Part shown: piece after piece, positions 1 through 64,000 of the stretch
Layout: every line of letters starts with the position of its first letter
How positions within the stretch are numbered: the stretch's first letter is position 1
Assembly (NCBI GenBank): GCA_008632985.1
Contig: QPGO01000121.1
Coordinates: 186,001 to 250,000, forward strand
Reading direction: 5' to 3'
Origin: Psammoneis japonica
Taxonomy: Eukaryota
DNA: 64,000 nt
Position numbers and translations under genes: made by a program
The notes under the pieces: model-generated
The model's input: only the letters and a program-made list of their open reading frames with translations
The model's database searches: none
What the model was told of the DNA's origin: nothing

Positions 1-1
1 T

Positions 2-454
2 GGTAAATCACTCAATGCTTTTGGAATCGTGGTTAGTGCCTGTGCGTTTCAGGCATTTAGCATTGCAGCTTGGAACACTATTGATTGCATGACGAGTGAA
101 CTCTTTCCCACAGCGGTTCGAAGCACGGGTATGGGCGTCTGTGCCGCTTCGGGAAGGATTGGAGCCATGGTGGCTCAGTTTGTCAATGGGGCGCTCGTCA
201 AGAGCCCTGTGGCTTTGCTCCTTGTGGCAAGCTTGTCGCTCGTCATGAGCGCCATGACGCCATGTCTGTTGCCGGGGGAAGATATGTCGTTGAGACCACT
301 CGAGGACGATGTTGCAACAACGTATGGAGACGGCTTTGATGGAGCATCTCCAACCTGGAACAAAACACATACGGAAAAGGGAGGAGCGCCGTACCTTCGG
401 GTCCACAGCCGTGAAATTTCTTACATAGATGTCACAGGGTCCAACGTTATATGA
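2..454 (+). CDS. MFS transporter, C-terminal part (SVOP/sugar-transporter-like), 5'-truncated by window edge
   Basis: Frame open from base 2; motif MTSELFPTAVRSTGMGVCAASGRIGAMVAQF is the typical MFS helix 10-11 signature. Confidence 0.85.
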   Translation, partial: GKSLNAFGIVVSACAFQAFSIAAWNTIDCMTSELFPTAVRSTGMGVCAASGRIGAMVAQFVNGALVKSPVALLLVASLSLVMSAMTPCLLPGEDMSLRPLEDDVATTYGDGFDGASPTWNKTHTEKGGAPYLRVHSREISYIDVTGSNVI

Positions 455-482
455 CAGGCTTTGTGAATTCAAACAAAAATAT

Positions 483-1481
483 CTATAGTTCATCCTCACT
501 GTCGCTATCTAGCTCATCCATTATATCTCGCTCTGGAAAGTCGCCCACAACAACATGCTTCCCCCTGACAAAGCTTCCATATCCCGGTGTAGCGTCAAAG
601 TAGCGCTTCTTTCCTCCCGACACAGTCCCATCCGTCTTGCCCACAGGCTCATCAAATATCACCCCAATCCAATACCCACCTCCTCCGATTTCTGCCACCT
701 CTCCAACAAAGGCAACCATGCCGCGACGCCCACCAGGTTGCACCTCGCATCTCATGCCAACATCCTTTCCATCTACCGTCTCTGGACCGGGTATGTCTGC
801 CTCGCTCGATTCTTTTTGATCAACCTTACTAGTCACTGGTTCATCGTCCTCTACTCGAACAACCTTACCGGTAGAGTCATAATCAAATCCTTTTGGAAGT
901 GGCAATCCGAGTTTTGCTTGTCTCTGGGCTTCGACAAGTTCTCGATGCTCTCTCGCGTGTTTGGCTAAAGTAAAGTTTTCATCCTTGGCCTTTTGCTGTC
1001 GTTCCCAGTCTCGGAGTGTACCACGCCGCTTATCGTATTCTTCATCACTCATTCGATACTTCTCAACGAGATTTACATTTTCATACTGTCCATTTCTCGA
1101 CCCAGAATTGGGATCGAGATCAACACAGTGCACTTCCATACCGTGCTGTAGCCCAAAGTAGCCAAGCATCTTGTCGTCATTTTCTGTACCCGGCGGAATT
1201 TCTGCTACAACTACACCCCCTCGTTTGAGTTGCAAATGCTGAAACGCATCCGGAGTCCCCGTTTGCTGATAAATTTTGGTGCGTAAGCGACCAATCGTGT
1301 CGTGCAAATCAAAGCGGATTTCCAAGTGACGCTGCACTAAATTGGAATGCGTCAGATCCAATACCACCGTGTCCTTGTGAAGCGTATCGTACTGCGTTGC
1401 ATCCTTGGCTGTCACATAGGCCTGCAGCATATGCAGGTCCTCGTTGCGGAGGAGGGACGGATGCGGCGTTGCTCCGCTCAT
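483..1481 (-). CDS. TBCB: Tubulin-folding cofactor B (ubiquitin-like + CAP-Gly)
   Basis: N-terminal Ubl region, VEKYRMSDEEYDKRRGT linker, CAP-Gly WIGVIFDEPVGKTDGTV...YF...GYGSFV, acidic end DSEDEL. Start placed at ATG 1481 (alternative 1523). Confidence 0.93.
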   Translation of the reverse strand: MSGATPHPSLLRNEDLHMLQAYVTAKDATQYDTLHKDTVVLDLTHSNLVQRHLEIRFDLHDTIGRLRTKIYQQTGTPDAFQHLQLKRGGVVVAEIPPGTENDDKMLGYFGLQHGMEVHCVDLDPNSGSRNGQYENVNLVEKYRMSDEEYDKRRGTLRDWERQQKAKDENFTLAKHAREHRELVEAQRQAKLGLPLPKGFDYDSTGKVVRVEDDEPVTSKVDQKESSEADIPGPETVDGKDVGMRCEVQPGGRRGMVAFVGEVAEIGGGGYWIGVIFDEPVGKTDGTVSGGKKRYFDATPGYGSFVRGKHVVVGDFPERDIMDELDSDSEDEL

Positions 1482-1791
1482 GGTGTTATTGTGTTGTTTG
1501 TTTGCGATTTTTGTGTGTGGCATTGGGGGAGCGGAGGGAGCAGCGCACTACAGGCGCTTGTGCTTCCGACAGTCAGTCGATTGCGCGCGCGCGCGCTCTA
1601 TCTACGTCGTCGCGAGTCGCGAGCAATGAGCTTGAAGCTGTGATTACCGTAGTACACCTCCCCAAAAAATCGAAGAATCCAAAAACACAGGCTCAAAAAG
1701 GCCTTCGCAGAGCAAGCAATGAGGCCGCTGTGATAGTGAGCAAAAAAGCAATGAGCGACGATGAGCTTTGTATGGATACAATACAGTAAAC

Positions 1792-4260
1792 ATGGCCAGC
1801 ATCAGCGAGATCTCTAGTCGATTCTTGACGTTCCTGAAACGATATGTACACCGAAGCCCAACAAAAATCAAATCCTCTTCTGAGTCAATCTCAAGGAACT
1901 CCCACGGGCATGGACGTCCCGAAAGAAGGCATGGAAGAAAGAAACGATCCCAATATCATGTACCCATGGCTCTTGTCAATCGGGACAAGCAAATAACAGC
2001 TTTGGATATAGCCCGTTTTGGACTCTTGAGCATCGCAACGCTGCCTTTTAGTGGTTGGATATCATTGTATGCCTGGAATTACTTTCAAAGAGTTTCGATC
2101 TGTGAGCACGCCCTAGCCGAAGAAGATAACGAAATTTCCTTTCTTCGTTCCAAATCGGTAGCTTTGGCAAAGAAAAAGACGAATCGGGCTACGTTGAACG
2201 ACAAGGACGACAGTTCGAATGAGGAAGGCAGTTTCTTTGGTCGAGACCGCCCGTTGGCAGAGGTGCGAAATCTTCTCGCCAAACCACCCCATCAGATTCT
2301 TGTGGTGGCAGGTACCAATGAGTCAGGAAAATCACGATTTGTCGCAGAAGTTCTCAGGGCTCTTCCCCTCTCAAGAGGAGTCACGTACATCCAGTTGGCG
2401 CAATTAGTCGATTCCTTGTCTACCTTCACCCATGCATTTGTAAGATCCTTTGATTTGCGGTGGCTTCAAATGCGTCATGCGCTCGTCGATGTCCTACCTT
2501 TTGCGGGATCAGAAATCCTAGTGATGAAGGAACGGTTCAGCTCGCGTGACTTGAACCAGTCCCTTCAAGTCATCACGGAAGCCCTCAAGGCAAAGAAGAA
2601 AGCAGATCCGTATCGGGCACTTCCAGTTTTACTCATTGACGGCTTGGGGGAAGCGTCTGGAGCAGAGAGTAGTAATAGTACCTGGATTCGCTCTCCGGAG
2701 GGCCGACGGACGGTGGAGCGCTTGATCCAATGGTGCATTTACGTTACCAAGGAGCGCCAACTTGCTCATGTAGTGTTGACTGGAAACGAAGAGCTAGTCT
2801 TTAGTTTGACGAACCAAAATCGAACCACGCGTGGGCATGTGAAGGTCATTGGACTGGCGGATCTTTCTCCCGGGGATGCGACCAAGCTCATCCGCGAGGA
2901 ATTGCCCGACGTCACTGATGCAGAAGTGGACAAGATCCTATACAAGTTCGGTGGTTTCATTCATGATATTCGAGCTGTCAGTCGAGAGATTCGATCCAAG
3001 TTACACCACGCAAACAACAAACGCTCTAACACGACCGAGGCTAGTGATCCAATAACAGCAAAACATGATCCAAACAATCCTACAATCTTGCGCCAACGCA
3101 TTGTTGATGAGGTCATCAGTCGCCGATTCAAGCTACAAATTGAGCGTGTCAGTGCCGCCTTTGCCAAAGGACGGGATGAAGAAGACACCGAAAATAGTTC
3201 GACCTCAGAAGAAACGGATGATGATGACGACATGGACCCCTATTTAGATCCACTCAAGGCTGTCTACTCTGAAGCCCAAGCAAGTCAATTGGACGTTTCT
3301 GACTCCTCACCAGGCGAAGACGATGTTTGTTGGTCACAAGTTCAACTCTGGAATAAAATCAAGAAACTAGTTGATTCGGAGACGATGACTGTATCCTTCG
3401 CTGACCTCAGAGATGAAATTTTCAACGGAGATACTACGCCTTTGCTGGAACTCATGAATGAAGACGTGCTTGGATTTGAAGTAGAGAACACATCTGATAG
3501 TGCGGGTTGGTCCTGGGAGGTCAAACCTGCTACACCTGCCCTGGCACGTGTCTTTCAACATCTTGTCAATAGCAGTTTCAAGGAACGGTTTCGTGAAATC
3601 GAGCAAATGACAGAAAAAAGAGAAAAGATTCAGAAAATTGAAATGGAACGGCGACAGCTGCGTCTGGAGCGCAGGCGTCTAGAAATGCGAAAAGCATCTC
3701 TCGCGAAAACCATCCAAGTTGGCCGAAGTCTAGGCCTCGGTGAAGACTCAGATGCAAATGCAAGGCATGAAGAAATATACAACTCCATTGTATTGGAAGA
3801 AGCCGCCAGTGAAAAGAGAGGGGAAGAACTTCGTCGAGAGCTTACCATGCTATCAGAAGCTGAAACAGAGACAACGAATTCGAAAGACTCGAACGGATCT
3901 CCTACGAAGAATCTCAGTGATCACTTGTCGATTCAACGGCGCCTGAAGCATGCTGTATTAGAAGCATTTGGCCTAGACGACAACAGAGATAAATTTTCCA
4001 GATTCCGCGACGCGATTGCCAAGCTCTCATCAAACGGTTCGGGTATTACGGCAGACGACGTAGTACGCATCATTAAAGCAACAAGTGGCGAGGACATTGA
4101 TCCGAAAGCTGCGGGAAGCTTCATCCGCTTTTGGGACAAGAACAATGATACACAGCTTGAATATGATGAATTTGTTCAGATGCTATTGGCAGATGATTCC
4201 AGTGGGCTGCACAAAGACGATCATAATGTTTCAGCGGTACAGAATCTAGATGATTTGTAG
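1792..4260 (+). CDS. Membrane-anchored P-loop ATPase (Yme2/RNA12-like) with coiled coil and C-terminal EF-hand
   Basis: Intact ~820-aa ORF; hydrophobic segment FGLLSIATLPFSGWISLYAW; Walker A GTNESGKS, Walker B VLLIDG; QWCIYVTKERQLAHVVL, GGFIHDI and QLWNKIKKL recall the RNA12 domain (from memory); EF-hand loop DKNNDTQLEYDE. Confidence 0.7.
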   Translation: MASISEISSRFLTFLKRYVHRSPTKIKSSSESISRNSHGHGRPERRHGRKKRSQYHVPMALVNRDKQITALDIARFGLLSIATLPFSGWISLYAWNYFQRVSICEHALAEEDNEISFLRSKSVALAKKKTNRATLNDKDDSSNEEGSFFGRDRPLAEVRNLLAKPPHQILVVAGTNESGKSRFVAEVLRALPLSRGVTYIQLAQLVDSLSTFTHAFVRSFDLRWLQMRHALVDVLPFAGSEILVMKERFSSRDLNQSLQVITEALKAKKKADPYRALPVLLIDGLGEASGAESSNSTWIRSPEGRRTVERLIQWCIYVTKERQLAHVVLTGNEELVFSLTNQNRTTRGHVKVIGLADLSPGDATKLIREELPDVTDAEVDKILYKFGGFIHDIRAVSREIRSKLHHANNKRSNTTEASDPITAKHDPNNPTILRQRIVDEVISRRFKLQIERVSAAFAKGRDEEDTENSSTSEETDDDDDMDPYLDPLKAVYSEAQASQLDVSDSSPGEDDVCWSQVQLWNKIKKLVDSETMTVSFADLRDEIFNGDTTPLLELMNEDVLGFEVENTSDSAGWSWEVKPATPALARVFQHLVNSSFKERFREIEQMTEKREKIQKIEMERRQLRLERRRLEMRKASLAKTIQVGRSLGLGEDSDANARHEEIYNSIVLEEAASEKRGEELRRELTMLSEAETETTNSKDSNGSPTKNLSDHLSIQRRLKHAVLEAFGLDDNRDKFSRFRDAIAKLSSNGSGITADDVVRIIKATSGEDIDPKAAGSFIRFWDKNNDTQLEYDEFVQMLLADDSSGLHKDDHNVSAVQNLDDL

Positions 4261-4484
4261 CCAGGAGGAGACGAGTACGCGTTCGGAATGGACAGCTTTC
4301 AACACAGTTCTCATCTGTGAAAGTTGAGAAGGAATCTGAAAAACCCCTCCAAAGATGAATAGTGCAAAATCCCAATCCCGCTAGATATTCACCTATTAAC
4401 GAAACCTTTACATTGAAGGTACTTGTCACGGAGTAGCTCTGGCTTATGACATCTATAAAGCAAAAGGTATATTCTTCAAAAACA

Positions 4485-5296
4485 CTAGGACAAATCTTTC
4501 CACTTCTTCCATGGCATAACGACCTTCTTTAACAGCTTGGTGGCCTTTTTTCGAAGCTTTGGCTTTGAGTCCTCTTCCTCAGCAACTTGTGGCTCTGATT
4601 CTGATGCTTGTTCCCCTGACGTTTCTTCCTTTTTGGCGTCTGCTGCTTTCTTGATCCGATTCAGCTTTTCCTTTTGTTCGGGCAAGGTGCTGGCCACTTC
4701 CTTCTTCAGAGCACTAATCTCCTTACCAGCCTGTCCAACCTTTTCTTTACTGGAGCTGGTGCCGGCTTTGGTGCGGGTTCTGGCTTGGGTTTCTGAACAC
4801 GAACTGGCGCAGGTGCGGGCTTTACCTCTGCCTTGGGTACCGGCACAGGAGCTGGTGCAGGCGTTTCCTTGGGCGCGGGCGTTTCCTTAGGTGCGGGCGT
4901 TTTCTTGGGTGCAGGCTTCTCGGGGCTCTTTTTCTTCTTCTCTGGCGCTGGGGCAGGTGCAGGAGGATCCTTAACTACAGTGGCTGATGGTGCAGTTTTC
5001 GTTGGTGTTGATTTCGTCGTTGTTTTCTTGTCCTTGGGGGTGAACGCATCCGGCTTGGCATCCTTATAACACGCCGCTGCCACTCCAGCTACAAACAAAA
5101 CGGACGGTAGAATGGTGTCTGGGTCAATAGCATTGAGTGAGACACTACCAGCGCGCTGCGGAACATTGGTTTGTTCGAGAAAACGAGTGACATCACTATT
5201 TTGATGCAGAGGTGTGAGAACAACCCGAGTCGAGGGAACAAACGCCACAGTCGTGCCGAGTGCACACGCCAACACAATAGGCTTAACGCGAACCAT
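4485..5296 (-). CDS. Predicted plastid-targeted Pro/Ala/Lys-rich membrane protein; one frameshift near 4745
   Basis: Signal peptide MVRVKPIVLACALGTTVA followed by FVP (ASAFAP-type); PAPKET repeats; adding one A in gtaaagaaaagg joins ORFs 4706..5347 and 4485..4697 (…VKEKVGQAGKEISALKKEVASTL…). Confidence 0.65.
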
Positions 5297-5789
5297 ATGA
5301 CCTGCTTGGGGGATCTCTCTGCGGTCAATCGCCGTCTTCCAACACAAAGTGCCACCTCCAGTTACCGGTAGTTGTCACGGTCAATCGAAAGGACGTCAAT
5401 GCAAACACCGTTGCATTTTTTCGAAACCTTCGCGTTGAAGTCAGGATGCCGATATCTTGTGTCATACTTGGTACAAAATCACGTAGGATCTACGTATTTT
5501 TGATCATATTAAACACTAAATAAAAATATATGCTAAACCTCGTCATACACATAAACATGCGCGTATGGTACTAAAATTTGAACGGTACGTACGGGTACGG
5601 AAGAGGACAGACGGAAAATCTGGAAGAATGGCGCGCGGGCGGGCTGCATGCGCGGAAGACATCCTCTGGGGGCGCTCCTTTTGTCTTCCTTCTTGCTCAT
5701 TCAACACTAAATTGCGAACGGCAATCAGAGACATGGCGAAGCCGCAGAGCATGTTTATCAAAGCTGTCTACTTTTTGAAGTAAAGTTCT

Positions 5790-8700
5790 GGAAAGGTGCA
5801 CTGCTGTCAACGAGTGTTCTGGAAGAGCACTCCCTTGGTCAATGAAGCCAGCTGGCGATGCCATGTTGTTGCTGCCGCTTGTCACACACTCCAAAAATCA
5901 AAGACACTGAACTCACCCAACCAGTGCTGGAGTCAGAAACTGAAAGACATCAAAACAAATGACTCTTTGTCAGTTGTGACAGTCCATTTGCTTGTCCCAC
6001 AGGAGGTTCTGCAGCAAGGACAGCAGCAGCAAGGGGAGGAGAAGGCGGGAAGAAACCTGAGTTTGTGGAAAAATCCTTGGCCAGCTGATTTTGCTCTCCA
6101 CTCCCTGTCACAACCTGCCCATGACTTACAACTTTCCATTGACCTTCAGTTGATCCCCACCTGTGTTGACATTGAAGGCAATGAAAAAAGAAAAACAATC
6201 TTCTTGCCAGCCTTTGTGTCCTCTTTCTTTTGTGGCTCTGGAACAAGCTCTCTCTGCTGGCCCGGAGGGGGGCAACATCTCTGGTGTTCCACAGCACCAC
6301 ACTGGCTCCTGCTTTGACACATGTGGTGACACAAGACCTGACTTCACAAGGAGGGGTGTGCCAGCTCCTTTTTGCTCATTTCAGTGGTTTTGCTCATCGA
6401 CCTGTTTTCCCAATGGCAAGAGCTGAGCTGTCAACGCTGTTGTGGCAGATGCCCTGCAAAAATGCACTTCATTGATTGACCAAACTGACTCCACTGCAGT
6501 CACACCTCTTTCCTTCACCTGCTTTTGCAACTCAGGAGGGCTTTTTTCTTCATCTGAGCTGAGAAAATTGATGATTGCAACAACATCGCTTTCAGAAAAT
6601 TGATGTCTGGATCTGCTGCACCCATCATTTCAACAACTGCAAATGTGCACAAAAGCAACCAACAGCAACTTGAATCTGATCTTGCTGGAGCACTTGCAGC
6701 TTGCAAGAAAAGCCATGTAAAAAGCAATCCTCTGTCTCAAACAAATGTCAAACACACCACGTTCTCTTTCCATTGGTTTGTCTTTTCCACAAACCCAACA
6801 TGCAGCCCAAATGACATCATGAAAAATGCAAACTCCCAAATGACAACCTGTCACACCCACAGCTCTGACCATGTCAGCACATTTCCTCCCAAAGCAACAA
6901 AAAGGTCTCTTGAATGCAACAAAATCTCAGCCTGTGTGAAGCAAGAATTTGCCGCAAACAGATGCTCCAGCCATGGTTCTCACCTCCTGCAGACACACAT
7001 CCACAGACACATGGCAACAAAAAAGCATGGCATTTTCTCATGAGGTTGGAAATTGGGGCCCATGCAGCAGCAGGGAGGGACCACCCAGTGCAACTCAACA
7101 AGTGGTGGACTGACACCACAAGGATGACACATCGCCGGTGTTTGGAACTTGTCTTTTGCACTTGTTGCTTGAACAAGGATGCACATCTTGTGAAACTTCC
7201 TCAGAATGTTTTGGCAGCCAGTGGGTGACAATGAATTGCACATGGCTTGGGTCAGAAAATTTGCCACTTTCCATCTTCCATTCCTTGTCCATGTAAAATC
7301 ATGTCAATTGATGTTGTGGCAAAGGCGGGCAAGTGATGAGGCATCTGCCTGTGCAATGGTTCACCCACTGCTGGCCTGTGACCCACCAGAGCCCTTTTCA
7401 GCCTTCAAAGCCAAACAAGGGAGCAATTGAGCACCTGTTTCTGTCCCCACTCCCACCATGCACACAGACACAATGAACTGCTCAGTGGTTTGCCACATGA
7501 AATCATGCACATGTGCATGATCATTGCCCTGAGCCATTGAGCAGTTTGGGGGGCACACCAAAAACAAGCTGACAGACAACAAGCCAAAAATGTGAAAATT
7601 GTGAGACATTCACAATGATGCAACACATCAGTTGGTGCAGCAACATCTGATTGATGCAGCACACACTTCACTTCAGGAGTTCACTTGGTTCTCTTTAAAG
7701 TCTGATGCACAGCCACTGCCATTCTGTTGCTTCATCATGATCCTAATTTTTTGGGGGGTCCAGCTGGCATTTGCCTTTGGTGCAAATTCCACGCGCACAT
7801 TTCTGCACACAGCTGCACAGCTCATCCTGAGCCATGTCAAGGTTTGCCACCAGTGCTGTGGAGTTTTGGCACTGATTCTGTGCATTGAACCACTGAGTGG
7901 CTCAAAATTGTGTTCTGGGGGAGTTGCCCCAAGCTCCTTGAAACCAAAATGTCAAGTGCAGCATCATTTGTGAACTGATGAAAGTTCAATTGTTGACATT
8001 GTCACATCTGCACTGAGATTGTCAATGAATGACATTTGCCTGTTGCCCAACCTTCCTGTGTGGACATGTCACATTGGCGCCACAAGTGCGTGCACATTCA
8101 TGAAATGAGTTGTTCATTTCAAAAAGTTGCAAATGCCAAAACAGCTGAGACAGTTTCAACAAAAAGCCTTTGAGGCCATTTGCACAATTGCAGAGTGCAA
8201 CACTGAAAATGGGCAACCTTTTTCTAATGCCTGGGTTTGGTTGCAATGCAAGCTGTGCATTTTTTCTTTCCATGACATCCCAGAGATGGTCGCGGCAAAC
8301 TGGTTTGCACTTGTCTTGCTGCCATTGTCACCTCAGAACTTTGTTCAACAAACAAAAAACCCGGCATTTCAACAGCCTTTGAGGCCATTTGCACAATTGC
8401 AGAGTGCAACATGGAAAACGGGCAACCTTTTTCTAATGCCTGGGTTTGGTTGCAATGCAAGCTGTGCATTTTTTCTTTCCATGACATCCCAGAGATGGTC
8501 GCGGCAAACTGGTTTGCACTTGTCTTGCTGCCATTGTCACCTCAGAACTTTGTTCAACAAACAAAAAACCCGGCATTTCAACAGCCTTTGAGGCCATTTG
8601 CACAATTGCAGAGTGCAACATGGAAAACGGGCAACCTCTTTTTGATGCCTGGGTTTGGTTGCAATGCAAGCTGTGCATTTTTTCTTTTCATGACATCCCA

Positions 8701-9850
8701 GAGATGGTCACTGCAAACTGGTTTGCACTTGTCTTGCTGCCATTGTCACCTCAGAACTTCATTCAACAAACAAAAAACCCGGCATTTCAACAGCCTTTGA
8801 GGCCATTTGCACAATTGCAGAGTGCAGCATGGAAAACGGGCAACCTCTTTTTGATGCCTGGGTTTGGTTGCAATGCAAGCTGTGCATTTTTTTCTTTTCA
8901 TGACATCCCAGAGATGGTCACTGCAAGCTGTTTTGCACTTGTCTTGCGCTGCCATTGTTGTCACCTCAGAACTTCATTCAACAAACAAAAACCCGGCATT
9001 TCAAAATTGCTTCATTGGCACTGCCAACTGATGCTGCATTCTTCAACCCTTCTCCTCCCCTTTCCCATGCAATTTTGTGTCTGATTGATTTTAAATGCAC
9101 AAAACAAGATGCTGCTGCTGCTCCAAGAGACTCAACCAAGTTTGAAGAAGGAGGAAATGTGCTCTTTTTAAGACAAAGCCACCACAAGCATGGCCCAAGC
9201 ATGTCATTCTCTTCTGTTCCACCCACTTCTCTGACTTGGGCACAGCCCATTTTTTCATTGTTCTTGATCAAGGTCCCAACAAAAAGAGTGTGCTCTGACC
9301 CTCCTCCTTGCTGGAATCTTTCTTGTTCTTGCCATCCACATGTGAGTCAAGAACTCTGGCCACAAGTTGGTCAGCACCGTTCTTGGTGCTGATGCCCAAC
9401 AGAGCTTGAAGCACGGTCATCAGCAAAGTCCATGGGACCACAAAAGAGGCACAGTGCAGCCACCTGTGGCTGCATTTTTTGCCAAGACTTGTGCCACGGC
9501 AATCTCAACATCGCCCCATGTGCAAGAAGAGAGTGCTGGCCAGTGCCATCAAGGTTCTGCTTTGGCCAGCCAAGTTGCCACTTCCCAAAATTGGTTTTTG
9601 CAGGAACAGCCCCGCTCGCAGATGCAGCACATGTCATCATCATGGCGACCGGCTTTTTCCTCGTCTTCTCCTGCCTGTTCATCATTGGAAGTGCACGCTT
9701 GGTGGGGGGGATGGCTGTTTTGGTGGTGCATTTCCATTTGCTCTTGCCACATCTTCCACCAAATCTTGGACTTGATCAAAATGCTGTCCCACCAAAATCC
9801 AGAGTCCTGTCCGCAATTTTGTGAATCTCCACACACTTTTGAGCATGCAT
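5790..9850. mobile_element. Decayed, unclassified repeat/transposon block, TpA- and CpG-depleted
   Basis: Abrupt switch to TG/CA-rich composition, almost no TA, few CG; only Cys/His/Gln-rich spurious ORFs; no confidently recognisable protein motif. Confidence 0.6.
8166..9003 (+). repeat. Tandem repeat, 4 x 209 bp
   Basis: Unit start gcctttgaggccatttgcacaattgcagagtgc at 8166, 8375, 8584, 8793; copies nearly identical. Confidence 0.95.
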
Positions 9851-10032
9851 GAACTTTCCGTTCAGTGTCAATGAACGCCTTCAGAAATGCATGGAGTCTC
9901 GCGACCGAGTTTCACGCCGAGCAACGCGTGCGATGAGAGGCCGGATTTTTGCTGCCGCCGGCGCGGGCGGCGTGAGACAAGATGTTGCGGGATGCGGAGG
10001 CTACAGTTGTGCACACTTCAGCACCTCACACC

Positions 10033-11454
10033 ATGGCGACAACTATGTTGTATGGCGTCCTTCGAGATGGTAGAGCCTCGCGGCCAAAGCAAAGAAAACG
10101 ACGGGCGCGATTAAGCCTGTGCCTGTGCCGATTGAGCCTTTTCGTATCCATATTCTGGATTTCAGCATTCTTACTTCTATTTCCAGTTTACCGGTACGAT
10201 CATTCGTATGCCTTGTCTAGTGAGACGCCAGCAGTGGACAAAATGACTTTATCTAGAAGTACCATGAAGCAAACTCGACGACGAAAGCTCCACTATTGTC
10301 ATTGGCGTCCCCATGGGCTCAGACCATTCCAAATGCTCACTAGTCCTGAATTTGGATTTGAAAGGATAGATCTAATGAAACCTACAAACGAGTGTGATGA
10401 TCCCTTGGACGATTTCGACGTCATTTTCGGTGGCTACCCACATTGTGGGTCAAAACCTTGGGATTGGGAAATGACCTCTGGCTTGAACGCCAAGCTCAAT
10501 GACCGGGGATGGGACAAGTTGCAGCCTCACCAAATTTGGTTTCCGTGCATGGGCTGCGCCGCCTCATTCTGTAACAAACGGGAGCTTTGTCGAATACAAA
10601 GTGCTTTTGACAAATCTTCTTGTTTCGTCTTGCCGGATCAGAAGGACGACTTGATTGAAGCTGCAAAACAGAATCCAGATTTGCTGTGGGTTCTGAAACG
10701 AGATGCAGCTGCTTTGCACCTGCATTCCGGTAACGGTGTTCAAGTGGTTCGATCCATAGTGGATAAATTACCGAGCGACGATGAACTTGCAGATGGGACG
10801 TATCTAGTTCAGCCGTATATTGAACCTTTTGTTGGTTCAGGAAAGTACCAACGAAAATCTGAGATTCGATTCTACATGGCTCTCACGTCCGCCAACCCTC
10901 TTCGCGTCTACACTTATGGAGAAGCTTGGGTGAGCTTGTCACCTACATTATACATGTGGAACGCAACCGAAGAGCAGCAGAGCTGCATGCATGATTCTCA
11001 CATGCATCTGACTAGGTGTAATCCTGTAGAAGACAAATCCTTGAATGTCACAGAACGAGGGCTTAGTCTGGATGACTATGGGGAAAGGGCGCAGATTGGA
11101 AAGGAATTGATTACCTCTTTCAAAGAGCAGGCTCGGACGTTGCTGCAAGACGTTTTTCACAATAGTAACAATACTTTCATGGCGAATCACAAGGTGAATC
11201 GTGGGATTGACGCAAGTGGGGCGTCATGCTTCTCATTCATGCGAGCAGATTTTGGCATCAGCGACAAGGGCAAGCTATATCTCTATGAAATCAACGAATT
11301 CCCCTTTTCAAACGAGAAATATGCTCCAGGACAGATTCAAGAGCGTGCCTACAGAGACCTGTTTTACATGATTGGCATATCTGAGCCACCTCTAGCTAAA
11401 GAAGACCGAGCAGAGTACGAAGCCAAGCACAATGGAGGCTGGGTATTGTTGTAG
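10033..11454 (+). CDS. Tubulin-tyrosine-ligase-family (ATP-grasp) protein with N-terminal signal anchor
   Basis: WVLK…SGNGVQVV, LVQPYIEP, RKSEIRFYMALTSANPLRVY, FMRADFGI…LYLYEINEFP match TTL/TTLL motifs; basic stretch + hydrophobic LSLFVSIFWISAFLLLFPV at N-terminus. Confidence 0.8.
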   Translation: MATTMLYGVLRDGRASRPKQRKRRARLSLCLCRLSLFVSIFWISAFLLLFPVYRYDHSYALSSETPAVDKMTLSRSTMKQTRRRKLHYCHWRPHGLRPFQMLTSPEFGFERIDLMKPTNECDDPLDDFDVIFGGYPHCGSKPWDWEMTSGLNAKLNDRGWDKLQPHQIWFPCMGCAASFCNKRELCRIQSAFDKSSCFVLPDQKDDLIEAAKQNPDLLWVLKRDAAALHLHSGNGVQVVRSIVDKLPSDDELADGTYLVQPYIEPFVGSGKYQRKSEIRFYMALTSANPLRVYTYGEAWVSLSPTLYMWNATEEQQSCMHDSHMHLTRCNPVEDKSLNVTERGLSLDDYGERAQIGKELITSFKEQARTLLQDVFHNSNNTFMANHKVNRGIDASGASCFSFMRADFGISDKGKLYLYEINEFPFSNEKYAPGQIQERAYRDLFYMIGISEPPLAKEDRAEYEAKHNGGWVLL

Positions 11455-12062
11455 GAAGATGCAATTGTTACTCTACCGTAGCTCATGATCATTGCCCAAA
11501 TTTGAACATGTAGCCCCTGCTCGTTGCAGAAAGGTCCGCACTGATTCGTTATTTTCGGGGTCCGCATGATTTGTCTGTGAGATTTTGAGCGCTTCGAGAT
11601 TTTCAAACATCCCCTCTTCACGACGAAGAGGGGGATCCGATCGCCGCGTTGCAGCTCATTCTCACTCAACAGTGTATCACAATGCATGTTGGACATTTCG
11701 CGGAAGAATGCCCTATTCCTTTGGAGCGTTGTTGGATCGTTTCCTCATAATTTGACTTTACGGTACTACCATTTCCATTTGGCAGTCATCAAAAATGTAA
11801 GGTCGGGGAGAACGCCGCGACAGCATTATGCAGACTCCTGCCGCTTGCCTCTTTGGCTGCCCCCAAGCTCTCAATACTCTTTCCGAGAGAGCACGGTGAC
11901 AGATTTGTTTGTTGTCGCGGATACCTAAAAGTACGCCCACTTTCTTGCTGTAGCTAATGTAGTAGTACTTAAAGTTATAATCGCCCACCATCCGTTTAAT
12001 GATGATCGTGGGGCCAAGAAAAAAATCCATTCTGATGTCCAAATTCGACTCTCATTCACCAG

Positions 12063-15000
12063 TTATTGTGGGCTACAGCAAGTCACATCAATCAGACCCG
12101 GGTACTTCTGCTCTAGAAGCCTGATTTTGACGGTAGCGCCCCATTCTTTGTAGATCTGATGCGCCTGTGCAAGGTAGTGGGCGCTCCAGAACTTGTCATC
12201 CATTGCAACAAAGAACTCTCCTGCACGCTCGTTGGCCACGGCTTGATCCTGGAGAATTCCGCTCCTGCCCGCAGTGGAGATTGCCAGGTCAAACATCTTT
12301 CTTACTTCTTCAGTATCTATGTTTTGTAGTGACGCGCTCTCTGCACAAAAGAGATAATGCATGTGTAGGCAGTTCACGCTTCCAATCTTTGTCCACTTTT
12401 CGATTTTGCATTGCGCTCGTTGAGCGCGTTTTCTCCATTGTTTACTTCTCATCTTCCGAGCTAAGGCGAAGGCAGTCAGGCCCTCGTAGAATGCATGCCT
12501 CCAAATGTACGCAGATGCAAAGCATGTTTTGGCAATGTCTTGTGTTTGTTCGACAAGAGACCACGCCACTTCAAACTCGTCGAGATAGTATGCCAAGGAC
12601 AACTGAGTCAGTTTTATGAACGTGACGGCGTTCCAGTTATTCGATGCTGCGGCGCGCTCCAGTAGGGCTTCAGCGTCCATCACCTCTCCGGTCAGCACCT
12701 CCGGGCGAGCCGACTTCCCCATCATGTTGAGGACGAAATTGCCACGACGGTAGCATATAGAGTAGCACATATTCTTCTTTGTACCCGCTCATCTGGCGGC
12801 TGTAAGCTCTCAAATCGACCTCGACATCCCGGAGCGGTTGGCCAGATATCAACACAAAGTAACAACGTACGCTTATGCTAGCCATGGCGCTTTCAACGTC
12901 TCCAGTTTCGAGACCAACATTGTATGCATGGAACAGTGGCTTCAGGCTCATGTGGACCGGTGCAGCCCAATGGTAACCAACGTATGTACGAGGAAGTAAA
13001 CTCTTGCCTCCACTTTTCTTGCCTTCAGTCGCTCGACCAGACTGAGAGCAACCTTGCCAAACTCCTGGCCTCCTTTGAAGTCTCCCAACGCACCCGTCAG
13101 GAGAAATCCATAGGAAACAAATGCTACTGGGGAGTACTCGCAGACGCCGTATAGAATGGACCAACGCAACATTTTCAAGAGAATCAGTGGGACGAGGTCT
13201 GAACCCTTGGAATAGGCAAAGCTGCCAAGCTTATCCATTATTCTAGAGGCTGCGGCCTTATTCGCATCCTTTGTGAGTGGTAAATTTGCGAGACTCTCGA
13301 TGGATCTGCCTCGAAGAAGCATCTTGGTACTTGCCAACGAGGGAAGAAGGGCAAGCTTTTGACAAATGCGGGGAAACGTCACCGCAAGTTCTCTGAGAAT
13401 GCGAAGTGACAATTTGATTGCTTCATCGAACTTATTTTGGCTTCCAAGTGCTTCCAGGAGAGCGCGATATGCTCGTAGCTTGTCAATCATTGGTATTTCT
13501 TTCCGCGCTGCGACCTCGGAAACAAAATTCTCCAACTCTTCGTGATTTCCGCTGGAATACTCTGCCTCGGAGGCTGCACTGTAAAGTTCAAGGCTTAAGG
13601 CGCGTTCTTCTTCCCAGTGATCCGCTGTCAAAAGACCAACGGCTCGTTTCAAATAGACAGTGGCCGTGGTGAACGCCGATGATCTCATTGCCTTTTCTCC
13701 CGCCCGTTTGTAAAGTTTGGCAATTTCAAGCTTACGGCTCGGGCTATCGACAATGGACGCGGCAACCCCACAATTGACCAAATCCGCTGTCACAAAGAGG
13801 TATTCGTCAAGTTCTGTACGCGACAAGTTTAACATGAGGACCTCGCCAAAATACTGCAGTGAGTCACGCTCGCTTTCCGGCACAAGAGAAAAAGCCGCCC
13901 GCTGAATGTGATCGTGAACAAAACAATATCCACATGAGGTACCGGTAACATTACCTCGGTCAAGCAATCCTTCCTCAACGCAAAAATCGAGATGTCGACG
14001 GGTAGTAGAAGGAGCAGTCTCGGTGCCCGCAACTTCGTCTGTCGCAGACGATAGACCTATCGTGCTCGCAGACAAGCTGGATTTCTGGAAGCTCGCATTT
14101 TTATTCAGTTCTCGAACTATCAGTTCCAGTTGGATGCTTGAAATCGGGCCCCGAGACAGGCTGCTACTCCCAGCAGAGCTTGGTAGTCTCTCGTAAGTTG
14201 ACGCATTTTGTTTGTCATGAGATCCACCACGTTGCCCGTAACGGTGGTAAGGGCGGCGATTTGCTCCAAGTCCCATTGCCAGCTGCACGTCAACCACTGG
14301 TACTCGAGAAGTTTATCATCGACGAGAGACTTCAAGTATTCCTTGACGAAGAAAACGTTACCAGCCGTCTTGGCAAGGACAATTCGGGTCAAGTCTCTAG
14401 TCTTATCATCCGAGGAAGAAGAGTCGAGGGCATCCGCTACCAATTCTTGAACGGCGCCGAGCGACAGATTGCCAATGGGAATTTTGACAACGTCTATCTG
14501 CCCCTCGTCCTCATTGTTATTGGCGAGACTGATTCTTGTTTGGTTGGGGAACATAGACGTTTCCAAATGCCGTATTGTTCGGCTACCAACAACCTCATGC
14601 TTCTCTTCTTGATTGCGGTAGCAGCCAATAAACAGGAAATTTTCAAGGTAGTGATCGCTATTGTTCGTCAAGAGCGACTCGAGCAGTTCTAATGACGAAA
14701 GATCGGCCCACTGCAAGTCGTCGAGCACCAGCACAAAGGGCATCTCTCGGCACACGAGGCGCACCATTCGCCGAAAAGCAAAGTGGCAGGTGTGCTTGGC
14801 CCGTTCTCCAAGGACGAAAGACTGGGAGGAATGCGAGGAGTCGTCAATCTCCCTAGAAGCAAACTTGTTGTCATTCGTGCGATGATCGTCGTCATCACCA
14901 ATGATCAGCTGGTAAAGAGATGGCATGAAGCTGAGAAGTATTTCGCCACCCTCAGAGAAGACGAGCGTTTTGATGCTGTTTCGAATTCGACTAATTGTCG

Positions 15001-15552
15001 AAAAGGCATTTTTCGCCTTTGCAGACGAGCATTTTATTTCCTCTACATCTTCCTCCTCGAGCATCATAATCCTACAAAAAAGTTGGCCAAACGCTTCATC
15101 CAGGGCCTTATAGGGTTCTTGGAGGCCAAACTGTTCATACTTGCCTCTGGCGTAGAATCCGCCTGTGGCTTCGACCCGTCGCTGCAGGGCGGCTACGAGG
15201 GCTGACTTTCCCGTGCCGGCTGCTCCCGACAGGAAAACAGCGGTGCTGGTTGATGAACCGTCAATCTTGTTCCTCCTCTGGCCCGATCGTAAGCCTCGTG
15301 GAGTTGCGCGAGTTCATCTCGGCGACCGTACAGGCGGTCCAATTTGTTCAAGTCTAGTCGTTTCATCGGCACCGACGGCAGCAGTGACCGAGCCGAGGGG
15401 ATAATCGCTTTGTCGTCCAAATGTCGGTCATCACCTCCATCGTCCAAGCTAGGAGGAACCTGAAGACCACCTGACAACACCGTCGCTGATCGGGTCTCTG
15501 TTGACGCCGCCGTGCTTTGTCCGATGTCGACCGTGCTTTCAGGCCGCCCCAT
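12063..15552 (-). CDS. AAA_16/STAND-type ATPase + helical (TPR-like) repeat protein; multiple frameshifts (assembly error or pseudogene)
   Basis: Across shifted frames: LYGRRDEL, SGAAGTGKSAL (Walker A), VLVLDDLQWAD (Walker B), KTAGNVFFV, FVHDHIQRAAFSL, C-terminal QDQAVANERAG…YKEWGATVK, as in the sensor-kinase/cyclase-associated ATPase family. Confidence 0.75.
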
Positions 15553-16246
15553 CAAAGCTTCCAAACCAAGTTTTTCTTTCTTGTGCATGTGTGTGAAATA
15601 CACTCCTATCCTTCGACTCTACCTCCAGCGAAAAACCGAGGTGAACTCAGAACCCTGAAGAGGTGAACCCTGATGGCAAACCCTCGAAAAAGCCAAATGG
15701 TGTTCGATGGAAACGAAAGGGACGCTGATGCTCTGCTGACCGTTTAACGTGTAAGTGTACCGCCTTGCGAGTTCTTCTGTTGTTGCTGGAGTCCGTGATT
15801 TCAGGTTCTGCGACGGGACGACAAAATCACATGGTCGTTGGGCTGTTTTTTGCGAAGAGACAAGGAATTCCAACTTCCCGCAACCATGTCACGTATACAG
15901 ATTAATCATGCCTGAAGGTATTCATTATAAGTTCAGTCATGAGCGGGACTGGAGAGACTTTTGTGTGTATTACCGTATTCCCTTGAATTTTGATTTTGGC
16001 TTGACGAGACAGTCCCAACAAGAGGAGAGGTAGTAGGGCCCTCTAAGTGGAGGCCTACATACAATCATGCCCATCATATCATAAAGCGTGCTCTGCTGTC
16101 GAAGTCAGCCGTCGGTGGTATAGTTCCGGGTAGTGGAATGCTGCTTCAATGTCATGAGCCCGAGGGACCGACTCAACTGTTCAGGATCGCGGTCGGCGAT
16201 AAACTTGTCTCGAGGTAGCTCGCATTCGAAGGAGTAACTCCAGTTC

Positions 16247-19067
16247 TTATGACGCCTCTCCTCGACCAAAGGGGACAACTAGCGGTATCGCAGTGCCATT
16301 CACTGTTACGAGAACCTTGGTGAAATTTGCTTTCGCCTTGAATTTGATGTGGTGGCACAGCCACGTGCGTGAACATGCGCAACAAGCAAGACACTTTCAA
16401 AAAGACGTAGACGACAAAGGTCTCCGACCATGTCAGTTTGGTCTGACCCATGGGCAGACACGTACTCGGTCCCATCCACATTCAACACGGTTTTTTTGAA
16501 TCGGCAATCTGTCTGAATCTCCATAAACTCCTCTCCTCTTCTGCGAGTTGAGGCATCCACTGCCATTACCTGCTCCTTGATCACCAACCCTTCGCTTGTG
16601 ACACCAGTATTCTGTATCAAGATTCGTAGCTCTACAACCGGAAGAGACGTATACTGTCCAACACCATTGGAATCCTCGGAGCGTTTCACACTCCTTGCGG
16701 TTTCACAATTGCTCCTTTCCACTAGCGACACCCAAGCACTAGCAACACCTTGTATTCTTCCGCCTCCCAGAAACACATTGCCTTCTTGTAAGCAGTGCGG
16801 TTTGACATTGGCTCTGTCCATAATCTTGAATAGCGCTTCTGTTGAAATAGGCACGGCATAGTCATCAGCTTTGTCCTGCTCCCATTGCCGTACCGCAACC
16901 ACCCCGTACCTATTCACAGCAAGATGATGCCAGGCTTCTTCGCTCCGAAACAATTTTCGAGTGTTCCACTCCTTCGACACCAAACGACATCGGCATAATG
17001 AACGCGGATCTAAAAACATCGATATAGCCTTTACAACAGATGGATCAGAGAAGGGCCCGCTTCTGTCTCCTGCTGTCCTTCCATCTCGCTTATGGACGAT
17101 GTATCCCGCACTATCGTCGGTATCCCCTCCCCGGAATTCGTCTTCTGTCTTTTTGCAGACACAGACGCACTCTTCGCAACATCGAACAATCCATGCTTCG
17201 CCTGTCCCTGAAAACTGTCTGTCACTTTGCCTGCCGCTGTTGCCAAGTCGTTCTTGGGTTCCTCCTTCGCTAACAAATGAGATGAGTTATTCAAGTCGCC
17301 ATTTAGCACCGGCACAACATTGGCAATTCTACCTTCGACCCTCCCAGATTCCTTGTGTTGCTGTTCTATGTGACTATTCATTTCCATCACTACTCTCATA
17401 ATGGCATCACATTGTGAGTTTAGGCCCTGTAGCAAGGATGCAGCGGTCCCAACAAAACTAGGTCGATCCCATTTCTTGGCTGCCTTTGCCATGGCCTCGC
17501 AATCATTCATAATTTGGTGTGCCGCTCGTCCAAAATCTGCAAGCTTTCGAGAAGAATCATCGGTGCTGTTGAAGTCGATGCCTTTCATTTGAGCAGCTCG
17601 TTGTTTTGATTGCGTCCCGACAAGATTAATGGCAATCGACAGTCGTTCAATTGAGTCATTGAGCTTGACTCGTGCATCTTTGGCGCGTTGCTTTTTTCGC
17701 TCATACGCTGCGCCAGCATTGGCACCCACCACAGCCGCTCTACTAGGCGGTATAGGTACTGCAATTGTGTGTTTTGCACGCCCTCCCTTTTTGGGCGCAC
17801 GGGATTTGGGTGGAGGCAGCGGAACAGACGGTACAACATGATTTCCGCCAAAACCAAACTGAGATCTTCGCTTTGTGGCGTCTTGAATGGATGCCGGAGA
17901 GGTTGCGTGTGCTGCTGCATGAGACGCTTGGGCGGGACGTGCCTGGCGTTTGTAAAATGCGGAGGATGGGGCTGGCGCTCTATATGTTGGCGTGCCTGGT
18001 AATGTTGGCGCTATTGCATTCTTGGTTGTAGCTTGTTTAGAAGAAGCAGCGTTTGATATTGTTGTTGATGATGTGGGAGGTGAAGGAGCCTTGACACCCG
18101 TTGTTGAGGCTGTCTTGGAAGGTAGTTTGTTTGCACCATTGACTTTTGGTGTGCTTGCTCCTGCACTTTGAGTAGCGGGTTGCGCGCTTCCAGAAGGTAC
18201 GCCAGCCTTGTTAAGTACGCTGACCGCAGAAGGGACAACAGGTAATGGATCATTCGTATTATTTCGTCGGGATGCTATAGCCGCAGCGGTAGAAATTGCC
18301 ACAGCCAACGGATCACCACCCACTCCTCTGGTTTGCGAAGTGATGGGCTCTGGTGATTTTTTGTTTGGAATCGATGAACTCGTAGTTGGCGGCGAAGAAA
18401 CTTTCGTAGGGATAGGTAAGGGATATTTCCGTCCTTGCGGAAAGTGTGACTTCAATTCAGCTGGTGTACTGCTCGTGTCGGCTGGCTCATTCTTGCTGCC
18501 ACCGGGTGTCGTTGGTATTGCAGCGGCTAGACCCGACGGAGACAACAAAGAAGTCGCCGTTGGACTACCGGGAGGGCTTTTCATGTCGAGCAACTCGTTG
18601 AATCCATGAGATCCCAGTGAAAAGCTTCGCTCTTTCTCTCCCGGACTACTTTGTAAGTCATTAGCTCCGCTGTAAGCTATGCTAGCATTTGATCTCTTGT
18701 CGCTCGTCAGGAACAGTTCTGTCAAATTAATGTCATTTTCACTCAACCGAACCATTTCGTCAATTGCTGTAGCAGTAGCTGGATCGTATCCTAAGGAGGC
18801 ACTCCGATTGCGTGACGTACTGTTTGATCTGTCAACTGGAAGGTTAAACGTCGGAAGCTTTGCGTTTTCCTGAACCTCCATGTGGACAGCATTTGGGAGG
18901 GCGTAAGACGGAATATTGATGCTCGGAAACGACAATGGCGAGGACGGATCCAGAGCACTCGGCGAGCCAAAAGGCTGAGATGATGGAGATCCAGGGTGAG
19001 CTAGTATTTCTTCAAACGATGAATGGGAGCCCGCCATACCACTCAAGTCGTCGCTTTCCTCTTTCAT
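16247..19067 (-). CDS. Protein with long low-complexity N-terminus, bHLH-like segment and F-box; two probable single-base frameshifts
   Basis: AYERKKQRAKDARVKLNDSIERL (basic/helix 1-like); shift near 17050 gives SDPSVVKAISMFLDPRSLCRCRLVSKEWN (F-box); shift near 16343 gives KFKAKANFTKVLVTVNGTAIPLVVPFGRGEAS* ending 16247. Confidence 0.65.
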
Positions 19068-19444
19068 TCTCAGTATTCTCTTTCTCCGCAAGATAATTGA
19101 CTGTGTTGGTGCGGGGGCCGGTGCTAGCTTACTTTTTTCTTTTCAGTTCTTTTTTCGATTCTCAGTAACAGTAGCAATATATCAGCTCTATGTGTCACCG
19201 CAGCATTCTTTTGACTAAAGACAACGCCTTGCCGGGCTGGAGTGTCAGAGCACTTGCTTCTTGTTTTGGCTTTCCAGAGAAGAAAAAAGTGCGGTGCGGC
19301 GAGATGAGCGTCTCGGCGGGAGGGCGAGGCGTCATCATTTCCCATACAGTTTCTACATTGCTTCTACATACGACGGACTGTACAGGACAACCCGTGTGAG
19401 TTGTCTCAGCGTGCGGGACCATTTCTCGTTTTGCGCAGCGCAGA

Positions 19445-19895
19445 GTGCGAGGATCACCTCTCACCATCTCTGCTCTAGGTCCTGCTGGCAGCTAAAGCCA
19501 CAATGCCTCCTCCTCGCGTGTTAGGAACCTACGAAGTTCAGACAGCCACTCTGGCATCCACTTTAGAGAGAGCGACAAGCAGCCCAGTTACAAGAGAGGG
19601 AAAGAGCTGTTGCAAACCAAACAATTTTCAGCACAGCACACAATCCACCCCCAACCAAACATTTTGCGTTTGGGTGTCTTCGAGATGCGCGGATGGCACA
19701 CCTCCAGCATTGGACTGCACAGCTCATTTCTGATGCCCACACATCTGGCTTCACTCAATGACACCAGCACTGTGCCTGGTTGCCTGCAAGAAGCAACCCA
19801 CCAATGCGCTGCATGCAGGCGGATCATGTGGATGATGAAGCCGCTGTGCACTCGGGTCTTTCAGGTTCAAGGATCACCTCCACTCATTGCTTGCC
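19445..19895 (-). pseudogene. Duplicated fragment of the RBR last exon/3' flank, hypermutated
   Basis: 19565-19813 aligns with 31702-31953; 19851-19895 aligns with 31621-31666; same orientation. Confidence 0.85.
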
Positions 19896-19899
19896 AGCA

Positions 19900-21740
19900 G
19901 CTTGGTTGCTTGGTGTGGCCGAATCAAGAAGCAGCTGCCAGTGCACTGTAACTCAACAAGTGATCATTGGGCAATGAAGGAAAAAAGCTCAGGGGGGGCG
20001 CAATTTGGGGGAAGTCTCCACCAGCCAGCAGCTGGCTAAAGAACCTTGTGTGGAATTTGTGCTGGGAGAGTCTGTCAATCTGTGCATCAGGGGGGTTTGG
20101 TGAATGCAGGACAGAATTGACATCTTTTGTGTGCATGAAAATTGCACTGGCAAAACCCCCAAATGCACCACTGATGGGCAGACTTTTTTCAGCCAGCACG
20201 CTGATGCTGGCTGGAGATTCCCCCCAAATTCAGTTTAGTTGGCAGCATTTTGCTGTGTGCATTTCTGCAGTGCAGGGCAACCAGCCATGGCCAAGCATCT
20301 CTTTTCCATTGTCAAGCAATTTGATGCCTGACAGGCTTCCTTTTGTGTTCATGTTGTTTTCATTGGCCACAATTTGATCACAATGCCATCATTTTTTGCA
20401 TCTCACGTGTTTGTTTTTCATTGGATTTTCAACAGCACCACAGTCCACAATCATGGTGGGCATGATTGCTCGCATGGGTGCTCTGCACAAATGATGTCAA
20501 AACACACAAGCCACAACAAAAGGGCTGCTGCAACAATCTGGATTTTGTGTGTCACGTGAGAGCAGCACAAATGATGGCACTTAATTTTCAATGTTTGAGT
20601 CCAGATGTTCTTGATCCATGTCTCATCACAGGTGGTGTGTGGCATTCTTCTTGGCCACAGACACATCACATGCATGTTTGCACCAAATGTGGTCATGTTT
20701 GTTTGCAAAATTGCCTCTTTCTCTGTTGGCAATCATTGATGTGTGCATCAGCACCAAATGACTTCATGGCACAGAGCTTGCATGTGGAATTTTGTGGGCC
20801 CAACATCACACGGAGCCCCACCTGCTGGAGAACTGGAACACTTCAGCAAATGGCATCACACACCTCTCAAGCCATTGGCAAATTTTGAGCTGCAAAACTG
20901 CTTCAAAATGAGCTCTTTCAACTCTTGTGTGCACAAAACAGTTGAAATTGATTTGCCTTTTTAAGACAATGAGGGAGACAACTGCATCAGGAAATTTTGA
21001 TGCAAATGCTTGAGCACCATTGCATTGACACCATTGTCATGGCACACCACAAAAAACACATTTTGCTGCCAACCTGTCAGCATTGTTGTGACTTTCAGTC
21101 TGGAAAGTGACATCAAGTGTTTCCAACAATTAAGAGAAATTGCACACAGAGAAGTCATTTCCGCAAAATGAAGCCATCTTGTTTGGCACATTGTCAGGTC
21201 TCCACATCAATGGTGTGATGCATTTTTGAGTTTGTCCACAAGTGCATCTTCCCATTGTCACTCACAACAATGCACCAATTTTGGCAAGCAGCACCATGGG
21301 GAGAAATTGCTGGTGCCAATGACCTCTTGTTGTTGCACCAATGTGCTGGAGCCACATGCACTTGCTCTGTGTGTCAACATTTGTCAACCACACAGCACAA
21401 ACAGCACCATCACGAGATGCATGAAAGGTGTGCTAAAGGACAAGCAGGAGGTGCCGGTGCTGTTTCTGCCAGTGGTGAAGATGAGCAAAGACTCTTTGCT
21501 GAACTGCTTTTCTTGAGAATGAACACCTTGACAAAAATGAACTGACTCTGAGATGTGGATTGAGCATGCTCAATGGGGCAACAGTGCTCCCAAAGCATCC
21601 GCATCAACTCAAAAAGTGCCACAAACAATGGGGGTGAATCAGGTGGGTGCAGGATGCTGTTGAAGGAATGACCTCTGAGATTGAGCTCCTTGAAAAACTG
21701 AATCAAGAGAACACACCAGCTGATCTGCCAGAAGCTTGTT
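19900..21740. mobile_element. Decayed, unclassified repeat block, TpA- and CpG-depleted
   Basis: Same composition signature as the other decayed blocks; no confident protein motif. Confidence 0.55.
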
Positions 21741-21742
21741 CA

Positions 21743-21884
21743 GGGGCGTGCCAATGTCCACAGGGGACCCAGTTCCAGACAAGAAGGACACTCCACAGCC
21801 TGATCGTTCAATTTCAGATTTTCCTTTTATGTCTGAACCTGCCTGAATGCGTTCCTCTGTTGCTCTGTCAAAGTGGAAGACCTT
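21743..21884 (-). pseudogene. Diverged duplicate of the 3' coding part of the neighbouring FG-GAP repeat gene
   Basis: ccacaggggacccagttccagacaag…gcctgatcgttcaat…tggaagacctt aligns with ~22133-22269. Confidence 0.85.
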
Positions 21885-22068
21885 TCTTTGAAAGCTTAAG
21901 TTTTTTAATGAGTGGGAAAAGAAGCGAGTTTAAATTGTAATGTGTGGTCCGTCTTGGTTGATTTTTTAGTCATAAATTTTAGGGCTTCTGTTTAGTATTG
22001 TCACAATTTCATGTGGTGCGTAGTCTGACTAAACGTTAACAACGAATGTGCCTTGGTCGTAAATGACA

Positions 22069-23919
22069 TCAATTTTCTTTGAGTTCATACACTCCAACGC
22101 GTCCAGCTCTAAAGCCACCTTTCTTGTTTAAAGGGGCACCAATGGCCACAGCGGACCCAGTTCCAGACAAGGACACTCCGAAGCCTGATCGTTCAATGTC
22201 AGTTTTTCCCTTTATGTCTGAGCCTACCTGAATCCAGTCCTCCGTTGCTTCATCGAAATGGAAGACCTTAGTGTATCCAGCTGAAGTGTCACTCCCTCCA
22301 CCAGATGATTGAGATGCCCCAGACGCGAGCACTGTTCCGTCATGACTCAATGAGACTGACCAGCCGAAATTGTCACCGCCTACATCACCAAATAGTGTCT
22401 GACCAAGGGGCTTCCATCTTTTTCGCGCGGCATCATAAGAGAAGACCGAAGCAGTATTCTCACGCTGTGCTCCCACGGCCAAAATTGATCCACTGCCATC
22501 TAGGGAAATCGACCAACCAAATAGATTACCCTTGCTGTTTCCCATGATAGCTTTCCCCATACGAACCCACTGGGCAGACTCAGAGTGGTATTGATACACA
22601 AAAACCATACCCTCCTCTGAACCATTGGTCCCACCGTCATGGTGCCCGAAAGCAACGATATCACCCGAGCTGCTAAGTGAAACTGGGATACCAAAGCTGA
22701 ATCTTTTGGTTTGGCCAGTAAGTGACTGTCCAACTTGTTCCCAGAGGTTTTTGTCTTGATTGAGTTTGTACACGGTCACGAATGGCATGTAACCCCGACC
22801 ATTCTCATTACGTCTGCGGGCGCCCAACGCAAGCATATTGCCCGATTCGTTCAAGGAGACTGAAAGTACCAAAAGGTTGCCATCTAAGAAACCTGGCCCC
22901 TTAATGCCGTTCCCCAGCTGAACCCACATTGAGGTAGACTCATCGTATTGGTACACCACAGCCTGAGTAGCCTTCTTTAGAACAGTGACTGCCAAAATGT
23001 CTCCCGGACCATTGACCGACACACCGTTTCCAACTCTGTCGGTTAAACTTTGCCCCATTTGTGACCACGTGTTTGGCGTTGAAGAGGTATCCAAACGATA
23101 GGCCTTTACTAAAGTTTCACCTCCTGCTACGGCGGCCAAAGTTTTACCGTTTTTCGACAATGAAACTGCCTCTCCAAGCCAGTTCTGAAAGCCTCCTAGA
23201 ATGTCTTGGCCTAGTTGCTTCCATTGACCATTCTTCGGAAAGGACGAGGGGTACGGAGTTTGCGTTACTGTTGCTGTCGGCATCGGAGTCGGTTTAGGAG
23301 TGGCGGTTGTTGGAGTTTGTGTTGGAGGAGTAGGCGTTGGTCTAGACGTGGGAGAAGGCAACGGGGTCTGCTTGTCGGGACCACACACCGGTACCTCCAA
23401 CAACGTGTCAACAAATACGGAACTGCTTAGAATAAGGCGAACGGCTTTTGTGTACTGTGTGATACTCATCGCGAAGGATCCGTCATCAAGAAGTGTGTTA
23501 CCAGCTTGGAGTGCCTTTCTGATTTTCTTGATAGAACCTTTTGAAACACCTTGTTCAACATGCGTAGTCAAATCTTGAGTAACCTTTCGGGCATCTTTGA
23601 TGAGGGAGACGGAAACTGACTCAGCAAGAGAACCCGCCTCGGGCTTTTCTGAAAAATCAATGGATCTCTTTATCAACTTGAACGATTTAAGAAGATTTCC
23701 TTTTTTGGCTTTCTTGATAGCCTTTGAAACTAGTTTACCCTTCTCGCGAATCTCATTTGTAGCACCACGCCTGTTGATTTGAACCACTTGGTGTGACAGC
23801 CTCTTGATGTATTTGCACAGGGCATCATTAGTGTCAGGTTCCACAAGAGAGTTCGCGCCGATTGCTACGAACGAGGAGAAGAGGGAGAGCAAGAAACAGA
23901 TGGAGAGAATTGTCTTCAT
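22069..23919 (-). CDS. Secreted/surface protein: signal peptide, helical domain, Pro/Thr stalk, FG-GAP-like beta-propeller
   Basis: MKTILSICFLLSLFSSFVAIGA; PSPTSRPTPTPPTQTPT linker; about seven repeats of WxQxGxxIxG…FGxSVSLSxxGxxLAxGA. Confidence 0.85.
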   Translation of the reverse strand: MKTILSICFLLSLFSSFVAIGANSLVEPDTNDALCKYIKRLSHQVVQINRRGATNEIREKGKLVSKAIKKAKKGNLLKSFKLIKRSIDFSEKPEAGSLAESVSVSLIKDARKVTQDLTTHVEQGVSKGSIKKIRKALQAGNTLLDDGSFAMSITQYTKAVRLILSSSVFVDTLLEVPVCGPDKQTPLPSPTSRPTPTPPTQTPTTATPKPTPMPTATVTQTPYPSSFPKNGQWKQLGQDILGGFQNWLGEAVSLSKNGKTLAAVAGGETLVKAYRLDTSSTPNTWSQMGQSLTDRVGNGVSVNGPGDILAVTVLKKATQAVVYQYDESTSMWVQLGNGIKGPGFLDGNLLVLSVSLNESGNMLALGARRRNENGRGYMPFVTVYKLNQDKNLWEQVGQSLTGQTKRFSFGIPVSLSSSGDIVAFGHHDGGTNGSEEGMVFVYQYHSESAQWVRMGKAIMGNSKGNLFGWSISLDGSGSILAVGAQRENTASVFSYDAARKRWKPLGQTLFGDVGGDNFGWSVSLSHDGTVLASGASQSSGGGSDTSAGYTKVFHFDEATEDWIQVGSDIKGKTDIERSGFGVSLSGTGSAVAIGAPLNKKGGFRAGRVGVYELKEN

Positions 23920-24504
23920 TGAAACTCGCGTTGGTGCTTTTTCGAACGATCGACGATATGCCGTTTTCTTTTTGGAACTGCTCACGAGTCACGAGGTGCT
24001 GCGCCTTGTTGTTATTTTAGGACGGGGGCGTTGCTTTCCGATTGTTGAAGTACCATGACATCTTTTGCAAGAATTGTTTTGAGTTGTTGCATGGACGCAT
24101 GGATGCTGTCTGCGGTGCATGGTGTTGAAATTTGTCAAGTTCAGTCCAGCGTCGAGGTCGTGTTTCATTCGTGCATTGGGTCGCTCCGGAAAACATAAAG
24201 ACATAAATTTATGATCATAAATTATATTTAGCACTGAATATTAATTAATGATCAAAATTTATGTTTTTATGTTTTCCGGAGCGGCCCATTGGTGACTGGC
24301 CTCGTAAAGACCGACAAGGGGAGATGACCTCATTACCCGTTGATGACGCACCGGGAAATCACCCCCCGCATCTGCCACATTGAACGCGTTCAAGTTGGCG
24401 TTTGGAAGCGAGCTGCTGTTGCTCATTCTTCCGAAGAGCTTTAGCAGCAAGCCGAATAGACAGTCTAAAAGCGCTCCCACCTCTCCCTCCCTCTGGCCAT
24501 GCCG

Positions 24505-24596
24505 TTCCAGCTTGGGAATGGAAAGGGACCAACTGCGCAGGTAAAGTCCTTTCCAGCTTGGGAATGGAAAGGGACCAACTGCGCCAGTGAAGTCCT
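24505..24596 (+). repeat. Tandem duplication, 2 x 46 bp
   Basis: ttccagcttgggaatggaaagggaccaactgcgc at 24505 and 24551; tails gtaaagtcct vs gtgaagtcct. Confidence 0.9.
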
Positions 24597-25299
24597 CCCA
24601 TCCCCACCAATTGCCTGTCTCTAGAATCAGATCACCGCAAGAAGTCGTACGAGCAAAGCGACACCAGTCGCTGGCATGCAAGTCGCAGAGTGCGCTGTGA
24701 CTCCTCTTGGCATGCATGCATCACAAGCTTGACAACTTTTGGTGTTTGTCCGCCCTTTTTCAACTGAGTGTCGTTTTGTCTGATTTCTCAAGAGTTTTTT
24801 GTTTGTTGGTTTGTGCAGAGAATGCACACCATGATGCACACATGGGATCAACAAAAACACCCTCCATCATCTTTTTTTGCTGACACAGAGGCAATCAAGC
24901 CTGACCACACAATGTTGACTTTGCCACACACGTGTTTGAAAGACACGCACAAATGTGTTCTTCTTGTTGCAGGAAGAATTGCTGCTGATGTCGCTTTCTG
25001 TCATAAAAGACTTTGGAACAGTGATGCCTTGGGACAGCAATGCTGCAAACACACAGCCATGAAAATCATGGCGATTTGGGCAGAACTGACCAACAGTCAG
25101 ATGCGCCCACATCACACCATGAGTGAAACCCCGCCAAATTAAACAAAAATGGTGCACAGAGTGTCAGTGTTGGAATCAATGCCATGACCCATTGTAACAC
25201 CACCTTTCCACCACTGTCACTCTGCCACCTCAGCTTGCTTGTCATTGCCAGCACTGCTGCAATTTTGCAAGCAAATGCTGTCCAATTCACTCTGTGCAA

Positions 25300-26210
25300 A
25301 AGTCACAATGGAAATGTCAGAAAGGGGGGAGATTGGCTCTGCTGTTGTGCAGCAAAGATCTTTTCTGAATGAGGCCACAAATTGGTTTGCAGCCTTGGCT
25401 CCAGTGCTGAAGATGTGCTGTGGACCTGACCCACTTTAGCCCATGTGTGAAAGTGCTTGCACCGACTTGACGACTTGTGATCGCTGCTTGACTTTTGATT
25501 GTGTTCCAAATGAATTGCCCATCAATGTGGAGCCATGGCATGCTTGCTGCTGGTTGTGTGACCAAGGAAATGGGAAGGAGGAGCAACAAGCAAGTGTCGT
25601 GGCATCCTGGTGTCCTGCTCCCCACCTTGTTTGGTCTTGTGGGTGCTGGGTGCTTTGTTCCCGAGTGAGGAGGACAAGCAAACAAGAACTCCAAAAGAGT
25701 GTCATCAGAGAAACATTCCAAATGATGTCAGCAGGGGCAGAGAGGCACTGCATTGAATGGCTTGCCAATCTGCCTCACCAGATGAAATGTCTGCAAAAAG
25801 AACGAGAATGTGAAGACTGCACTCATCATGTTGGGAGCTGCTGTTCTTTTGGACAATCGCCCATGATCCATGATGTGGGTGGCCCCCTTTTCTTTTTTTT
25901 GCCCTCCCACCCACCCTTGATGTGGTGGAAACTTTTCACTCATGGCAACCTCCCAGAGCAAGGAAAGATTGGCTCTGCTGCTGCACAGCAAAGATCCTTT
26001 GTGAATGAGGCCACAAACTCCCTGGTTTGCAGCCTCAGCTCCTGCGCTGAAGACATGCTGCAGGCCCTGACTTGACTTTTGATTGCTGATTTGCTTTTGA
26101 CTCTGTTCCAAATAAATTGCCTGTCAATGTGGAGTCATGACATGTTTGCAGCTGGTTGTGGGACCGAGGAGACAAGGAGGAGTTGCAAGAAGCAAGTGTT
26201 CTGGCACCCA
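25300..26210 (+). repeat. Diverged direct duplication (~25300-25610 vs ~25940-26210)
   Basis: gattggctctgctg…cagcaaagatc…tgaatgaggccacaaa…tttgcagcct at ~25331 and ~25967; many mismatches are reciprocal TG/CA. Confidence 0.85.
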
Positions 26211-26214
26211 CTCT

Positions 26215-29200
26215 GTGTTCATTTTCTCAACAGTCATTTTCATTTGTTGCATCTGGCTTCTGTTTTTGGGTGAAGCAATTTCTTGTCAGCAATGCACTGG
26301 ATGTCAAATGTTGCATCTCTTTCAAAGACCAGTTGTCCTGGTGTGGCTTGCACCATGGCACATGACATGTCTGCTGAATGCACTGCAAAGGCCCCTGCTT
26401 GCAGCATTCCAGCAAAAGGATCCTCAGCATCCAGAGGAGCATTTTGTAAATCAAGTGTGCACATGATGTTTCCCAGCACTTGATGCACATGCTCAACTGT
26501 GGCATTTTTTGTGAATTTGGCGTGGTTGCGGGTTTGCATTTTGTGCCGTGGTTCTCTTTAACCATCTTTTCAAACTGGTGTCTGATGAACTCACTTCCAC
26601 GATCATTGGGTGATTGATGACAGCCAAGGGAAACCACTTGGCCATGTCTGTTTGAGCAGACCTGCAATGGTGTTGTGGATTTCTCATTCAAAATTTCTGC
26701 TGCTTCAACCATCCAGTTGCTGGATCAATCATTGTCAAATGTTTCAGGATTGATTTTTTTGTTTCTGCCCTTGCAAGGCACTTTGCATGGTCCAACAAGA
26801 TCCACAACATGGTCTGTGCCATGGCACTGATTCCATGCACTTGGGAGGCAAATGCCCACATTTCTTGTTTTGTTTCTTCTTGAATTTCTGCATGTCTCAC
26901 ACTTGGACACACATTTTCTCATGTCTTCCCATGAGGCAGGCCACCACAGGTGTTGTGAGATTGTCTCTTCAGCTCCATTTTTTGTGCCAGGGTGAAGAAG
27001 GCACACACGATGCCCATCTGTTGCTGTTTTTTGTAATGTCTTTGGAACAATGATTTCATCTTTGTGACATGTGAGCAACTGGTCTTGCTTGCCTCCACAA
27101 AAAGTCTTTGCATGACATCATGTCCTGTCTGACAATTTGGAGAGAATGTCTTCATCCCATTTTGTTCAGCATCAAGAATTTTGTGAGTCAATGGACAGAC
27201 ATTGTTTCAGGATTCATGTGTTGTCTTCTCAGCCAGTTCTTCAGTGCTGAGATTTTCCACAGGTCCCATTTTCTTCATGTCAAGTCAGCTGATTGCATCT
27301 GCAACAACATCAGCCTTGCCCTTGAGGTGAGCTGTTTTTGGGCTGCACTCTTCTGTCATTGGATGCCAATGCATGACTCTCTCTGTTGTGAAGTTCTCAT
27401 GAGCAAGATTTTTGTGATCGTGTGTGTCTTTAACCAACTGTTGGCCAAACCATTTTGTTTGTTGTTGTGGCTGTGGAAGGCAACAGGTCAGTTGTTCTGT
27501 GTGACAACTGCCCCCAATTGAGAATTGATTGCATTGGCATGTGTCTGAAAGGGTTCATTGAAATGTTGGTGTGATGATGATGTGCCTTTTGACACAATTT
27601 GCTTCATGTTTTTGAAGGCATGCTTGCTGATGAAATGCTGCAATTCCTTTCAAGTTGTGGGGGTTGCAATTGCTTGAACCACCACCTCCACTTTCTCAGG
27701 CATCAGTTGAAATGCCATTTTGGGTGATGTGGAAGCCCAAGCAATCTGCTTCAGGCTTGGCAAAAATGACTTTTTGGCATTGATCTTCAACCCAGCTTGT
27801 TCAAGCCATGTGAATGCCATCTCAAGCTTTCTGAGGTGATCATCAAAGTCACCTTTTGTCAGGCACAGCATGTTGTCATCACAAGTTCTGATGAACTCCA
27901 AAACTGCCACATGCTTGCTCGTGGGTTCTTGAAAAACATCCAGGACTCTGCAAATTCCCGCGGGGAGTCTGCAGCATCAATGCTTGCCCCGTGGCATGAT
28001 GATCATGTGCAAGCAATGTGCATGTGGTGTCAACTTGACATGACAGCATCCCGTGTTCGAATCAAGTGAGGTTGCATGCATGGAACCTTCCAGGTTCTGT
28101 GGCATGTCCTGAGCATTGAGCAAAGGGAACAGAGTGCATGTTGACCTCTCACTCAGCTCATGGAAATTGGACAGAAACCAAACTCTGCCATTTTTCTTTG
28201 GTTGAACAAACTTTGGAGCTGCCCATTCAGAGTGGTTTGCTTTTCTGAAGACCTTTTGCTTGCATGATCTTTCAACTTCCTTTTGAGCAGTCACTTCCAA
28301 GGCTCAGAAAATGGTTTTGCATGATGGTTTGGCACCCATCTTCAACACAAGATCAACCAGTTTCCTGGTCCAATTGCCTGGGAGAACCATCAAAAAGAGG
28401 TTCAAATCTCACATTGTCAAGGCCAGCAGCATGACAGCTGGAATCAAGATTTTGTTGATCCTGTCATTGAAAATGTTCATGGCATGTGATTCCTCAATGT
28501 GATTGGCTGTTGGCACAAACACTTTGGCATTGAAGAGTGCATCAACATTTCTCACAAGCAGTGAGGCCGCATCTTCCAATTTGATTTCTTCATTCTTAAA
28601 ATCAATGTGATTCCAAGACTGCTCATTGGGTCACATCCCATGATCATGTCACAGCAACTTGAAGAAGTGGTGGTGTCATTCATGTGCGCTGTCTTTTCAA
28701 TCAACTTGTTTTCATTGAAATTGGGTGAAAAGAACTGTGCTGCACATCGCATGTCAGTTGTGAAGAGCCCACCCTTGGTTTCCCAAGTTTGGGTGGCAGG
28801 TTTCTTCATTCTCAATTTCTGCTTAACTTTTGCACAGAATTGCAGAGAAGTGTCCATGTGGTGATGACCACTGGACCAGCAAGCATTGCTTTGACCCTTT
28901 TTTTGGGTTTCCCAATGTCCAGCAATGTGCAAGACTCCTTGACAGAAGCTGGTCATTCTCTGAATCACTGCGCAAGTCAATTTTTCAAATTGGCATTTTC
29001 CTTGCTGAGGGCATCTGAGTCATGTTCCTCATCCTTGCATTCTTCATCATTTGTAAGGAACTTGCCTTTAGAGTTTCTTTGACTCCCTGAGCAATCATGG
29101 TGTTCAGCTCTTCCTTGGGAGTGGCATTTTTAGCATCATGATGAGACCACATGTGATTGCCATTTGAACATTGCTTTTGGGTTCCATTCAAAGTTCCCCC

Positions 29201-29800
29201 AATGTTCTTTTGCAAAAGACCTTTTGGAGAATGCAATTGAGACAACAGATTGTCCAGATGCAACCAACATTGAAACCTTGTGTGTCAACATTGTTGGTTG
29301 ATTGTGCGTTTGCATTTTTTGACATCCGATTGGCTCTGTGTGACTGATCTGTCCTTTGCACACATCCATGGTTGTGGTGTCATTAACACACATGCAACAA
29401 TGCACAATTGCAGCTGAATGTGCACATTTGTTCTTGCTTGACAATGCATGTTGCATGGTGGATGCAGACACATGTGTCATTCTTTTTTGTCGTCATTGGC
29501 CATGCAGTGGTTGGTGTGTTTCTTAGAAGCTTTGATGGCACATGGGCATGTGGGCATGGGACAAATCTTGTCTTTCAAGTTCCGCACAGTGTGTTCCAGG
29601 GTCACATGGTTCTCATGAACATTTTGCACACAAATGTGCACAACACAATTTGTTTAAATTGTCAAACGGTCATCAAAGCTCAAACAGTCATTGTGTGTTT
29701 GGCCCAATTGCAACAAGAATGCTGACAATGATTGCACACATGACAATCTGTGTGGTGCAACTCATTTGGAGGGTCACCAAATGGTCGTTGGAGCTCAAAC
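26215..29800 (-). mobile_element. Ty3/Gypsy LTR-retrotransposon remnant (gag-PR-RT-RH-IN)
   Basis: RT: SEWAAPKFVQPKKNGRVWFLSNFHEL and EFIRTCDDNMLCLTKGDFDDHLRKL…AGLKINAKKS; IN: HPG…ETISQHLWWP…CETC, LTMIDPATGW, TPGQLVFERD; RT before IN = Gypsy order. Confidence 0.9.
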
Positions 29801-31915
29801 AGTCTTTGGATGTTTGGTGCCAGAACACTGATTGTGTTCACACAAAGTGTGTGCACTGCAATTTGTTCTGAGGGTCAAGTGGTTGTCAGACATCTAATGC
29901 TCACATGCTTGTGCTGTTTGTTGCACATTTGTCCCATGGTCAATGCAATTGTGGTCATGTGGCCAGTGTTCTTAAGATGCAGGTGTCTTCTGGCCCAATG
30001 AATGTCACTTGGAGTTCCACCCAAGAGGGCTGGAGTGCATCCAGCATTCTCCAGAAGAGATGTGTCCTCCCCAGCAGCAGAAGCATTGGCAGGGGTCAGC
30101 ATTCTCCAATGGAGCAGTGCCCCTCTCACTGTGAGAAAGGGAGGTGCTTCAGCCACAGCCACCTGGAAAAGAGCAATGGCATGGCACAGCTGGAGCTGCT
30201 GGGCTCCACAAAGAGATGGATGGGCAGAACAACCAGCCACATGGGTCATCAGTTGTTCTCCAGATGAAGTGCCCCAGTGGAAGGTGTTTTTACAGCACTC
30301 ATGGCATTTTGAAGAGCAGCCCTGGTGCAATGCAGTGCAAGTCGTGAGCTGTGATGGATGCATCAGAGGGTGCTTCAAAAGACAGTGTGATGCTTTGGAA
30401 CATGACAGCACACCCTTGTTGACTCAGTGTGAATGTCAAGTTGCATCATCACATCTGCAGAGAGACAAACAATTGTGCTCATTTGAGCTGCACCAAAGAA
30501 CTTGCATGTTGACAAGAGTCAACATTCTTTGAGTTGGGCAGTGTGAACATCAGGTGTGAAGTGAGCAGCAAAGTGTGGCTCAAATTACAAAACTGTGTCA
30601 CAGGTGAGGGAAACAAAAAGCAGCAGGCTGTGAGCACAGAATTGAACAACTCTGATGACTTGCACATTGTGCGCAGCCTTCCACCACACAATCAATTGTT
30701 TTTGGGGGGGGGATCAATTGTTTTGGGGGGGGGGGGGGGGCAGTTGCATTCCTGCCATGTTGCACCACTTTGTGCTCTGCCCAACCTCTTCCCACTCTTC
30801 AATGTCACCCAACTCATCACAATTTTTAACTTCATTTGTGCCAGTCTCTGCAGCCCAGCAGCACCACAATTTTCTGCAAGTGTGGGAGACTCCTCTGGAG
30901 CCAAACATCCAGAAATGTCACTGGCAGCAATGTGCTCATTTCATGTTTGAGGCACATGAAGCTGGTTGTCAAAGCAACCCAAACTTGTCCTGGATCATTT
31001 TCTTTGCAAGTTTGCAGCTCCAAACATCAGTGCAAGTTCACACAAAAATCTCTTTGAATGATCCTGCAGCTCTGCCCTCCAAGCTGTCAATTTTTGCTCT
31101 CTCACCCACAGGGCGCTCCTTTTTTGAATCTCTGATGTCATTTTTCTGTTTCACCAATGTGTTTTCTACACACTTTTCTGGCCAGGCAAGCTTTGAAAAA
31201 AATCTGGCAGCACTTTGCATGCTCCCTCATGCTTTGTTCTTCCTGACCAACACAATTAGAAACTGCACTGCAGCAAAATAATCAGAAAGAAACGCTGGCA
31301 TGCTGACAAGCACAGTGGCAGAACAGCCTGTTGGATGCTTCCAGCTGCAGGCAATGTTGCTTTCAGATCCCCTGGGGGATGGCAAACCTTGAGCATCTGT
31401 TGCCTGCAGCTGGACGATGGTTTTTGATGTGCTGCAAAGAAAATTCCTTCCAATGCTGTCGGAGACAATTCTCGCGATGTTGTTGCATCTGAGAAAGGAA
31501 ATCAGAGATGTCAGAAATTAACGACAAAAGTTTTACAGATTTCTTTTTCAAGATTTCCCTTCTCACGAAATTTCCGCATGCGCACTCTCTAGAGAGGGGT
31601 ACTCCCTACTCTACCTACTCCTCGGATCTTTCAGGTGCAAGGATCACCTCCGCTCATCGCGTGGCCTATGGTCAGTTACTCTCTCAGACATTCATTCATT
31701 CGAGAGAGGGACAAGTAGCCCGTTTACAAGAGAGTGAGAGAGCTATCGTAAACAAAATAGTTTTCAAAGCAGTACCTAAACTACACCCCAAACACATAAT
31801 TTGCAAGTCTTCGAGGAATACATTTATAGTATGTTGTATAACCCCAGCGTTGAACTGTACAACTCATTTCTGCTGTCCAAAGATCTGGCTTCATTCAATA
31901 ACACCAGCACTATGC

Positions 31916-34900
31916 CTAGTTGCCTGCAAGAAGCGTCCTACCAACGCGCTGCAGATCCTGGATAGGGGATGATACACGAGAAAAGTGAGGACGTGAAAAG
32001 AAGAAGCGAAGAGCATATGCCTATCGACAGTGACCACGTACTGTTAAACCAGCGCCTCCAAAGCTATATAACGTTCTTGTTTTCGGCGCCATTTCTTCGG
32101 GAGAAGTAGACCATTCATCGACATGAATCTTTACGTTACCTTCCTCCACCGGAGCATGGCCGCTTTGGTCGAGAGAGCTCTCGCTGGAGGGGGACGCAAC
32201 GTCTCGGCGGGCGGCGTTCACGGTTACGCCAATCATTGATTCATTGTCAGAGGACACAGATTCCTTGGCGGCAGCGTTAAGGGGAGCGCCATTCTGAAAC
32301 TCTGTCGTCGTCTGCGGTGACGCTGCTTCTTTCATGGAATTGCTATGCAACAAGAAATCCTTCATCTTTGGAATGACCACCTTGTTGTAGAGATCGATAA
32401 CGTTTCCATGTTTCTTCTTACCGGGTTGCTCCGGTGCGTCCATGGGAAGAATCCGAACTTGCCTGACTAATTTCTGGCATTCGCGTTCTCCAATTTCTTC
32501 CTTTCGGATAGTTGTGTATGCCCCAATGATCTTGACAAAGGTCAGTTTGGCCTTTAGCCTCGTAACCCTGGTGACTCCGTAGATAGTGCATAGGATCAAT
32601 TGGTCAACGTGGTGGTCGTAAAGGAGCTCGATATTGTGCCTGAGAAGGTGACGGAACGCCACCCAAATTTGAGATGCAACAGGAAGGGGTACTTCTAATT
32701 TTTCGCAAAGGGCCGAAATGCGAGAATGGGACATTCTAAGGATCTTGCGAAGGATGTAATCCACGAAACGATACTCAGGGTGTTCCGCAGTCTCCTTGTC
32801 CATTGTTCTACATGAGACGAGGTTTGCTTTGCCGGCCTCCACGAGTTCTGCCCGTAACGTGGGCAACAAGATTTCCGTTGGCCAAAGGGGCTGCTGACCT
32901 GCCACCTTTAAATTGTGCTCTTGGAGTTCCTCGATCGTGTCCATAATACTGTCACCCGCGGCATTGAGATGGCATTCGTGAGACCATAAAATTGAGTCCG
33001 TGATATTAACCTCGTATTGCAGCAGATGTTGTTGAAGAAGGTGGGGCAACACACCGATCGGTGACACCCGTTCGTTTGAACTAGGCGGGTCGGACCTGAG
33101 AATGCGCAAGAACGTCTCGCTCACTTTTAAATAAGCGTACGGCGTGCATTCCATCAACTGGAGGGTAGACTTCAGATTATGCATCTGGTAGTCTTCGCCG
33201 AGCAATTGCTTGCTGCAGAAACCGACTGCCTTGAGGACACAAGCGTAGCTGCACGCCAAAAGAGCCCTGTGGAACGACTCGTTTTGTATTAACCGGGGAT
33301 GCGCCGCCGATTTTAAGCGGGCGGTCTCCTGAAATAAGAGAATATCAAGTACGTGAAAATACAACGATATAATGGCCTTGCATATCTTCCTGTCTGGGTA
33401 CATTCCATCGTCGCCACCAGTGGCAAGTTCCTTAAAGATCACTTCGCCACTGCCTTGGGAGATTGCAATACTCGAACCGGCGCCGTTGTAGCCTTGTAGT
33501 TTGTCAACGACGCGATACAGAACAGCGAAAATAACCGACCGCCACCCTCCAGAAAAGGATTCGGGTACGTCCCTCAAGATATTCTTCATTTTCCAGCTTG
33601 ACAACTCGTCGTCACTGGCATCGAGGTACATTAATAGTCGAGGGCTTGGCTTGATTTTCGTAACCATAAGGATTGAGAGAGTCCATTCGTTGAGCTCCAA
33701 TGCGTCTGTCCTCAAATTCTTCCGCCAGTCTGACGACCTCAACGAAGAGACAAGTTCCGATATGTCCTGCGATTCCGAAGAGACAGTGATAACCGAAGGC
33801 GAAGACGCTCTTCCAGACACACTAGGCCTGTATCCGTTAGTGACAGCTAAGGCATTATTGTCGGGGGCGGCATTCGGCGATTTGGGCGAAGAAGCAATAG
33901 TACACAAGCGTTGAATCATCAACGCCGGATTGGACGGCGAGATGGCAAATTCGTCAACATACGGAACCCACTTGATCACACTCTTCGCCACATTTTGTTC
34001 AGTGCCGCTAGTGCCCGTATTTGCAACTGATGTACTCAGTGCGCCAATCAATTCCATGTTTGCCTTCACAAACATTTCGTCGATCTTTGCCACCGGAAAC
34101 TGTTCGTTTGACAGAGCAAGTCTCAATCGATCGTGAAAGCTCGTCGCGGGCTCCTTTGTTTCTTGTGAGGCAGGTGTAGAAGCATCTTGCGTCGCAATCG
34201 CCATAATTTCCCTTTCAAGTTCGTCCTTTGAGAATAATGGGCCATCCAGGACACCCTGCGCGACCAGCCAATTGTACAACGAATTTGAGACAGAAACGAC
34301 CGAAGCTAGAACATCCACTCGTCCCACTGAATGGCTCGGCGACCCTTGCGAACTTCTGGAAGATGATGTGTCACTGCTCATCATTGTCAAGGCGGCAATC
34401 GCCTCGTCTTCAATGGAAAGGCGACTACGCTTCGCGGCGCGCTTCTCGGAGTCGGGGCTGACTTCCTTGGCTGCCGGTATCTTGGGCGGCAAGCCGTGTT
34501 CTCCTCTGTTCGGCTCTTTTCCTTCAGAGCCACCCGACGTACTTACCAGCGGCGTGTTGACAGTGTTCGTTGGAGTAGCTACTCCTCTCTTGTATTCGAC
34601 TTGACCCGGAGAAAGAACCAGCAGCAGCCCCATGCTAGCTGCGCTTGTTAGGATACGCTTTCTCCGCTTTGCCTTTTCCACGGAGGCCTCGTCCTGGTCT
34701 GCCTCAGAAGTGAGTTCGTCAAGCAAAAGCAAACGGTGCTGTTGCAGAGTAAGAACGCAAGACAGCTTCCATGCGTTTTCCTTGAGGACTTGGCGATTGG
34801 GAGATACATCCTGTCTGTCGTGTCGCTTCCTCTTGGCCTTCCTTACCATACCACAATACGCTTTCCATATAAAGTCAAAGTCGGACAGAGACTCGACTAC

Positions 34901-35668
34901 GCATTTTGCGGACTTTTCAATTTGCTTGAGGGACGTTTCAAGGATCATTTTCCAAGCTTCTTCGTTTGGTCCCCTACAAATCACAAACTGGATAAAAGTT
35001 GTTCCACTGACTCCATGTCCCTGCGACTTGGGCACCACCAGTTTGAGACACTCAAATGCAACCTGCGCGACGGTGGGGAGTGGTTGAGTGTCGTGGTACC
35101 TCTTGCATTCCTCTAAAAACTCCGCCATGGTGTTGGCAATCGATACACAATTCACCAAACGCGCCACCTCAAAATGAGCGCGAATTTTCTCCGCATTGGG
35201 TGTGTCTTCCGTAGACTCAGTACTGTCTTTACGTAGAGACTCGCGCCCTTTTTCAGCGTCCATGTCGCCATCAGCAATGTCCATGGCTGCGACGCCGCTG
35301 TCGCCTTTGCTCGCTTCGCCATTCGAAGGCACAGTAGCAGATGCTTCGCCTGAGTTATTCTGAGAGGTAGACTGCTCCTTGGACGCCGCTTCGTCGCTTT
35401 TTGCTTCTGCCGATGCTCCTGATGAAGTCTCGTTCTGTTCAGGTCTCGTTGATTCTACGTGGGAATTAGTACAGTCTGTACTGAACGCTTCGACGATACA
35501 CGATAAGAGAACTGCGGCCGACACAGCCATAGTCCGCGTTCTCTGATGTACTTTCATCCATTGATGCGCTCGTATGAGAGTCTCTGATGTAAACGGTAAG
35601 CCCATCTTGCTGGCGGCCGCCAGCAAGAGCGGATCTTGCGCCGGCGGCGCCGTAGTCGTCGCCACCAT
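31916..35668 (-). CDS. RBR: Retinoblastoma-related pocket protein; intron 31958-32041, last exon 31916-31957
   Basis: Rb A box FHRALLACS…PYAYLKVSETFLR…HLLQYEVNITDSILW; B box RKILRMSHSRISALCEKL…LLYDHHVDQLILCTIYG; GTACGT donor and CCAG acceptor give C-terminus YSFGGAGLT|DLQRVGRTLLAGN*. Confidence 0.9.
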
Positions 35669-35997
35669 GGTCTGCAAGCGGCGGCGGATGGAGGATCGAT
35701 TTGAGGATTGCTTTTTGCGGATGGCGCAGGCTGGGAAAGATTGTACGCAACCGCTCTTATCAAATCTACGAACGTAGAAAAAGTACGGGCATTCACGAGC
35801 AAAAAAGAAGCGCGGGACTTCTTCGTACGTACGTCGTCCGCTGAGCACTGCGATGACGCGTTTTTTGGCGCCAAAGATTTGCCGCCTGCCGCCCATTTAG
35901 ACTCCCTGTACCATATTCCACATTCCAATTCTGTTACGGCTTCAGGGTGCTGTTGCAGTTGTGTTGCTTGTTGTTACGGGCATCATCAGCATCGACC

Positions 35998-36680
35998 ATG
36001 AGCACCGACACTCGCCAACGTAGAGGGAAGAAAGCGAATCCCTCCGCTACAGGAAATGCGTTGACCGCGGAAGAGCAGATTCAAAAAGCAGAAGCCACGA
36101 TTCGCTCCAACCGAGACACAACCTCAAGCTCTATGCTCAATGGCGGAGTTACTTGTTGAAGATTGGATTCCTTGTTGTCGTTATGGCATTCCATCAGGCC
36201 ATGGCCCCCATGACGGCGTGTATCACTGATATCAAGACTGTAAACGCAGCGACGGATGGAACGCCCGTGCATTGGACCGAAGCAGTGCTCATGGTGCTTC
36301 ACGAATCCACCTGCGAAATTGTGGGAATTTTCATTGCGGCGTGTCTCGCAAAGTTTCTTTGCTCAGACCCACCCGGTAAATTTTCAGATACGTCTTATAT
36401 GGTTGCTTCGACATTGGTGCCGTTGCAGCTGTCTCTGTTTTATCGAACGAAACGAATCGGGTGCTTGGGAGATTTCGAACTCCTCAGTGCAACACAAGAC
36501 GAGGTGAACCGTGAGAGAAGCTTTCCTGTGGGGCTTGTTCTTCATTTGATTACCTCTGGGTCCTATTGGTTTATGCAGTATGGAATGGAGACTGCTGATA
36601 AGAACCTGCGGCAACTGGATGATCTTAGACGTCAGCTAAAGGACGCTCAAAAGAACGCGAAGCGTAAGCAGAAATCGTAA
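35998..36680 (+). CDS. Multi-pass membrane protein of unknown function; probable frameshift near 36120
   Basis: MSTDTRQRRGKK… joins NLKLYAQWRSYLLKIGFLVVVMAF… with one indel; several hydrophobic segments and a basic C-terminal coil. Confidence 0.6.
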
Positions 36681-36893
36681 CACCAAATTCTAGTGTCAAG
36701 CTTCGTGAAGAACGTAGGGAAAGTACCGAATAACATTTGGTTAGTCAGGTGATCTCTAGCCTTATGCTGGGTAGCTACTAAATCGACGAGGCATCCCAGT
36801 GATAGCTGCATGGGCGCCTGGGAGCAGAGTGGTCTTCTACCATGAACAAATCAAAAGTCGATTCTGGTTTTATGTTTCTTGTAAATGTAGCGC

Positions 36894-38644
36894 TTAATGT
36901 CTTTGTGCTTGTTCCGGCAAACCAGGAATATCAACTGTAAACACCTTGTCCATTTCCTTCACAAGCTTCTTGTCAAGCTTTGGAAATTCACTCAGATCCT
37001 TGATCTCTGATAGTGCTTGTTGCATGGGTCTTACAGGGGGAAAGTCGCCTCTTGGCAGACCATATCGTCGAGCTGCTGCCATCATTTCTTGATCAAGTCG
37101 TCCAACAAGCCGAGCCTGCTTCTCTCTCTTTCCCCAAGTATACGGTAATTGTTTCCGCAAGTAATGTATAATGTATGCATGAACCTTGACGGCACGTGCT
37201 CGTTTTACCAAATCATTGATTTTTCTCATAATGGCTTGCTGTGGCAATTTCTGGATATCTCGCAGCAAGTCGCGTTCTTCGTTTTGCAAAAGTTCTGCTT
37301 GCTCCGAGTTTCTCATTGGTTGATCCCAAAAGCTCCCCATGTATACACGACACACCTCTGGCGTATTCATCACCTTACCCAACGACCACATGAGTGCCCC
37401 ATATACTCTCATGAGCTGCTGCGTTCCAATGCTATCCGCCTTGTTGAGAACAATTCGAAGCTTATCCAAATGAGGAACCATCATTTCCATTACACTCTGC
37501 AGTTCATCCGAAATGTCCAGCTTGTGTGCGTCAAACATGACAATAATCAAATCCGCTCGCTCGGCAAACCACTTCATCACACCCTCATAGTCATAGCTGC
37601 GCGAACGTTGCTTTTGTCCAGACAAGATTCCCGGCGTATCGACAAGTGTGACATCGCGTAAAATGGGTGAATCCAATTCGACTCCCTCCATGCGTGACAA
37701 GAAATTGTTACCAAAGGGGCTCAACCCCGTAAACTGCCGATGTGTCTGAGAGCAAAGTGCGGCGCCCGGAATGATTTTATCTCTTTCTCCATGCAGTACG
37801 GCAGTGAAACGATCTAAAGGACAAAATAAAAGTAGTCAGCACTTGTTTTGTGGGAGTCGAGGGGAATGCCAGATCTCTATGAGAAGAACGCTTTCCATAA
37901 ACATACCTGTTGTGGGTTCTGGCCCAACGCGAATACCCGGAAAGTCTCGTCCCAACAGGTAGCGAATAAAGGAAGTCTTTCCAACACTATATTGACCCAA
38001 CAAGAGAACCATAGGTGGAGCATCAAAGTCTGAAGGAGAAAGCGGTGGCGACTGGAACAATGCATACTTGGACGCCAGTTCGAGCGGTAAAATTTTCTTT
38101 CTGTATAACCGAGCCACTCCTCTCAGTATGAATTCCTTATCCATGTTGGAAAGTCTAAACCTGATGTATCATCAACCAAGGCTGGATCTTCTGCCGATGT
38201 GTGGTCTGCTGCCGTTGGCTCGTCATAGTAGCCCGGGTGTTGATCTGGTAGCGGCGGTGGTTGACTGGAATCATAGCTATCGGGTAATTCGGGAGGTGGT
38301 TGCTCGTCTGTTTGTTGTCTCGAAGAACTATCCATGTAGCCCTCATTCTGATCAGGGTAAGGTGGAGGATATTCATTTCCATACTGACCCGGCATTGGAT
38401 GGGAAGAGTAACCATCGTACTGTTGTTGCTGTTGTTGTTGTCGTTCCCTATAATAGCTGTGTTCTTGCTCGGGGTGTCGTGGCGGAGGCGGTCTATCTCC
38501 TCGTGGTCGCATTTCCTCGCCAGGCAATGACGGTGGTGTGTCCCCAACATGGCCTCCACGACTTATTCTAGCAATGGATTGCACATTCCATGTCGGCCGT
38601 CTCAACCACAAGAACGCAATCGCCACATACCGCAGAAGCATCAT
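36894..38644 (-). CDS. EHD/RME-1-like dynamin-superfamily ATPase with N-terminal signal-like peptide and no EH domain; intron 37814-37906; frameshift near 38150
   Basis: PMVLLLGQYSVGKTSFIRYLL, GPEPTTD|RF across the intron, FGNNFLSR, VDTPGILSG, FDAHKLDISDE, LMRVYGALMWSLGKVMNTPEV. Confidence 0.9.
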
Positions 38645-39134
38645 TTTTTTCTGAAAGTTCTCAAATCAAAATTTTCTCTTACAATTTTTCGAGTCTCTGC
38701 ATTCCCACTCCAATATCTTTTCTCCAGCCTACGTGGTGTAAATGGATCGACCTATGACTGTAAGACTCAGGATCATCAACGACATCAATCAAATAATAAC
38801 AGCCGACAACACCAACAACCCAACAACCAACAAAAGCTTCACAAATTCACAAGAAAATCTTCAACGTGGAAGCAAAAGGGCGCATTGGAAGCGAGTGCCG
38901 AGGTGAGCAGATGGACAGACGGATGACATCATCATGTCCGTCCATCGGCCGGAAAACCGCGCCCAAAACTCCGGAAGTGCGTTTCCCTACGTGGCATCAG
39001 TACCGCCGGAACGTAGACTGACGTGGGCGTTACGAAACTTGCACTTTGCACGGGAAGAAGCTGACCGCACAAACTCTTCTCACATTTTTCTCACATTTTC
39101 GCGTTCGCAGATGGAACACAAAAAGAGAAAGAAC

Positions 39135-41125
39135 ATGACAGCTTTCAAGTCTGTTGCACTTCAAAGGCTCTTGCTGATTGCAGCTGGATCAAGCCTCCTT
39201 TTCTCACTGATGCTTTCGTCCCCGCTACGTTTGGTGTCAATCGCAGACGCAGATACACGAGACTGCGGTAGAAGATGGCGTTGATGTCCGAACGGGAAAG
39301 CCAACGGGTATGTCTTTTCTTCCAGAGGAAACAGTCGAAAGATGTAAGAAGGGAAGCAATATTGAAAAAATTAAGGCAGCAAAGGATGGTACCTCGGCTT
39401 GGGTGGATGTGTACGAATACGCTAGAAAGATTAGGGAAGGTGAAATGACGTGGGAAGAAGTCGAGAAGGCAGATCTGGACAATGTAAGTGCTTTCTGAAG
39501 ATCCGCGGAAACGCAGGAATAATCTCCGGAAATACATTACTCACTATTGTAATTGTTTATTTTTAAATCGCAGAGATTAAAGTACGTGGGCATGCTCCAC
39601 AGGAATAAGCGCACTCCTGGACAATTCATGATGCGATTGAAGGTTCCCAACGGTATCATCAATTCCGATCAGCTTCGGTTTTACGCCGACAGCGTTGAAA
39701 AATACGGCGAAGAGGGTGGTGTGGTGGATATTACTACTCGTCAAAATATCCAGCTTCGCGGTGTCAAAATTGAAGACGCACCCGATATCATTGACGGCTT
39801 GCACGCGCGGAACCAAACATCCTTTCAGTCGGCCTTGGACAATGTCCGAAACATGGTGGGCAGTCCCCTTGCCGGCATCGATGACCAAGAAATGGTGGAC
39901 ACTCGTGAAATTTGTAATGCCCTGAATGATTTGGTTAGTTTGGACCCCGTCACGGGCACACGTGGAAACCCCATTTGGGGCAATCTGCCGCGCAAATTCA
40001 ACATTGCCGTGTCGGGATCCCGTGATGACTTTGCTCACACGCACATTAATGACATTGGACTTGTTCCCTGTGCTCATGCCGAGACCGGCGAAATGGGCTT
40101 TAATGTTGTCTTGGGTGGATACATGTCCATCAAGCGTGTCGCAGAGTCCATCCCAGCAGACATGTGGATCCCCGCTGACCGCAACTCAGCCGTGACACTC
40201 TGTGAAGCGATTCTTCGTATTTTCCGAGATGAGAGTGAACGCAAGGATCGTCAAAAGGCCCGCCTCATGTGGCTCGTAGAAAAGTATGGAGTGGAGGAAT
40301 TCAAGGCAGCCGTCATTAAGGAGATTGATAGCTACGACCGTGGTGTTACAGTTTGCGATGCCCAACCCACTTCAACAGAGCCATTTGAGAGGCGTGAACT
40401 CAACGGTGTTCACAAGCAGCCGCAAGAAGGCAAAGTGCGTGTGGGCATCATGGTTCCTGCCGGTCGTCTCCACCAAAAGGAATGCAGAGAGATTGCCGAT
40501 CTTGCCGACAAATACTCTGACGGTGAGATTCGCCTCACAGTCGAACAAAACATTATTCTTCCCAACGTTGACGAATCTGCAGTGGATGACCTGTTGAAAG
40601 AGCCGCGCTCGAATCCCATGCGAGACTCAGTGCCAACCCGGGTTTATCGAGGGAAATCTTGTCAGTTGTACCGGTGCTCAATTTTGTGGATTGGCACTGA
40701 TTGAAACCAAGAATAATGCCGAGCGATTGGCAACGTTGCTTGAAGAGAAGTTTACGGTCGATAGACCAATCCGTATTCACTGGACTGGATGGTAAGGCTT
40801 ATGCTTTGATGAGATGAAAAGTATTTTTGCATTTTTACACCTGTGCTAACACTTAGTTGCGTGTTCAAACAACAGCCCCAACAGTTGTGGACAGGTCCAA
40901 GTGGCAGATATCGGAATCATGGGCGCCCCCGCCAAGAAGCTTGATGAAGAGAGTGGTAAAATGAAGGCCGTTCCAGGATGCAAGATTTTTGTTGGAGGAC
41001 GCATTGGCGAAGACGCTCACCTCGAGATGGAGCCCTTCAAAACTGGCATTCCTCTGGCAGAAGAAGACCTCCTTCCGGTTCTGGAAGACATTCTCAAGAC
41101 CGAGTTTGGTGCTGTTGAAAAGTAA
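39135..41125 (+). CDS. nirA: Ferredoxin-nitrite reductase, plastid-targeted; introns ~39484-39573 and ~40792-40875; several probable indels
   Basis: FMMRLKVPNG, DITTRQNIQLRG, DNVRN, NLPRKFNIAVSG, HINDIG, RQKARLMWL, CTGAQFCG and HWTGCPNSCGQ sirohaem/4Fe-4S cysteines (after restoring frame); DAFVP targeting motif. Confidence 0.92.
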
Positions 41126-41570
41126 AAGTGGGGTATAATGCATTTTTCGCGGCTATGAAGTAGTTTGCGCTCTGTAATTTCTAGACAAAAACGAGAATTC
41201 GACTTTGCAGCTTTTTTTTTCTCTGCATGCGCAAGTAACCTTACATACGAACCGTGTTGTCAGGATTACTAGAGAGAAGCACAGGTGCAACTCTGACAGC
41301 CACATTCCTACATTCCATTTGAGAGGTTCATTAGGCGAACCAAATAATATCAAACCTTAGTACAGAAGGCACACTCTACTGTAGAGAGCTGGTGCACAGA
41401 AACAAGGCACTAGAGGACAGCCAAAAGATTGTCCTTCATCAGTGGCCCCCAATCCTGTACAGGAACTCCTGCTTTCTCTAGTCCTCGGATTCATTTTCGA
41501 TAAAAGCTATAAAGAATAATGATTTGGGCTGCACTAGAGATAATCCTTGTCTGGGCAAGACGCGTGGTCC

Positions 41571-42250
41571 TCCTGCCGGTGTCGCTGGATCACACCGAGT
41601 TTCGCAATGTTCTGGCAACTGCCGTTGCAACTGTAGAAAAGGATCAATTGTGTCTTCTGTATTTCCTAGAAGTAGTGACGCAATACAGACCATTTACCTC
41701 CTGCCGGTGTCTGTCTGGAAGTCACCGAGTTTCGCAACGTTCTAGGAACTGCCAGAAAGGACCAATTGTCGCTTCTGCAGTTCCTGCTAAAGATGTGACG
41801 CAATGCAGATCATTACCTTCCCTACTGCCGGAGTCTCGTTGGAAGACACCGAGTTTCACAACCTTCTAGTTACTCCAGTCGCAACTCCAGTAGCAATTGT
41901 GACTATTCTTTAGTTCCTAGAAGTAGTGACGCAATGCATGCCATTACCTTCCCTCCTGCCGGTATCTGGCTGGCAGACACCGAGTTTCGCAACATTCTAG
42001 TAGCTACAGTCGCAACTCTAGAAAGGAGCAATTGTGGCTTATGTAGCTCCTCGAAACAGAGACGCCATAAGGTCCTGCAGACCATAAGCTTCCCTCCTGT
42101 CGTCGCGTACGTCGCGCCGGTGTCTGGCTGGAAGACACCGACTTTCACAACGTAACGTTCTAGTTGCTCACTTCGCAACTCTAGAAAAGTGGAAATTGCG
42201 GCTTCTGTAGTTCCGGAAGCAGTGACGCAATACAGACAATTACCAACCCA
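41571..42250 (+). repeat. Diverged tandem repeat, ~5 units of 124-158 bp
   Basis: gccggtgtc…caccgagtttcgcaac…caattgt…gtgacgcaat recurs from ~41572, 41700, 41825, 41956, 42116. Confidence 0.85.
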
Positions 42251-42456
42251 CTACCGTAGAGGCCTAGCTAGACAATTTTCGAAAACCAATGACAATACTA
42301 TCCTACATAAAAATGAGAGCTATCCTTCCCCTCAAAGACACATTACTATCACTAGTATGTGCGCAGAAACCACTTACTTTACAGCCAGCAGTTAATCCTC
42401 CGCCACTCTCTAGCTCCGCCAATGCTCTCTACCGCTACCTCCATCAAGCGCCGGAA

Positions 42457-42939
42457 CTACGAAGCCGGGGTGTTCTTTCGAGCTTCAAGCCGCACCCTCT
42501 TCTTGTACTCGATTTTGTTGGAAGTATAAAGATTGTAAGCTTCGCTTTGAGCCGGACTGTTGGGATTAGGATCATCTAGCAAATCCTGAATCCCCATCAA
42601 CACTTGCTTAACCGTGATAGCAGGCCTCCACCCCTCTTCTTCGTTGAGAATCGACAGACAAATCGTCCCAGACGGATACACGTTGGGATGAAATAGCGGC
42701 GGAACAAACTTGCATTTGGGAGGCTTGGATGGATACTCGGTCGAGAACTCCATAAGGACCTTGTACACACCGCCTTCCCAATCGGTCCCCTCCTTGCCGG
42801 GGATTCCCGTGTCCCACTTCATAATGTTGGTGCTGCCGTCACCGTTCGACGTTGGTCGAGCGTAAAATCCAAACGGATGGTCTCGGCGCCATGCTTTGCG
42901 CTCTTCTTGAAGACGTCCACGTGCGATACCAGCCGACAT
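42457..42939 (-). CDS. UBC9: SUMO-conjugating enzyme Ubc9
   Basis: [25 protein letters not shown]…[16 protein letters not shown]…WRPAITVKQ. Confidence 0.97.
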
Positions 42940-43242
42940 GATACTGTGTTCGTCTTTGCGTTGCGGCGTTGCTGTTATCGACTGTCTTTGGTCTTCAACA
43001 AATGTCGCTTGCCGCCTGCTTCTTCTTCTTCGCACCAAAACTCTTGACCCAAAAACTCGAAAATCGCTACGGCGTCCGTGGGAGTACCACAGTCCCGTAT
43101 GTGCTTTCTCATAGTCTTGCTACACACGAAATTTTCGTAGACTTCGACGTGTAGACTCCAGATTTTGAATAGACGAACGGAAATGGCAACCCAAATCATC
43201 GGACAATCGCTCAACACAGACATATCTTTGGGGGTGACTTCA

Positions 43243-43250
43243 TGACGTCA
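43243..43250. promoter_or_regulatory. TGACGTCA (CRE-type bZIP site) between divergent UBC9 and SOD genes
   Basis: Perfect palindrome ~50 bp upstream of the SOD ATG; motif match only. Confidence 0.3.
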
Positions 43251-43296
43251 GTGGCCATCAACACACAACACAACACAACGAGAGACGGTCATCACC

Positions 43297-44390
43297 ATGG
43301 TGAAGCTATCGCTTGCGCTCTCGTGCCTCCTTGCCGGATCGGCAAATGCCTGGTCCACCATGACCATGAAGACAGGTAAGGAAAAGCAAAAAGACGAAAA
43401 CGAGAGAGAGAGAGTTTGGTGGATTGAAAAGCGTCAGCTGCTGCGACCATGGTATCTTTCGCTAGGAACGCCAACGAAACGTCCATACGTTGGAATGAAT
43501 TGGCAACAACTTGGAGCAACCTGTTGCGAGCGATTTTTGTCTCTTGTTTCTGACTCGTGGAGGCTTGATACCATTTTGCTGGTAATACCTAGCTAAGATC
43601 CCTCTGAAATTTGAACCCTGCCGATGCTCAGTCTCTGCTTTCTGTCTTTTCATGTGTCACTTCAGAGTCAGGCGCCACGTCTCGTCGTGGCTTTGGCGCG
43701 GCCATTGCTGCTGGTGCTGCCATGGCATCTCCCGCCATTTCCCGGGCCTACGATCTTCCCGATCTCCCCTATGACTTTGAAGCTCTTGAGCCGTACATTG
43801 ACACGCCCACCATGAAGATTCACCACGACAAGCACCACGCCACGTACGTTGCCAACATTAACAAGGCGACCGAAGGCAAGGACGAAGTTCCCATTCTGGA
43901 ACTTCAAGCCAATGCTCTCGAGGCCGGTCCGGCCGTTCGTAACAATGGCGGTGGCCACTACAATCACGCCTTTTTCTGGCAAGAAATGGCTCCCCCGGAC
44001 GATGCCAAAAAGACCGAGCCATCCGAACAGCTTCAGGCGCTCATTGACAAGTCGTTTGGATCCATGGATGAGATGAAGGCGGCCTTTGAGGCGCGTGCCG
44101 CACCGGGTGCTCTCTTTGGTTCCGGGTGGGTTTGGGTCTGTGTCAACCAAAAGGGAGACGAGCTCAAGCTTGTTGGAACGCCCAACCAGGACAACCCGCT
44201 CATGAAGGGCGTGGCGGACGAAGTCATGTTTCCCATTTTGGGTCTGGATGTCTGGGAGCATGCTTATTACCTCAAATACCAAAACCGCAGGCCCGAGTAT
44301 GTGAACAACTGGTGGAACGTTGTCAACTGGGACAAGGTGTCGGAGAACTGTGCTTATGTTGTCGAGAACCACGCTGGTGTCTCTGTCTAA
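43297..44390 (+). CDS. SOD: Mn/Fe superoxide dismutase (Mn-type residues) with multi-part presequence; intron 43376-43665
   Basis: LPDLPYDFEALEPYID, HHDKHHATYV, NNGGGHYNH, FGSGWVW, NQDNP, DVWEHAYYLKYQNRR; spliced N-terminus MVKLSLALSCLLAGSANA-WSTMTMKTESGATSRRGF…SRA-YDLP. Confidence 0.95.
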
Positions 44391-45099
44391 TACGCCAGCT
44401 ACTGACTACGTTTAGTATTATCAATGAGCTTTGCATTGCGTTATTGCATATTCTTCATATTGTGTCTTGACGGTAATTGTGAACTCAGCAAGCATTAACC
44501 ATCTTAGGAAGTAAACTTACGCTACTTGTGGTCAATGAGTAGGATGTTTAATCATGTGCTAGCTAGTCTACGAGTAAGGAGAGTTGTCGAACAAAGAGAT
44601 GTACCAGAAACCGAGTTCTCCCAGGAGAGAGAAGAGAAATGCTTCATCCTTTTTGCTTTCTGTAGAGGGAGAGCTAAAAAGATAAAGCTCAGAGGGAGAT
44701 GCCGGTACCGGTAGAGCCGGAGTGGTCACTAGCTAGACCTACGGCAGTCTTCAGAAGGAACAAGCTCAAGCTACAACCGCAACACAGCACACAGCGAAAG
44801 CACAGACGATACAATAGAGCTGTGAGACTACTCTCGCTACAAATTGAATTTGATATAATGCATAATTTTAATGATTACGCTAAGGCACCTTTTAAGAAGG
44901 TACGTGTGGTAGTTATGAATCTTCAAAATAATCAACATCGCCGCCGCATTGACAAAGAATGAGTGCTTTTCAAACAACACCCGATCTCGAGCAAGGAAAA
45001 TAATACTTGAATAAAAGTTGTCCTTCCATAGGTCCAACTTTACAAGTTGCGTCCATTGCTCATGTCGACATATGAAAGAGAGCCCCAAAATGAAGAGCT

Positions 45100-46558
45100 T
45101 TAGAAGTCACAGTGGAGGACGGTGTTAGCCACTTGCCCGTATCGGCTGCTAGTGTACTTCTTATTGACGGCTCGCAGTTCCGATGATGATGCGGACTTTT
45201 CGGCAAGAACCGCTCGTGCTACGGGAGCAATCTCCTCTTCGCAGTAGGATGCATACCGCAACAGAGTTGGACTCCATGAGTGTCGGCCTGCGCATCGCCT
45301 AGCAATGAAAACAGCCGCTGCCGCAAGTTGACTAGGAAGGTAGTGCAACAAAGCAAAACTCTGTAGAGTTCCGTCCAAGATGTAGCAAGACAACTGAACA
45401 ATCTTCTTGTCGGCGTGGGCAGCCTTTAGGTAGCGAACCAAAAATGCGTGAGCACTGGGAATAGTGATCTGATACTCTAGCGTCTTGAGGATGGTTTCTT
45501 CCATATCGATAATCTGAGTAGCGTAAGAATAAGAAGAACAACACAAGTAAGATAATTGATCAAATGATAGGATCGTGTTTCGAACGCAAGCCGACACGAT
45601 ATATATCTTGCTTACCTCGTCTCTCGAGTACGCGCGATCGCAAATGTAGACAAGGTCACGAAGCTCCGGAGGATAGATCTCTTCGTACTTGGAAGCAATA
45701 AGAAGAGCTGTGACTCCAACCAGCTGGAGTCTGGGCCTGGAAACCTCCTTTCGCTCCAAGTATCGATCGATAATGTTCACCGTGAGGTACAAGGTTTCAG
45801 GGACGAGTTTGAACTTAAGATGAACTTCGACAAGCCAGTCCACAAGAATAGATCGCATCCGCTCGTTGATATGCTGCTGGTTCTCCATGTAGAGGGGTCG
45901 TACTGACGTTACGATTTCCTTTTCGCGAAAGAATTCATACATCTCCTGAACGTACTCCGTGGCACAAAGAGGGTCCTCCGCGTCACGTTCATCAATGTTG
46001 TCCGCAACTCCTTTGCGTTGATAGCTGTTCGGGTCTGCCACAAGAGACTGAGATCGTTGCTGGAGACCGACACCACCACCAATCTTGGACAAGTTGCTGT
46101 TTTGACGAGGGATTACAGAGGAGACTGCAGGGTTCTCAGACGGACGGACGTTCGGGACATAGGCAAAGTTGTTGGCGCGCTTCACGGGCTTTGAACCACC
46201 TTTAGCGTTGTCGTTACCGAAACGTGACGAGTTGTTCGTGATTTCCTGTGTGACGTGCAAGAAGAAGATCATCGAAGAGGTAAGAATTCGAAAAAGAGAA
46301 AGAAGTTTGAAACACAGCGAGGTCGATTACATGAGGCGACGAAACAATATGTAGCGAGCAGGAAACATCAGGCGAGTCCTCGTGTAGTGAGAAAGATGAC
46401 GACGTAGCTATCATTGCTGCAGTTTTAGGGTCGATACACGCTTCGCCATCGTCCATCAAAGCCCAGAAAAATTTGAAACGTCAGAACGAAAACGAGTTTG
46501 AACTTACACCAAGAGCACGACGGGAGCCAGCGACAGAGTTGTTTGTCTGAGGAAACAT
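45100..46558 (-). CDS. CYCB: Mitotic (B-type) cyclin; introns 46246-46507 and 45514-45615
   Basis: Destruction box RRALG|EITN split by intron 1; cyclin box MRSILVDWLVEVHLKFKL; LQLVGVTALLIASKYEEIYPP. Confidence 0.93.
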
Positions 46559-48950
46559 CGTTGCGAGATCCGTCGTCGTTGCTTGCTTGACTTGTCAGAG
46601 TGTGTTGGCTTGATGGAGATCCCTGATAAATGAGCGGTGTTGTTGTCCCTGACTTGGAGTTGTGTCAAATGTGGCGATCGCCGGAGAGTGATGCGCTATC
46701 GCTCAAACTCTCAGCGATGTGCGATTCATGATGAGTGGCAACAGCGAATAGGTTTGGATCGTTTGCTTTTCGGTTGGAAAATCTGCGATGGCGTAGCTTC
46801 TACGTGAATCGCCGGTAGTGACTCCGTGTAGTGCGAGTTGTACACGGGAAACCCGTTAGAAAACGACACGGAGGTCGTTCATGTGCATCGCCGTTTGAAA
46901 CTCAAATTCCACTTATGACGTGTGACGAATAATATAATAAAGCATCGATAGAGTCATATACTACATATATTCATGCACAAAAATATTAAAAACTCTAATT
47001 AGTATAATCGTTAATGATGAAATATCGCTAGCCCGCTTTTAGCGATTAGGGGAAATCGAAAGGAACGGTTTGGAAAATCAACCGAAAAATCAAAATAACA
47101 ATACTTTACATTCATCCTCTAATGTGAAATTATTTTTGATTTATCATAGGGATTTTGACAAACTCGTTATGAATACAATCCATCGTGCTTTAAGACCAAC
47201 ATTATTTGAACATTATCGGTTCATTTATAAAGTTTATGGACACAACGAATTCCATTCACATTTTTTCTTGCCAAGCAACACATCATCATCATGAACACTC
47301 CCACAGCCCCAAGAGGAGTGGAATCACAACAAAACCCGCGTGTACCGGTATGTTTCGGAGGAGACGGAGAATCCGTCGCAGAAAATTCCAAACGTCGCAC
47401 GCTAGAGACCCTGTCGTGTTGGCATTGTCTTACGAATAACGGTGCCGGAGAAGAAAGTACCACTGCATCTGACTGTATGACACTTGCTCGTAACATTTCT
47501 GAAAGGAAAAGCAAGGATCAGTAGAGGGAATCAGTCCCATAGACTCAGGACGTGATATTATACAAGCCCTCGTTTAAGTTTTCGAGACTCTGTCTGACAT
47601 TTCCAAGCCGACCACGTACTGTTTCCAAAGATAATGTTTCTACATATGGGCGGGATCCATTCTTCCAACAGACAAAGAGATTGGAACTCTCAAAAGCGAA
47701 GCTGCATGAAAAATGCTGGAAAAGGGGAGAGTTGTGCTGCTCAGGATGGATAGACTCCGGAAGACGAATTCGAGGTCGGGGAGGGTGTGAAATTTGATGC
47801 GTTTCACCGCTAATAGTTCATTACGGACGATCGCAGCGCACACACACGAACCGTTGAACCAATTTCATTCTCTCTCTTGAAAAAAGTTTCATGCTACAAG
47901 CAACACATGGCTCTTTTTGAATCCGCTATCAAGCCGTAGCAGTGGCTCCTCGTAATTGCCGAAAACATCGAAAGGCAAGTCTAGGTGAACGAACTTGACA
48001 CACCTTGCAGGTTGATGCCAGCTGGGAGAGGCATAGGAGGTTGCGCCTGATCTTTTGGGATCCAGCAAGAACGACACCGACAGTTGTTCCTGGAGAATGC
48101 GGCGACAGCGTTGCTCTTTCATGGCGATTTGAACTGAGTTTGGCAAGAGCCGCCAAGGTGGGAGGTGCATCTGAAGTCGAGGTACGACATAAAAAGAAGG
48201 ACAGGTCGTGTCGCAAATATACAGGTGAATGACGTCCGCGCATCTTTCGAAGAAGACAGTAGGCGGCAGGTCACAGTTGTGGCTGCTCCAAAGCACTCGA
48301 CAGTGTTCTGGAAAGTATATCTGAACTAGAGCTAGGCCCCAGTTCTTACGCTCCGACTGCTCGCTACAAATACTATAGTAGCCCTAGTAGGGCCCTAGAG
48401 ATGTAGAGAGTCAGGTTTACTGCAGTCTCTCCATAGGCTCAAGTGCAGCCTATGCTAGAGGATGGTCTCTCTCTCTAAGCTCTCTACTCTCTATAGAGAG
48501 CTCTCTAGTAGTAGAGTAGAGAGTACGGTAGAGTTTACGTAGTTAGTCGTCCTCGCAAGCGATCTCGCTCCGCGACGATACCACGGCTGGACGGCCGGCG
48601 CCGGACGGCCGGACGGACAAAGAATTAAGAGCACGCATATCCACTAATGATAGACACGAGTGTTGACGGTTGACGTCATGAGCTGCCTCGTAGAATAATA
48701 CCAGAGCCTACGTCTGGTACAAAGTTACACGCGTCCACTGACGTTTGAATTTTCTGTAGATTTAGTAGCAAGCTCTACGTAGCCTCATTCGACCTTGACG
48801 ACACGTCCACGTTGATGGCGGTGATTTCTTGTTGGCGTTGCGTTTGTGTCACTGCGGACCAAAACAACCAAAACAATTGCGTTGAAAGGGCATCTGGTTT
48901 GCTGGAAAGTTAGCTGTGTGAAAAAAGGGTTCATTCAATTGTCGTGAATT

Positions 48951-50571
48951 ATGGAGTTTGCGCTTCCAGAATCGGTTACCAACGTAATCGACCAAAGCAT
49001 CGAGTTTGTCTACTCTCTTGAGAAGTATGTGGCTCCGACGGTCGTTCTCGGTACGTAACAGAGGTAATCGACACGAGCATTTTTTTCTTTCACAATAATT
49101 ACATCTGTTGTGAAATCTGAGGTAATCCTCACTAACATTTTTAAATTTTGGTCTTTCCTTTCCGCCAGTACCCGACTTTGTGAGGGACCATGTCGAGACA
49201 CTCGCAGAGGCTATTGGCTTTGACGTTGAGACGCTCAACTACACTTTGGGCATGTTTGTGTGCTACCCGCTTGCTTTAATTATGGTCTCGCTTCCATTTG
49301 GAAAGGCTCGCCATGTATGTTCGTTCCTGCTTGGTGCTTTTCTCCTCCAGTTCACCATTGGCGTGCAGTGGATTCACCAACTTATTACATCCCTCATTGC
49401 TTGGGTCATGTGCAAGACTCTTCATCCCAAGACACTTACCACCGCACTTCCAGTGTTTGTTATGGTCTACATGACATTGGGGCATCTTCATCGCCAGTAT
49501 ACCAATTATCTTGCCTTTGATTTGGACTTTACTGGAGCTCAGATGGTCCTCACTCAGAAACTCTACATGTTGGCATACAATATTTATGATGGCCACGTCC
49601 TTGCCAAGGGCGAAGAAAACCGCGCCTCAAAAAAGTGTGCTAAATGGTCAGTCACCGAGGCACCAGGCTTACTTGAATTTCTTGGATACACCTTCTGCTT
49701 CTCGAACGTCCTTGCGGGTCCAGCGTCGGAGTTCAAGTCTTATTGCAGCACTTGCGACGGAAGTCAGTTCTACAATCCCGACGGTACGCCTCGGGGCAAG
49801 GTCCCTAGTAACGTTTGGCCGACTCTGAAACCCTTCCTTGTGGGTCTCCTCAGCATGGTTCTGTTTGTTGTTTTGGGTGGTATCGTTCCACTTCTCGATC
49901 CCGACGACCCCCAGAAGAATCTCCCCGTCGTTGTGACTGAGGAGTTTCTCACTAAGCCTTGGCTTTATCGTTTTGCTTACCTCTTGGCCGCACTCTTTGC
50001 TCTCCGTCAAAAGTATTACTTTGCTTGGAAGAATGCTGAGGGCGCCAACAACCTTTGGTACGCTGGGTTTGATGGATTTGACGATGATGGGAACGTGATT
50101 GGTTGGTCGAATTGCGACAATATGGACATGGTGAAGTTTGAGGTGGCTCCCAATATTCAAACTTTGAGCAAGGAATGGAACAAAAAGACGTCTCTTTGGC
50201 TCACACGTTATGTGTACATTCGCACCGGTGGGAGTCTTTTTGCTGTGTACAGCTTGAGTGCCTTCTGGCATGGCTTTTATCCCGGGTACTACCTTTTCTT
50301 CCTGACTGTCCCGCTGTTGACAATGTGCGAACGAATTGGGCGCAAGAAGATCTCCCCTTACTTCTCTCCGGACAGTTGGACGCCCTACGATATTGTTTGT
50401 CGGCTTGTCACATCCTTCTTTGCCGAGTACGCCGTCTCTTCGTTCACGGTGCTTGCTCTGGACCGTGCTTTGATGTTGTGGAAGAGCCACTACTTTTTCG
50501 GACATATTCTTGCAATTCTCTTTTATGTTGTTGTATCGCAAATGCCTACACCAAAGAAGAAGGAAGCGTAA
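48951..50571 (+). CDS. MBOAT lysophospholipid acyltransferase (LPCAT/ALE1-like); intron 49051-49168
   Basis: LDFTGAQMVLTQKL, LAGP, KYYFAW, WNKKTSLWLTRYVY, SAFWHGFYPGYY (catalytic His), C-terminal KKKEA ER-retrieval-like end. Confidence 0.92.
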
Positions 50572-51291
50572 ATGTAATTTCTATATGTAACGTGCGTGGA
50601 TAAGATTAGGGAAAGCTATAACAAAATTTCCAACCTCCCGGACTCCAAGTCATGGGTTTGTTAGTTTGTTTGTTTTCGCTGTTATTCGGTCTAAGTGGAT
50701 TCGTGCTAAGTGAGCTCGTTTTCTCCGGTAGTCTATGTTTTGCAAGGTTGCATGGCTGCAGAAGTTTTGCTTCAATGAGTCTAGAACCTCCAAGTACTTT
50801 GATTGTGCAACTAGCGTTATTGTATTCAGGACCCATGAACTATACTTGTATACCATCAAAACTCACAAACGTTTCTGCATTAAGTAGACATTTCACCCAT
50901 GCAACGTAGGCCTAGTCCAGCAAACTGCCCAGCTTCTCAAGAACAATGAAAGTGAAGCTGCAATGTCAGTTTTGTGTGTGCTGTTCGACAGGATGCAATT
51001 CATCTGTATCTAACTAGCGAACCCTAAGAGCTAGAGCTCTAGAGTTTCGCTCTATGTACCTACCGTAGCGCTGTGGGCTCGCTACGCTAGAGTCTAGTAG
51101 AGCTAGCTTAGCTTAAGCTCTAGAGAGAGTAGCTCTAGCTCCATTTTCTAGTTCTTAAAGCACAGCCAACTAAAGCCGCACTGAGCACACATGAGGTTCG
51201 CCCTACGTACTTCACCGCCTGTCGTAGAATCCTACGTAAAAGTCGGTATGTGCTGAAATCGGTGTCTCGCAGACACAAAATACGCTTCACC

Positions 51292-52245
51292 ATGACGCAC
51301 GCAACAGCCGCAAGAGCGGCTTCCCTGCTTGCTCGTAGAGCTGGGCGAAGTGCTGCCTTGTCCTCGGCACGCTTTTCGGTGGCAAAATCGACGGCTATAA
51401 GGGGTATGGCAACCGTGACGGGAGGCAGCGCTCTGACAAAACTTGCCGAAGCTCACCCTCACATGGAAATGATCCGATACGAACACAAGAATGACAAGTG
51501 GACCTTCAAGCAAATTGAGTATTTTGCGGATGCATTGGCTATTGGAATCTTGGAGAATGGATTACAACCCGGTGATGTTGTCCTCTCATGGCTTCCCTCT
51601 CATTTTTCCGAGACGGTGAGACTTCTAGTGTATCAAAGTATGCTAAATTTTTCGCACGGTCAAAGATGCTCACATTTTCCCTTCACTCTTTTCTCTCAAC
51701 AGCACATTTTGCAGTTTGCTTGCTCCAAGGCAGGATTGATTCTTTATAATTTAGATCCCGCTCAGGCCATAACGGATCCTGAAGGTGCCAAGGAATCGCT
51801 CAAAAAGGCGCTCGAGGAAACAAAAGCCAACGTGTTGATTACGCAGGAAGCGGGAAACGATGTCAATTATGTTCGCTTGTGCGAGGAGATTATGCCCGAG
51901 CTCCGCATCTTTGACTTTACGGATGGTATGCCATTCATTACACCGCGATTTCCCCATCTGAGATTCCCGGTTCATACCGGCTTTGATCAGATTGACAAGT
52001 GGGGTATGCTTCCCTTCAAACACATGCTCGTGCCAAGCGGTGAGCTTGACAATCTCACGGCTGGTTTCAATCTCTCTGGTTCCACTCCTCTCATGGGACA
52101 GCTTTCTACCGGAAAAGATGGATTGCCATCCAAGGGAAAGGTGTTGACAAATGATGAAGTAGTGAAGAGTAACGTGTGGCCAATCTTTTCATCCGTGTTG
52201 AAGAAGCAGTACCAAGAAGTGGAAGGTGTTGGCGTCATCTTCTAA
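51292..52245 (+). CDS. Short AMP-binding (acyl-CoA synthetase N-domain-like) protein with mitochondrial-type presequence; intron 51616-51702
   Basis: Arg/Ala/Ser-rich presequence; WTFKQIEYFADALAIGILENGLQPGDVVLSWLP…QFACSKAG typical of the ANL N-terminus; stops at ~290 aa. Confidence 0.7.
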   Translation: MTHATAARAASLLARRAGRSAALSSARFSVAKSTAIRGMATVTGGSALTKLAEAHPHMEMIRYEHKNDKWTFKQIEYFADALAIGILENGLQPGDVVLSWLPSHFSETVRLLVYQSMLNFSHGQRCSHFPFTLFSQQHILQFACSKAGLILYNLDPAQAITDPEGAKESLKKALEETKANVLITQEAGNDVNYVRLCEEIMPELRIFDFTDGMPFITPRFPHLRFPVHTGFDQIDKWGMLPFKHMLVPSGELDNLTAGFNLSGSTPLMGQLSTGKDGLPSKGKVLTNDEVVKSNVWPIFSSVLKKQYQEVEGVGVIF

Positions 52246-54838
52246 AATTAGCAGGCATAACTGTCTCGTACTGCAGCAAAATTACATATCTTTGGCATGC
52301 GCCTTGTAAAGATAGTCTGTTAGACTACACTGATTCAGCATGTTCAAAATGAACTGAGTCGTAATCCTTGTTCACTGTTCGTATTTTTTCATTCTAATGA
52401 ATGTTGGAGGTCGGGCAATTTTCTGAGAGAGGCGAGATGACAGCATCGTGCGTACCGTACGATGTACAGCACTACTCTCTAGCTAGTAGAGAGTGCTGTG
52501 TGTATATGTTTTTTACGTCGTAATGTTTGCCGTCGACAAAAGCTATGAACTTCCCGCCTGCCACTGGCACTTGCAACTGCTCGGTTCCTTCGACGGAGCC
52601 GTCAAGAAGACAGACAAAAAGAGTAGCATGAACGACAATCTGAAAGCTTCACGCATGGCATGGATCCCGCACAGAACAAAATCATTGGCTCTGATGACCT
52701 TCCTGTTCCTGACAGCGTGGGCAGAGTGTTTGTGTCTCATCCAATCACCTTTTTGGCACTCCACACTGCAACACATGGCCGCATGACATTTGCTGCACTG
52801 CAGTTTTTTTTTTCAAGTTCCTTCTGACAGTGATCACACTCCAGATGCTCCTCCTTGCCAGCCTGCAGCATTGAGAATTAAATGTCTTTGAGTTGGATGG
52901 CCTGATCCAGCAGATTGTTGGCATGGTTGTGGTCAAAGAAGAGCTCCCAAGCCAGCTTGCAAGCCACAAAGAAAAGCTTCTTCAGGTGTGCTGGTCCATG
53001 CAGCAAAGCATGGTTGGAACATCTGGATTGCGGGAAACACAAAGAACCAGATGTGTTGAAGAAAAGACACTTTGGCTCCAGGCTTGGCTCACTGCCACAT
53101 CAACCCCTGACCAACATGCACACAAGAGCAGTTGCAAAGATGGCCGCAGCACAAGGCATCAAAGATTTTGCATTTGAGGGCAAATGTGGAGACAACCTGC
53201 ACAATGCTGATCAGACTGCAGAAGTGGAAAGCAACAACGATGAAGAAAATGAACTCAGAAGATGATGACCATGAAGACAAAAAGTGGCCTCTGATGAAAA
53301 GTGTGAAGAAGCAAATGAGATCCCAGCCAATGAAAGATCCAGCCCTGATCAACAGTGCCAGAGCAACAAAATTAAGAACGAGGATCATGATGACTGCAAC
53401 AATGCACCAAAGAAAACAAGGAAAGTGAAGAGCCAGAAAAAGACAAGAAACCCAAGAGAACAAAAGATGGGAAGGAGAAAGACCAGTGGATGAGGCAACA
53501 GCTGTGACTGGCAGAAGAGCCAGGTGTGGCAGAGCCTTCCATGCTGTGCACATGTTCAGAAACACAAGAGCACATTCTGAAAGAAGAAAGTTCAATTCAC
53601 AGCAGTGGCAGACACCACAAAAGTGAAGCACAAGCAAAACAGACTTGAAAGCTGTTGCCATTCACAATGAATGTGAGCCCCAATTCAGAGGATGACATCA
53701 AGCATGATGCAGAAACAGCAATTGTCAGCCAACTCCAATCCAGAAAGGGCACTTCCTTTGACCAGCAGCATTTGTTGCATGAAGACCTAAAAGTGTTTGG
53801 CCAGAGGGGGTTGTGACACCTCAGAGAAGGAGATGAAACAACTCTGCAACAGGGTGTGCTTTGCACTGATGTCAGTTGAATGCACAACTCCAACTGAGAG
53901 GACTGTCAAGGCTGTGATTGCATTGACATTCTCAACAAAGAAGCAAGATGGTCGCATGAAAGGGTGAATGGTTTGCGATGGAAAACCAGCTGCAGAATGG
54001 CCAGACAAGGATGATTCAGCCAGCCTGATGGCCAATGACAGCCATTGTCGACACTGTGGAAAAGTGTGATGTGATGAACGAGGATGGACCAAATGCACTC
54101 ATTCCCAGACATCAACCCCAGAGTCCACCAAGGAGGGTGAAGACCAGAAAATGGTGAAAGTTGCAGGAGTGTTGTTCAACATGCTGGTGAGCATTGATCT
54201 CAACCCATGCAAACCACACGTGGTTGCAGAACAGGAGAAGAGAGTCCTCTGTGTCCAAGTCATCAGAGCCACACATGGCATGTTGGTCACAGCTCCACAG
54301 CAGTGCAAGCCATTTTGCAAGGACCCAGAGAAACTTGGGTTCAACCCTTCAATCCATGCATTGCCAATTGAGTGGTCAGCAGTGGCAAGCAGCACGCTGC
54401 ACATTTCCATCATGTGGATGACCCACTGTCAAGCCACACGAACCCCCAAAAGCAAAAAATGACAAATTCTCAAGCTGGCTTGACAAGATGTGCAGAAGCC
54501 CTGGCACAAAGTTGTTGTGACATGAGGAAAGAAGCACAACTGCCTTGGAATGGTCCTGGACTTCAGCCACAAGGGCAAGGAAAAAGTCAACATGACTGAC
54601 TGCATTCTCACAAGATTGTCAGTCAGCTCCCCAAAAGAGATCAAGAGTGCGGATGCTGCCATGATGCCAGCTGGAGAGAACCTGTTTGATGCCAGTGGCA
54701 CGAGATTGCCAACCAACAAAGCAAGGATGTTCTGTGCATGGGTGGCCAAGGGACCATTCGTGTCCAAGAGAGGCTGCACGGGTGTGCACCCTGCCATTGC
54801 AGCATTGTGCACACAAGTCAGAGAGCTGACCAACAAGG

Positions 54839-55023
54839 TGACAGAACACCAAAGGGGAATGAGGACAGCGGTGTGACAGACTCCCCAAGCAATGTGACTG
54901 CAACAACATGAGCACTGGCAGAAAGAAGTGAGAGGCAGATCTCAGAGAGATCTGCTCGTCCATCTGAATGGTCTGGTCATCATCCATGCACAGTCTGTCC
55001 ATCACAGGACAGACAGGCTGACA
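54839..55023 (-). repeat. 3' LTR of Copia B (185 bp)
   Basis: tgacagaa…ggctgaca; adjacent to PPT; aligns to 59015-59175 with a 24-bp indel. Confidence 0.92.
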
Positions 55024-58000
55024 CCCTCCCCTGATCTGCAATGTCCAAAAGCAGAGAAGACAGTGCAGATCAACCCAAAGAACAGGGATGATGCAAACAG
55101 TGAGACCAAAGGACACAATGAGTGTCCAAGCCCAACACGCAACAAACGAGTGGGCAACACGCAGCAGGAAGGCTGCCGCAAAAAAAATGTCAATGGTGGT
55201 GTCCCATCATGTGTCAAGCATGGCGAGCATTGAGTGCCCATCCCAGAGCCTTGGTGAGGTCATTGCTGGGATTGATGATGCCAGGGACATGCGCGCAACA
55301 ATCTTGCTCGCTTCCTTCCATTCTTGGATTGTGAAGAACTGGGTGTCATGTGATGCAAGCACTTGGTGGGAGTGGAATGGTTGATGATCTTGATTGCCAA
55401 TTCATTGTCAATGCACAAAGGGGTTGGCTTCATTTTGGGAGAAACCCAATTCATGGAGAACATGGCAAAGACAAAGGACATGTTTGGCAGCAGTGCCAGC
55501 AGCACAGAATTCCACTCCTGCAGAACTTGCAGTGGTCACCGATTGAGTCTTGCACCAGAAGGAAATGGCGGCACCTGCCAACATGCAAGCACAACCCACC
55601 ATGGATTGATGGTTGCAAAGGTCATTGCCATGTGCAGCATCCAGGAAAGCAATGAGTTGATGGTCACACTCAGGGATGGGAAATGATGGAAGAGTTGGGT
55701 CAGCAGTCAATCGTTCATGTGGACAGGCGGGTGGACTGGAGTCATGCTTGCAGTTCAGTTCCCAATGCTCGGTTTGCCAAAGACACTTGCAAACACCCTT
55801 CGATGCATCACAATCACTTCAGCAGGACAGGTGGAAAACTTGGACAAGGCAGTGACAGCATGCCCAATGTCCAATCGGCACACAACATGTGCGTGCAACA
55901 ATTCACCAAGGAAGGTGCGGCATCCAAAACCAGCAGCCTCTTCAAGCTCCACATGCTCTGGTGCACCCTCAGCTGGGCTGACAGCAGTGTGCAATTCACA
56001 GATGGAATCAACAGGGATCAGAGCAGCCTTCAAGTCATCAGCAAGTTCCTCAGCAGTCGGTTTCACCCAACCATGCCAGAGGCACACCTGCTCAATGTAA
56101 CTGTGGACAGCAATGCCAAGAGAGTCATCACACTGGTGCATGTCCACACCATTGAACTCTTCAATCAGCCCAAGACACTTGAGTGGCAGAGTGGTTTCCG
56201 ATGAAAGTTGGAGGGTCTTGCCAATCTTGTCACAGATGCGTCTTGACCACACAGGACTCTTCAGGACATGCAATCAAGAAATCATTGACCTGCTGACAAA
56301 GCAACAAAATCTTGTGTCCTTCAAACACAGCAGAGCAGATGCACTTGTCATGCACATCATTGCAAAACAATGGGGTGACATCCAACAAAATGCTGTTGAC
56401 ATGGTTCTCCCAGAGCACGCCGGCTTTTGGGTGTTCTTGGAGGGCATGTTGCATCGGCAACACCGTGCTTCTATCCAGTTCAATGCCAAACCGGGGCTTG
56501 CACCACATTGTGTGCGCTTCATCTGTGGCAACACAGATGGGAAGGGATGGCTGGGGACAGTGCACACAGGCATCACGGGCATCACCTTCAAACACTGGAC
56601 AGCTCACAGCAGCCGTCAAAGCAAAGAACATCCGTTGGACAGGTTGCTCAACACAAGATGAGTGCGTTGAATGTGGATGGTGGAGAACAGATGCTGTGTG
56701 TGGAGAGCCATCACAACATTGATGAGAACGTCATGTGCCATCATGCTTGAGGTCATGTTGCCAATGTGGACAAAGTGCAACAGTGTCCTTGGGGGGCTTG
56801 ATTGGGGCACCAAACGCACCCAGTTCATGGAACTGATCCAATTGCTTGAACTCACCCACATGCCATTCAGGCCATGTGTGGATGGCTTCTTGAGACAATG
56901 GTGGGTGAAGGCGCCCAATGCATGGATTGTTGTTCAAGACAGGACACTCATGAAACAAGTGTCTCTCAGAACAAACAACACACAACTTCTTGGGTGCCTC
57001 CTGTGGAGCAGTCTTCAGCTTGCAGATGGGGAAGCTGAGCAGACATGATGAAAGATGATCTTCATCTGCAGATGGCAGATCCATGCCAGCCAATTTGTCA
57101 CAAAAGACATCAAAGGTGCCATCCTCTGGATTGTCTGCATCAGTGTGTGTCTGATTGGAATCATCTTCAACAGGAGGAACATCTGGAACAGCCAAGGCAT
57201 TGACATCAATGGCTGCACGATGGGTGTCCTCCTGATTGCGGTCCCATTTACAACATGAGTTGCGAGGATTTGCATGAGTGGTGACCGAAGGACCATCAGG
57301 TTGACAAAGAAAGTCAGACAGTGTCTCAACAATCTGAGCATCCATGTGCTTCTTGAGCACAGCCGGAGACTTCTGTTCATCACGTGTGGCGTGGGGGATG
57401 AGAACTTGGAGCATTTGGTGTTCTTGATGAAGACAGGCATCTCACATGGGTCATCCAATGTGGCGCCCATGTCAAAGACACAAGCACACAACTGCAGGAA
57501 ATCTTTGAACACGATGTGACAGTCAGTCAATGACAGGTTGCCTTGAGTGGGACAGGAGTCCACTGAACCAGCAGCTTCATTGTCAAAAGCTGGGTTGTTC
57601 TTGTGTGGGATCTGCTTGAGGGCCTTGCATCCATTGCCACAGCATGAGGCAACAATGCAGTGACACTTGCTGTTCTTGGGGAACATGCCCGCCTTGGACA
57701 GAATCTTGTGAAGAGAACTCTGAGCTTCCTTGCAGTGAACATGCGTGCGTTGAGGCAGGTTGTCATCCTTGTCATTGCCAATCGTGAAACCTTCTCACCA
57801 CCACAATCCTTGGCGAAGCACCACACAGGGTGGATGCAGTGCCCAGAATCAAAAGAGTGACTTTGGAAATTTTGATGCCATGCCCATGTCCCAGCAGGAG
57901 AGTTGTCATGACATGCTGGAGATTCCCTGAACAACATCTTCTGATCGGGAGTTGAGCTCATGATAAAGAGTGTGTCATCATTGAGAATCACACGCTCTGA

Positions 58001-58610
58001 GGCATCAATGTGGTGACAGCATTCATGGTCACAATGGACCAGCGAACTCTTCAGGGTGACTTCTCTGCATTCCTTGTGATCACATTGTCGCAAACCTCCT
58101 TGGGCAGAGTGTTGGGATTGAAGAGATGTTTTGATGTTGTGGATGATGTGGTGCCTCCTGATGTCTTGCCAGCAGCAGTTGAAGGCGGAGCATTGTTCAA
58201 TCCAAACTTGTTGAGTGGTGCCACTAAATCATTCACACCAACAGCTGCAGATCCTGCACTGGTCGAGGATGAGGGTGCAGGGGTTGTCTTTGGCTTGTGT
58301 GGGGTTAAAAAAAACTCACTCCAATCCCTGCAATTCCATTGCATGTCAGGATCAACATGGACATGCTGCATCAACATGACAATGTACAAAGATTGTCCAT
58401 GATTCTGAAGAGTAATTTTGATCATGGAAGAGAGAGCTTCAGGAGTCAAGCGGATTGTGTGGAGCTTGTCAGGGTCAACAACTCAAAGAGGTGCTTGATC
58501 CACAATTGTTTTGGCAGACTGCATGTTGGCAGGGTCTGTCATGCCAGGTGGGATTGCTTGATTGACAAGACAATCATGAAACAAGTCCACAATGTTCTTC
58601 TTAGGTTGAG

Positions 58611-58688
58611 CATGCTTGGGGTCTTCAAAGAATGGATCCAGATCAAACATGCTTGGGGTCTTCAAAGAATGGATCCAGATCAAACATG
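58611..58688 (+). repeat. Perfect 37-bp tandem duplication inside Copia B gag region
   Basis: catgcttggggtcttcaaagaatggatccagatcaaa at 58611 and 58648. Confidence 0.95.
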
Positions 58689-59014
58689 GAGTTCATGCAA
58701 AGCATGATCAGGGGCATGTGGAGATGTGGCATTGAGACATGTGGTTGGAACTCACAACAGATCTCTGCAACAGATGCAGAAGCGGCCTTTGCAAGGTTGG
58801 GAGATGCCATGGTTTTACCTGGTGAAAACATTTTTGGTCATGCACACGCAGAAGAAATCTGGCATGTTTCTATGAGCATGAAAAATGCCGGGAAAGTGAG
58901 AAAAAAATTGTTTCAGGAACAGAAGATGAGGCTTGGTTGATTGGCTCACAAAGCAAATGAATTAAAACAGAAAGCATGGTGCAGAGTTCAGTGGCACAGA
59001 GTGAGGCTCCAACC

Positions 59015-59175
59015 TGACAGAATGCCAAAGGGGGACAAGGATGGTGGTGTGACAGACTCCCCAAGCACTGGGACTGTGATGACATGAGAGCTGGCAGAAA
59101 GAACTGCTCGTCCATCCAAATGGTCTGGTCATCATCCATGTGCAGTCTGTCCATCACAGGACAGACAGGCTGACA
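59015..59175 (-). repeat. 5' LTR of Copia B (161 bp)
   Basis: tgacagaa…ggctgaca followed by TSD caagg. Confidence 0.92.
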
Positions 59176-60312
59176 CAAGGATTGGGGAAAGCTGGCCCAC
59201 TGCATCAAGCACCTGAGTGGGACATGAAATGAAGTCGCTCCACTGAGCACAAAGAACCTCCAAGCAATCACATGGCATGTGGGTGCACCATTTGTGATGC
59301 ACCTTGATTTTTTAAGAGCCACACAGGCAGAACTGTGATGGCAGGCAATGGAGCAGTGTGGGCTGTGTAAAAATGACAGAAGCTCAATGCCCAAAGCAGC
59401 ACAGAGGCTGAGCTTGCAGGAGTTGACATCCCAATGACCATGATTCTGTGGACAAAGTTGTTCATGGAGCACCAGGGGTGCCTGATTGACAAGAACATCA
59501 TCCTTTCCCAGGATGACCAAAGCACCATGCTGTTGGAAACAAATGGGCACAGGAGTGCTGGAAAGCAGTCCAGAGCACTTGGCATTTGGCACTTCTTTGT
59601 TGCCAGCCAGACTGAGAAGGGCAATCTCAGAGTGCAGTGTTGTCCAACCAACGACATGCAGACTTGATGACCAAGCCATTGCAGTGCAAGAAGTCATGAA
59701 AGTTCAAATGAGCCATCTCATGGGCTGTCAACTTCAAGCATGACAGGAGTGTTTCCTGTTTGTGACATCCTCAGAGGAGAGCTCAGAAGATGTCAAGAAC
59801 CACGTGGTTCAACCAGCCACAATTTGTTCCGGCAATGTTTTGTCATTCTTCAGAACAACCATCACCCATCAAGAATGAGACAGACAAGAATGAGAACAAC
59901 ATGCTGCACAACATGACAGCGCAGTGGTCAAGACCACTGGGGTGAGTTTGCAAGACTGGCAAGCATGACAAATGAGAGAAAACAAGAAATCCAAGATGAG
60001 GAGATCTGTGTGATGCAAGATGAATTGAGCTGATGGCTCACTGGTGGAAAGAGACAGTTGACTGTTGACCCACACCTCCATTGCAATGTTTTGGATGTGC
60101 GCCAGCAGTTGATTCTGTGTGCTGATGCCCCATGTGTGCACTGGGCGCTGAAAAAAAGATGTGTTACGACTTTGTCGTTGTGAAAATTATGAGCTAGTTT
60201 AGAGTAGAGAAAATGGGATCGTGCGAATAGGGAATCTTGCCAAATCCCTATTCGTTCGCATTTGGATCGTATCAAATCGATCGTGCGTTCGCATTATGGA
60301 TCGTGCGAATCA

Positions 60313-61106
60313 GACCCGTCGCAGTCGTGACGAAGGGGTGTAATTCGGGGTGTAATTTTGGGGTGTTTACACCCCTAAAAAAAAATTACAGCCAACAATT
60401 ACCCGTCTTGAGGCATGTAATTTTTGCCTGTAATTTTTGGTAAGTGCCTGTAATTTTTCGTACGAAAACAGACTCATCATCGTCCATGACGGCAACAAAC
60501 ATCAGAATGTCGAACAACAATGGCAACCAACAATCAACGACGAACTTCAACCAGCAAGAGATGCAAGAACTCGTTGATGGGGAACTATTTTGATATATTT
60601 ATGAAAGAAATAACGGCGAAAAACGATGAGATTGCCATCAACGGACAACAAAATGAATGCAAGTTCATGCCATTTCAGAAGAAAAACGCGTCATGTGGTC
60701 GCTGAAACCTTGGCTATGGATACAATAGTAACATATGATGTTAATCACGTTATTGTAAATGTACTAGACTTGTCAGAACAATGATTTGATATGCGTAAGG
60801 TCGCAGCGGAGCCGCCGAACGCCATGGTGTTTTGATGCTGTCAATAGAATGTTCAGTTTCGCGTACAAATAAGTTAATTAAAATTAGAGATATAGAGTTA
60901 TTCCTGCTTTGTTATCAACAATTTTTGAGGAGTATATATTCAATGAATATATCATTCCTCGCAGAATTACAGACATCTAATTTCACACTCTCGCAGTCGT
61001 GAGAAAATCGGGTGTAATTTTGGGGTGTAAATTCGCGCGATGCGCGTTTTTACACCCCCAAATTACACCCAGAATTACACCCCAATTTCCACGACTGCGA
61101 CGGGTC
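60313..61106. mobile_element. Non-autonomous TIR DNA transposon (MITE; PIF/Harbinger-like by 3-bp TSD)
   Basis: Left end gacccgtcgcagtcgtg, right end cacgactgcgacgggtc (17-bp perfect inverted match, ~55 bp imperfect with ggggtgtaatt subrepeats); TCA on both flanks (60310-60312, 61107-61109); no transposase ORF. Confidence 0.85.
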
Positions 61107-61109
61107 TCA

Positions 61110-64000
61110 AGCCATCACGCGCCATGCACGAGTGATGTCATCGTGTGGAATCACGCTACCATCGTGGGCCAGACGACGGGCTAGTGTGCTTCACACGGAT
61201 GCTCTCTCAGCATCCTTCTGGAATTGCCTGAGACCTGGAGCCACGCCCTCCTGTGGTCGTGCTTCCCAGGTGTGTGTTGACAACACTGCGTTGCCACGCA
61301 CAAGAGGCTCATGCACGGTCTCACCGTGTTGTCCAGTGGCGAGGCACACTGCACACTCCCCCATGATCAGGGCCGTTGAGTGACAGAATGTCTCACTGGT
61401 GATGGGGTGCAATCTGCCGTAGATCACACGTGTCTGTCAGCGCTCCGTTCTGGACACGCAACGTGCCGTTGTCACACACACGGACAACTCTGGCGGGTCC
61501 TGCATGGCTGTCAGAACCGCACTTGGAGGATTGTTCCTGTTTGATGAGTGCCAATTGCCCCATGGCATGTTGATGCTCCTTGCGTTTCTGATTTTCACGC
61601 TTGTTGTTTAAGTGGACAAGCTTCTGCTTTCTGGTTTCTGTGTGCTTCCACTTGGCACGATGAGCAATGGACAAAACCGCATCGCGTCCGAAGACCAATT
61701 GCGCTGGACTTGCACGCGTGGTCGCATGTGCCGCAGCTCCAACAGCGAAGGCTGCTGCGGAGAGGATGCCACTCCATGGGTCATCTTCATCCAGTTCCAT
61801 GTCCTGCACTGAAAAGGAACGCACCATGTCACCAAGTGTCTGGCGCACACGTTCCACCATGGCATTTGCCTGTGGACTCCGTTTGCTTGTGGGTTTCTTC
61901 AAAATCCCACAGTCATTTTTAATCATCGGCTGAATTCTGCCATAAATTCTGTCCCACGGTCATAAACTGCCTGGGTTGGCCACGGATGTCTGCATGGCCA
62001 CGTTTGTTCCACGACGTTTGCTGCGACGTCTGCGCGTTTCGCAGACACTTCTTTAATCTTGAACCACCCGGTTGCTGGGTCAATCATTGTGACTGCCCAC
62101 AATTGCAAGGTGTCCTTTCCGCGTCTTTGAATTTTACATGGCCCTGTCACATCTGTGCATGGAGTCTCCCATGGAATTATCTCTGCGACCTTTTCTGGCA
62201 ACTTCCCATGATGCTGCGTTCGGCGTTTTGTCTTCTGGCATCGATCGCACTTGGCGCACGTAGAATGCACCGTAGACCTCACACTGGGCCAACAGAAGTG
62301 CTGGGCAATGGATGTTTCCGCACGTGTCTCACCTGGATGACACAGTGTCTCGTGGCACCATTCAGTCAGCGGAACCTGTGGTGCTGCGATTTTGTCCTTG
62401 TGACAGATTAACTGTCGTGATGACCCTCCCCCATGATGCGCACGAATGGAGCAGTCAGACGAGTCCTTGGCTCTTGAGAGCAGGCGCTTGTCCTTTTGTT
62501 GTGCTTTTTGAATGCGCTTGAAGGTGCTGAATGAGCCTGCCACCGCGGTCCAGTTTGTCTCAGCCGTTGAATGGCTTCGCAGACGTTTGCAGCATCGACT
62601 GTCAAGCAGAGCACTGCTGGCGCCACCATCTGGCAGTGCCTCAATGGTTTGAGTCTTGCCCTTGCCATGTTTGGCATTCACAGCTGCAAACAAGATTGGA
62701 GTGAGATGAGTCTTTTTAACTCGTTTGCGGGATTGGCCTGCAACACGTGTACGATGGTAATCCAGTTGTTCATTTGTACATTCATCTGATGTGCCAAAAC
62801 TGCCTGTGTCGTGTCGGCCCCCTTCTCAGGCGTCCGAATCTTCGGAATCACTTGAGTTGAGGTCGCGGAAGTGATTGAGCTCCTCCTCGCGGGCCTTGCG
62901 CTTTTTCTGAGCGTTGGCAAAGAACTCCTTGACCTTCGATCCGACAAGAGCATCAATGTCTTCCTCATTCCGAGGTTTTGCATCAGGCTTGCCGCCTCTG
63001 TCATTGGAATGTCCAGTCTTGACACGTTTCACGTGGTGCTTGAGCTGACGGCAATCCTCCGTATGATGTCCACAGTTGATCCTGCGCAGCATGCACGACT
63101 TCTGGGTGTTCCGTTGGGTCGTGATCAACGACTCAGGATTGTCCGTTCTACGTCCCCGCTTACATGGAACCTTGGCATGTTGGTCCTGGTTGCCTTCGGC
63201 AAGCTCGACCTGCTCGATGCGCTCGCAGAACTGCACAAATTCGGCGACAGTGTGCGCCAACGGGTCAAAATTCTGTAGCGTCATGAACTTCTGCCATGCG
63301 TTCGGCACACCGCACTCGAACATGTCGCACAGTTCGTCATTGGGCAATGGTGCCGGTGTTTCTCCATCCTCCGTCACGGGTGGAAACTGAGAGATGTGGC
63401 CGTTAATTTCAACAGCCCTCGCGACGTAGTCACGAGCAGAAACCTCTGCGGGCTTGCGCATGAAGCGCCGCAGATGACGCTTCTGCAACAGTGCCGCCCT
63501 GTGTGGGAAGATACTTTCCTTTAGCTTCGCGATGCATGCTGCGCACGTGGCGTTGGTTTGGCATGCCTGCTTGTCAGCGGCATTGTCAAATGACGTCAGA
63601 GCATCGCCCTGTGGCAGGTCATGCACAAGGGCAAATTTTGCTGGCCCGGTCGTGATGTTTTGTCCTTCATGCGCGCGATCCACGTTGTGCAGAAAGATTG
63701 GGAGTGTCTCGCATGTAGCCGCAGAAAGGTGCGGGATGCCCATCTCGTGCGTTGGACTGTCCGGATCAGCGGGGTTGTCACGCAGCTTGAACGTCTGGCA
63801 CTCGCCCTGCTGCAGCTCTTTCTTCTCTGGCCGTGCGAACGGAATCGGCGGCTCAACCCGCTTCTTCATGGTCATTTTAAGACTGTTCGGTCCTGCCAAC
63901 ATTTCGTAGTTTCGTTTCTGTAGATTTCGTCACCTCGCACAACATGCGGGAGCAATGTCACTGTGCCCTGCGCATGCACCAGGCGCTGAAAAAGAAGATG
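61110..64000 (-). mobile_element. Ty3/Gypsy element C, internally deleted (gag, PR stub fused to IN; RT/RH missing), runs off window
   Basis: gag 62826-63902 (QKRHLRRFMRKP, FCERIE); PR ALPDGGASS; IN HETLCHPG…CDRCQK, VTMIDPATGWF, YDRGTEF, PQANAMVER; PPT-like ATGGGGGAG (minus) at ~61356-61364 before probable 3' LTR. Confidence 0.92.

What the first reader, a model, noticed from the sequence alone, without database searches (positions are those of the whole stretch)
19743..19813. Polarised natural experiment: dead duplicate of the RBR last exon lost every TA
19743-19813 aligns gap-free (71 bp) with 31883-31953, which holds the predicted final RBR exon and stop. All 4 TA of the functional copy are converted in the duplicate (3 to TG, 1 to CA, including stop TAG->CAG), 2 of 3 CG are lost, and only 2 other mismatches exist. 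The flank continues the pattern (aagtagccc/aagcagccc, gctatcgtaaac/gctgttgcaaac, ctgtaca/ctgcaca). This gives direction, shows host-derived DNA is also a substrate, and shows asymmetry: the gene copy looks untouched even in non-coding sequence, unlike RIP, pointing to position/chromatin targeting.
Basis: partly seen in the sequence, partly recalled or inferred. Interest (0 to 1): 0.88.

Follow-up and report, generated by a model that had tools for sequence, protein, structure and literature searches.

The report
Dead gene copy reveals TA-erasing mutation
A decayed copy of the tail of a cell-cycle (retinoblastoma-type) gene lies in a silent, transposon-rich stretch of an algal genome and has had every TA step rewritten to TG or CA while the working gene kept them, which exposes a location-bound mutation process that none of my literature searches found described.

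Summary
The 71-bp gap-free match is real: 63/71 identical, all 4 TA converted, 2 of 3 CG lost, 2 other mismatches. It is part of a ~415-bp DNA-level duplicate of the RBR 3' end (window 19423-19838 vs 31560-31972), followed by a second partial unit (19851-19910).

In the part of the copy inside the TA-free block (from 19590), 17 of 17 alignable gene TAs are changed, 16 of them to CA or TG (Fisher p=4.6e-8). No change runs the other way.

The last exon is real. A transcript-like contig of run X2 skips exactly the 84-nt GT-AG intron.

Three independent lines support the polarity:
- A second haplotype or copy carries TG where the window's copy has CA and the gene has TA.
- At 29 conserved tyrosine columns of two Ty3/gypsy remnants in the window, 0 Tyr remain and 24 are His (CAY) or Cys (TGY).
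- A second gene-end duplicate at the other edge of the same block shows the same bias.

TA loss is faster than CpG loss, separable from it, and strand-symmetric. It also affects single-copy, host-derived DNA. It is not RIP. The chemistry and the chromatin link remain inferred. Eight literature searches found no description of it.

The parts
19743..19813 (.). It is a dead copy of 33 bp of RBR 3'UTR plus 38 bp of the last coding exon. All 4 TA are converted, and the stop TAG reads CAG on the minus strand.
19423..19838 (.). Full collinear dead duplicate (unit 1) of the RBR 3' end. It is TA-free from 19590 onward, while its left ~165 bp keep normal TA and CG density. The identity of the left part is only 68%.
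   Evidence: (score 331.5, shuffle maximum 60)
19851..19910 (.). Second, partial unit: a copy of 31621-31680 placed after unit 1, so the order is permuted (tandem-like).
   Evidence: score 72, shuffle maximum 53.5
31560..31972 (.). Source unit at the gene: downstream flank, 3'UTR, last exon and possibly ~15-20 bp of the intron. TA density is normal.
31916..31957 (-). RBR last coding exon: 13 codons plus TAG, phase 0.
   Evidence: spliced X2 contig
31958..32041 (-). 84-nt GT..AG intron, absent from X2 contig record 13. The joint is ambiguous by 1 nt.
31760..31915 (-). RBR 3'UTR, as far as the end of the X2 contig.
   Evidence: table 8, record 13
32042..35896 (-). RBR main exon/ORF with RB_A and RB_B pocket domains.
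   Evidence: (RB_B E=6.5e-26, RB_A E=6.3e-15)
19590..21828 (.). TA-free, CG-poor block 2. It holds a very high-copy repeat (X1 depth 7028 in 20353-20803) and single-copy parts (20804-21705, depth 62-80).
21735..21884 (.). Second dead duplicate at the right edge of block 2. It copies 22123-22269, the 3' coding end of the minus-strand gene 22072-23988. TA 22129 reads CA, 22225 reads TG and 22213 is kept. 3 of 5 CG read CA or TG.
24649..31500 (.). TA-free, CG-poor block 3. Its right edge (31280-31519) lies 240-480 bp beyond the RBR transcript end.
26243..28920 (-). Decayed Ty3/gypsy remnant inside block 3. It retains 0 of 19 conserved Tyr (8 His, 8 Cys, 3 other) and 7 of 27 conserved Arg.
61345..63044 (-). 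Ty3/gypsy element with TA loss but intact CpG. It retains 0 of 10 conserved Tyr (4 His, 4 Cys, 2 other) and 13 of 14 conserved Arg. For 61200-63990, TA o/e is 0.19 and CG o/e is 0.86.

Best explanation
Window 19423-19838 (plus 19851-19910) is an old, untranscribed, DNA-level duplicate of the 3' end of the retinoblastoma-related gene: downstream flank, 3'UTR and last coding exon. Most of it lies inside one of several intergenic, transposon-filled blocks in which a directional, dinucleotide-specific process has converted TpA to TpG or CpA (A:T to G:C transitions on either strand). More slowly, CpG has been converted to TpG or CpA there too.

The process acts in place on whatever DNA lies in the block, whether retroelement, single-copy filler or host gene fragment. 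The homologous sequence at the active gene, 12 kb away, is untouched. So the target is defined by location (silent repeat-rich chromatin, or proximity to repeats) and not by the sequence being duplicated.

Shown: the duplicate, the splice, the polarity, the strand symmetry, the separability of TA loss from CG loss, and the effect on single-copy DNA.

Inferred: the CG part is ordinary 5-methylcytosine deamination. The TA part is driven by an enzyme or base modification coupled to heterochromatin. Candidates are deamination of adenine at TpA, or oxidation of thymine at TpA to a base that mispairs with G.
For: Duplicate and conversions: (17/17 in-block TAs changed, 16 of them to CA or TG, p=4.6e-8, with no reverse cases).

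Exon is real: the X2 contig skips 84 nt, matching a GT..AG, phase-0 intron.

Polarity:
(a) At 19580-19581 the gene has TA, the window CA and the alternative X1 contig TG. The alternative keeps the gene's CG at 19611 and 19805.
(b) Against 89 full-length outgroup polyproteins, 0/19 and 0/10 conserved Tyr columns remain. 24 of these 29 are CAY (His) or TGY (Cys).
(c) In the 61-kb element, 25 of 57 amino-acid differences are undone by a single CA/TG-to-TA reversion, against 2 by the opposite-direction control.

Action after copies separated: TG/CA doublets make up 14 of 20 and 10 of 43 mismatched bases in two in-block repeat pairs. In two pairs outside the blocks there are 1 doublet among 43 mismatched bases and 0 among 24.

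Both strands: His:Cys is 12:12, and the copy shows 11 CA to 5 TG (binomial p=0.21).

TA loss is separable from CG loss: the 61-kb element has TA o/e 0.19 with CG o/e 0.86 and Arg 13/14 kept, while block 3 keeps Arg at 7/27, with 6 His, 3 Trp and 3 Cys.

Block composition over 19,851 bp: TA 0.04, CG 0.17, TG 1.83, CA 1.90. Outside, over 40,314 bp: 0.59, 0.95, 1.14, 1.14.

Not an assembly quirk: X1 contigs match blocks 2 and 3 with 0-2 other letters (records 2-8).

Single-copy DNA is affected: X1 depth is about 62-64 over the copy and over 20804-21705 and 29373-31176.
Against: - No outgroup RBR 3' end exists; the best RB homologue is only 42-43% identical.
- The 13-codon exon has no significant homology support (shuffle p 0.036-0.69 over 8 homologues).
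- X2 is recorded as 'DNA?', so its RNA nature is my inference.
- The alternative contig may be a paralogue and not an allele. It also carries CA-to-TG doublets at sites where the gene has CA (19559-60, 19768-9), which a one-step model from TA does not explain.
- The boundary inside the duplicate is not sharp. Gene TA 31716 is converted at copy position 19580, left of the retained TA at 19589, and 5 of 8 gene TAs in the poorly aligned left part also read CA or TG.
- No methylation, chromatin or enzyme data exist.
- X1 may be the data the assembly was built from, so it is not independent.
Confidence: 0.78

Rival explanations
1. Homology- or repeat-triggered hypermutation with leakage, in the logic of RIP. 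High-copy repeats are the true targets, and the dead copy is hit only because it abuts them. Chromatin position as such plays no role.
For: Blocks contain very high-copy repeats: X1 depth is 7028 in 20353-20803 and 500-1365 in 26216-28921. The dead copy ends about 100-500 bp from such a repeat. RIP is reported to act on genes embedded in repeat compartments (title and abstract of PMC3105345, listing).
Against: Kilobase-scale single-copy stretches in the blocks are equally TA-free (20804-21705, 24863-26215, 29373-31176; depth 62-80). The gene copy also lies within 240-480 bp of block 3 and is untouched. Sequence alone cannot separate 'spreading from repeats' from 'chromatin domain'.
Confidence: 0.13
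2. Reverse polarity. The sequence at the gene is the derived one and gained TA and CG from an ancestral TG/CA-rich sequence.
For: No outgroup for this particular locus. Both directions need both kinds of transition.
Against: The gene copy holds a spliced coding exon and the stop codon. Three-way comparison at 19580-1: gene TA, window CA, alternative contig TG. Outgroup proteins show Tyr changed to His or Cys in the window's elements, with 0/29 Tyr kept. The opposite-direction control explains only 2 of 57 and 5 of 246 differences.
Confidence: 0.02
3. RNA-level A-to-I editing (ADAR-like) of retroelement transcripts, fixed by reverse transcription. The TA-free state would be inherited at insertion and not acquired in place.
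For: By recall, ADARs prefer a 5' U, so UA would read as UG. Block 3 does hold a retroelement.
Against: Sense-strand editing would give only Tyr-to-Cys, but His:Cys is 12:12. The RBR and second gene-end duplicates are not retrocopies: there is no significant similarity to the upstream exon, and collinearity continues past the transcript end. Two copies or haplotypes of the same locus differ by independent conversions. The in-block TG/CA doublets also argue against it.
Confidence: 0.03
4. Native composition or selection. The elements were always TA- and CG-poor (as many RNA viruses are), and the dead copy is part of such an element and not host-derived.
For: CpG and UpA avoidance is common in viral and retroelement RNAs (recalled). 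The ORFs in the blocks stay open.
Against: Homologous polyproteins have 3.8 +/- 0.4% Tyr (120 examined), against 0-0.67% in the window's four TE ORFs. Conserved catalytic-domain Tyr residues are replaced by His or Cys. The copy is single-copy by depth and collinear with a spliced host exon.
Confidence: 0.02
5. Sequencing or assembly artefact. Modified bases in silent DNA (for example 5mC at CG and a modified base at TA) are miscalled as TG/CA.
For: Long-read base-callers are known to miscall methylated motifs as transitions (recalled). The platform of the runs is not on record.
Against: Logan 31-mer contigs of X1 cover the blocks at even depth (about 60-62) with 0-2 differences (records 2-8), which fits accurate reads. 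CG-derived changes in Arg codons and 30 unrelated mismatches show real age.
Confidence: 0.02

Closest known systems
Repeat-induced point mutation (RIP) of filamentous fungi
   Same: It is a permanent, dinucleotide-specific transition hypermutation confined to repeat-rich, silent parts of the genome, and it disables transposons. Single-copy DNA embedded among repeats is also hit.
   Different: RIP makes C:G to T:A changes, mostly at CpA, so it creates TpA, and it mutates both copies of a duplication (abstract of PMC2621366, seen in the listing). Here TpA is destroyed by A:T to G:C changes, overall G+C barely changes, only the copy inside the block is hit, and the organism is a stramenopile alga.
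CpG decay by deamination of 5-methylcytosine in methylated transposons
   Same: CG changes to TG or CA in the blocks (CG o/e 0.17). Arg CGN codons have turned into His, Cys or Trp codons in block 3. Transposons of the diatom Phaeodactylum carry H3K9me2/3 and H3K27me3 (passage of PMC4504042).
   Different: It does not explain the TA loss. TA loss is more complete (o/e 0.04) and occurs without CG loss in the 61-kb element and in 9170-10002.
ADAR or APOBEC editing footprints in retroelements
   Same: Clustered transitions with a neighbouring-base preference that inactivate retroelements.
   Different: Those act on RNA or single-stranded cDNA and leave a strand-asymmetric footprint limited to retro-copies. 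Here the footprint is strand-symmetric (His:Cys 12:12) and includes non-retro host DNA.
Thymine hydroxylation (5-hydroxymethyluracil, base J pathway) in dinoflagellates and kinetoplastids
   Same: A possible chemistry: C5-oxidised thymine can mispair with G and give T-to-C changes. 5-hydroxymethyluracil replaces 12-68% of thymidine in dinoflagellates (passage of PMC6313786). A TpA preference is recalled from older work and was not found in that passage.
   Different: No evidence that this organism has the modification (one search found 15 papers holding both terms; none of the titles or abstract openings listed concerns the base in diatoms). No mutational footprint of this kind has been reported for those organisms, to my knowledge.

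Membership tests
RIP (fungal repeat-induced point mutation) | C:G to T:A transitions, preferentially CpA to TpA, so TpA rises | tested here: not met
   TA o/e is 0.04 in blocks against 0.59 outside. Changes at TA are A:T to G:C.
RIP (fungal repeat-induced point mutation) | Both copies of a duplicated sequence are mutated | tested here: not met
   The gene copy keeps 20 TA in 31699-31953 and a normal TA o/e of 0.58 over 31280-31960. Only the in-block copy is converted.
RIP (fungal repeat-induced point mutation) | Dependence on RID/DIM-2-type cytosine methyltransferases and a premeiotic stage | not testable with these tools
   No genome is held for this window, and there are no life-cycle data.
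Methyl-CpG deamination decay | CG to TG/CA transitions concentrated in silent repeats | tested here: met
   CG o/e is 0.17 in blocks. In 31699-31953, 5 of 8 gene CGs read CA or TG in the copy. Block-3 Arg is kept at 7/27, with 6 His, 3 Trp and 3 Cys.
Methyl-CpG deamination decay | Cytosine methylation present at the affected CpGs | not testable with these tools
   No bisulfite or long-read kinetic data are available.
RNA-editing (ADAR-type) hypermutation of retroelements | A-to-G on the transcribed strand only, restricted to retro-copied sequence | tested here: not met
   Tyr-to-His (T-to-C on the sense strand) equals Tyr-to-Cys (12:12). Host gene-end duplicates that are collinear with genomic DNA are also affected.
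Retinoblastoma (pocket protein) family, for the source gene | RB_A and RB_B pocket domains | tested here: met
   Pfam RB_B scores 91.4 bits (cut-off 26.9) and RB_A 56 bits (cut-off 25) on window 32024-35896, minus strand. There are 8 homologues with the same two domains.
Ty3/gypsy LTR retrotransposon, for the outgroup test loci | Reverse transcriptase, RNase H and integrase polyprotein homology | tested here: met
   tblastn with 89 full-length homologues hits 26243-28920 and 61345-63044. Integrase_H2C2 passes the Pfam cut-off at both loci. RVT_1 in block 3 is below cut-off (20.5 bits against 29.6).

The most novel reading that the evidence does not exclude
This alga has a natural DNA-level A:T-to-G:C editor with TpA specificity. 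It would be either an adenine deaminase acting on double-stranded DNA or a thymine oxidase whose product pairs with G. It is coupled to silent chromatin and serves as a second, chemically distinct, RIP-like genome defence outside fungi. It works faster than methyl-CpG decay and independently of it. TAs in TTA/TAA contexts are relatively refractory, and the process was still active after the two haplotypes at 19.5 kb diverged.
Probability: 0.45. Interest if true: 0.92.

Novelty: new variant of a known kind. Interest (0 to 1): 0.8.

Why it matters
Directed hypermutation as a genome defence is, to my knowledge, established only as RIP in fungi, and it always acts on cytosine. Here the same stretch of host DNA sits in two contexts 12 kb apart, and this gives a clean, polarised readout of a different process: near-complete erasure of TpA by A:T to G:C transitions, confined to silent transposon blocks.

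If the process is enzymatic, it would be a new kind of genome defence in a major group of marine primary producers. To my knowledge no natural DNA adenine editor is known, so it could also point to a naturally occurring adenine or thymine DNA editor.

There are practical consequences too:
- It removes TAA and TAG stops and all Tyr codons, so dead elements keep long open frames and escape homology searches.
- TA and CG o/e together give a simple two-speed marker for the relative age of insertions.

Tried and rejected
- Whole-genome search: no genome is held for this window.
- RNA evidence: the look-up of sequencing runs listed no RNA holder. The splice evidence comes from X2, which is labelled 'DNA?'. 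X3 laid nothing.
- Homology test of the 13-codon exon against 8 RB homologues: shuffle p 0.036-0.69, inconclusive. My first visual impression of a conserved C-terminal motif did not hold up.
- Retrocopy test: no significant similarity between the spacer after the copy (19814-19850) and the upstream exon or intron (purine/pyrimidine alignment p=0.70). The ~20-bp extension into the intron seen is too short to be sure of.
- Pfam on 110 ORFs inside the blocks and the adjoining 60.2-64.0 kb stretch: only 2 hits, both in block 3. A relaxed search of 7 ORFs gave only the Integrase_H2C2 hit already known; the other three hits (E 0.04-0.29) were far below their cut-offs.
- Protein atlas for taxonomy: uninformative, bacterial nitrite/sulfite reductase clusters.
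- Earlier-findings look-ups: nothing.
- Literature: eight searches found no description of TpA-to-TpG/CpA hypermutation in diatoms or elsewhere. Only open-access papers and bioRxiv preprints were searched.
- First control for doublets outside the blocks was invalid because the ranges overlapped themselves. It was redone.
- A simple model for the permuted order (target-site duplication, circular intermediate, tandem duplication split by insertions) could not be fitted and is left unexplained.

Full report
**What the window is.** It is eukaryotic, with 48-50% G+C and genes with few introns. The large minus-strand ORF 32024-35896 carries Pfam RB_A and RB_B. Its eight homologues are 32-43% identical. 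The only one with a species name is from the diatom Licmophora paradoxa. So this is a stramenopile alga, probably a diatom, with no close relative in the protein collection. No whole genome is held.

**The compositional background.** Four intergenic blocks are almost free of TA and poor in CG, while TG and CA are nearly doubled. They lie at about 5782-10001, 19590-21828, 24649-31500 and 52545-60165. Over 19,851 block bases the o/e values are TA 0.04, CG 0.17, TG 1.83 and CA 1.90. Over 40,314 bases outside they are 0.59, 0.95, 1.14 and 1.14. The other twelve dinucleotides change much less (by 0.13 at most) and base composition hardly at all. The longest TA-free run is 2310 bp.

**The observation.**
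- Window 19743-19813 matches 31883-31953 without gaps at 63/71 positions.
- All four gene TAs are TG, TG, TG and CA in the copy. Two of three CGs are CA and TG. Two other mismatches remain, at 31894 and 31936.
- BLAST puts this inside a 261-column match, 19563-19813 vs 31699-31953, at 74.3% and E=8e-40.
- Over that match the 20 gene TAs read 11 CA, 5 TG, 1 kept and 3 in gaps or otherwise changed. The 8 CGs read 3 CA, 2 TG, 2 kept and 1 AG.
- Gene TG and CA are kept at 11/13 and 17/22 sites. No copy TA aligns to a gene TG or CA.
- A transition-tolerant alignment extends collinearity to 19423-19838 vs 31560-31972 (score 331.5; the maximum of 200 shuffles was 60).
- In the part of the copy at 19590 or beyond, 17 of 17 gap-free gene TAs are changed, 16 of them to CA or TG. 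Among all other dinucleotides, 70 are changed and 134 unchanged (Fisher p=4.6e-8). CG alone (4/6) is not significant (p=0.19).
- The copy is old. 30 of the 51 mismatches in the BLAST match are unrelated to TA or CG.

- A second match, 19851-19893 vs 31621-31663 (88.4%, E=8.7e-8), lies after the main match in the dead locus but before it at the gene.
- It extends to 19910 vs 31680 (score 72; shuffle maximum 53.5).
- The dead locus therefore holds about 1.2 tandem-like units of the RBR 3' region. I could not fit a simple origin model.
- The left ~165 bp of unit 1 (19423-19589) has normal TA and CG density (TA o/e 0.64 for 19400-19590). So the duplicate straddles the block edge.
- The edge is not razor-sharp, however. 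Gene TA 31716 is already converted at copy position 19580. The weakly aligned left part (68% identity) also shows 5 of 8 gene TAs as CA or TG.

**Is the last exon real?**
- On the minus strand, 32041/32040 is GT and 31959/31958 is AG. The intron is 84 nt and phase 0, and the exon 31957-31916 has 13 codons plus TAG.
- Laying the Logan contigs of three coded runs gave the key result. X2 record 13 (3845 nt) lies on 32041-32500 and continues directly at 31956-31760, omitting 84 nt (table 8).
- The tool labels X2 'DNA?'. However, X2 has depth in only 10 of 30 bins. Its long, clean pieces all lie on genes; only two short, partly fitting pieces (34 and 58 nt, at 24472-24533) lie between the gene 22072-23988 and block 3. 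Its depth is nil across both TA-free blocks from 24863 onward. One of its contigs covers gene 22072-23988 with short flanks (21953-24056). I therefore read X2 as a transcriptome. X1, the genomic run, shows no such joint among the 15 joints that table 5 lists; 23 further joints were not shown.
- Homology cannot confirm so short an exon (p 0.036-0.69 against eight homologues).
- In the copy, the exon's changes are Val to Ile, Arg to Gly, Thr to Leu and stop to Gln. Apart from one extra base change in the Thr codon (31936), all of them are TA or CG conversions, some across codon borders (read).

**Polarity, tested three ways.**

1. *A third sequence.* X1 has alternative contigs over 19547-19631 (depth 38.8 of 67.1) and 19650-20126 (depth 46.5). 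Single-copy depth is about 62, so these look like the other haplotype, though a paralogue is not excluded.
   - At 19580-19581 the gene has TA, the window CA and the alternative TG. These are two independent one-step conversions of an ancestral TA.
   - At 19611 and 19805 the alternative keeps the gene's CG where the window has TG.
   - The alternative also has CA-to-TG doublets where the gene has CA (19559-60, 19768-9). This needs two steps, for instance CA to TA to TG.

2. *Outgroup proteins.* A search with the integrase-bearing ORF 61926-62825 found 413 Ty3/gypsy polyproteins. I used the 89 of the 120 listed that are 900-1200 aa long in a tblastn against the window. They hit 26243-28920 (inside block 3) and 61345-63044.
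   - I took the columns where at least 70% of at least 10 homologues have Tyr. The window keeps 0 of 19 in block 3 (8 His, 8 Cys, 3 other) and 0 of 10 in the 61-kb element (4 His, 4 Cys, 2 other). All 24 His and Cys codons are CAY or TGY.
   - In the same 61-kb element, Gly is kept at 20/20, Pro at 15/15, Trp at 10/10 and Arg at 13/14.
   - A single CA/TG-to-TA reversion restores the consensus residue at 25 of 57 differing columns there and at 50 of 246 in block 3. CG reversion does so at 2 and 32. The opposite-direction control does so at 2 and 5.
   - The 120 listed homologues have 3.8 +/- 0.4% Tyr, against 0-0.67% in the window's four TE ORFs.

3. *A replicate.* At the other edge of block 2, 21735-21884 is an 82% copy of 22123-22269, the 3' coding end of the minus-strand gene 22072-23988. 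Of the three well-aligned gene TAs, two read CA and TG and one is kept. Three of five CGs read CA or TG.

**Properties of the process.**
- *It acts after copies separate.* In two in-block repeat pairs, TG/CA doublets account for 14 of 20 and 10 of 43 mismatched bases. Two pairs outside the blocks have 1 doublet among 43 mismatched bases and 0 among 24.
- *It is strand-symmetric.* His:Cys is 12:12, and the copy shows 11 CA to 5 TG (p=0.21). This argues against editing of a sense RNA.
- *TA loss is faster than CG loss and separable from it.* The 61-kb element has TA o/e 0.19 with CG o/e 0.86, and 9170-10002 has no TA with CG o/e 0.53. In block 3, Arg is kept at only 7/27.
- *It has a flanking-base preference.* 54 of the 58 TAs that survive in the blocks are in TTA or TAA contexts, against 646 of 1662 outside. 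TAA sites can still be converted, for example 31749, 31777 and 31899.
- *It hits single-copy DNA.* X1 depth is about 62-80 over the dead copy, 20804-21705, 24863-26215 and 29373-31176. Other parts of the blocks reach 500-7028.
- *X1's contigs match the blocks with 0-2 differences* (records 2-8). A base-calling artefact is therefore unlikely. X1 may, however, be the assembly's own data.

**Mechanism.**
- The CG part looks like ordinary methyl-CpG deamination. This is an inference, since methylation was not measured. Transposons of the diatom Phaeodactylum do carry repressive histone marks (passage of PMC4504042).
- The TA part needs A-to-G changes on either strand at TpA. I see two coherent chemistries, both inferred. 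One is deamination of adenine at TpA to hypoxanthine. The other is oxidation of thymine at TpA to 5-hydroxymethyl- or 5-formyl-uracil, which mispairs with G.
- The second is attractive because thymine and 5-methylcytosine are both 5-methylpyrimidines sitting in palindromic pyrimidine-purine steps.
- Nothing in the window encodes a candidate enzyme.

**Comparison with the known.** It works like RIP in outcome, giving permanent, context-specific transition mutagenesis of silent repeats. It fails RIP's defining features in three ways: the direction of change, the creation versus destruction of TpA, and the mutation of both copies. It is not explained by CpG decay, by ADAR or by APOBEC footprints. 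Eight full-text searches found no description of it. Subscription-only literature was not searchable.

**Verdict.** The dead RBR tail is a valid polarised natural experiment. The chromatin link and the chemistry remain to be shown.

Noticed in passing
window 21735-21884 vs 22123-22269: A second dead duplicate of a gene's 3' coding end lies at the opposite edge of the same TA-free block. So both edges of block 2 carry fragments of the 3' ends of minus-strand genes that lie to their right. The origin is unexplained.
   Followed up: partly
window 61200-63990: A Ty3/gypsy element shows strong TA loss (o/e 0.19; 0/10 conserved Tyr kept) but intact CpG (o/e 0.86; Arg 13/14 kept). TA erasure seems to precede CpG decay or to be independent of it. 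8 of its 27 residual TAs are in GTAG.
   Followed up: partly
window 9170-10002: An 833-bp TA-free stretch with 30 CGs (o/e 0.53) runs right up to the start of the tubulin-tyrosine-ligase-like ORF (9976-11451). The TA-free domain reaches further than the CG-poor domain, into a likely promoter.
   Followed up: no
all four blocks: Surviving TAs are almost all in TTA or TAA contexts (54 of 58, against 646 of 1662 outside). This suggests a flanking-base preference of the process.
   Followed up: partly
window 19547-19847: X1 contigs show a second version of this locus with 23 substitutions and 3 indels in ~300 bp. Neighbouring contigs (20237-24206, 30741-32500) differ at 0-1 positions. Local divergence between haplotypes (or a hidden paralogue) is very high exactly at the block edge.
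   Followed up: partly
window 20353-20803 and 26216-28921: Summed X1 contig depth is 7028 and 290-1365 against about 62 for single-copy DNA, so these block segments belong to very abundant repeat families.
   Followed up: no
window 8165-9004: A tandem array of 209 bp x 4 copies (96% matches) lies inside block 1. It has almost no TG/CA doublets between units, so it probably expanded after the TA erasure.
   Followed up: partly
window 19851-19910: The permuted second unit of the RBR 3' region follows the first. No simple model (target-site duplication, circle, split tandem) fitted the order.
   Followed up: partly
blocks generally, e.g. 53789-56098: TA erasure removes TAA and TAG, so dead DNA shows many overlapping ORFs of 150-280 codons on both strands. 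108 of the 110 ORFs tested in the blocks and the adjoining 60.2-64.0 kb stretch have no Pfam match. This is a trap for gene prediction.
   Followed up: yes

Follow-up and report, generated by a model that had tools for sequence, protein, structure and literature searches.

Long blocks of the Psammoneis japonica DNA analysed here, a stretch of 64,000 nucleotides (the window), have lost nearly all of their TA dinucleotides. An earlier note, made from the letters of the sequence, had observed that in one of these blocks almost every remaining TA has a T on its 5' side or an A on its 3' side. The questions raised by this locus are therefore what removed TA, and whether the survivors were selected by their neighbours. 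The features of the window are collected in Table 1; B1 through B4 are referred to as the old blocks, and B5 is a younger element.

Table 1. Blocks and elements of the window. o/e, observed/expected; X1, a sequencing run.
Feature	Position	Strand	Description
B1, stripped block	5800..9850		TA 9, CG 40; no transposon domain
B1 tandem repeat, four units of ~209 bp	8162-9004		units differ at TA/TG and TG/CA positions
B1 right margin, 832 bp	9170..10001		TA 0, CG 30
B2, stripped block	19800..21750		TA 7, CG 16; no transposon domain
B3, block of the finding	24700..31480		TA 25, CG 47 in 6781 bp; per 500 bp, TA o/e 0-0.12 and TG/CA o/e 1.7-2.3
Ty3/gypsy pol remnant in B3 (reverse transcriptase to integrase)	26300..28653	-	Pfam, tblastn; stops, frame shifts
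B4, stripped block	52700..60050		TA 17, CG 82; no transposon domain; many X1 contigs at least 80% alike
Unmutated TA-rich element, 796 bp	60312..61107		perfect 18-nt terminal inverted repeats; between B4 and B5
B5, Ty3/gypsy relative, cut by window end	61100..64000	-	gag, protease-like stretch, integrase; TA 29 (o/e 0.19), CG 186 (o/e 0.87)

RESULTS

Surviving TA dinucleotides are selected by context

A direct count in B3 gave exactly 25 TAs, 24 of which are preceded by T or followed by A; the sole exception is CTAC at 31167. This agrees with the figure of about 24 of 25, with one exception, given in the earlier note, and the words quoted there were located in the sequence (cataaa at 25004, attaaa at 25140, tgtaac at 25195, tttagc at 25437, tttaac at 26559, cttaaa at 28597, and cttaag at 29973). 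Likewise, the claim that the regions at 5.8-9.85 and 19.9-21.7 kb keep only TTA/TAA was reproduced by the recount (9/9 in B1 and 7/7 in B2). B4 had not been used in that note and served as an out-of-sample test; 14 of its 17 TAs were in TTA/TAA (p=2.7e-4 against background and 1.8e-3 against transposon relatives). When the four old blocks were pooled (20,134 bp), 54 of 58 TAs were in these contexts. The best-retained word was TTAA, which accounted for 20 of the 58 survivors (34%), compared with 4% of background TAs and 8% in transposon relatives. Among survivors with a single flank, TAA was found 22 times and TTA 12 times on the plus strand, a difference treated as not significant (two-sided binomial p of ~0.1 by rough estimate).

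The share of TTA/TAA expected by chance was estimated in several ways. It was 46.9% from the base composition of B3, 38.4% (621/1618) from NTAN usage in 40,065 bp of unmutated window DNA, and 44.9% from NTAN usage in 78 intact relatives of the B3 element (351,139 bp). Among TAs that a single mutation would make in the present blocks, the share was 47.1% for transitions and 46.1% for transversions. Against such nulls, the p values were 7e-14 to 7e-15 for the pooled 54/58 and 1.6e-9 to 1.7e-7 for the 24/25 of B3 alone. With composition modelled, the survivor contexts did not match background NTAN usage (93% observed vs 38-47%), and the original observation stands: the survivors are selected by context.

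TA is converted to TG or CA within sharply bounded blocks

In the old blocks, the o/e ratios were 0.04 for TA, 1.86 for CA/TG, and 0.16 for CG. Only TA and CG were depleted; AA (o/e 1.19 in blocks vs 1.16 outside), AT, AC, AG, and GA were at background levels, and the GC content was 47.2% in blocks vs 48.4% outside. The gain in CA/TG (+45 per kb) matches the combined loss of TA and CG. The change is thus an A:T to G:C transition at TpA, yielding TpG or CpA. GC-biased gene conversion or drift was ruled out, because only TA and CG are altered and GC is not raised; the dinucleotide and GC data here bear out the earlier note, which had argued against both.

The loss was confined to the blocks and spared the neighbouring host genes. 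Within them the TA o/e was 0.00-0.12, compared with 0.34-1.2 in the intervening genes, and the block edges were sharp. B3 and B5 are Ty3/gypsy remnants, and B1, B2, and B4 have no recognisable domain. The Pfam scan covered 96 of the 172 block reading frames of at least 70 codons and yielded three transposon-domain matches and one weak unrelated match; none of the transposon-domain matches among the frames scanned fell in B1, B2, or B4. No DNA similarity was found between the stripped blocks when they were compared within the window, and blastn found no LTR pair anywhere in it. One stripped margin, on the right side of B1, extends to a host reading frame, reaching the start of a tubulin-tyrosine-ligase frame (9976); there TA was lost and CG was not.

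Methylated transposons lose CpG by deamination of 5-methylcytosine, which leaves TA untouched. The low CG of the old blocks and the TG/CA product resemble this decay, whereas TA, not CG, has been lost from B5 and the B1 margin. CpG decay thus runs more slowly than the TA process or is distinct from it.

B3 is a dead Ty3/gypsy element

The pol remnant of B3 is consistent with the domain order of Ty3/gypsy elements (reverse transcriptase, RNase H, then an integrase that carries an H2C2 zinc finger). Pfam Integrase_H2C2 was matched at 26728-27117 (E=4.7e-6; 27.1 bits vs a cut-off of 25.5), and RVT_1 was matched weakly at 27653-27976 (20.5 bits, under the cut-off of 29.6). By tblastn, 91 intact homologues (polyproteins) were colinear with the minus strand across 26.3-28.65 kb. 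In B3, blastn runs with word sizes of 11 and 7 detected no LTR pair; the element may be too decayed or truncated.

None of the 18 conserved Tyr columns was kept. Because 15 of them now encode His (8) or Cys (7), TA became TG or CA in the DNA. Conserved Arg was kept in 7 of 26 columns, with changes to His, Trp, and Cys, and 242 of all 454 conserved columns were kept. TAs in unprotected contexts numbered only 4 in the 20,134 bp, despite 4667 sites one transition away from TA. Such scarcity, when B3 has had time to lose 47% of its conserved residues, suggests that the mutator still acts on old elements.

Retention of TA is graded by the flanking runs

Retention was calculated with proxies in place of the ancestral sequence, namely the flanking genes or 45-60%-identical relatives from metagenomes. 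Relative to the transposon relatives, it was 0.195 for TTAA, 0.100 for TTAG/CTAA, 0.108 for TTAC/GTAA, 0.024 for TTAT/ATAA, and 0-0.013 for the other six classes. Across proxies, TTAT/ATAA remained at 0.024-0.038, near the unprotected classes. For flank-run lengths of 0 to 4, retention was 0.006, 0.053, 0.112, 0.138, and 0.459, respectively (run of at least 2 vs run of 1, p=1.5e-4). The fraction of TA among TA/TG/CA sites climbed with run length in the old blocks, from 0.002 to 0.12, while unmutated DNA showed the opposite trend (0.265 to 0.10). Retention is therefore graded, TTAA > TTAS/STAA > TTAT/ATAA, the last being about equal to the rest, and it increases as the flanking T-run and A-run lengthen. 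TTA/TAA contexts are themselves depleted 5-10-fold in the old blocks. The excess of TTGC/GCAA was 11.1 per kb vs 4.0 for TCAC/GTGA, in words that are also fed by CG-derived products, and this difference is given no weight here.

These results refine two proposals of the earlier note. Selection by context was correctly recognised, but the target preference [ACG]TA[CGT] was too simple a rule, since ATAA/TTAT is poorly retained and run length beyond the nearest base counts. The word TTAA, named as most resistant, is indeed the best retained, but it is lost slowly and is not immune, as B5 has lost TTAA sites.

Fitted rates were ordered by the 3' neighbour as T > C = G > A. With transposon proxies, the negative log-likelihoods were 18.4 for an additive per-strand model, 16.4 for a multiplicative duplex model, and 56.2 for a constant rate; with background proxies they were 18.1, 18.5, and 74.4, respectively. 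A hand calculation in which the additive per-strand model failed was overturned by the maximum-likelihood fit, in which it does as well as the duplex model. The earlier note had ascribed the selectivity to an enzyme or a DNA-shape effect rather than to GC-biased drift; the exclusion of drift holds, whereas enzyme and shape are not told apart, as the per-strand and duplex models fit equally. With ~99% of unprotected TAs lost, even a modest difference in rate is enlarged into the 54/58 observed. At such saturation a 2-4-fold difference would be enough under pure decay, and it would rise to as much as 15-36-fold if ordinary mutation keeps re-creating TA.

The younger element B5 has lost TTAA and spares TA next to CpG

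No reverse transcriptase match was found within the part of B5 inside the window. None of its 10 conserved Tyr was kept (4 Cys and 4 His), compared with 13 of 14 conserved Arg and 170 of all 223 conserved columns. Its surviving TAs comprised TTAA (7), CGTA/TACG (8), single-flank TTA/TAA (7), and others (7). As in the old blocks, the TA share of TA/TG/CA sites climbed with run length (0.02 to 0.375; chi-square p=2.8e-4). The single-flank classes, by contrast, were kept no better than unprotected ones (7 TA vs 182 TG/CA, against 15 vs 338), and the rate ratios of the old blocks predicted ~11 TTAS/STAA survivors where 4 were observed (Poisson p=0.015). TA abutting CpG is also spared in this element: CpG adjoins 8 of the 15 TAs not in TTA/TAA, compared with 78 of 338 TG/CA sites (p=0.013).

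Copies of B4 and B5 were sought in the sequencing runs of one sample, where run X1 contained many contigs at least 80% alike and runs X2 and X3 small shares only. Against other contigs of X1/X3, 16 of the 32 differences listed in the B5 area were TG/CA in B5 and TA in the other copy. B5 has TTGA or TCAA at 62854, 62877, 62954, and 63078, where other copies in the run have TTAA. In one 426-bp stretch with a less mutated copy, B5 lost 4/4 TTAA vs 7/10 unprotected sites (among the 40 listed of 1869 differences). A search of metagenome contigs for close relatives of the B5 gag gave 181 pattern matches with 0 confirmed, and the protein collection gave 17 matches, none above 43% identity.

At the 796-bp element, other contigs of run X1 join 60309 straight to 61107. 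Since this 796-bp repeat is unmutated between mutated blocks, being repeated is not enough by itself to attract the process, at least for short elements.

DISCUSSION

A probable mutator with a context-dependent rate

The reading that we favour, and consider probable, is a mutator that changes TpA to TpG or CpA in place, in transposon DNA, at a rate set by the neighbouring base pairs. The rewriting of TpA in transposon DNA would be an A:T to G:C transition at this dinucleotide, with ordinary CpG decay active too and separable from it. The rate would be fastest where T comes after the target A (TAT/ATA), intermediate at TAC and TAG, and slowest at TAA/TTA, slower yet with a longer 5' T-run and 3' A-run, so that TTAA and longer T-run/A-run junctions would be lost last. 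In a young, CpG-rich element, TA abutting CpG would be spared as well. We infer that an enzyme which modifies bases in DNA is responsible; by analogy with the proposal made for Bigelowiella, the leading candidate would be adenine deamination to hypoxanthine. The sequence data would be compatible with either adenine deamination or a thymine-directed route, and with a bias in either attack or repair.

Uniform attack followed by biased repair is an unlikely explanation, although the least improbable of the rivals. It supposes better repair of the lesion (hypoxanthine opposite T, for example) within a T-run/A-run, so that the survivors are a repair footprint. Damage and repair look alike in sequence, and the graded dependence on tract length would suit an effect of DNA structure on any enzyme that opens base pairs. 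This explanation, however, requires an extra component for which there is no positive evidence, and the CpG-adjacent sparing in B5 would need a separate explanation.

Alternatively, the present TAs may have been re-created by point mutation after hypermutation ended, with contexts mirroring block composition. Given the 4667 sites noted above, some of the 58 TAs are probably new. As the sole explanation, re-creation is contradicted and we give it very little weight: modelled arrivals gave TTA/TAA shares half those observed (47.1%/46.1% for transitions/transversions, vs 93%) and TTAA shares of 7.3%/5.6%, compared with the observed 34% (p ~1e-13), the flank-run classes differed with a chi-square p of 6.7e-24, and an arrival bias at dipyrimidines would also yield many TTAT and CTAN, both of which are rare.

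More improbable still are changes made in RNA before reverse transcription, by ADAR-like A-to-I editing of double-stranded transposon transcripts. A-to-G change on both strands and a 5' U preference do resemble ADAR, and B3 and B5 are retroelements. ADAR, however, accepts a 5' U or A and favours a 3' G, whereas AA is untouched here and the 3' order is the one fitted above, led by T. Moreover, three of the four stripped blocks have no retroelement domain, the loss of TA runs for 832 bp past the CG-stripped part of B1 up to the host reading frame, and the TA/TG differences between the tandem-repeat units of B1 imply that the change came after the repeat had formed.

That TTAA and T-run/A-run junctions were kept by selection for function (insertion targets, signals, or structure) is scarcely credible: no supporting point was found, the elements are dead (stops, frame shifts, and no conserved Tyr kept in B3), four unrelated blocks without DNA similarity to one another show the same bias, and retention follows tract length rather than one word; nor does selection explain the CpG-adjacent survivors in B5, because no conserved Tyr column is kept there.

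Comparison with known systems

Repeat-induced point mutation (RIP) turns C into T, chiefly at CpA, so that TpA accumulates and the DNA becomes AT-rich. Like RIP of Neurospora and other ascomycetes (see PMC7296669), the context-dependent mutator favoured here would produce transition hypermutation of transposon or repeat DNA at a dinucleotide target, killing reading frames and sparing neighbouring genes. The chemistry is the opposite: TpA is destroyed, CA/TG accumulates, and GC content stays constant.

The closest parallel comes from Bigelowiella natans, in which integrated DNA of giant viruses and virophages undergoes TpA hypermutation (Mettrop et al., bioRxiv 10.64898/2026.01.13.699255). Full-text searches of the literature recovered this case only, and nothing on diatoms. 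According to the main text of that preprint, the changes are almost only A-to-G/T-to-C and all at TpA, and clusters poor in TpA and rich in CpA+TpG are enriched in reverse-transcriptase and DDE domains. De novo events (231 mutations), at a rate raised ~1000-fold, are described in some lines only. The agent proposed there is a deaminase that attacks adenine in DNA, and the discussion notes the 5' U preference in connection with ADAR. Both systems convert TpA to TpG/CpA and are restricted to foreign or repeat DNA. The present host, however, is a diatom-like stramenopile and not a member of Rhizaria, a different supergroup; the depletion is far deeper (TA o/e 0.04 vs a Rho of 0.45 reported for the viral region); TA loss is coupled with CpG loss in the old elements; and de novo events, observed there, are only inferred here. 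Flank dependence as found here is absent from the main text of the preprint, in which none of the terms context, trinucleotide, flanking, neighbo-, adjacent, or logo is used.

Amphioxus ADAT2, of the TadA/ADAT family, is described as catalysing both A-to-I and C-to-U in single-stranded and hairpin DNA, in the contexts 5'-GAA-3' for adenine and 5'-TCG-3' for cytosine (PMC10354150). It belongs to the enzyme class proposed for TpA hypermutation, but the footprint found here needs a 5' T and disfavours a 3' A.

Implications

A broader scenario is offered tentatively and is, in our judgment, less likely to be right than wrong. Diatoms may possess a chromatin-directed defence that rewrites TpA of invaders to TpG/CpA through a duplex-reading enzyme, one that is poor on T-run/A-run junctions, is hindered by an adjacent methylated CpG, acts on dead elements lifelong, and belongs to the same ancient system as that of Bigelowiella. 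If this is true, the defence would be a SAR-wide counterpart of fungal RIP with opposite chemistry, and the order TAT > TAC = TAG > TAA could serve as a fingerprint, open to testing, by which to identify the enzyme.

The flank rule offers a biochemical test in any case: a candidate deaminase or thymine-modifying enzyme must reproduce this order, lose activity as the T-run/A-run grows longer, and possibly be inhibited by an adjacent methyl-CpG. For annotation, a long open frame in DNA of this kind is no evidence of function, because the change of TA to TG/CA removes TAA and TAG stops and never makes a stop. So far the record of TpA hypermutation consists of one 2026 preprint on one alga; the same, much deeper signature in a diatom-like genome would mean that the process is widespread among major marine phytoplankton.

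Sequence context of TA loss in the window

The DNA of the window is nuclear and comes from a eukaryote with few introns (GC ~49%). Its long single frames have products that include a retinoblastoma-family protein, a cyclin, a tubulin-tyrosine ligase, a nitrite reductase, and an MBOAT acyltransferase. The closest named homologue of the nitrite-reductase frame is that of the diatom Stephanopyxis turris (80% identity); identity to that of the diatom Epithemia is 63%. By these matches the genome is diatom-like. Scanning TA and CG in 500-bp steps revealed four stretches (B1 to B4) in which both dinucleotides were almost wholly gone and TG/CA was ~2-fold over expectation, separated by genes with 10-35 TA per 500 bp. 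When all dinucleotides were compared, only TA and CG were depleted in the blocks and only CA/TG was enriched, with a gain (~45 per kb) equal to the combined loss of TA and CG; AA, AT, AC, AG, and GA had background values. The GC content was 47.2% in the blocks vs 48.4% outside. This profile rules out a general shift from A:T to G:C, for instance by biased gene conversion, because it is only TA and CG that are depleted and GC is not raised.

Coordinates of blocks and other features in the window
Feature	Position	Strand	TA	CG	Remark
B1, old stripped block	5800-9850		9	40	
Tandem units in B1	8162-9004				4 units of ~209 bp, 90-97% alike
Right margin of B1	9170-10001		0	30	832 bp, up to tubulin-tyrosine-ligase frame start (9976)
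Unmutated stretch 5' of B2	19563-19813				250 bp
B2, old stripped block	19800-21750		7	16	
B3, old stripped block (the finding)	24700-31480		25	47	
Integrase zinc finger in B3	26728-27117	minus			Pfam
Reverse transcriptase in B3	27653-27976				Pfam, sub-threshold
Unmutated stretch 3' of B3	31699-31953				250 bp
B4, old stripped block	52700-60050		17	82	
Stretch running on into B5 in other copies	60150-60311		9		160 bp, TA-rich here
TA-rich element	60312-61107				796 bp, perfect 18-nt terminal inverted repeats
B5, younger element	61100-window end		29 (o/e 0.19)	186 (o/e 0.87)	
Integrase zinc finger in B5					Pfam
Contig of run X3	62769-63194				494 nt, depth 161

The earlier note had reported that 24 of the 25 TAs in B3 have a 5' T or a 3' A. 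This count is exact (the exception is CTAC at 31167), every word quoted from B3 is present, and B1 and B2 indeed hold only TTA/TAA survivors (9/9 and 7/7). In B4, which lay outside those data, 14 of 17 survivors were in TTA/TAA. The share expected was 46.9% from block base composition, 38.4% (621/1618) from NTAN usage in unmutated sequence of the window (40,065 bp), and 44.9% from NTAN usage in 78 loci of intact relatives (351,139 bp of metagenome contigs, TA o/e 0.56-1.18). For TAs that lie one substitution away in the blocks as they now stand, it was 47.1% (2196/4667) with transitions and 46.1% (2691/5839) with transversions. The 54 of 58 observed in B1 to B4 depart from these values with p 7e-14 to 7e-15, and B4 alone with p=2.7e-4 or 1.8e-3. 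With composition modelled, the survivors do not match background NTAN usage; the TTA/TAA excess is genuine and does not stem from composition.

Retention by flanking sequence

Retention was calculated for strand-symmetric classes as block density divided by a proxy ancestral density.

Survival of TA in B1 to B4 by flanking bases
Class	Survivors	Retention vs transposon relatives	Retention vs window background
TTAA	20	0.195	0.62
TTAG/CTAA	15	0.100	0.245
TTAC/GTAA	15	0.108	0.131
TTAT/ATAA	4	0.024	0.038
Six classes without TTA/TAA	4 in all	0-0.013	up to 0.024

The proposed target, [ACG]TA[CGT] with TTAA most resistant, was correct in kind and too sharp in detail. TTAA had the highest retention, but TTAT/ATAA was nearly as low as the unprotected classes (neither 5' T nor 3' A), indicating that a single protective flank works only if the other flank is not 5' A or 3' T. 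When survivors were oriented as TTA-N, T was found two bases upstream in 49% vs 33%, and A at the second and third downstream bases in 51% and 45% vs 26% and 29%. When the lengths of the 5' T-run and 3' A-run were added, retention was 0.006, 0.053, 0.112, 0.138, and 0.459 for sums of 0-4 (run of at least 2 vs run of 1, Fisher p=1.5e-4; survivors by run class vs the arrival model, chi-square p=6.7e-24). As an internal control requiring no outside proxy, the share of TA among TA, TG, and CA sites was determined by run length. This share rose in the old blocks (0.002, 0.012, 0.028, 0.043, and 0.12) and overall in B5 (0.042, 0.02, 0.10, 0.136, and 0.375; p=2.8e-4), whereas it fell from 0.265 to 0.10 in unmutated DNA.

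Transposon identity and direction of change

A Pfam scan covering 96 of the 172 block reading frames of at least 70 codons identified an integrase zinc finger in B3 and another in B5, and a sub-threshold reverse transcriptase match in B3; among these 96 frames there was no match in B1, B2, or B4. The B5 integrase frame, used as query, retrieved 413 longer homologues; these are typical Ty3/gypsy polyproteins with ~1070 residues, and identity reaches 60% in the best of them. With the 91 homologues of at least 900 residues as queries, tblastn gave matches nowhere but in B5 and in B3, where they lie at 26.3-28.65 kb on the minus strand in several frames. At conserved columns (at least 70% agreement among at least 40 aligned homologues), B3 kept 242/454 residues and B5 170/223. 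No conserved Tyr was kept in B3 (0/18; 8 now His, 7 Cys) or in B5 (0/10; 4 Cys, 4 His), and therefore TAY became CAY or TGY through changes on either strand in about equal numbers. B3 retained 7/26 conserved Arg (with changes to His, Trp, and Cys) and B5 13/14; CGN decay is thus present in B3 and absent from B5. The long open frames of B5 do not point to function: no TA to TG/CA change can produce a stop codon, and CGA to TGA changes have not yet occurred there.

The four tandem units inside B1 carry CTAA in units 1-2 and TTGA in units 3-4, and another position is split evenly among the units between TG and CA, a pattern that marks an ancestral TA or CG site struck on different strands after the repeat had formed. 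The two unmutated 250-bp stretches directly outside B2 and B3 are 74% alike.

Order of TA and CG loss, and the younger element

TA loss precedes CG loss and is independent of it, as B5 indicates; the right margin of B1 gives the same reading. At this margin, TA erasure seemingly reaches past the CpG-depleted part toward the host gene. The 185 CGs surviving in B1 to B4 (20,134 bp) are also biased in context, in the sense opposite to TA: those flanked by G/C are best retained (CCGC/GCGG, CCGG, and GCGC, 0.24-0.26 of background) and TCGA least (0.054).

Among B5 survivors outside TTA/TAA, 8 of 15 adjoin a CpG (CGTA or TACG), compared with 170/997 background TAs outside TTA/TAA (p=0.0017) and 78/338 TG/CA sites of B5 (p=0.013). 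The codon following a remaining Tyr in B5 frames starts with G in 4 of 5 cases, and no conserved Tyr column is kept in B5, so selection is unlikely to be the cause of this sparing. Judging from these small numbers, the mutator may be impeded where a CpG, presumably methylated, lies next to the TA.

The 796-bp element between B4 and B5 is unmutated and has subterminal GGGGTGTAATT-like repeats. Other contigs of sequencing run X1 join 60309 straight to 61107, with 3 shared letters, and the element is therefore a later insertion into B5-family DNA. Thus, repetition alone does not suffice to recruit the TA mutator, at least when the element is short or young. In the stretch at 60150-60311, one position is TA here and TG in other copies, so mutation status is mosaic within one family at one locus.

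Strength of the selectivity

The pure-decay bound (log-survival from transposon-like composition) gave relative rates of ~1 for unprotected TA, 0.7 for TTAT, 0.45 for TTAS (TTAC/TTAG), and 0.3 for TTAA. When a Poisson model was fitted with the A of each strand hit independently and its rate set by the 3' neighbour, the rates were 3.11 for T, 1.92 for C, 1.90 for G, and 0.71 for A. Under the bound with re-creation and removal (arrivals/survivors), TTAS and TTAA were lost 15-36-fold slower. Some continuing action of the mutator on old elements is likely, because only 4 unprotected TAs stand among 4667 sites one transition from TA, with about half of the conserved residues lost.

In B5, single-flank TTA/TAA sites (7 TA vs 182 TG/CA) were not better retained than unprotected ones (15 vs 338). 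For TTAS/STAA survivors, ~11 were predicted and 4 seen (p=0.015), which counts against a constant-rate picture; the higher GC content of B5 (54%) may explain part of this shortfall.

Run X1 contigs have a depth of ~58 over unique genes, and 5379 of them are at least 80% alike on 44-64 kb, mostly in B4 and B5, although their summed depth is not a copy number. Among the 32 differences listed for the B5 area (40 of 1869 differing places listed in all, a possibly unrepresentative sample), 16 are TG/CA in B5 vs TA in other contigs and 8 are CG vs TG/CA in both directions. Those 16 losses include TTAA sites at 62854, where 90% of aligned depth is A, 62877, 62954, and 63078. The X3 contig differs from B5 at 36 positions, mostly TA where B5 has TG/CA. 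In a 426-bp comparison with this less mutated copy, B5 had lost 4/4 TTAA, 4/5 single-flank, and 7/10 other TAs, a small and possibly unrepresentative sample that fits a rate difference of 2-4-fold (p=0.04-0.09) but not one of 36-fold (p ~6e-6). These results indicate that TTAA is slow to mutate, not immune. Run X3 is probably RNA, because its contigs skip GT..AG intervals in host genes (e.g., 51614 to 51702); the X3 contig is thus a hint of transcription from a B5-family copy with fewer mutations.

Possible mechanism and comparison with known systems

The TA step changes from A:T to G:C in place and on both strands, only in transposon-type blocks, independently of CpG decay and with graded dependence on the flanks. 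The agent is probably a DNA-acting base modifier, recruited through a mark that distinguishes silent or foreign DNA, and adenine deamination to hypoxanthine, as proposed for Bigelowiella, is the leading candidate step. The pattern would look no different if thymine were the base acted on, or if repair depended on sequence context. The earlier note favoured an enzyme or DNA-shape effect over GC-biased drift or gene conversion; the dinucleotide profile bears out the exclusion of GC bias, and additive per-strand and multiplicative duplex models fit equally well (negative log-likelihood 18.4 and 16.4, vs 56.2 for constant rate), so that duplex shape and enzyme subsites are not separable. Base pairs within A-tracts open more slowly, which would account for the tract-length effect with any base-flipping enzyme.

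The sole description of TpA-restricted hypermutation found by full-text literature searches is a 2026 preprint on Bigelowiella natans (bioRxiv 10.64898/2026.01.13.699255). It describes 231 new mutations within two viral regions integrated in the genome, of which 230 were A-to-G or T-to-C, all 230 at TpA; the main text of the preprint makes no mention of flanking context. Amphioxus ADAT2, which it cites, acts in DNA preferentially on adenine within GAA and on cytosine within TCG (PMC10354150), contexts that do not fit the TA footprint here. Fungal RIP is a functional analogue of this TA erasure, but its chemistry is opposite. The flank rule is a usable fingerprint in the search for the enzyme.

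Follow-up and report, generated by a model that had tools for sequence, protein, structure and literature searches.

The window analysed here, a 64-kb stretch of the genome of the diatom Psammoneis japonica, consists of host DNA with normal TA content, interrupted by four blocks (together 20.8 kb, 32% of the window) that are nearly devoid of the dinucleotide TA. The blocks and the elements within and beside them are the following (strand given where assigned; o/e, observed/expected ratio):

5781..9850: block B1, depleted (TA o/e 0.03, CG 0.18), with a four-copy 209-bp tandem array at 8165-9004.
19590..21900: block B2, depleted (TA o/e 0.06, CG 0.17); 31672-31953 recurs in mutated form as its left end (19538-19813).
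24650..31500: block B3, depleted (TA o/e 0.05, CG 0.14), with a degraded Ty3/gypsy-like pol on the minus strand at about 26246-28818 (Pfam, tblastn).
31672..31953: sister copy of the left end of B2, undepleted, with 21 TA (copy comparison).
52630..60165: block B4, composite and derived from transposable elements, nearly TA-free and CG-poor (dinucleotide counts, edges, read contigs more than 99% identical throughout).
54839..55024: copy 1 of a multi-copy 186-bp repeat segment (partner 59015-59176; read depth).
55196..56889, minus strand: reverse transcriptase and RNase H of a Ty1/copia-like (CoDi-like) element, surviving as a frameshifted remnant that carries TGA stops and hardly any Tyr (phmmer, tblastn).
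59015..59176: copy 2 of the multi-copy repeat segment (partner 54839..55024; bin depth 1372).
59314..59655, plus strand: second copia-like RNase H / C-terminal fragment in opposite orientation, containing VQCCPT (tblastn).
60152-60309 and 61108-61400: very high-copy repeat hosting the MITE-like insert (bin depths 32575-50693).
60310..61107: MITE-like element with terminal inverted repeats (inverted ends 60312-60366 / 61107-61052) and normal TA and CG (TA o/e 0.71, CG 1.30).
61400..64000, minus strand: element G, gypsy-like, internally deleted, TA-poor and CpG-normal, with open reading frames (composition; tblastn).

Across the four blocks the o/e values ranged from 0.03 to 0.06 for TA and from 0.14 to 0.20 for CG, with TG and CA raised to about 1.9, whereas the host remainder (39.4 kb) gave 0.60 for TA, 0.97 for CG, 1.13 for TG and 1.12 for CA. 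CG was as strongly depleted in the blocks as TA; their G+C content was 0.46-0.49 versus 0.485 in host DNA. The four-way sum of the YpR o/e values (3.85-4.03 in the blocks versus 3.82 in host DNA) matches the expectation for TA and CG turned into TG and CA. In block B4, 17 TA were present where base composition predicts 484, and 87 CG where it predicts 445, along with 818 TG (o/e 1.91) and 926 CA (o/e 1.84). The initial annotation had reported a TA-free stretch at 53790-56097, the same depletion at three further places and sharp block boundaries, all of which were confirmed: the longest run without TA spans 53788..56098 (2310 bp; chance about 10^-41, given 0.0399 TA per bp in host DNA), blocks B1, B2 and B3 show the same loss, and the edges fall within 50-100 bp of host genes.

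The description of these regions as transposon blocks was verified for B3 (24.7-31.5 kb, gypsy-like pol) and B4 (52.6-60.2 kb, two copia-like fragments); element G, too, is identified as a transposable element. B1 (5.8-9.85 kb) and B2 (19.6-21.9 kb), like the rest of B3 and B4, gave no tblastn match at E<=1e-3 among 139 copia-like and 120 gypsy-like proteins. The copia-like remnant had 1028 phmmer matches at E<=1e-3 in the protein library (best 1.9e-88); residues 848-1414 of P0274, a 1422-aa gag-PR-INT-RT-RH relative, map onto it by tblastn, and reverse transcriptase is followed by RNase H, the order of a copia-type pol. Read in one frame, the 668 codons of 57183..55180 comprise 18 TGA, 50 His, 53 Cys and no Tyr, and Pfam recognised no family in the six-frame read-through of block 52630-60165, even at E<=1. 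For annotation this means that such elements escape Pfam (no match in 7.5 kb) and yield long spurious open reading frames. Plus-strand HSPs (best E 6.8e-6) define the second fragment and match copia-like pol proteins in their C-terminal parts. A search of 52.6-60.2 kb gave no integrase, gag or true LTRs for the copia-like element; the pair of 186-bp repeats was rejected as LTRs, since neither integrase nor gag lies between the copies and the segment is multi-copy (summed bin read depth of copy 1, 4365, versus about 58 for single-copy sequence). The pol of B3 was recognised by Pfam as Integrase_H2C2 (E 4.7e-6) and RVT_1 (E 4.2e-4, below its cut-off). Element G (TA o/e 0.20, CG 0.89, TG 1.46, CA 1.58) consists of a gag-like ORF and the N-terminal end of pol, then the RNase H end and integrase; by tblastn it matches pol residues 2-90 and then 699-1076. 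A further run, X2, provided a spliced contig over the neighbouring gene and no cover inside the block, which speaks neither for nor against expression there.

The direction of change can be read from conserved residues. With normal relatives as reference, none of 19 conserved Tyr columns is kept and 17 of the codons now read TGY (TA to TG, 9) or CAY (TA to CA, 8), as against 4 changes among 146 control sites, A or T in a non-TpA context at matching codon positions (Fisher p = 1.6e-17). The B3 pol likewise retains none of 24 conserved Tyr columns (9 His, 8 Cys), and across three elements His (CAY) and Cys (TGY) stand at 19:19, so that both strands must have been affected. Both the earlier reading of conserved Tyr as His or Cys and the excess of TA-context over other A/T transitions are thus borne out by the counts. 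Its peptide examples fared unequally: HVLCLCH is right (Tyr to Cys and Arg to Cys against the consensus iAkYLRS), whereas DAAHGND is wrong as a case of Tyr to His, its His being native (family consensus DAAHAtD).

Copies within the window tell the same at the nucleotide level. At 17 of 19 aligned TA sites of the sister copy 31672-31953, the depleted copy 19538-19813 reads CA (11) or TG (6); outside TpA this pair differs by 12 A>G/T>C versus 5 G>A/C>T changes. Alignment of the two 186-bp repeat copies gave 142 identical columns, 24 gap columns and 13 substitution events, namely 7 CA<->TG doublets, 3 single transitions and 3 transversions. Relatives of the copia-like pol contain 2.5-5% Tyr at TA o/e 0.5-0.9, with at least 1.5% Tyr in 139 of the best 150 matches, and 72 of 80 related metagenome loci have a TA o/e of at least 0.5. 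The metagenome scan, run with the single protein P0274 as query, under-samples Tyr-free copies, as 3 of its 6 search peptides contain Tyr, and its share of depleted loci (about 8 of 80) is a minimum; independent metagenome assemblies also hold related Tyr-free proteins and loci. The depletion of TA is mutational and not compositional, and the evidence supports an origin of the deficit in TpA to TpG/CpA transitions on both strands, restricted to inserted sequence and distinct from the decay of CpG.

TA loss and CpG loss each occur without the other: TA but not CG is gone from element G, with none of 10 conserved Tyr kept (4 Cys, 5 His, 1 Ala) and 15 of 17 conserved Arg columns kept (11 as CGN), and P0147, a database relative, has lost Arg (0.3%) but retains Tyr. 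Of 7 conserved Arg codons in B4, 6 have become TGN or CAN. The decay of methylated CpG in transposable elements by 5-methylcytosine deamination resembles the CG>TG/CA half of the pattern (CG o/e 0.14-0.20) but is unable to remove TA, a point which the initial annotation had made; such decay, with methylation presumed, would account for no more than half of the pattern. Methylation of transposable elements depends on DNMT5a in the diatom Phaeodactylum tricornutum (PMC9998398).

The survival of TA varied with its neighbours. Relative to host density, TA with neither 5'T nor 3'A (VTAB) survives at 0.8%, TA in one-sided contexts at 12.5% and TTAA at 68%; TAA survives at 23% versus 2-5% for TAC, TAG and TAT. 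A strict rule by which the edited strand would resist change at TAA was rejected: among Tyr codons with a preceding T, 4 went to His and 3 to Cys, and in the copy pair the prediction held at only 3 of 4 sites with 3'A. The context rule holds within the window; the metagenome loci give no confirmation, the residual TA of the partly depleted ones showing little enrichment of TTAA. Element G still retains 27 TA, 13 of them in the most sensitive context, from which it follows that the process is not constantly active everywhere.

Repetition as such does not seem to define the targets. Among the multi-copy sequences of the window the 186-bp repeat is depleted, but two others are not: the MITE-like insert, at about 13-23 times the single-copy read depth (bins 776-1315), has a TA o/e of 0.71, and the window's copy of the repeat found at about 550-870 times the single-copy depth has 9 TA in its first 158 bp, where composition predicts 14. 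The designation of the process as repeat-targeted is accordingly not supported. Read contigs that join 60309 to 61107 represent the empty site of the MITE-like insert, which with its normal TA lies inside a TA-poor element. This insert and the only partly depleted element G are compatible with episodic action, and equally with differences in age or targeting.

Taken together, the pattern is probably explained by TpA-specific hypermutation of old insertions combined with a separate decay of CpG. The blocks would be old insertions, i.e. remnants of copia-like and gypsy-like retrotransposons and further repeats, in which, after duplication or insertion, context-specific A:T to G:C changes at TpA on either strand gave rise to TpG or CpA and ran on until TpA was almost gone; the best substrate would be TA with neither 5'T nor 3'A, TTAA being hardly touched. 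The second process, slower and separable, would be the decay of presumably methylated CpG to the same TG/CA dinucleotides. Elements would be killed by missense and not by nonsense, as each Tyr codon would become Cys or His, whereas TAA and TAG stops would vanish with the loss of TA and leave reading frames open; host genes tens of bases away would be spared. We infer that the process constitutes a targeted defence. All of this is reconstructed from end states in the window, in which no de novo event was observed. As to the chemistry, given the rest of the explanation, enzymatic deamination of adenine at TpA is put forward tentatively, at somewhat less than an even chance.

The same targeted process could instead operate through the thymine of TpA, which, modified to 5-hydroxymethyl- or 5-formyl-uracil by an enzyme of TET/JBP type, would miscode as C. 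In sequence data A>G on one strand equals T>C on the other, so that the symmetry of 19 His to 19 Cys suits this route as well, and thymine modification in TpA context has precedents in base J at kinetoplastid telomeres and 5hmU in dinoflagellates. Yet 5hmU paired with A is weakly miscoding, and the 64-kb window contains no TET/JBP gene; a deaminase gene was not found in it either. The authors of a study on Bigelowiella natans also prefer adenine deamination, likewise without proof (Mettrop et al., bioRxiv 10.64898/2026.01.13.699255). The thymine route is considered unlikely.

Improbable, too, is an editing step before integration, by which retroelement RNA or cDNA would be hyper-edited in the manner of ADAR or APOBEC and the dead, mutated copies inserted afterwards. 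Such a step would explain that the depletion ends exactly at the element ends (the edges coincide with the ends of the inserts), that all identified elements are retroelements while the DNA-transposon-like MITE is spared, and that one metagenome pair is strongly one-stranded (8 Tyr>Cys versus 1 Tyr>His). Editing of sense RNA, however, yields A>G only, whereas the strands are equally affected within single ORFs (19:19), and in 150-bp bins of the TG/CA ratio, inspected for strand-coordinated patches, no block showed overdispersion and runs tests were unremarkable. Blocks B1 and B2 bear the signature without similarity to retroelements. Moreover, the tandem 209-bp units at 8165-9004 differ in place by one TG<->CA doublet, one TA/TG site and two CG/TG|CA sites, and the 17 listed differences between window and reads inside the block include 2 TA/CA, 3 CA<->TG doublets and 7 CG/TG|CA at the same locus. 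In cultures of B. natans, it is DNA already integrated that acquires the mutations (bioRxiv 10.64898/2026.01.13.699255). These comparisons support, but do not prove, that the hypermutation at TpA acts in place on chromosomal DNA.

A sequencing or assembly artefact, in which modified bases of heterochromatin would be systematically miscalled and the real DNA would keep its TA and CG, is very improbable and largely refuted. Long-read basecallers do err at modified motifs; run X1, furthermore, stems from the same sample as two other runs, has no recorded platform and may be the very data from which the assembly was made, so that its independence is limited. Within that limit, word-based contigs of this run (depth about 58, longest 315 kb) reproduced the block at more than 99% identity with normal TA in the flanks, which confirms the TA-free sequence in reads; the encoded proteins, in addition, show coherent Tyr>His/Cys and Arg>Cys/Trp/His/Gln changes, and the Tyr-free relatives come from independent metagenome assemblies. 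An intrinsic composition of the families, or selection against TA, could draw on the open frames of element G at TA o/e 0.20 and on the conceivable adaptive avoidance of TA in active families (a TA-poor element offers fewer targets), but is hardly credible in general and refuted for the saturated blocks, as the loss of all 19 and all 24 conserved Tyr cannot be a functional state, the relatives are rich in Tyr and TA, and an undepleted sister copy (31672-31953) lies in the window.

TpA-specific hypermutation of this kind, if correctly read, bears on several questions. It accounts for the killing of elements whose reading frames remain open; the loss of TpA is shown to be separable from the decay of methylated CpG; and the tetranucleotide context rule is one that any candidate enzyme must reproduce. 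Several diatoms are transformable and editable, which makes the group experimentally tractable, and a comparison of genomes with and without the signature offers a route to the responsible gene, possibly a natural DNA adenine editor. Should this be a DNA adenine deaminase, the adenine base editors of the laboratory would have a counterpart in nature, and genome defence in eukaryotes a new branch.

Fungi (RIP) and animals (APOBEC, ADAR) provide the established cases of genome defence by targeted hypermutation. RIP of ascomycetes shares with the present pattern the confinement of hypermutation to inserted or repeated DNA, the restriction to transitions, the dinucleotide specificity, the sharp edges and the permanent killing of transposons. 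Its direction is opposite: C>T changes, mostly at CpA, create TpA and stop codons and lower G+C, whereas the present changes destroy TpA, raise G+C at the sites that mutate and, as far as TA is concerned, add no stop codons. The label 'reverse RIP' of the initial annotation is therefore apt for the direction and for nothing beyond it. Diatoms possess DNMT4 enzymes that are related to RID and have no known function (PMC9998398). The animal APOBEC3 and ADAR families resemble the present case as deaminase-type, context-dependent hypermutation against retroelements; their substrates are single-stranded cDNA or RNA and their marks fall on one strand, whereas both strands are equally affected here and chromosomal DNA is the substrate to which the evidence points. 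ADAR prefers a 5' U before the edited A. TadA/ADAT2-type deaminases and engineered adenine base editors deaminate A after U/T (tRNA U33-A34), a preference that fits the TpA specificity; to our knowledge, no natural enzyme of the TadA/ADAT2 family has been established as a chromosomal DNA mutator in algae.

The closest counterpart is the chlorarachniophyte B. natans, in which a 2026 preprint followed mutation accumulation: two viral inserts acquired 231 mutations, of which 230 were A>G or T>C, all of these at TpA, and integrated DNA mutated de novo about 1000-fold above background (Mettrop et al., bioRxiv 10.64898/2026.01.13.699255). There the process appears to be episodic, active only in some lines or at some times; over the long term TpA is depleted, with enrichment of CpA and TpG, in clusters of 1-kb windows; TpA-depleted coding sequences are enriched in RT and DDE domains; and ADAT2 is the candidate named for the deamination (bioRxiv 10.64898/2026.01.13.699255). 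By the same window measure, seven consecutive windows at 53001-60000 have TA o/e of 0.00-0.11 and mean TG/CA o/e of 1.83-1.93. The uniqueness that the initial annotation implied is thus overtaken, the same signature having been obtained experimentally in this rhizarian alga, the one prior report of an A:T>G:C version at TpA; no report of TpA-specific hypermutation in diatoms was found in the literature searched, and the saturated signature described here adds a second major lineage of marine phytoplankton to those in which the phenomenon is seen. Common to both are A>G/T>C changes at TpA that give TpG and CpA in foreign DNA beside normal host sequence. In contrast to the rhizarian, the present host is a stramenopile, the identified targets are LTR retrotransposon remnants, strong CpG loss runs alongside and TTAA is spared; the NCLDV insert of B. 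natans has a TA o/e of 0.45, versus saturation at 0.03-0.06 here, and its mutations were seen in real time, whereas the diatom signature is read from end states. A dedicated DNA-level A:T>G:C mutator against invading DNA may, though this is on balance doubtful, be common to diatoms and chlorarachniophytes, whether inherited within SAR or arisen by convergence; it would edit adenine or a miscoding thymine at V-T-A-B and erase Tyr codons without new stops, faster than and independently of cytosine methylation.

Sliding windows over 53-60 kb reproduced exactly the TA depletion described in the initial annotation: each 1-kb window retains 0-8 TA dinucleotides (observed/expected ratio, o/e, 0.00-0.11), CG is likewise scarce (o/e 0.10-0.27) and the mean TG/CA o/e amounts to 1.83-1.93; the longest run without TA (53788..56098, 2310 bp) has a chance probability of approximately 10^-41 at the host TA frequency. 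Together, the four TA-depleted blocks of the window, termed B1 to B4, comprise 20,768 bp (32% of the window), and their edges are sharp to 50-100 bp.

Dinucleotide o/e values of the TA-depleted blocks and of host DNA
B1 (5781-9850), B2 (19590-21900), B3 (24650-31500) and B4 (52630-60165): TA 0.03-0.06; CG 0.14-0.20; TG 1.77-1.91; CA 1.78-2.00
Host DNA (other 39.4 kb of the window): TA 0.60; CG 0.97; TG 1.13; CA 1.12

The sum of the four YpR o/e values is equal in the blocks (3.85-4.03) and in host DNA (3.82), as predicted if TA and CG became TG/CA. The genes around the depleted blocks are long and intron-poor; the cyclin B gene of the window has its best relatives in diatoms (Seminavis, Cylindrotheca, Pseudo-nitzschia, Fragilaria; 60-78% identity, none above 78%), and the window DNA is nuclear and of diatom origin. 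Among the other genes, those at 1765-4257 (plus strand) and 14123-15313 (minus strand) encode AAA_16/STAND-type ATPase domains, and one of the two proteins also carries C-terminal EF-hands. A contig of the sequencing run X2 omits 87 bp with GT..AG ends at 51614-51702; this run is probably RNA-derived and the omitted segment an intron of the AMP-binding-domain gene adjoining B4.

The following remnants and repeats were recognized in and next to the blocks:

56889-55196, minus strand: reverse transcriptase (RT) and RNase H of a copia-type polyprotein, B4 (tblastn)
59314-59655, plus strand: second RNase H/C-terminal copia-like fragment, B4 (tblastn)
within 24.7-31.5 kb, minus strand: degraded gypsy-like pol, B3 (Pfam and tblastn)
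8165-9004: tandem array within B1 (209-bp unit, four copies, 96% matches)
61400-64000, minus strand: element G, an internally deleted gypsy-like copy that matches pol residues 2-90 and then 699-1076 (approximately 90-698 missing)

A Pfam search in all frames of the 7.5-kb B4 retrieved no family even at E<=1; a phmmer search of the whole library with the minus-strand frame 57183..55180 yielded 1028 relatives at E<=1e-3 (best 1.9e-88). B4 yielded neither an integrase nor gag nor convincing LTRs and is therefore a composite of fragments. B1 (5.8-9.85 kb) and B2 (19.6-21.9 kb) gave no transposable element protein match by Pfam or tblastn. The copia-like frame of B4 (668 codons) contains 18 TGA stops, 50 His, 53 Cys and not a single Tyr; the host genes of the window comprise 2.7% Tyr, 2.2% His and 1.3% Cys.

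Alignment columns covered by 15 or more normal relatives were regarded as conserved if 60% or more of these agreed, and the fate of the respective Tyr and Arg residues was recorded.

Fate of conserved Tyr and Arg columns
B4 copia-like frame, 9 Tyr columns: 0 kept, 5 Cys (TGY), 3 His (CAY), 1 Phe
B4 copia-like frame, 7 Arg columns: 1 kept, 6 now TGN or CAN
B3 gypsy-like pol, 24 Tyr columns: 0 kept, 9 His, 8 Cys
B3 gypsy-like pol, 36 Arg columns: 11 kept (9 AGR, 2 CGN), 17 now His/Cys/Trp/Gln/stop

Other conserved columns of the B4 frame were largely retained (Trp 7/7, Gln 7/7, Pro 12/13, Asp 9/10). With this frame and both open reading frames of element G pooled, 17 of 19 Tyr codons had changed by TA>TG (9) or TA>CA (8), versus 4 of 146 A/T bases outside TpA that showed the same transitions at the same codon positions (Fisher's exact p = 1.6e-17); the excess of TpA-context changes on which the initial annotation had staked its reading is thus present, and the TA deficit is mutational. 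Of the peptide motifs cited in that annotation as converted Tyr positions, HVLCLCH indeed combines Tyr>Cys and Arg>Cys against the consensus iAkYLRS, whereas the His of DAAHGND is native to the family and is not a changed Tyr. His and Cys outcomes are balanced (19:19 over B3, B4 and G), which indicates that both strands were hit; editing of the sense RNA alone does not account for this equality.

The same substitutions are seen between DNA copies. The left end of B2 (19538-19813) has a diverged sister copy at 31672-31953, in DNA that belongs to none of the blocks. This sister contains 21 TA; 17 of the 19 aligned TA sites are CA (11) or TG (6) on the B2 side, with A>G or T>C at only 14 of the 116 A/T bases outside TpA. 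In a multi-copy 186-bp segment (54839-55024 versus 59015-59176), 7 of the 13 substitution events are CA<->TG doublets, each of which requires an ancestral TA or CG that was resolved oppositely in the two copies. The four units of the 209-bp array, necessarily made in place, differ by approximately 14 events, among them a TG<->CA doublet, a TA/TG site and two CG/TG|CA sites. Between window and sequencing reads, the 17 differences listed for B4 comprise seven CG versus TG/CA, two TA (window) versus CA, three CA<->TG doublets, two other transitions and three transversions. Taken together, these sister, repeat, array and read comparisons favour, rather than prove, a process that would have acted on DNA already integrated in the chromosome.

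Miscalling of modified bases could in principle produce TA-free sequence, and the support from the DNA-type run X1 is of limited independence as it may represent the assembly's own data. Of the words sampled from 51.5-61.4 kb, 80% are present in X1, and the word-based contigs of this run (mean depth approximately 58, length up to 315 kb) span B4 at more than 99% identity with normal TA in the flanks. The case against an artefact is made by the quality of these contigs, by the Tyr-codon changes in coding remnants and by the occurrence of Tyr-free relatives in unrelated metagenome assemblies.

Among the best 150 database relatives of the copia-like frame, Tyr accounted for at least 1.5% of residues in 139 and for less in 11 (none in 7); the low-Tyr relatives carry His or Cys at the Tyr positions of the family, and the ten that were traced reside on short ENA, JGI or Logan assembly contigs. 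In the 91% identical metagenome relatives P0229 and P0274, 9 of 13 aligned Tyr were replaced by Cys (8) or His (1); this pair looks like a young, strongly one-stranded copy, unlike the balanced old copies of the window. A metagenome contig scan with P0274 yielded 80 loci, 72 of which reach a TA o/e of 0.5 or more; the copia-like family is accordingly not intrinsically TA-poor. Since Tyr occurred in three of the six search peptides, depleted copies were under-sampled. In loci L058, L072/L073, L057, L067 and L069 (TA o/e 0.2-0.37), most Tyr positions have shifted to His or Cys and Arg is for the most part retained (L058, 1-5500: of 35 Tyr positions, 2 are still Tyr, 8 are His and 14 Cys; Arg kept at 31/58). 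Environmental organisms therefore carry the same signature.

The 60 TA that remain in the four blocks are distributed very unevenly among sequence contexts (21 TTAA, 35 with either 5'T or 3'A, 4 VTAB). Relative to host density, survival was 0.8% for VTAB (neither 5'T nor 3'A), 12.5% for TTAB or VTAA (one of the two flanks) and 68% for TTAA; VTAB constitutes 4 of 60 residual TA versus 62.5% of host TA (Fisher p = 5e-19) and 63%, the same as in the host, in the 72 undepleted metagenome relatives. With both strands pooled, 23% of TAA survived versus 2-5% of TAC, TAG and TAT. A rule by which the edited strand would be strictly refractory at TAA was rejected: Tyr codons preceded by T gave both His (4) and Cys (3), and the flanks accordingly slow the reaction and do not block one strand.

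TA and CpG were lost by separate processes. In comparison with 120 relatives, element G (TA o/e 0.20, CG o/e 0.89, frames open) retained none of 10 conserved Tyr, which now read Cys (4), His (5) or Ala (1), and 15 of 17 conserved Arg, 11 of them as CGN; the database relative P0147 (Arg 0.3%, Trp 3.2%, Tyr normal) represents the reverse, CpG decay without TA loss. From these contrasts, TA loss was earlier or faster here. Element G could belong to a non-autonomous family that proliferated once mutated, or be a copy caught midway. CpG decay forms a second layer, presumably caused by methylation as in other diatoms (PMC9998398). Since TA changes delete TAA/TAG stops and add none, the elements were killed by missense with their frames open; the TGA stops of the old blocks fit a CGA>TGA origin. 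At the left borders near 19590, 24650 and 52630, the TA edge is positioned 100-300 bp outside the CG edge, as if two processes had different footprints.

Repeat status by itself does not account for the targeting. The multi-copy 186-bp segment is depleted, and two other repeats are undepleted:

60310-61107: MITE-like element of approximately 798 bp (terminal inverted repeats 60312-60366/61107-61052, 88% identity)
60152-60309 and 61108-61400: very high-copy repeat hosting the MITE-like element (bin depths 32,575 and 50,693 versus approximately 58)

The MITE-like element (bin depth approximately 780-1300 versus 58 for single-copy DNA; read contigs join 60309 to 61107, an empty site) has a TA o/e of 0.71 and a CG o/e of 1.30 although it lies between TA-poor sequences. 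The first 158 bp of the window's high-copy repeat retain 9 TA versus 14 expected from composition; all five listed high-depth variants are TA versus CA/TG, with TA in the window and CA/TG in most other copies at four. No strand-coordinated patches were found in local TG/CA ratios. The choice of targets could depend on age, episodic activity, chromatin state or guide RNAs. Diverged tandem repeats of approximately 125 bp (67-75% identity) are present at 41569-42259, in host DNA with normal TA.

The core reading of the initial annotation, TpA->TpG/CpA hypermutation, stands, and the feature is real and striking. Fungal RIP is its mirror image, as it changes C>T at CpA and creates TpA; APOBEC and ADAR systems leave one-strand signatures, in contrast to the two-stranded changes of the window. 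A full-text literature search found no report of TpA hypermutation in a diatom. The closest match is the TpA hypermutation of Bigelowiella natans presented in a 2026 preprint (10.64898/2026.01.13.699255): According to this source, 231 of 302 nuclear mutations in mutation-accumulation lines fell into two integrated viral regions, 230 of these 231 were A>G or T>C, all 230 on TpA, only some lines were affected, and TpA-depleted, CpA+TpG-enriched clusters with RT and DDE domains occur genome-wide. Seven consecutive 1-kb windows of the present sequence lie within the cut-offs given there. The window thus represents a second algal lineage for a phenomenon described once, very recently, to which it adds saturation, the independence of TA loss from CpG decay, the context rule and killing by missense.

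Follow-up and report, generated by a model that had tools for sequence, protein, structure and literature searches.

RIP acts on the repeated and transposon DNA of ascomycete fungi and changes C:G to T:A, turning CpA into TpA and thereby raising TA content; it depends on RID/DNMT4, takes place before meiosis and is triggered by homology. A chromosomal mutator that is specific for TpA and changes A:T to G:C has one report in the literature searched here, a preprint of 2026 on a different alga, Bigelowiella natans, where integrated NCLDV and virophage DNA undergoes TpA hypermutation (Mettrop et al., bioRxiv 10.64898/2026.01.13.699255). According to the preprint text, the same spectrum arises de novo in mutation-accumulation lines, ADAT2 is proposed there, TpA-poor sequences are enriched for transposon domains, and transposons are suggested as further targets; the words "diatom", "LTR" and "CpG" are absent from that text, supplements aside. 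A literature search that missed most subscription papers yielded no description of such a process in diatoms. A paper on amphioxus ADAT2/3 reports that a natural ADAT2 is able to deaminate adenines of DNA (PMC10354150); the amphioxus enzyme acts on C as well and favours hairpin loops. Silencing of transposons by DNMT5 is reported in Phaeodactylum (PMC9998398), and CpG methylation for one of the diatom Ty1/copia (CoDi) elements (PMC2806351).

The locus described here, in the diatom Psammoneis japonica, resembles that of B. natans in the change itself (TpA to TpG or CpA), which affects both strands of chromosomal DNA in foreign-derived silent regions and proceeds in B. natans at about 1000-fold over background, as far as the preprint text goes. 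The two hosts belong to different supergroups (diatom and chlorarachniophyte), and in the diatom the targets are LTR retrotransposons, the process runs near completion (TA O/E 0.04, compared with 0.45 in the NCLDV region), CpG decay occurs alongside, and TAA/TTA contexts are resistant. The kind of evidence differs as well, being de novo mutation in B. natans and comparative in the diatom. Fungal RIP is similar in that dinucleotide-specific transitions accumulate in transposons after integration, genes are spared and LTR ages are inflated. Its chemistry, however, is the opposite: RIP creates TA, whereas the diatom process removes it, and the locus shows loss of TA in place of the C:G to T:A change with TA gain that marks RIP.

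The window element and its family

The window is a 64,000-nucleotide stretch of contig QPGO01000121.1 (positions 186,001 to 250,000). Its cyclin matches, where named, diatoms or records labelled as diatom. It contains an internally deleted Ty1/copia LTR retrotransposon, which is one single insertion because both LTRs are flanked by a perfect 5-bp CAAGG target-site duplication (54834..54838 on the left and 59176..59180 on the right). The element limits given in the first-pass annotation, 54834-59180, hold, since this span takes in the duplication. The coding strand is the minus strand and the right-hand LTR is therefore the 5′ LTR. In coding order, all on the minus strand, the 5′ LTR (59015..59175, 161 bp with a 24-bp deletion, TA 0, CG 1) is followed by a degenerate primer-binding site (59005..59014), weak gag-side (upstream) reading-frame remnants (56929..57988, 26-38% identity to outside Copia proteins), an RT-RNase H remnant with frameshifts and stops (55193..56889), a polypurine tract (55024..55035) and the 3′ LTR (54839..55023, 185 bp, TA 0, CG 2). 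Compared with sister copies, some 2.6-2.9 kb is missing internally, the two sides joining at 56924..56925. A 37-bp exact tandem duplication within the element (58611..58684) is present as a single copy in L068.

The GAG-pre-integrase, integrase and SH3 region is deleted from the window copy and present in sister copies. In those of 6.9-7.2 kb the domains GAG-pre-integrase, SH3 and RVT_2 follow one another in copia order, and the integrase region upstream of the RVT_2 reverse transcriptase is found in sister copies L071, L074 and L080. Pfam profiles give no match to the window element's own frames. The window element itself has the paired LTRs with TG..CA ends and the target-site duplication of Ty1/copia elements, and also their primer-binding site and polypurine tract, the match to tRNA-Met being short (7-nt core); half-tRNA priming is known among such elements. 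The same domain order, TG..CA ends and 5-bp target duplication are described for the CoDi elements, and no mention of TA loss was found in the accessible part of that report (PMC2806351). LTR searches of the genome scored the best 40 of 160 and the best 40 of 136 candidates, and the family has at least 40 LTR matches among those scored (best 40 of 160). Around the element lies a TA-depleted transposon block with sharp edges (52630..60160, 17 TA in 7.5 kb). Left-flank continuity judged by eye and a weak RNase H match to an older Copia element (59314..59601, plus strand, E 1.3e-4) weakly suggest that the element may have inserted into an older Copia remnant.

Differences between the two LTRs

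Alignment of 54839-55023 with 59015-59175 gives 161 shared columns, 20 mismatches and one 24-bp gap. The earlier count is reproduced exactly: neither LTR contains TA, and they differ at seven reciprocal CA/TG doublets (54847/59023, 54860/59036, 54866/59042, 54901/59077, 54904/59080, 54965/59117 and 54989/59141), one CG/TG difference (54869/59045), five other single mismatches (two transitions and three transversions) and the 24-bp indel. When 20 substitutions are placed at random under three transition biases, with 100,000 runs each, the maxima are 3, 4 and 5 doublets, and seven are never reached. Across the whole window element there are 12 TA where 278 are expected, and 60 CG where 260 are (CG O/E 0.23).

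Among the best 30 of 130 integrase matches in the genome, none is an unmutated family member (TA O/E 0.04-0.21), and the family sites therefore had to be polarised with relics and outside anchors. The doublet sites were compared with 63 other LTRs of the family. At 54860, 54866, 54904, 54965 and 54989 the family shows a mixture of CA and TG with CG in 0-2 LTRs, and at 54965 TA is still present in 33 LTRs. Family CG sites, in contrast, retain CG in 16-47 of the 63 LTRs, and the six clear ones are identical between the window's two LTRs in every case (6/6). By family state, five of the seven doublets are thus TA-type, two are secondary and none lies at a family CG site. One of the exceptions, 54901, reads TG in 59 family LTRs, TA in 1 and CA in 0. 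Position 54847 is CA in 10/10 LTRs of the window's subfamily and its partner 59023 is CG in one contig of the short-read run X1; this doublet probably passed via CG (CA>CG>TG). A further TA-type site lies at 54913, where a transversion has been added and the mismatch reads CA/AG.

Assigning each doublet to TA or CG, as had been suggested and as done here on the family LTRs, excludes an origin of all doublets from CG. The premise that a reciprocal doublet implies a palindromic ancestor is borne out at the five TA-type sites, but at 54901 and 54847 a palindromic intermediate suffices. The termini behave differently again. They had been read as TGACAG…CTGACA, derived from TGATAG…CTAACA and restorable by back-mutation, yet the terminal doublets are near-invariant in the family, unlike the mixed TA-type sites: 54842 reads CA in 62 of the 63 other LTRs and TA in the remaining one (TG 0), and at 55019 every one of the 57 LTRs with TA, CA, TG or CG has TG (CA 0, TA 0). 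In the TA-intact outside relative L141 an identical polypurine tract is followed by an identical, unmutated LTR start, so back-mutation is not needed for that end, and for the other end it is not supported. The more distant relative L197 has the LTR start in TA form, which may point to an older change there. The first-pass interpretation as a whole therefore keeps its post-insertional DNA mutation, mainly at TA, and its inflated ages, and loses the universal palindromic ancestor and the back-mutated termini.

Direction of change

Three anchors outside the LTRs fix the direction as TA to TG/CA: tyrosine codons, the primer-binding site and a copied segment of host DNA. Thirty outside homologs share 24 conserved Tyr positions; the 532 codons that 28 copies have there encode Cys (258), His (205), Phe (34), Tyr (25) or other residues (10); 463/532 have thus become Cys or His. 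Conserved residues other than Tyr are retained over the copies (Trp 335/346, Gly 1015/1110). The RT-RNase H remnant of the window copy follows the same pattern, its 15 conserved Tyr positions reading His seven times, Cys six times and Tyr and Phe once each. The primer-binding sites of sister copies match the host tRNA-Met (L091) apart from a TA step at which pairing with the tRNA is required; of 15 distinct sites, counted after one additional row was dropped as a false match, 12 have TG there, two CA, one a degenerate sequence and none TA. This tRNA comes from an Rfam search with two tRNA-Met among the best 30 of 42 matches; a tRNA-iMet motif gave no match in the genome. The third anchor is the segment 19563-19813, a copy of 31699-31953, which is DNA just behind a retinoblastoma-like gene. 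Of its 20 TA, 11 have become CA, five TG and three something else, and one is kept, while AA/TT steps are unchanged in 25/43 cases and the remainder are mixed. As in B. natans, the A>G and T>C transitions are restricted to TpA.

Mutation after integration

Fifteen LTR pairs with target duplications were found, of which 13 were used and two dropped because their ends could not be fixed; the duplications are perfect in 11 of the 13. These pairs differ at 256 mismatches in 2382 columns, made up of 82 doublets, 20 TA-versus-CA/TG, 31 CG-versus-CA/TG and 41 other differences, and the left LTR carries CA in 39 doublets and TG in 43. The pairs of L074 and L080 have no other differences; that of L080 shows seven doublets, four half-changed TA and no CG change, with six CG in each LTR. 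Independence of direction was assessed over 102 TA-type sites in 23 copies (7/30 loci were left out as diverged or incomplete). The direction at one site is unrelated to that at the neighbouring site, at any distance, the balance per copy is binomial, and in the nine closest copy pairs shared states are no commoner than chance. Because the direction is random, unshared by neighbours and not inherited between close copies, the change is placed in chromosomal DNA after insertion and, as in B. natans, on both strands. The parents thus carried TA, and each daughter copy resolved every TA independently. The balanced direction, the zero neighbour correlation and the Tyr losses uphold the first-pass proposal of mutation on opposite strands after insertion, together with its argument against RNA or reverse-transcription-stage editing, neither of which predicts both the balance and the lack of correlation. 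A rule by which the flanking base sets the strand was tried and rejected as weak (0.18-0.53 on one strand); self-complementary contexts are skewed too, so site effects dominate.

All 30 bins of 52500-61000 have contigs from run X1. Within the TA-poor block these contigs differ from the window at 21 listed positions, of which nine are CG-type, four TA-type, four make up two CA/TG doublets, at 57108 and 59342, that separate the two versions of this one chromosomal locus, and four are of other kinds; eight small insertions also separate the two. The X1 contigs are likewise without TAs, so the loss is not a long-read artefact, although X1 is perhaps the source sample and hence no independent support. 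The differences hint at allelic divergence between X1 and the window.

Rate and relation to CpG decay

The three youngest copies show 1 ordinary difference in 582 LTR columns and keep TA at 3/66 Tyr codons, compared with CG at 102/131 Arg codons. The TA rate estimated indirectly from these three copies, by comparison, is at least 380-fold the ordinary LTR divergence (point estimate 1800), which is in keeping with the hundreds- to thousand-fold range of the B. natans type. Older copies, as judged by their ordinary LTR divergence, retain less CG in Arg codons (rho -0.71, p 0.015, n=11). In the copies compared, TA change runs well ahead of CpG decay, which is a second, slower process.

Distribution in the genome and in metagenome relatives

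In transposon blocks TA O/E is 0.00-0.16, whereas genic kilobases reach about 0.4-0.9 and have CG near 1; as in B. natans, the effect is confined to foreign-derived DNA and genes are spared. The TA that survives in the window's blocks lies in TAA/TTA in 56/60 cases, compared with 517/1396 in genic DNA. Flanks give a mixed picture of spreading: TA is low for 200-600 bp beside four elements and normal directly adjoining L075.

Metagenome loci encoding relatives of the element (best 80 of 225) range in TA O/E from 0.16 to 0.80, and nine among these 80, about six of them distinct, are below 0.3. Relative to TA-rich sisters, TA has become CA or TG 43 times in L219 (sister L149) and 33 times in L175 (sister L150) with no reverse change, and 49 times in L201 (sister L188) with three reverse changes; in all three, TA is lost without a matching CG loss. 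Over the 1.2 kb tested, the best match of L219 to the genome of the window is 69%, so L219 comes from another genome. In L168, a TA-poor element adjoins a kinase gene with TA O/E near 0.6. These comparisons, added by the present analysis, indicate the same one-way TA change in related elements of another host. One lightly mutated metagenome copy has a strand skew of 38:11.

Mechanism and alternative explanations

The explanation favoured here, to which we assign a probability of roughly 85%, is that, after Copia integration, TpA steps in silenced DNA packed with transposons are changed from A:T to G:C by a host process. Each TpA would be hit once, on either strand about equally, giving TG or CA; with the target gone after one change, the process would saturate. 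The data show that integrated chromosomal DNA is the substrate and TpA the target, that both strands are affected and sites change independently, and that the change is near-complete in the youngest copies, with TAA/TTA the most resistant contexts and slower CpG decay alongside. Silent chromatin marked by CG methylation would confine the process to transposon blocks, as suggested by the C5 methyltransferase genes present in the genome and by DNMT5 silencing in Phaeodactylum. As a guess at the chemistry, an ADAT2/TadA-like enzyme would deaminate the A of TpA to inosine while the DNA is transiently single-stranded, and replication would fix the change; within the explanation this is the likeliest variant and has about an even chance of being right. 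An ADAT2-like gene (L226) and a TadA-like gene (L223) are present, both resembling ordinary tRNA editors. The ADAT2-like gene has the Asn equivalent to that of amphioxus ADAT2, a residue said to favour DNA activity but, in the part of the paper available, also described as conserved across ADAT2 orthologs (PMC10354150). The absence of strand-coordinated runs is a better fit to repeated single hits than to a processive deaminase, the 38:11 skew of the one lightly mutated metagenome copy notwithstanding.

Several other explanations have to be weighed. The same DNA-level change could arise as a by-product of thymine chemistry, in which T that is oxidised or otherwise modified is read as C, or of an error-prone polymerase in silent chromatin, not of deaminase defence. 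TA being a palindrome, A>G and T>C are indistinguishable, and independent non-processive hits also fit an error made per replication. Polymerase eta is expected to hit AA too and to make transversions, but AA/TT steps are mostly kept in the retinoblastoma-side copy. Thymine chemistry has a precedent in the 5-hydroxymethyluracil reported as abundant in dinoflagellate genomes (PMC11071213, as far as accessible), yet a search of the genome, run with no positive control, found no Tet_JBP match. This by-product origin is unlikely, though it deserves serious consideration. Plain 5-methylcytosine decay, in which every doublet would stem from a CG that became CA in one LTR but TG in its partner, accounts for a real part of the data: the low CG content of the element, the 31 CG-type LTR differences, the falling Arg CG retention, the nine CG-type differences among the 21 from X1 and, probably, 54847/59023, in a genome that has C5 methyltransferase genes. 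It is rejected as the main cause, and is very improbable, because it can neither remove TA nor make His or Cys from Tyr; five of the seven doublets and the Tyr and primer-site changes do not come from CG, CG is kept at family CG sites but hardly at doublet sites, and L080 has its doublets with every CG intact.

Editing before integration is scarcely more probable than CG decay. Reverse transcription passes through single-stranded intermediates, which would allow deamination of the cDNA. ADAR-type editing, as described in the B. natans preprint, prefers U before the edited A, which would suit A-to-I editing of element RNA (10.64898/2026.01.13.699255). RNA editing, however, would leave one direction and identical LTRs, and editing during reverse transcription strand-coordinated runs with a fixed direction between LTRs, whereas the observed doublets are balanced and uncorrelated, and two versions of one same insertion, in the window and in X1, differ by doublets. 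The strand-specific, clustered changes of ADAR/APOBEC-type editing are not seen. An artefact of sequencing or assembly caused by a modified base would be compatible with the small insertions between window and X1, which alleles would also explain, but TA is missing from the X1 contigs too and the pattern recurs in metagenome contigs. An LTR swap between copies by recombination is opposed by the perfect target duplications and by the window's two LTRs being mutual nearest relatives at non-target columns. The chance of either is negligible.

The preferred host process at TpA may serve defence through TA erasure. A wider proposal, to which we give slightly less than even odds, is that a dedicated equivalent of RIP, directed at adenine and shared with chlorarachniophytes, exists in diatoms and in one or more further hosts. 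It would recognise newly inserted transposons, erase about 95% of TpA before one ordinary substitution per 200 bases has occurred, and kill the elements through loss of Tyr codons and the primer site. Such a process would count as a new kind of genome defence and perhaps as a naturally occurring adenine editor of DNA, either old or repeatedly evolved, that acts on chromosomes. LTR pairs provide an internal clock in these algae, which are open to genetics, and it shows a change that postdates insertion, is nearly complete and greatly outpaces CpG decay.

Consequences for dating and annotation

In genomes of this kind, LTR dating, repeat annotation and models of GC content will err unless TA- and CG-derived sites are masked, and the loss of Tyr codons and of TAA/TAG stops creates long false reading frames in annotation. 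The expectation that LTR divergence overestimates age is confirmed, naive dating being 4-7 fold too old. For the window pair, the Kimura distance is 0.140 with all changes and 0.032 with ordinary changes (4.4-fold), and for the pooled pairs 0.120 and 0.017 (6.9-fold).

Conversion of TA in the window

DNA from the tail end of a retinoblastoma-like gene (31699-31953) recurs as a decayed copy at 19563-19813, on the margin of a TA-poor block. Relative to 31699-31953, 16 of the 20 TA dinucleotides in the decayed copy have been converted to CA or TG. In the interval 32024-46326, no more than 15 kb separates the retinoblastoma-like gene from a B-type cyclin.

The window also contains several repeats. 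Approximately 4 tandem units of 209 bp, sharing 95-98% mutual identity, are situated within a TA-poor block (8162-8947). Five degenerate repeats spaced 124-163 bp apart (41564-42194) occur in TA-normal DNA behind a nitrite/sulfite reductase gene. The segment at 60168-60451, which is normal in TA and borders the depleted block, is probably a short repeat of high copy number; its summed contig depth in X1, a short-read run with contigs covering the element region, is very high (22,699). A remnant of Gypsy type with Integrase_H2C2 occupies 61000-64000, with a TA observed/expected ratio of about 0.2 and a CG ratio of 0.8-1.0.

Copia copies in the genome and in metagenomes

Among the 130 integrase matches in the genome under study (G000), nearly every in-frame stop is TGA and TAA and TAG stops are scarce, giving rise to long spurious open frames in these copies. 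At the deletion junction of the element (56918-56925), comparison with the sister copy L062 shows a short stretch of about 7 bases in common, which suggests a microhomology-mediated deletion. In another Copia copy, L075 (G000:C166), one flank is TA-normal right up to the LTR (15 TA in 200 bp) and the opposite flank is TA-depleted, despite a target duplication common to both.

Copia relatives at seven loci on metagenome contigs (L175, L219, L201, L199, L190, L168, and L166) are from a host other than that of G000 and display partial, one-way loss of TA to CA or TG when compared with TA-rich sister copies. In the lightly changed metagenome copy L201, compared with the related locus L188, the direction of change is uneven (38 TG to 11 CA), in contrast to the balanced directions among G000 copies.

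C5-methyltransferase matches

Several additional C5-methyltransferase matches in the genome are grouped on a few contigs (G000:C297, C301, C10:610995-617549, and C28:650504-651471), and some of them contain stops.

Follow-up and report, generated by a model that had tools for sequence, protein, structure and literature searches.

Mutation that erases the dinucleotide TA has been followed across generations in the alga Bigelowiella natans. In its mutation-accumulation lines, an A:T to G:C spectrum confined to TpA was measured de novo (Mettrop et al. 2026, bioRxiv 10.64898/2026.01.13.699255); 210 of 211 changes were A-to-G or T-to-C, the available preprint text never uses the word CpG, and TpA-poor, CpA- and TpG-rich clusters are enriched in reverse-transcriptase and transposase domains. 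Here we describe a retrotransposon copy, element C, from a stretch of 64,000 nucleotides of Psammoneis japonica (contig QPGO01000121.1), called the window below. As far as the available part of the preprint describes B. natans, the two cases share TpA-only transitions to TpG or CpA on either strand, a target in foreign or repeat DNA, and a direction counter to the GC-to-AT bias. By the same partial account, B. natans differs in being a rhizarian alga in which integrated giant-virus and virophage DNA is affected and TpA is only about 1.8-fold depleted, whereas here LTR retrotransposons are the target, erasure is near-complete in old copies, and the relation to CpG decay is visible. The B. natans rate was measured across generations; the P. 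japonica process is read from sequence comparison. In a literature search, no account of TA erasure in a diatom came up, and the Bigelowiella preprint was the nearest match. TA-erasing hypermutation is of a kind already described in an unrelated alga, in one 2026 preprint; what becomes visible here is its order relative to CpG decay.

Other described systems resemble parts of the pattern. RIP, in Neurospora and other ascomycetes, likewise makes dinucleotide-specific transitions in repeats, leaves nearby genes untouched and kills transposons. RIP converts CpA to TpA, hence TA is enriched and stop codons are created. The direction here is the opposite: TA disappears, CA and TG become more frequent, stop codons are impossible, and the RIP signature of enriched TpA with depleted CpA/TpG is absent (TA observed/expected (o/e) 0.03-0.20, CA/TG 1.5-2.0). 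CpG decay of methylated transposons has the CG to TG/CA outcome found in old blocks of the window, where 18 of the 31 conserved Arg columns of an older Gypsy element now read Cys, His, Trp, Gln or stop. It covers the slower half of the pattern only: in element C this decay has barely begun, and TA erasure is close to complete. APOBEC3, which acts on retroviral cDNA, and ADAR editing are alike in that deaminases hypermutate retroelements with a preference for certain neighbour bases; they differ in being strand-asymmetric and in acting before integration or on RNA, whereas here the strands are about equally affected and the LTRs of one copy differ. Finally, young transposons are CG-methylated via DNMT5a in a model diatom, according to the available part of PMC9998398.

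Element C is a Ty3/Gypsy-type LTR retrotransposon copy that runs from 60126 to 64000 on the minus strand and is nested in an older transposon block (Table 1), in which no match to the proteins of its Gypsy family was found. An integrase with an H2C2 zinc finger and DDE core is a Ty3/Gypsy feature that it carries, and TG...CA-ended LTRs surround the internal region, the 5' LTR being visible for its last 37 nt only. The 3' LTR reads TG...GGGCA from 61355 to 60126 and measures 433 nt without the MITE-like insertion. The two LTR ends are identical at 35 of 35 positions in purine/pyrimidine space (recoded BLAST), and their homology breaks off exactly past GGGCA, which is the LTR terminus; this match was all that recoding added to BLAST within the window. 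The sequence behind the 5' LTR shows no recognisable primer-binding site. Searches of the window with blastn and tblastn revealed no second copy of the family, the matches being those to a remotely related Gypsy integrase (26243-27156) and to the repeat of the MITE.

Contigs from the public runs of one study supplied other copies of the family. The gag of element C has 10 homologues at 34-43% identity, and a Pfam search gave no match for gag or for the integrase tail; the integrase core is 55-57% identical to aligned homologues with PF00665, the rve model itself being not significant in element C. In the closest full-length homologue, P0011, protease (PR) occupies residues 48-139, reverse transcriptase (RT) 291-450, RNase H 513-634, the integrase (IN) zinc finger 744-800 and rve 816-917. 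Element C retains IN and half of PR only, so the order PR-RT-RNaseH-IN is taken from its relatives. Its internal deletion removed about 607 residues, namely the reverse transcriptase, RNase H and the other part of the protease. In five contigs, a loose end at 62527 runs on into TA-containing sequence, which means that fuller copies of the family exist, and three contigs from two runs join 60309 directly to 61107, omitting the 797 nt of the MITE. Element C is dead: it has neither RT nor RNase H, is frameshifted, and bears a foreign insertion in its LTR.

Table 1 Coordinates of element C, its host block and the old Gypsy comparator (window positions)
Feature	Position	Strand	Basis or remark
Older Gypsy pol (PR-RT-RH-IN), old comparator	26246..28821	-	tblastn
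Older transposon-derived block hosting element C	52700..60125	.	TA o/e 0.04, CG o/e 0.19
3' LTR, distal part	60126..60309	-	ends GGGCA; contigs link 60251-60309 to 61107-61212; aligns to 5' LTR end
MITE-like insertion in LTR, 797 nt	60310..61106	.	perfect 18-nt terminal inverted repeats; 3-nt duplication TCA
3' LTR, proximal part	61107..61355	-	begins TG after purine run; TA-converted
Integrase C-terminal part, second frame	61393..61941	-	ends TGA; no in-frame Tyr
Integrase frameshift, one base	61927..61928	-	ORF frames; one T more in 5272/9511 depth units of other copies
Integrase zinc finger (H2C2) and catalytic core, first frame	61942..62522	-	PF17921 E 2.1e-09; 55-57% identity to P0011, P0012
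Internal deletion junction	62522..62523	-	P0011 residue 90 at 62523, residue 698 at 62522; alignment gap
Aspartic protease, N-terminal half	62523..62825	-	in frame after gag stop; tblastn with P0011 residues 2-90
gag ORF	62826..63872	-	348 codons + TGA; no internal stop; 1 Tyr
5' LTR, last 37 nt	63964..64000	-	window ends there; aligns with 60126-60162

A first-pass annotation had described element C as mostly stripped of TA with CG still abundant, and its composition bears this out. Between 61110 and 64000 there are 29 TA (o/e 0.198) and 185 CG (o/e 0.87), with CA at o/e 1.61 and TG at 1.49. Across 278 host windows of 2891 nt, TA o/e ranges from 0.47 to 0.82 (median 0.60), placing element C under every one of them, whereas its CG value falls within the host range of 0.82-1.20 (median 0.97); given the host median, a count of at most 29 TA has a Poisson probability of 3.7e-13. 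Older blocks in the window lack both dinucleotides, as had also been claimed (TA o/e 0.03-0.05, CG o/e 0.12-0.19). Host genes are spared from TA loss, block borders are sharp to within about 100 nt, and TA-poor and CG-poor blocks coincide. TA conversion in the window is confined to repeats, two parts of element C, its MITE and a patch of 145 nt in its LTR, being spared as exceptions. A second stretch that seemed to have lost TA and kept CG, bin 9501-10000 (0 TA, 27 CG), was discarded: 17 of its CG lie in a single CG-rich 100 nt at a host gene border.

Conserved protein columns reveal what the lost TA sites became. At 17 consensus-Tyr columns element C has His nine times, Cys six times, Phe and Ala once each, and never Tyr; a leave-one-out control on 50 homologues gave Tyr in 401 of 474 cells and His or Cys in 8 of 474. 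These 15 of 17 columns, together with the 14 sites that differ from a related copy (below), display the Bigelowiella-type restriction to TpA, with TpG or CpA as outcome. Both strands are affected, with nine His against six Cys at the Tyr columns and eight TG against six CA at the 14 sites. The gag has 1 Tyr in 348 residues, compared with 7-10 in each of the 10 homologues. Over 820 codons there are 3 Tyr, 40 His and 30 Cys, which per 100 codons gives 0.37, 4.88 and 3.66 against 2.71, 2.15 and 1.40 in the host (6089 codons). Conserved Leu has become Pro in 5 of 34 columns, Val has become Ala in 3 of 19, and Ile has become Thr or Met in 5 of 23, which are the changes predicted for TA-containing codons; accordingly distributed are GTA (0, vs 18 GTG) and CCA (23 of 45 Pro codons). 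By comparison, CG-containing codons are well kept: Arg persists at 27 of its 31 conserved columns, CGN makes up 50 of the 62 Arg codons, and none of the 17 conserved pol Arg columns is now Cys, His, Gln or Trp. In the older Gypsy, no Tyr survives in 26 conserved columns and Arg survives in 6 of 31.

The individual replacements proposed in the first-pass annotation hold against an alignment of 40 pol homologues, in which the family has NDYG for the NDCG of element C, VLLDSGAS for ALPDGGAS, TPY for APH, and IVVP for IAAP (the Val to Ala change); gag homologues have F or Y at the place of KRHLRR. The family consensus is Tyr, rather than His or Cys, and TA and CG losses in element C are clearly unequal, so that its proposal that TA loss is separable from CpG decay and runs ahead of it stands (15 of 17 Tyr columns now His/Cys vs 0 of 17 pol Arg columns changed; 14 of 18 TA vs 4 of 31 CG sites lost). 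Its view of gag as Tyr-poor was right, with a length of 348 residues by count against the approximate 358 it gave. The integrase tail has no Tyr in frame, as reported, while one Tyr lies in the out-of-frame overlap at its start, and the tail measures 182 rather than 177 residues. The claim that element C is younger is upheld. By columns of conserved Gly and Trp, which are independent of TA and CG and better kept in element C (20 of 20 and 10 of 10) than in the older Gypsy (22 of 31 and 7 of 16), element C is the younger; its long ORFs are no proof of youth, because a TA to TG or CA change cannot make an in-frame stop.

Comparison with other copies of the family gives the relative extent of the two losses. 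A related 426-nt contig in a public run has 19 TA where element C has 4, and 29 CG against 27. Relative to it, element C has lost 14 of 18 TA sites (8 to TG, 6 to CA) and 4 of 31 CG sites, a TA:CG loss-rate ratio of about 10 in this comparison; the CG to TG/CA outcome was read at these sites and in the old blocks. CpG decay is already under way in element C, which has TG or CA at at least nine sites where at least 92% of family depth is CG. These nine private CG losses may reflect genuine substitutions, differences between strains or miscalled bases at methylated CpG. Two further regularities were sought by hand and rejected. A context rule for the TG or CA outcome, in which A followed by A is disfavoured, fits one or two and fails at two or three of 15 sites, and seven TG and seven CA sites form 7 runs against about 8 expected, which leaves no clustering into strand-coordinated runs.

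The LTRs argue for some conversion after integration. Within the last 26 nt of the two LTR ends of element C, four dinucleotides differ (TG/CA, TG/CA, CG/CA and CA/TG); these ends were identical at integration. In the region of the 3' LTR, the stretch 61107-61392 has 2 TA (o/e 0.16), the MITE has 50 (o/e 0.71) and is not TA-depleted, the adjoining 60165-60309 keeps 9, and 60126-60164 has none. The unconverted patch and the unconverted MITE thus lie between converted parts of the LTR, an arrangement that a simple spreading model fails to explain. Summed contig depth climbs at this LTR from about 18000 to 48000-59000, about three times the internal depth.

Taken together, these data indicate that two mutational processes have probably acted at very different speeds on the lineage of element C, a dead, deleted Gypsy copy. 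The fast process would change TpA to TpG or CpA through an A:T to G:C transition of the adenine in 5'-TA-3' of one or the other strand, and appears to have removed about 75-90% of the TA sites of element C. The slow process would be ordinary CpG to TpG/CpA decay, by which only about 10% of its CG sites seem to have gone. The older elements in the window would represent the end state of both, and one pair of rates, with TA about 10 times CG, fits element C and the old blocks alike. Which way the sites change, the restriction to particular dinucleotides, the fact that both strands are hit and the relative extent of the two losses are direct observations. We infer that the TA process is enzymatic adenine deamination in DNA, directed against repeats once they have integrated, and that CG is lost as 5-methylcytosine is deaminated in methylated transposon DNA. 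Going further, we tentatively propose that a TpA-specific DNA mutator, probably an adenine deaminase brought to repeat chromatin, works in situ on retrotransposon DNA that has integrated. It would run at roughly 10 times the per-site rate of CpG decay (from the 426-nt comparison) and very roughly 100 times background, be patchy and able to stop at a foreign insertion, disfavour TTA/TAA, be independent of cytosine methylation and, with the Bigelowiella case, amount to a 'reverse RIP' defence widespread in the SAR supergroup.

The strongest alternative, which we consider possible but rather unlikely, is that most TA conversions of element C were inherited, either from a converted progenitor or as changes made on cDNA in earlier rounds of retrotransposition, and that a non-coding derivative without RT was then copied in trans; we would then be seeing the order of events in a lineage and not a locus in the act. 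Between 62769 and 63194, the letter that element C lacks makes up less than half of summed contig depth in run X1 (share 0.11-0.49) at 11 of 14 converted sites, among the variants listed (40 of 462, a selected subset from which the site counts come). Most family depth thereby shows the very outcome of element C, without strand bias, which points to inheritance from a converted progenitor. This run carries 0.44 of the sampled words of element C and may be another strain or one that lost this copy. The family is high-copy (summed depth about 17000 internally vs about 60-70 per single contig), with many near-identical contigs (837 of 4068 at least 99% alike), but contig depth is not a copy count. 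The absence of RT and RNase H also suits such a history, as does the destruction of every invariant Tyr position, which implies that the lineage of element C has not been under coding selection. Against it stand the three TG/CA differences between once-identical LTR ends, an independent conversion at 62945-62946, where element C has CA and 99% of depth has TG, and a part of the 3' LTR that is unconverted in element C where other copies are converted (ATTATGG vs ATTGTGG in the loose-end consensus). The earlier description of the element as caught mid-process is partly upheld: the LTR-end differences argue for some post-integration conversion, while many conversions seem common to other copies and may be older than the insertion.

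Chemistry on thymine instead of adenine would leave target and kinetics unchanged, and we regard it as improbable. TA is its own reverse complement, so that A to G cannot be told by sequence from T to C on the opposite strand, and T in TpA oxidised to 5-hydroxymethyl- or 5-formyluracil and mispairing with G would give T to C. 5-formyluracil does mispair, and the hydroxymethyluracil of dinoflagellates is located preferentially in TpA; no data point, however, favours thymine oxidation over adenine deamination.

We give little credence to a single process in which one deaminase acts on A in TpA and, at a lower rate, on C in CpG. Both losses do yield TG/CA in exactly the same blocks with sharp borders in common, and ADAT2-type enzymes that deaminate A and C in DNA are cited in the available part of the Bigelowiella preprint (bioRxiv 10.64898/2026.01.13.699255). 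That same part, however, reports no CG component beside its 210 of 211 A-to-G or T-to-C changes, and the CG methylation that DNMT5a gives young transposons in the model diatom (PMC9998398, available part) provides an independent cause of CpG decay. Element C itself sets 75-90% TA loss beside about 10% CG loss.

Very improbable is ADAR-like editing of the element's transcript ahead of reverse transcription. Editing of RNA alters the sense strand only and would turn Tyr into Cys, never into His, yet element C has nine His against six Cys at its Tyr columns, and its LTR ends differ. ADARs are not known outside animals. The ADAR taste for a 5' U or T neighbour does match, as the preprint's discussion, in its available part, lets one see (bioRxiv 10.64898/2026.01.13.699255). 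That element C is TA-poor by nature, from codon usage or from selection against TA and not from mutation, we consider refuted: a low TA content is general in coding DNA (TA o/e 0.55 in the host ORFs), but His or Cys occupies 15 of 17 consensus-Tyr columns, invariant catalytic-domain positions included, same-family copies have TA at the converted sites, and element C lies under all 278 host windows.

On the preferred reading of two processes of different speed, element C is a time-resolved snapshot of a process that in old repeats is visible just as an end state. TA erasure is a separate and much faster process and no by-product of slow CpG decay, and for that reason it looks like an active, targeted mutator. 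From the viewpoint of genome defence, transposon proteins are disabled through rewritten Tyr, Leu, Ile and Val codons, and stop codons are never made. In such genomes, transposon age and integrity are misjudged by ORF length and stop-codon counts, and LTR divergence will overestimate transposon age. CG-rich, TA-poor copies like element C are natural substrates for asking whether there is any mutual dependence between methylation and TA erasure.

The window has a G+C content of 48% and long host ORFs, resembling an intron-poor eukaryotic genome. For one host protein, a protein atlas gave a match to a generic MBOAT family only. Host DNA had median observed/expected (o/e) dinucleotide ratios of 0.60 for TA and 0.97 for CG (278 windows of the same size as region 61110-64000), while four older blocks, with borders sharp to ~100 nt, had lost nearly all TA (o/e 0.03-0.05) and most CG (0.12-0.19), with CA and TG each at 1.8-2.0. 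Region 61110-64000 lies within element C, a Gypsy copy on the minus strand, and contained 29 TA (o/e 0.198, below all 278 of 278 host windows, whose minimum was 0.47) and 185 CG (o/e 0.87, a value within the 0.82-1.20 spanned by host windows). Both compositions described in the first-pass annotation, old elements lacking both TA and CG and a copy with TA mostly gone and CG abundant, were recovered. Searches with proteins of the Gypsy family detected nothing similar in the largest TA-/CG-free block in the window, 52700-60125; it is filled with many long spurious ORFs because TGA is the only type of stop codon left in it.

The TA deficit of element C is mutational. At 17 columns with Tyr in half or more of the homologues (6 in gag, 10 homologues; 11 in pol, 40 homologues), element C has His at 9, Cys at 6, Phe at 1, Ala at 1 and Tyr at none. 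A leave-one-out control found Tyr in 401 of 474 homologue cells and His or Cys in 8 (at most 2 per homologue), so the family consensus at the positions now His or Cys is Tyr. Conversion of TAT/TAC to CAT/CAC (His) or TGT/TGC (Cys) is exactly the change proposed, TpA to CpA or TpG. Element C also has Pro at 5 of 34 conserved Leu columns, Ala at 3 of 19 Val columns and Thr or Met at 5 of 23 Ile columns; its Val codons include 18 GTG and no GTA, and CCA makes up 23 of its 45 Pro codons (host ORFs, 72/284). Evidence independent of proteins came from contigs of one public study containing the family of element C, 4068 of which aligned to it at ≥80% likeness and differed from it at 383 transition places versus 69 transversion places. 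One related contig spanning 62769-63194 (426 nt) has 19 TA where element C has 4, and at 14 sites with TA in the contig, element C has TG (8) or CA (6).

CG in element C, by comparison, is largely spared. Over the same 426 nt it has 27 CG and the related contig 29, with 4 sites lost by element C only and 2 by the related copy. It keeps Arg at 27 of 31 conserved columns (one change to His), and 50 of its 62 Arg codons are CGN. The old Gypsy, a pol copy at 28821-26246 on the minus strand, keeps Arg at 6 of 31 columns, with Cys, His, Trp, Gln or a stop in 18, and Tyr at 0 of 26, with His or Cys in 17. Element C is indeed the younger of the two, as judged from columns that involve neither TA nor CG: Gly (20/20 kept versus 22/31), Trp (10/10 versus 7/16) and Asp (11/12 versus 16/23). 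The long ORFs originally taken as a sign of youth are uninformative: TA to TG/CA cannot make TAA or TAG and only turns them into CAA, CAG, TGG or TGA, so ORF length is silent on age. The old blocks contain numerous long spurious ORFs, consistent with this absence of new TAA/TAG stops. CpG decay has begun in element C: among the best-supported 40 of 462 variant rows at least 9 sites are TG/CA in element C and CG in ≥92% of family depth. This count is weakened by the row selection and by X1, a public sequencing run, containing 0.44 of the sampled words of element C; changes private to this copy might instead come from strain variation or from miscalled bases at methylated CpG.

TA loss is separable from CG loss and faster, as first proposed, in agreement with two distinct chemistries directed at the same DNA. 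In the 426-nt comparison element C retains TA at 4 of 18 sites and CG at 27 of 31, a ratio of logarithms of ~10 measured against one related contig, not an ancestor. At such a ratio, decay to a CG o/e of 0.12-0.19 leaves essentially no TA, which matches the old blocks. A single pair of constant rates could account for both element C and the old blocks, and a burst of TA loss, though possible, would not be required to fit the two stages.

Element C is a dead copy, carrying a 1.8-kb deletion, a frameshift and a MITE in its LTR. The integrase zinc-binding domain was its sole Pfam match. Protein searches found 10 gag relatives (34-43% identity) and 413 pol relatives, the top among the best 120 being ~60% identical over integrase. 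Its closest full-length pol homologue, P0011, has the domain order protease, reverse transcriptase (RT), RNase H, integrase, which places the family in the Ty3/Gypsy type. Because P0011 residue 90 abuts residue 698 in element C, ~607 residues were deleted, comprising the remaining protease, RT and RNase H. At position 61927, other copies have one extra T in 5272 of 9511 depth units. Without the MITE, 60126-61355 reads as a 3' LTR: 60309 is joined to 61107 with nothing in between in three public contigs, the summed contig depth of the LTR parts is ~3x the internal depth, and the terminal 37 nt of the window match 60126-60162, homology ending exactly at GGGCA. On this reading element C reaches left of its reported start at 61110 and is nested in the older block ending at 60125. 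Gag and pol share one frame with a single TGA between them (62826-62828), which would fit either expression of the family by stop-codon read-through or conversion of an earlier TAA to TGA.

Features of element C and older blocks in the window
Feature	Position	Strand	Basis
gag ORF, 348 codons, TGA end	63872-62826	-	ORF scan
Half aspartic protease, then integrase zinc finger and core, same frame as gag	62825-61942	-	
Deletion junction, P0011 residue 90 adjoining residue 698	62523/62522	-	alignment to P0011
Integrase C-terminal part, after frameshift	61941-61393	-	
One-base frameshift	near 61927	-	
3' LTR start, TG, preceded by purine run	61355	-	
MITE-like insertion in 3' LTR, 797 nt	60310-61106		
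3' LTR continuation, GGGCA end	60309-60126	-	
Old block, almost no TA, low CG	6000-9800		dinucleotide counts
Old block, almost no TA, low CG	19700-21700		dinucleotide counts
Old block, almost no TA, low CG	24800-31400		dinucleotide counts
Old block, almost no TA, low CG	52700-60125		dinucleotide counts

Whether element C was caught mid-process depends on where its conversions arose. The other letter made up less than half of X1 depth at 11 of 14 converted sites, so most copies have the exact outcome of element C. This sharing occurs despite the lack of a strand bias (His 9 versus Cys 6; TG 8 versus CA 6) and of a simple context rule predictive of TG versus CA, which suggests that many conversions predate insertion and spread via a trans-mobilised derivative lacking RT. 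However, the two LTR ends differ within 26 nt (TG/CA, TG/CA, CG/CA, CA/TG), 62945-62946 is CA in element C versus TG in 99% of depth, and the distal LTR retains TA where the consensus of other copies is TG (contig end at 61107). Inherited and local conversion thus probably both contribute, and the mid-process description is supported only in part at this locus.

Conversion was patchy along the copy. The internal region (27 TA in 2571 nt) and the proximal LTR (61107-61392; 2 TA in 286 nt) are converted, the MITE (50 TA in 794 nt, o/e 0.71) and LTR 60165-60309 beyond it (9 TA in 145 nt) are unconverted, and the final 39 nt (60126-60164) have 0 TA. Erasure within one LTR stops at the MITE; an effect of the boundary itself, patchiness of the process or gene conversion could each account for this. 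The MITE-like element has terminal inverted repeats of 18 nt that match perfectly, contains GGGGTGTAATT repeats internally and comes with a 3-nt duplication, TCA; it is missing from other LTR copies in public contigs, and contigs 80-90% alike suggest that more copies exist elsewhere. Surviving TA in the old blocks lies in TTA/TAA context at 54 of 58 sites versus 588 of 1555 in host DNA, and in TTAA at 20 of 58 (host DNA, 3.9%), suggestive of a flanking-base preference of the putative mutator or of newly made TA. In element C, 14 of 29 TA have TTA/TAA context; even so, TTAA is among the converted sites there (4 of 15 inspected manually). The family is very abundant in the one public study that contains it (summed depth ~17000 internally and 48000-65000 in the LTR, versus ~60-70 for single diverged contigs), and its contig joints reveal further deletion variants, e.g. 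one skipping 63194-63903.

Together, these data demonstrate A:T to G:C transitions at TpA only, on both strands, limited to transposon DNA, near-saturated in time and in part post-integration. An enzyme that deaminates adenine in DNA at TpA to inosine, read as G, would produce them; oxidation of the thymine in TpA is a less likely alternative with the same sequence outcome. CpG decay would most simply be 5-methylcytosine deamination; in a model diatom, CG methylation by DNMT5a falls mainly on young transposons (PMC9998398). The TA erasure seen here does not belong to fungal RIP, which works in the reverse direction. The closest match was measured in mutation-accumulation lines of Bigelowiella natans, whose integrated viral DNA is hypermutated at TpA only (bioRxiv 10.64898/2026.01.13.699255); adenine deamination is proposed there, with ADAT2/3-like enzymes as candidates, and the preprint text mentions neither CpG nor diatoms. 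A full-text literature search found no description of TA erasure in diatoms. The original observation is confirmed and its reading supported, with corrections on ORF length as a sign of youth, the death of element C, the onset of CpG decay and inheritance. One 2026 preprint describes this kind of system, and element C adds a further case, valuable mainly as a kinetic snapshot.
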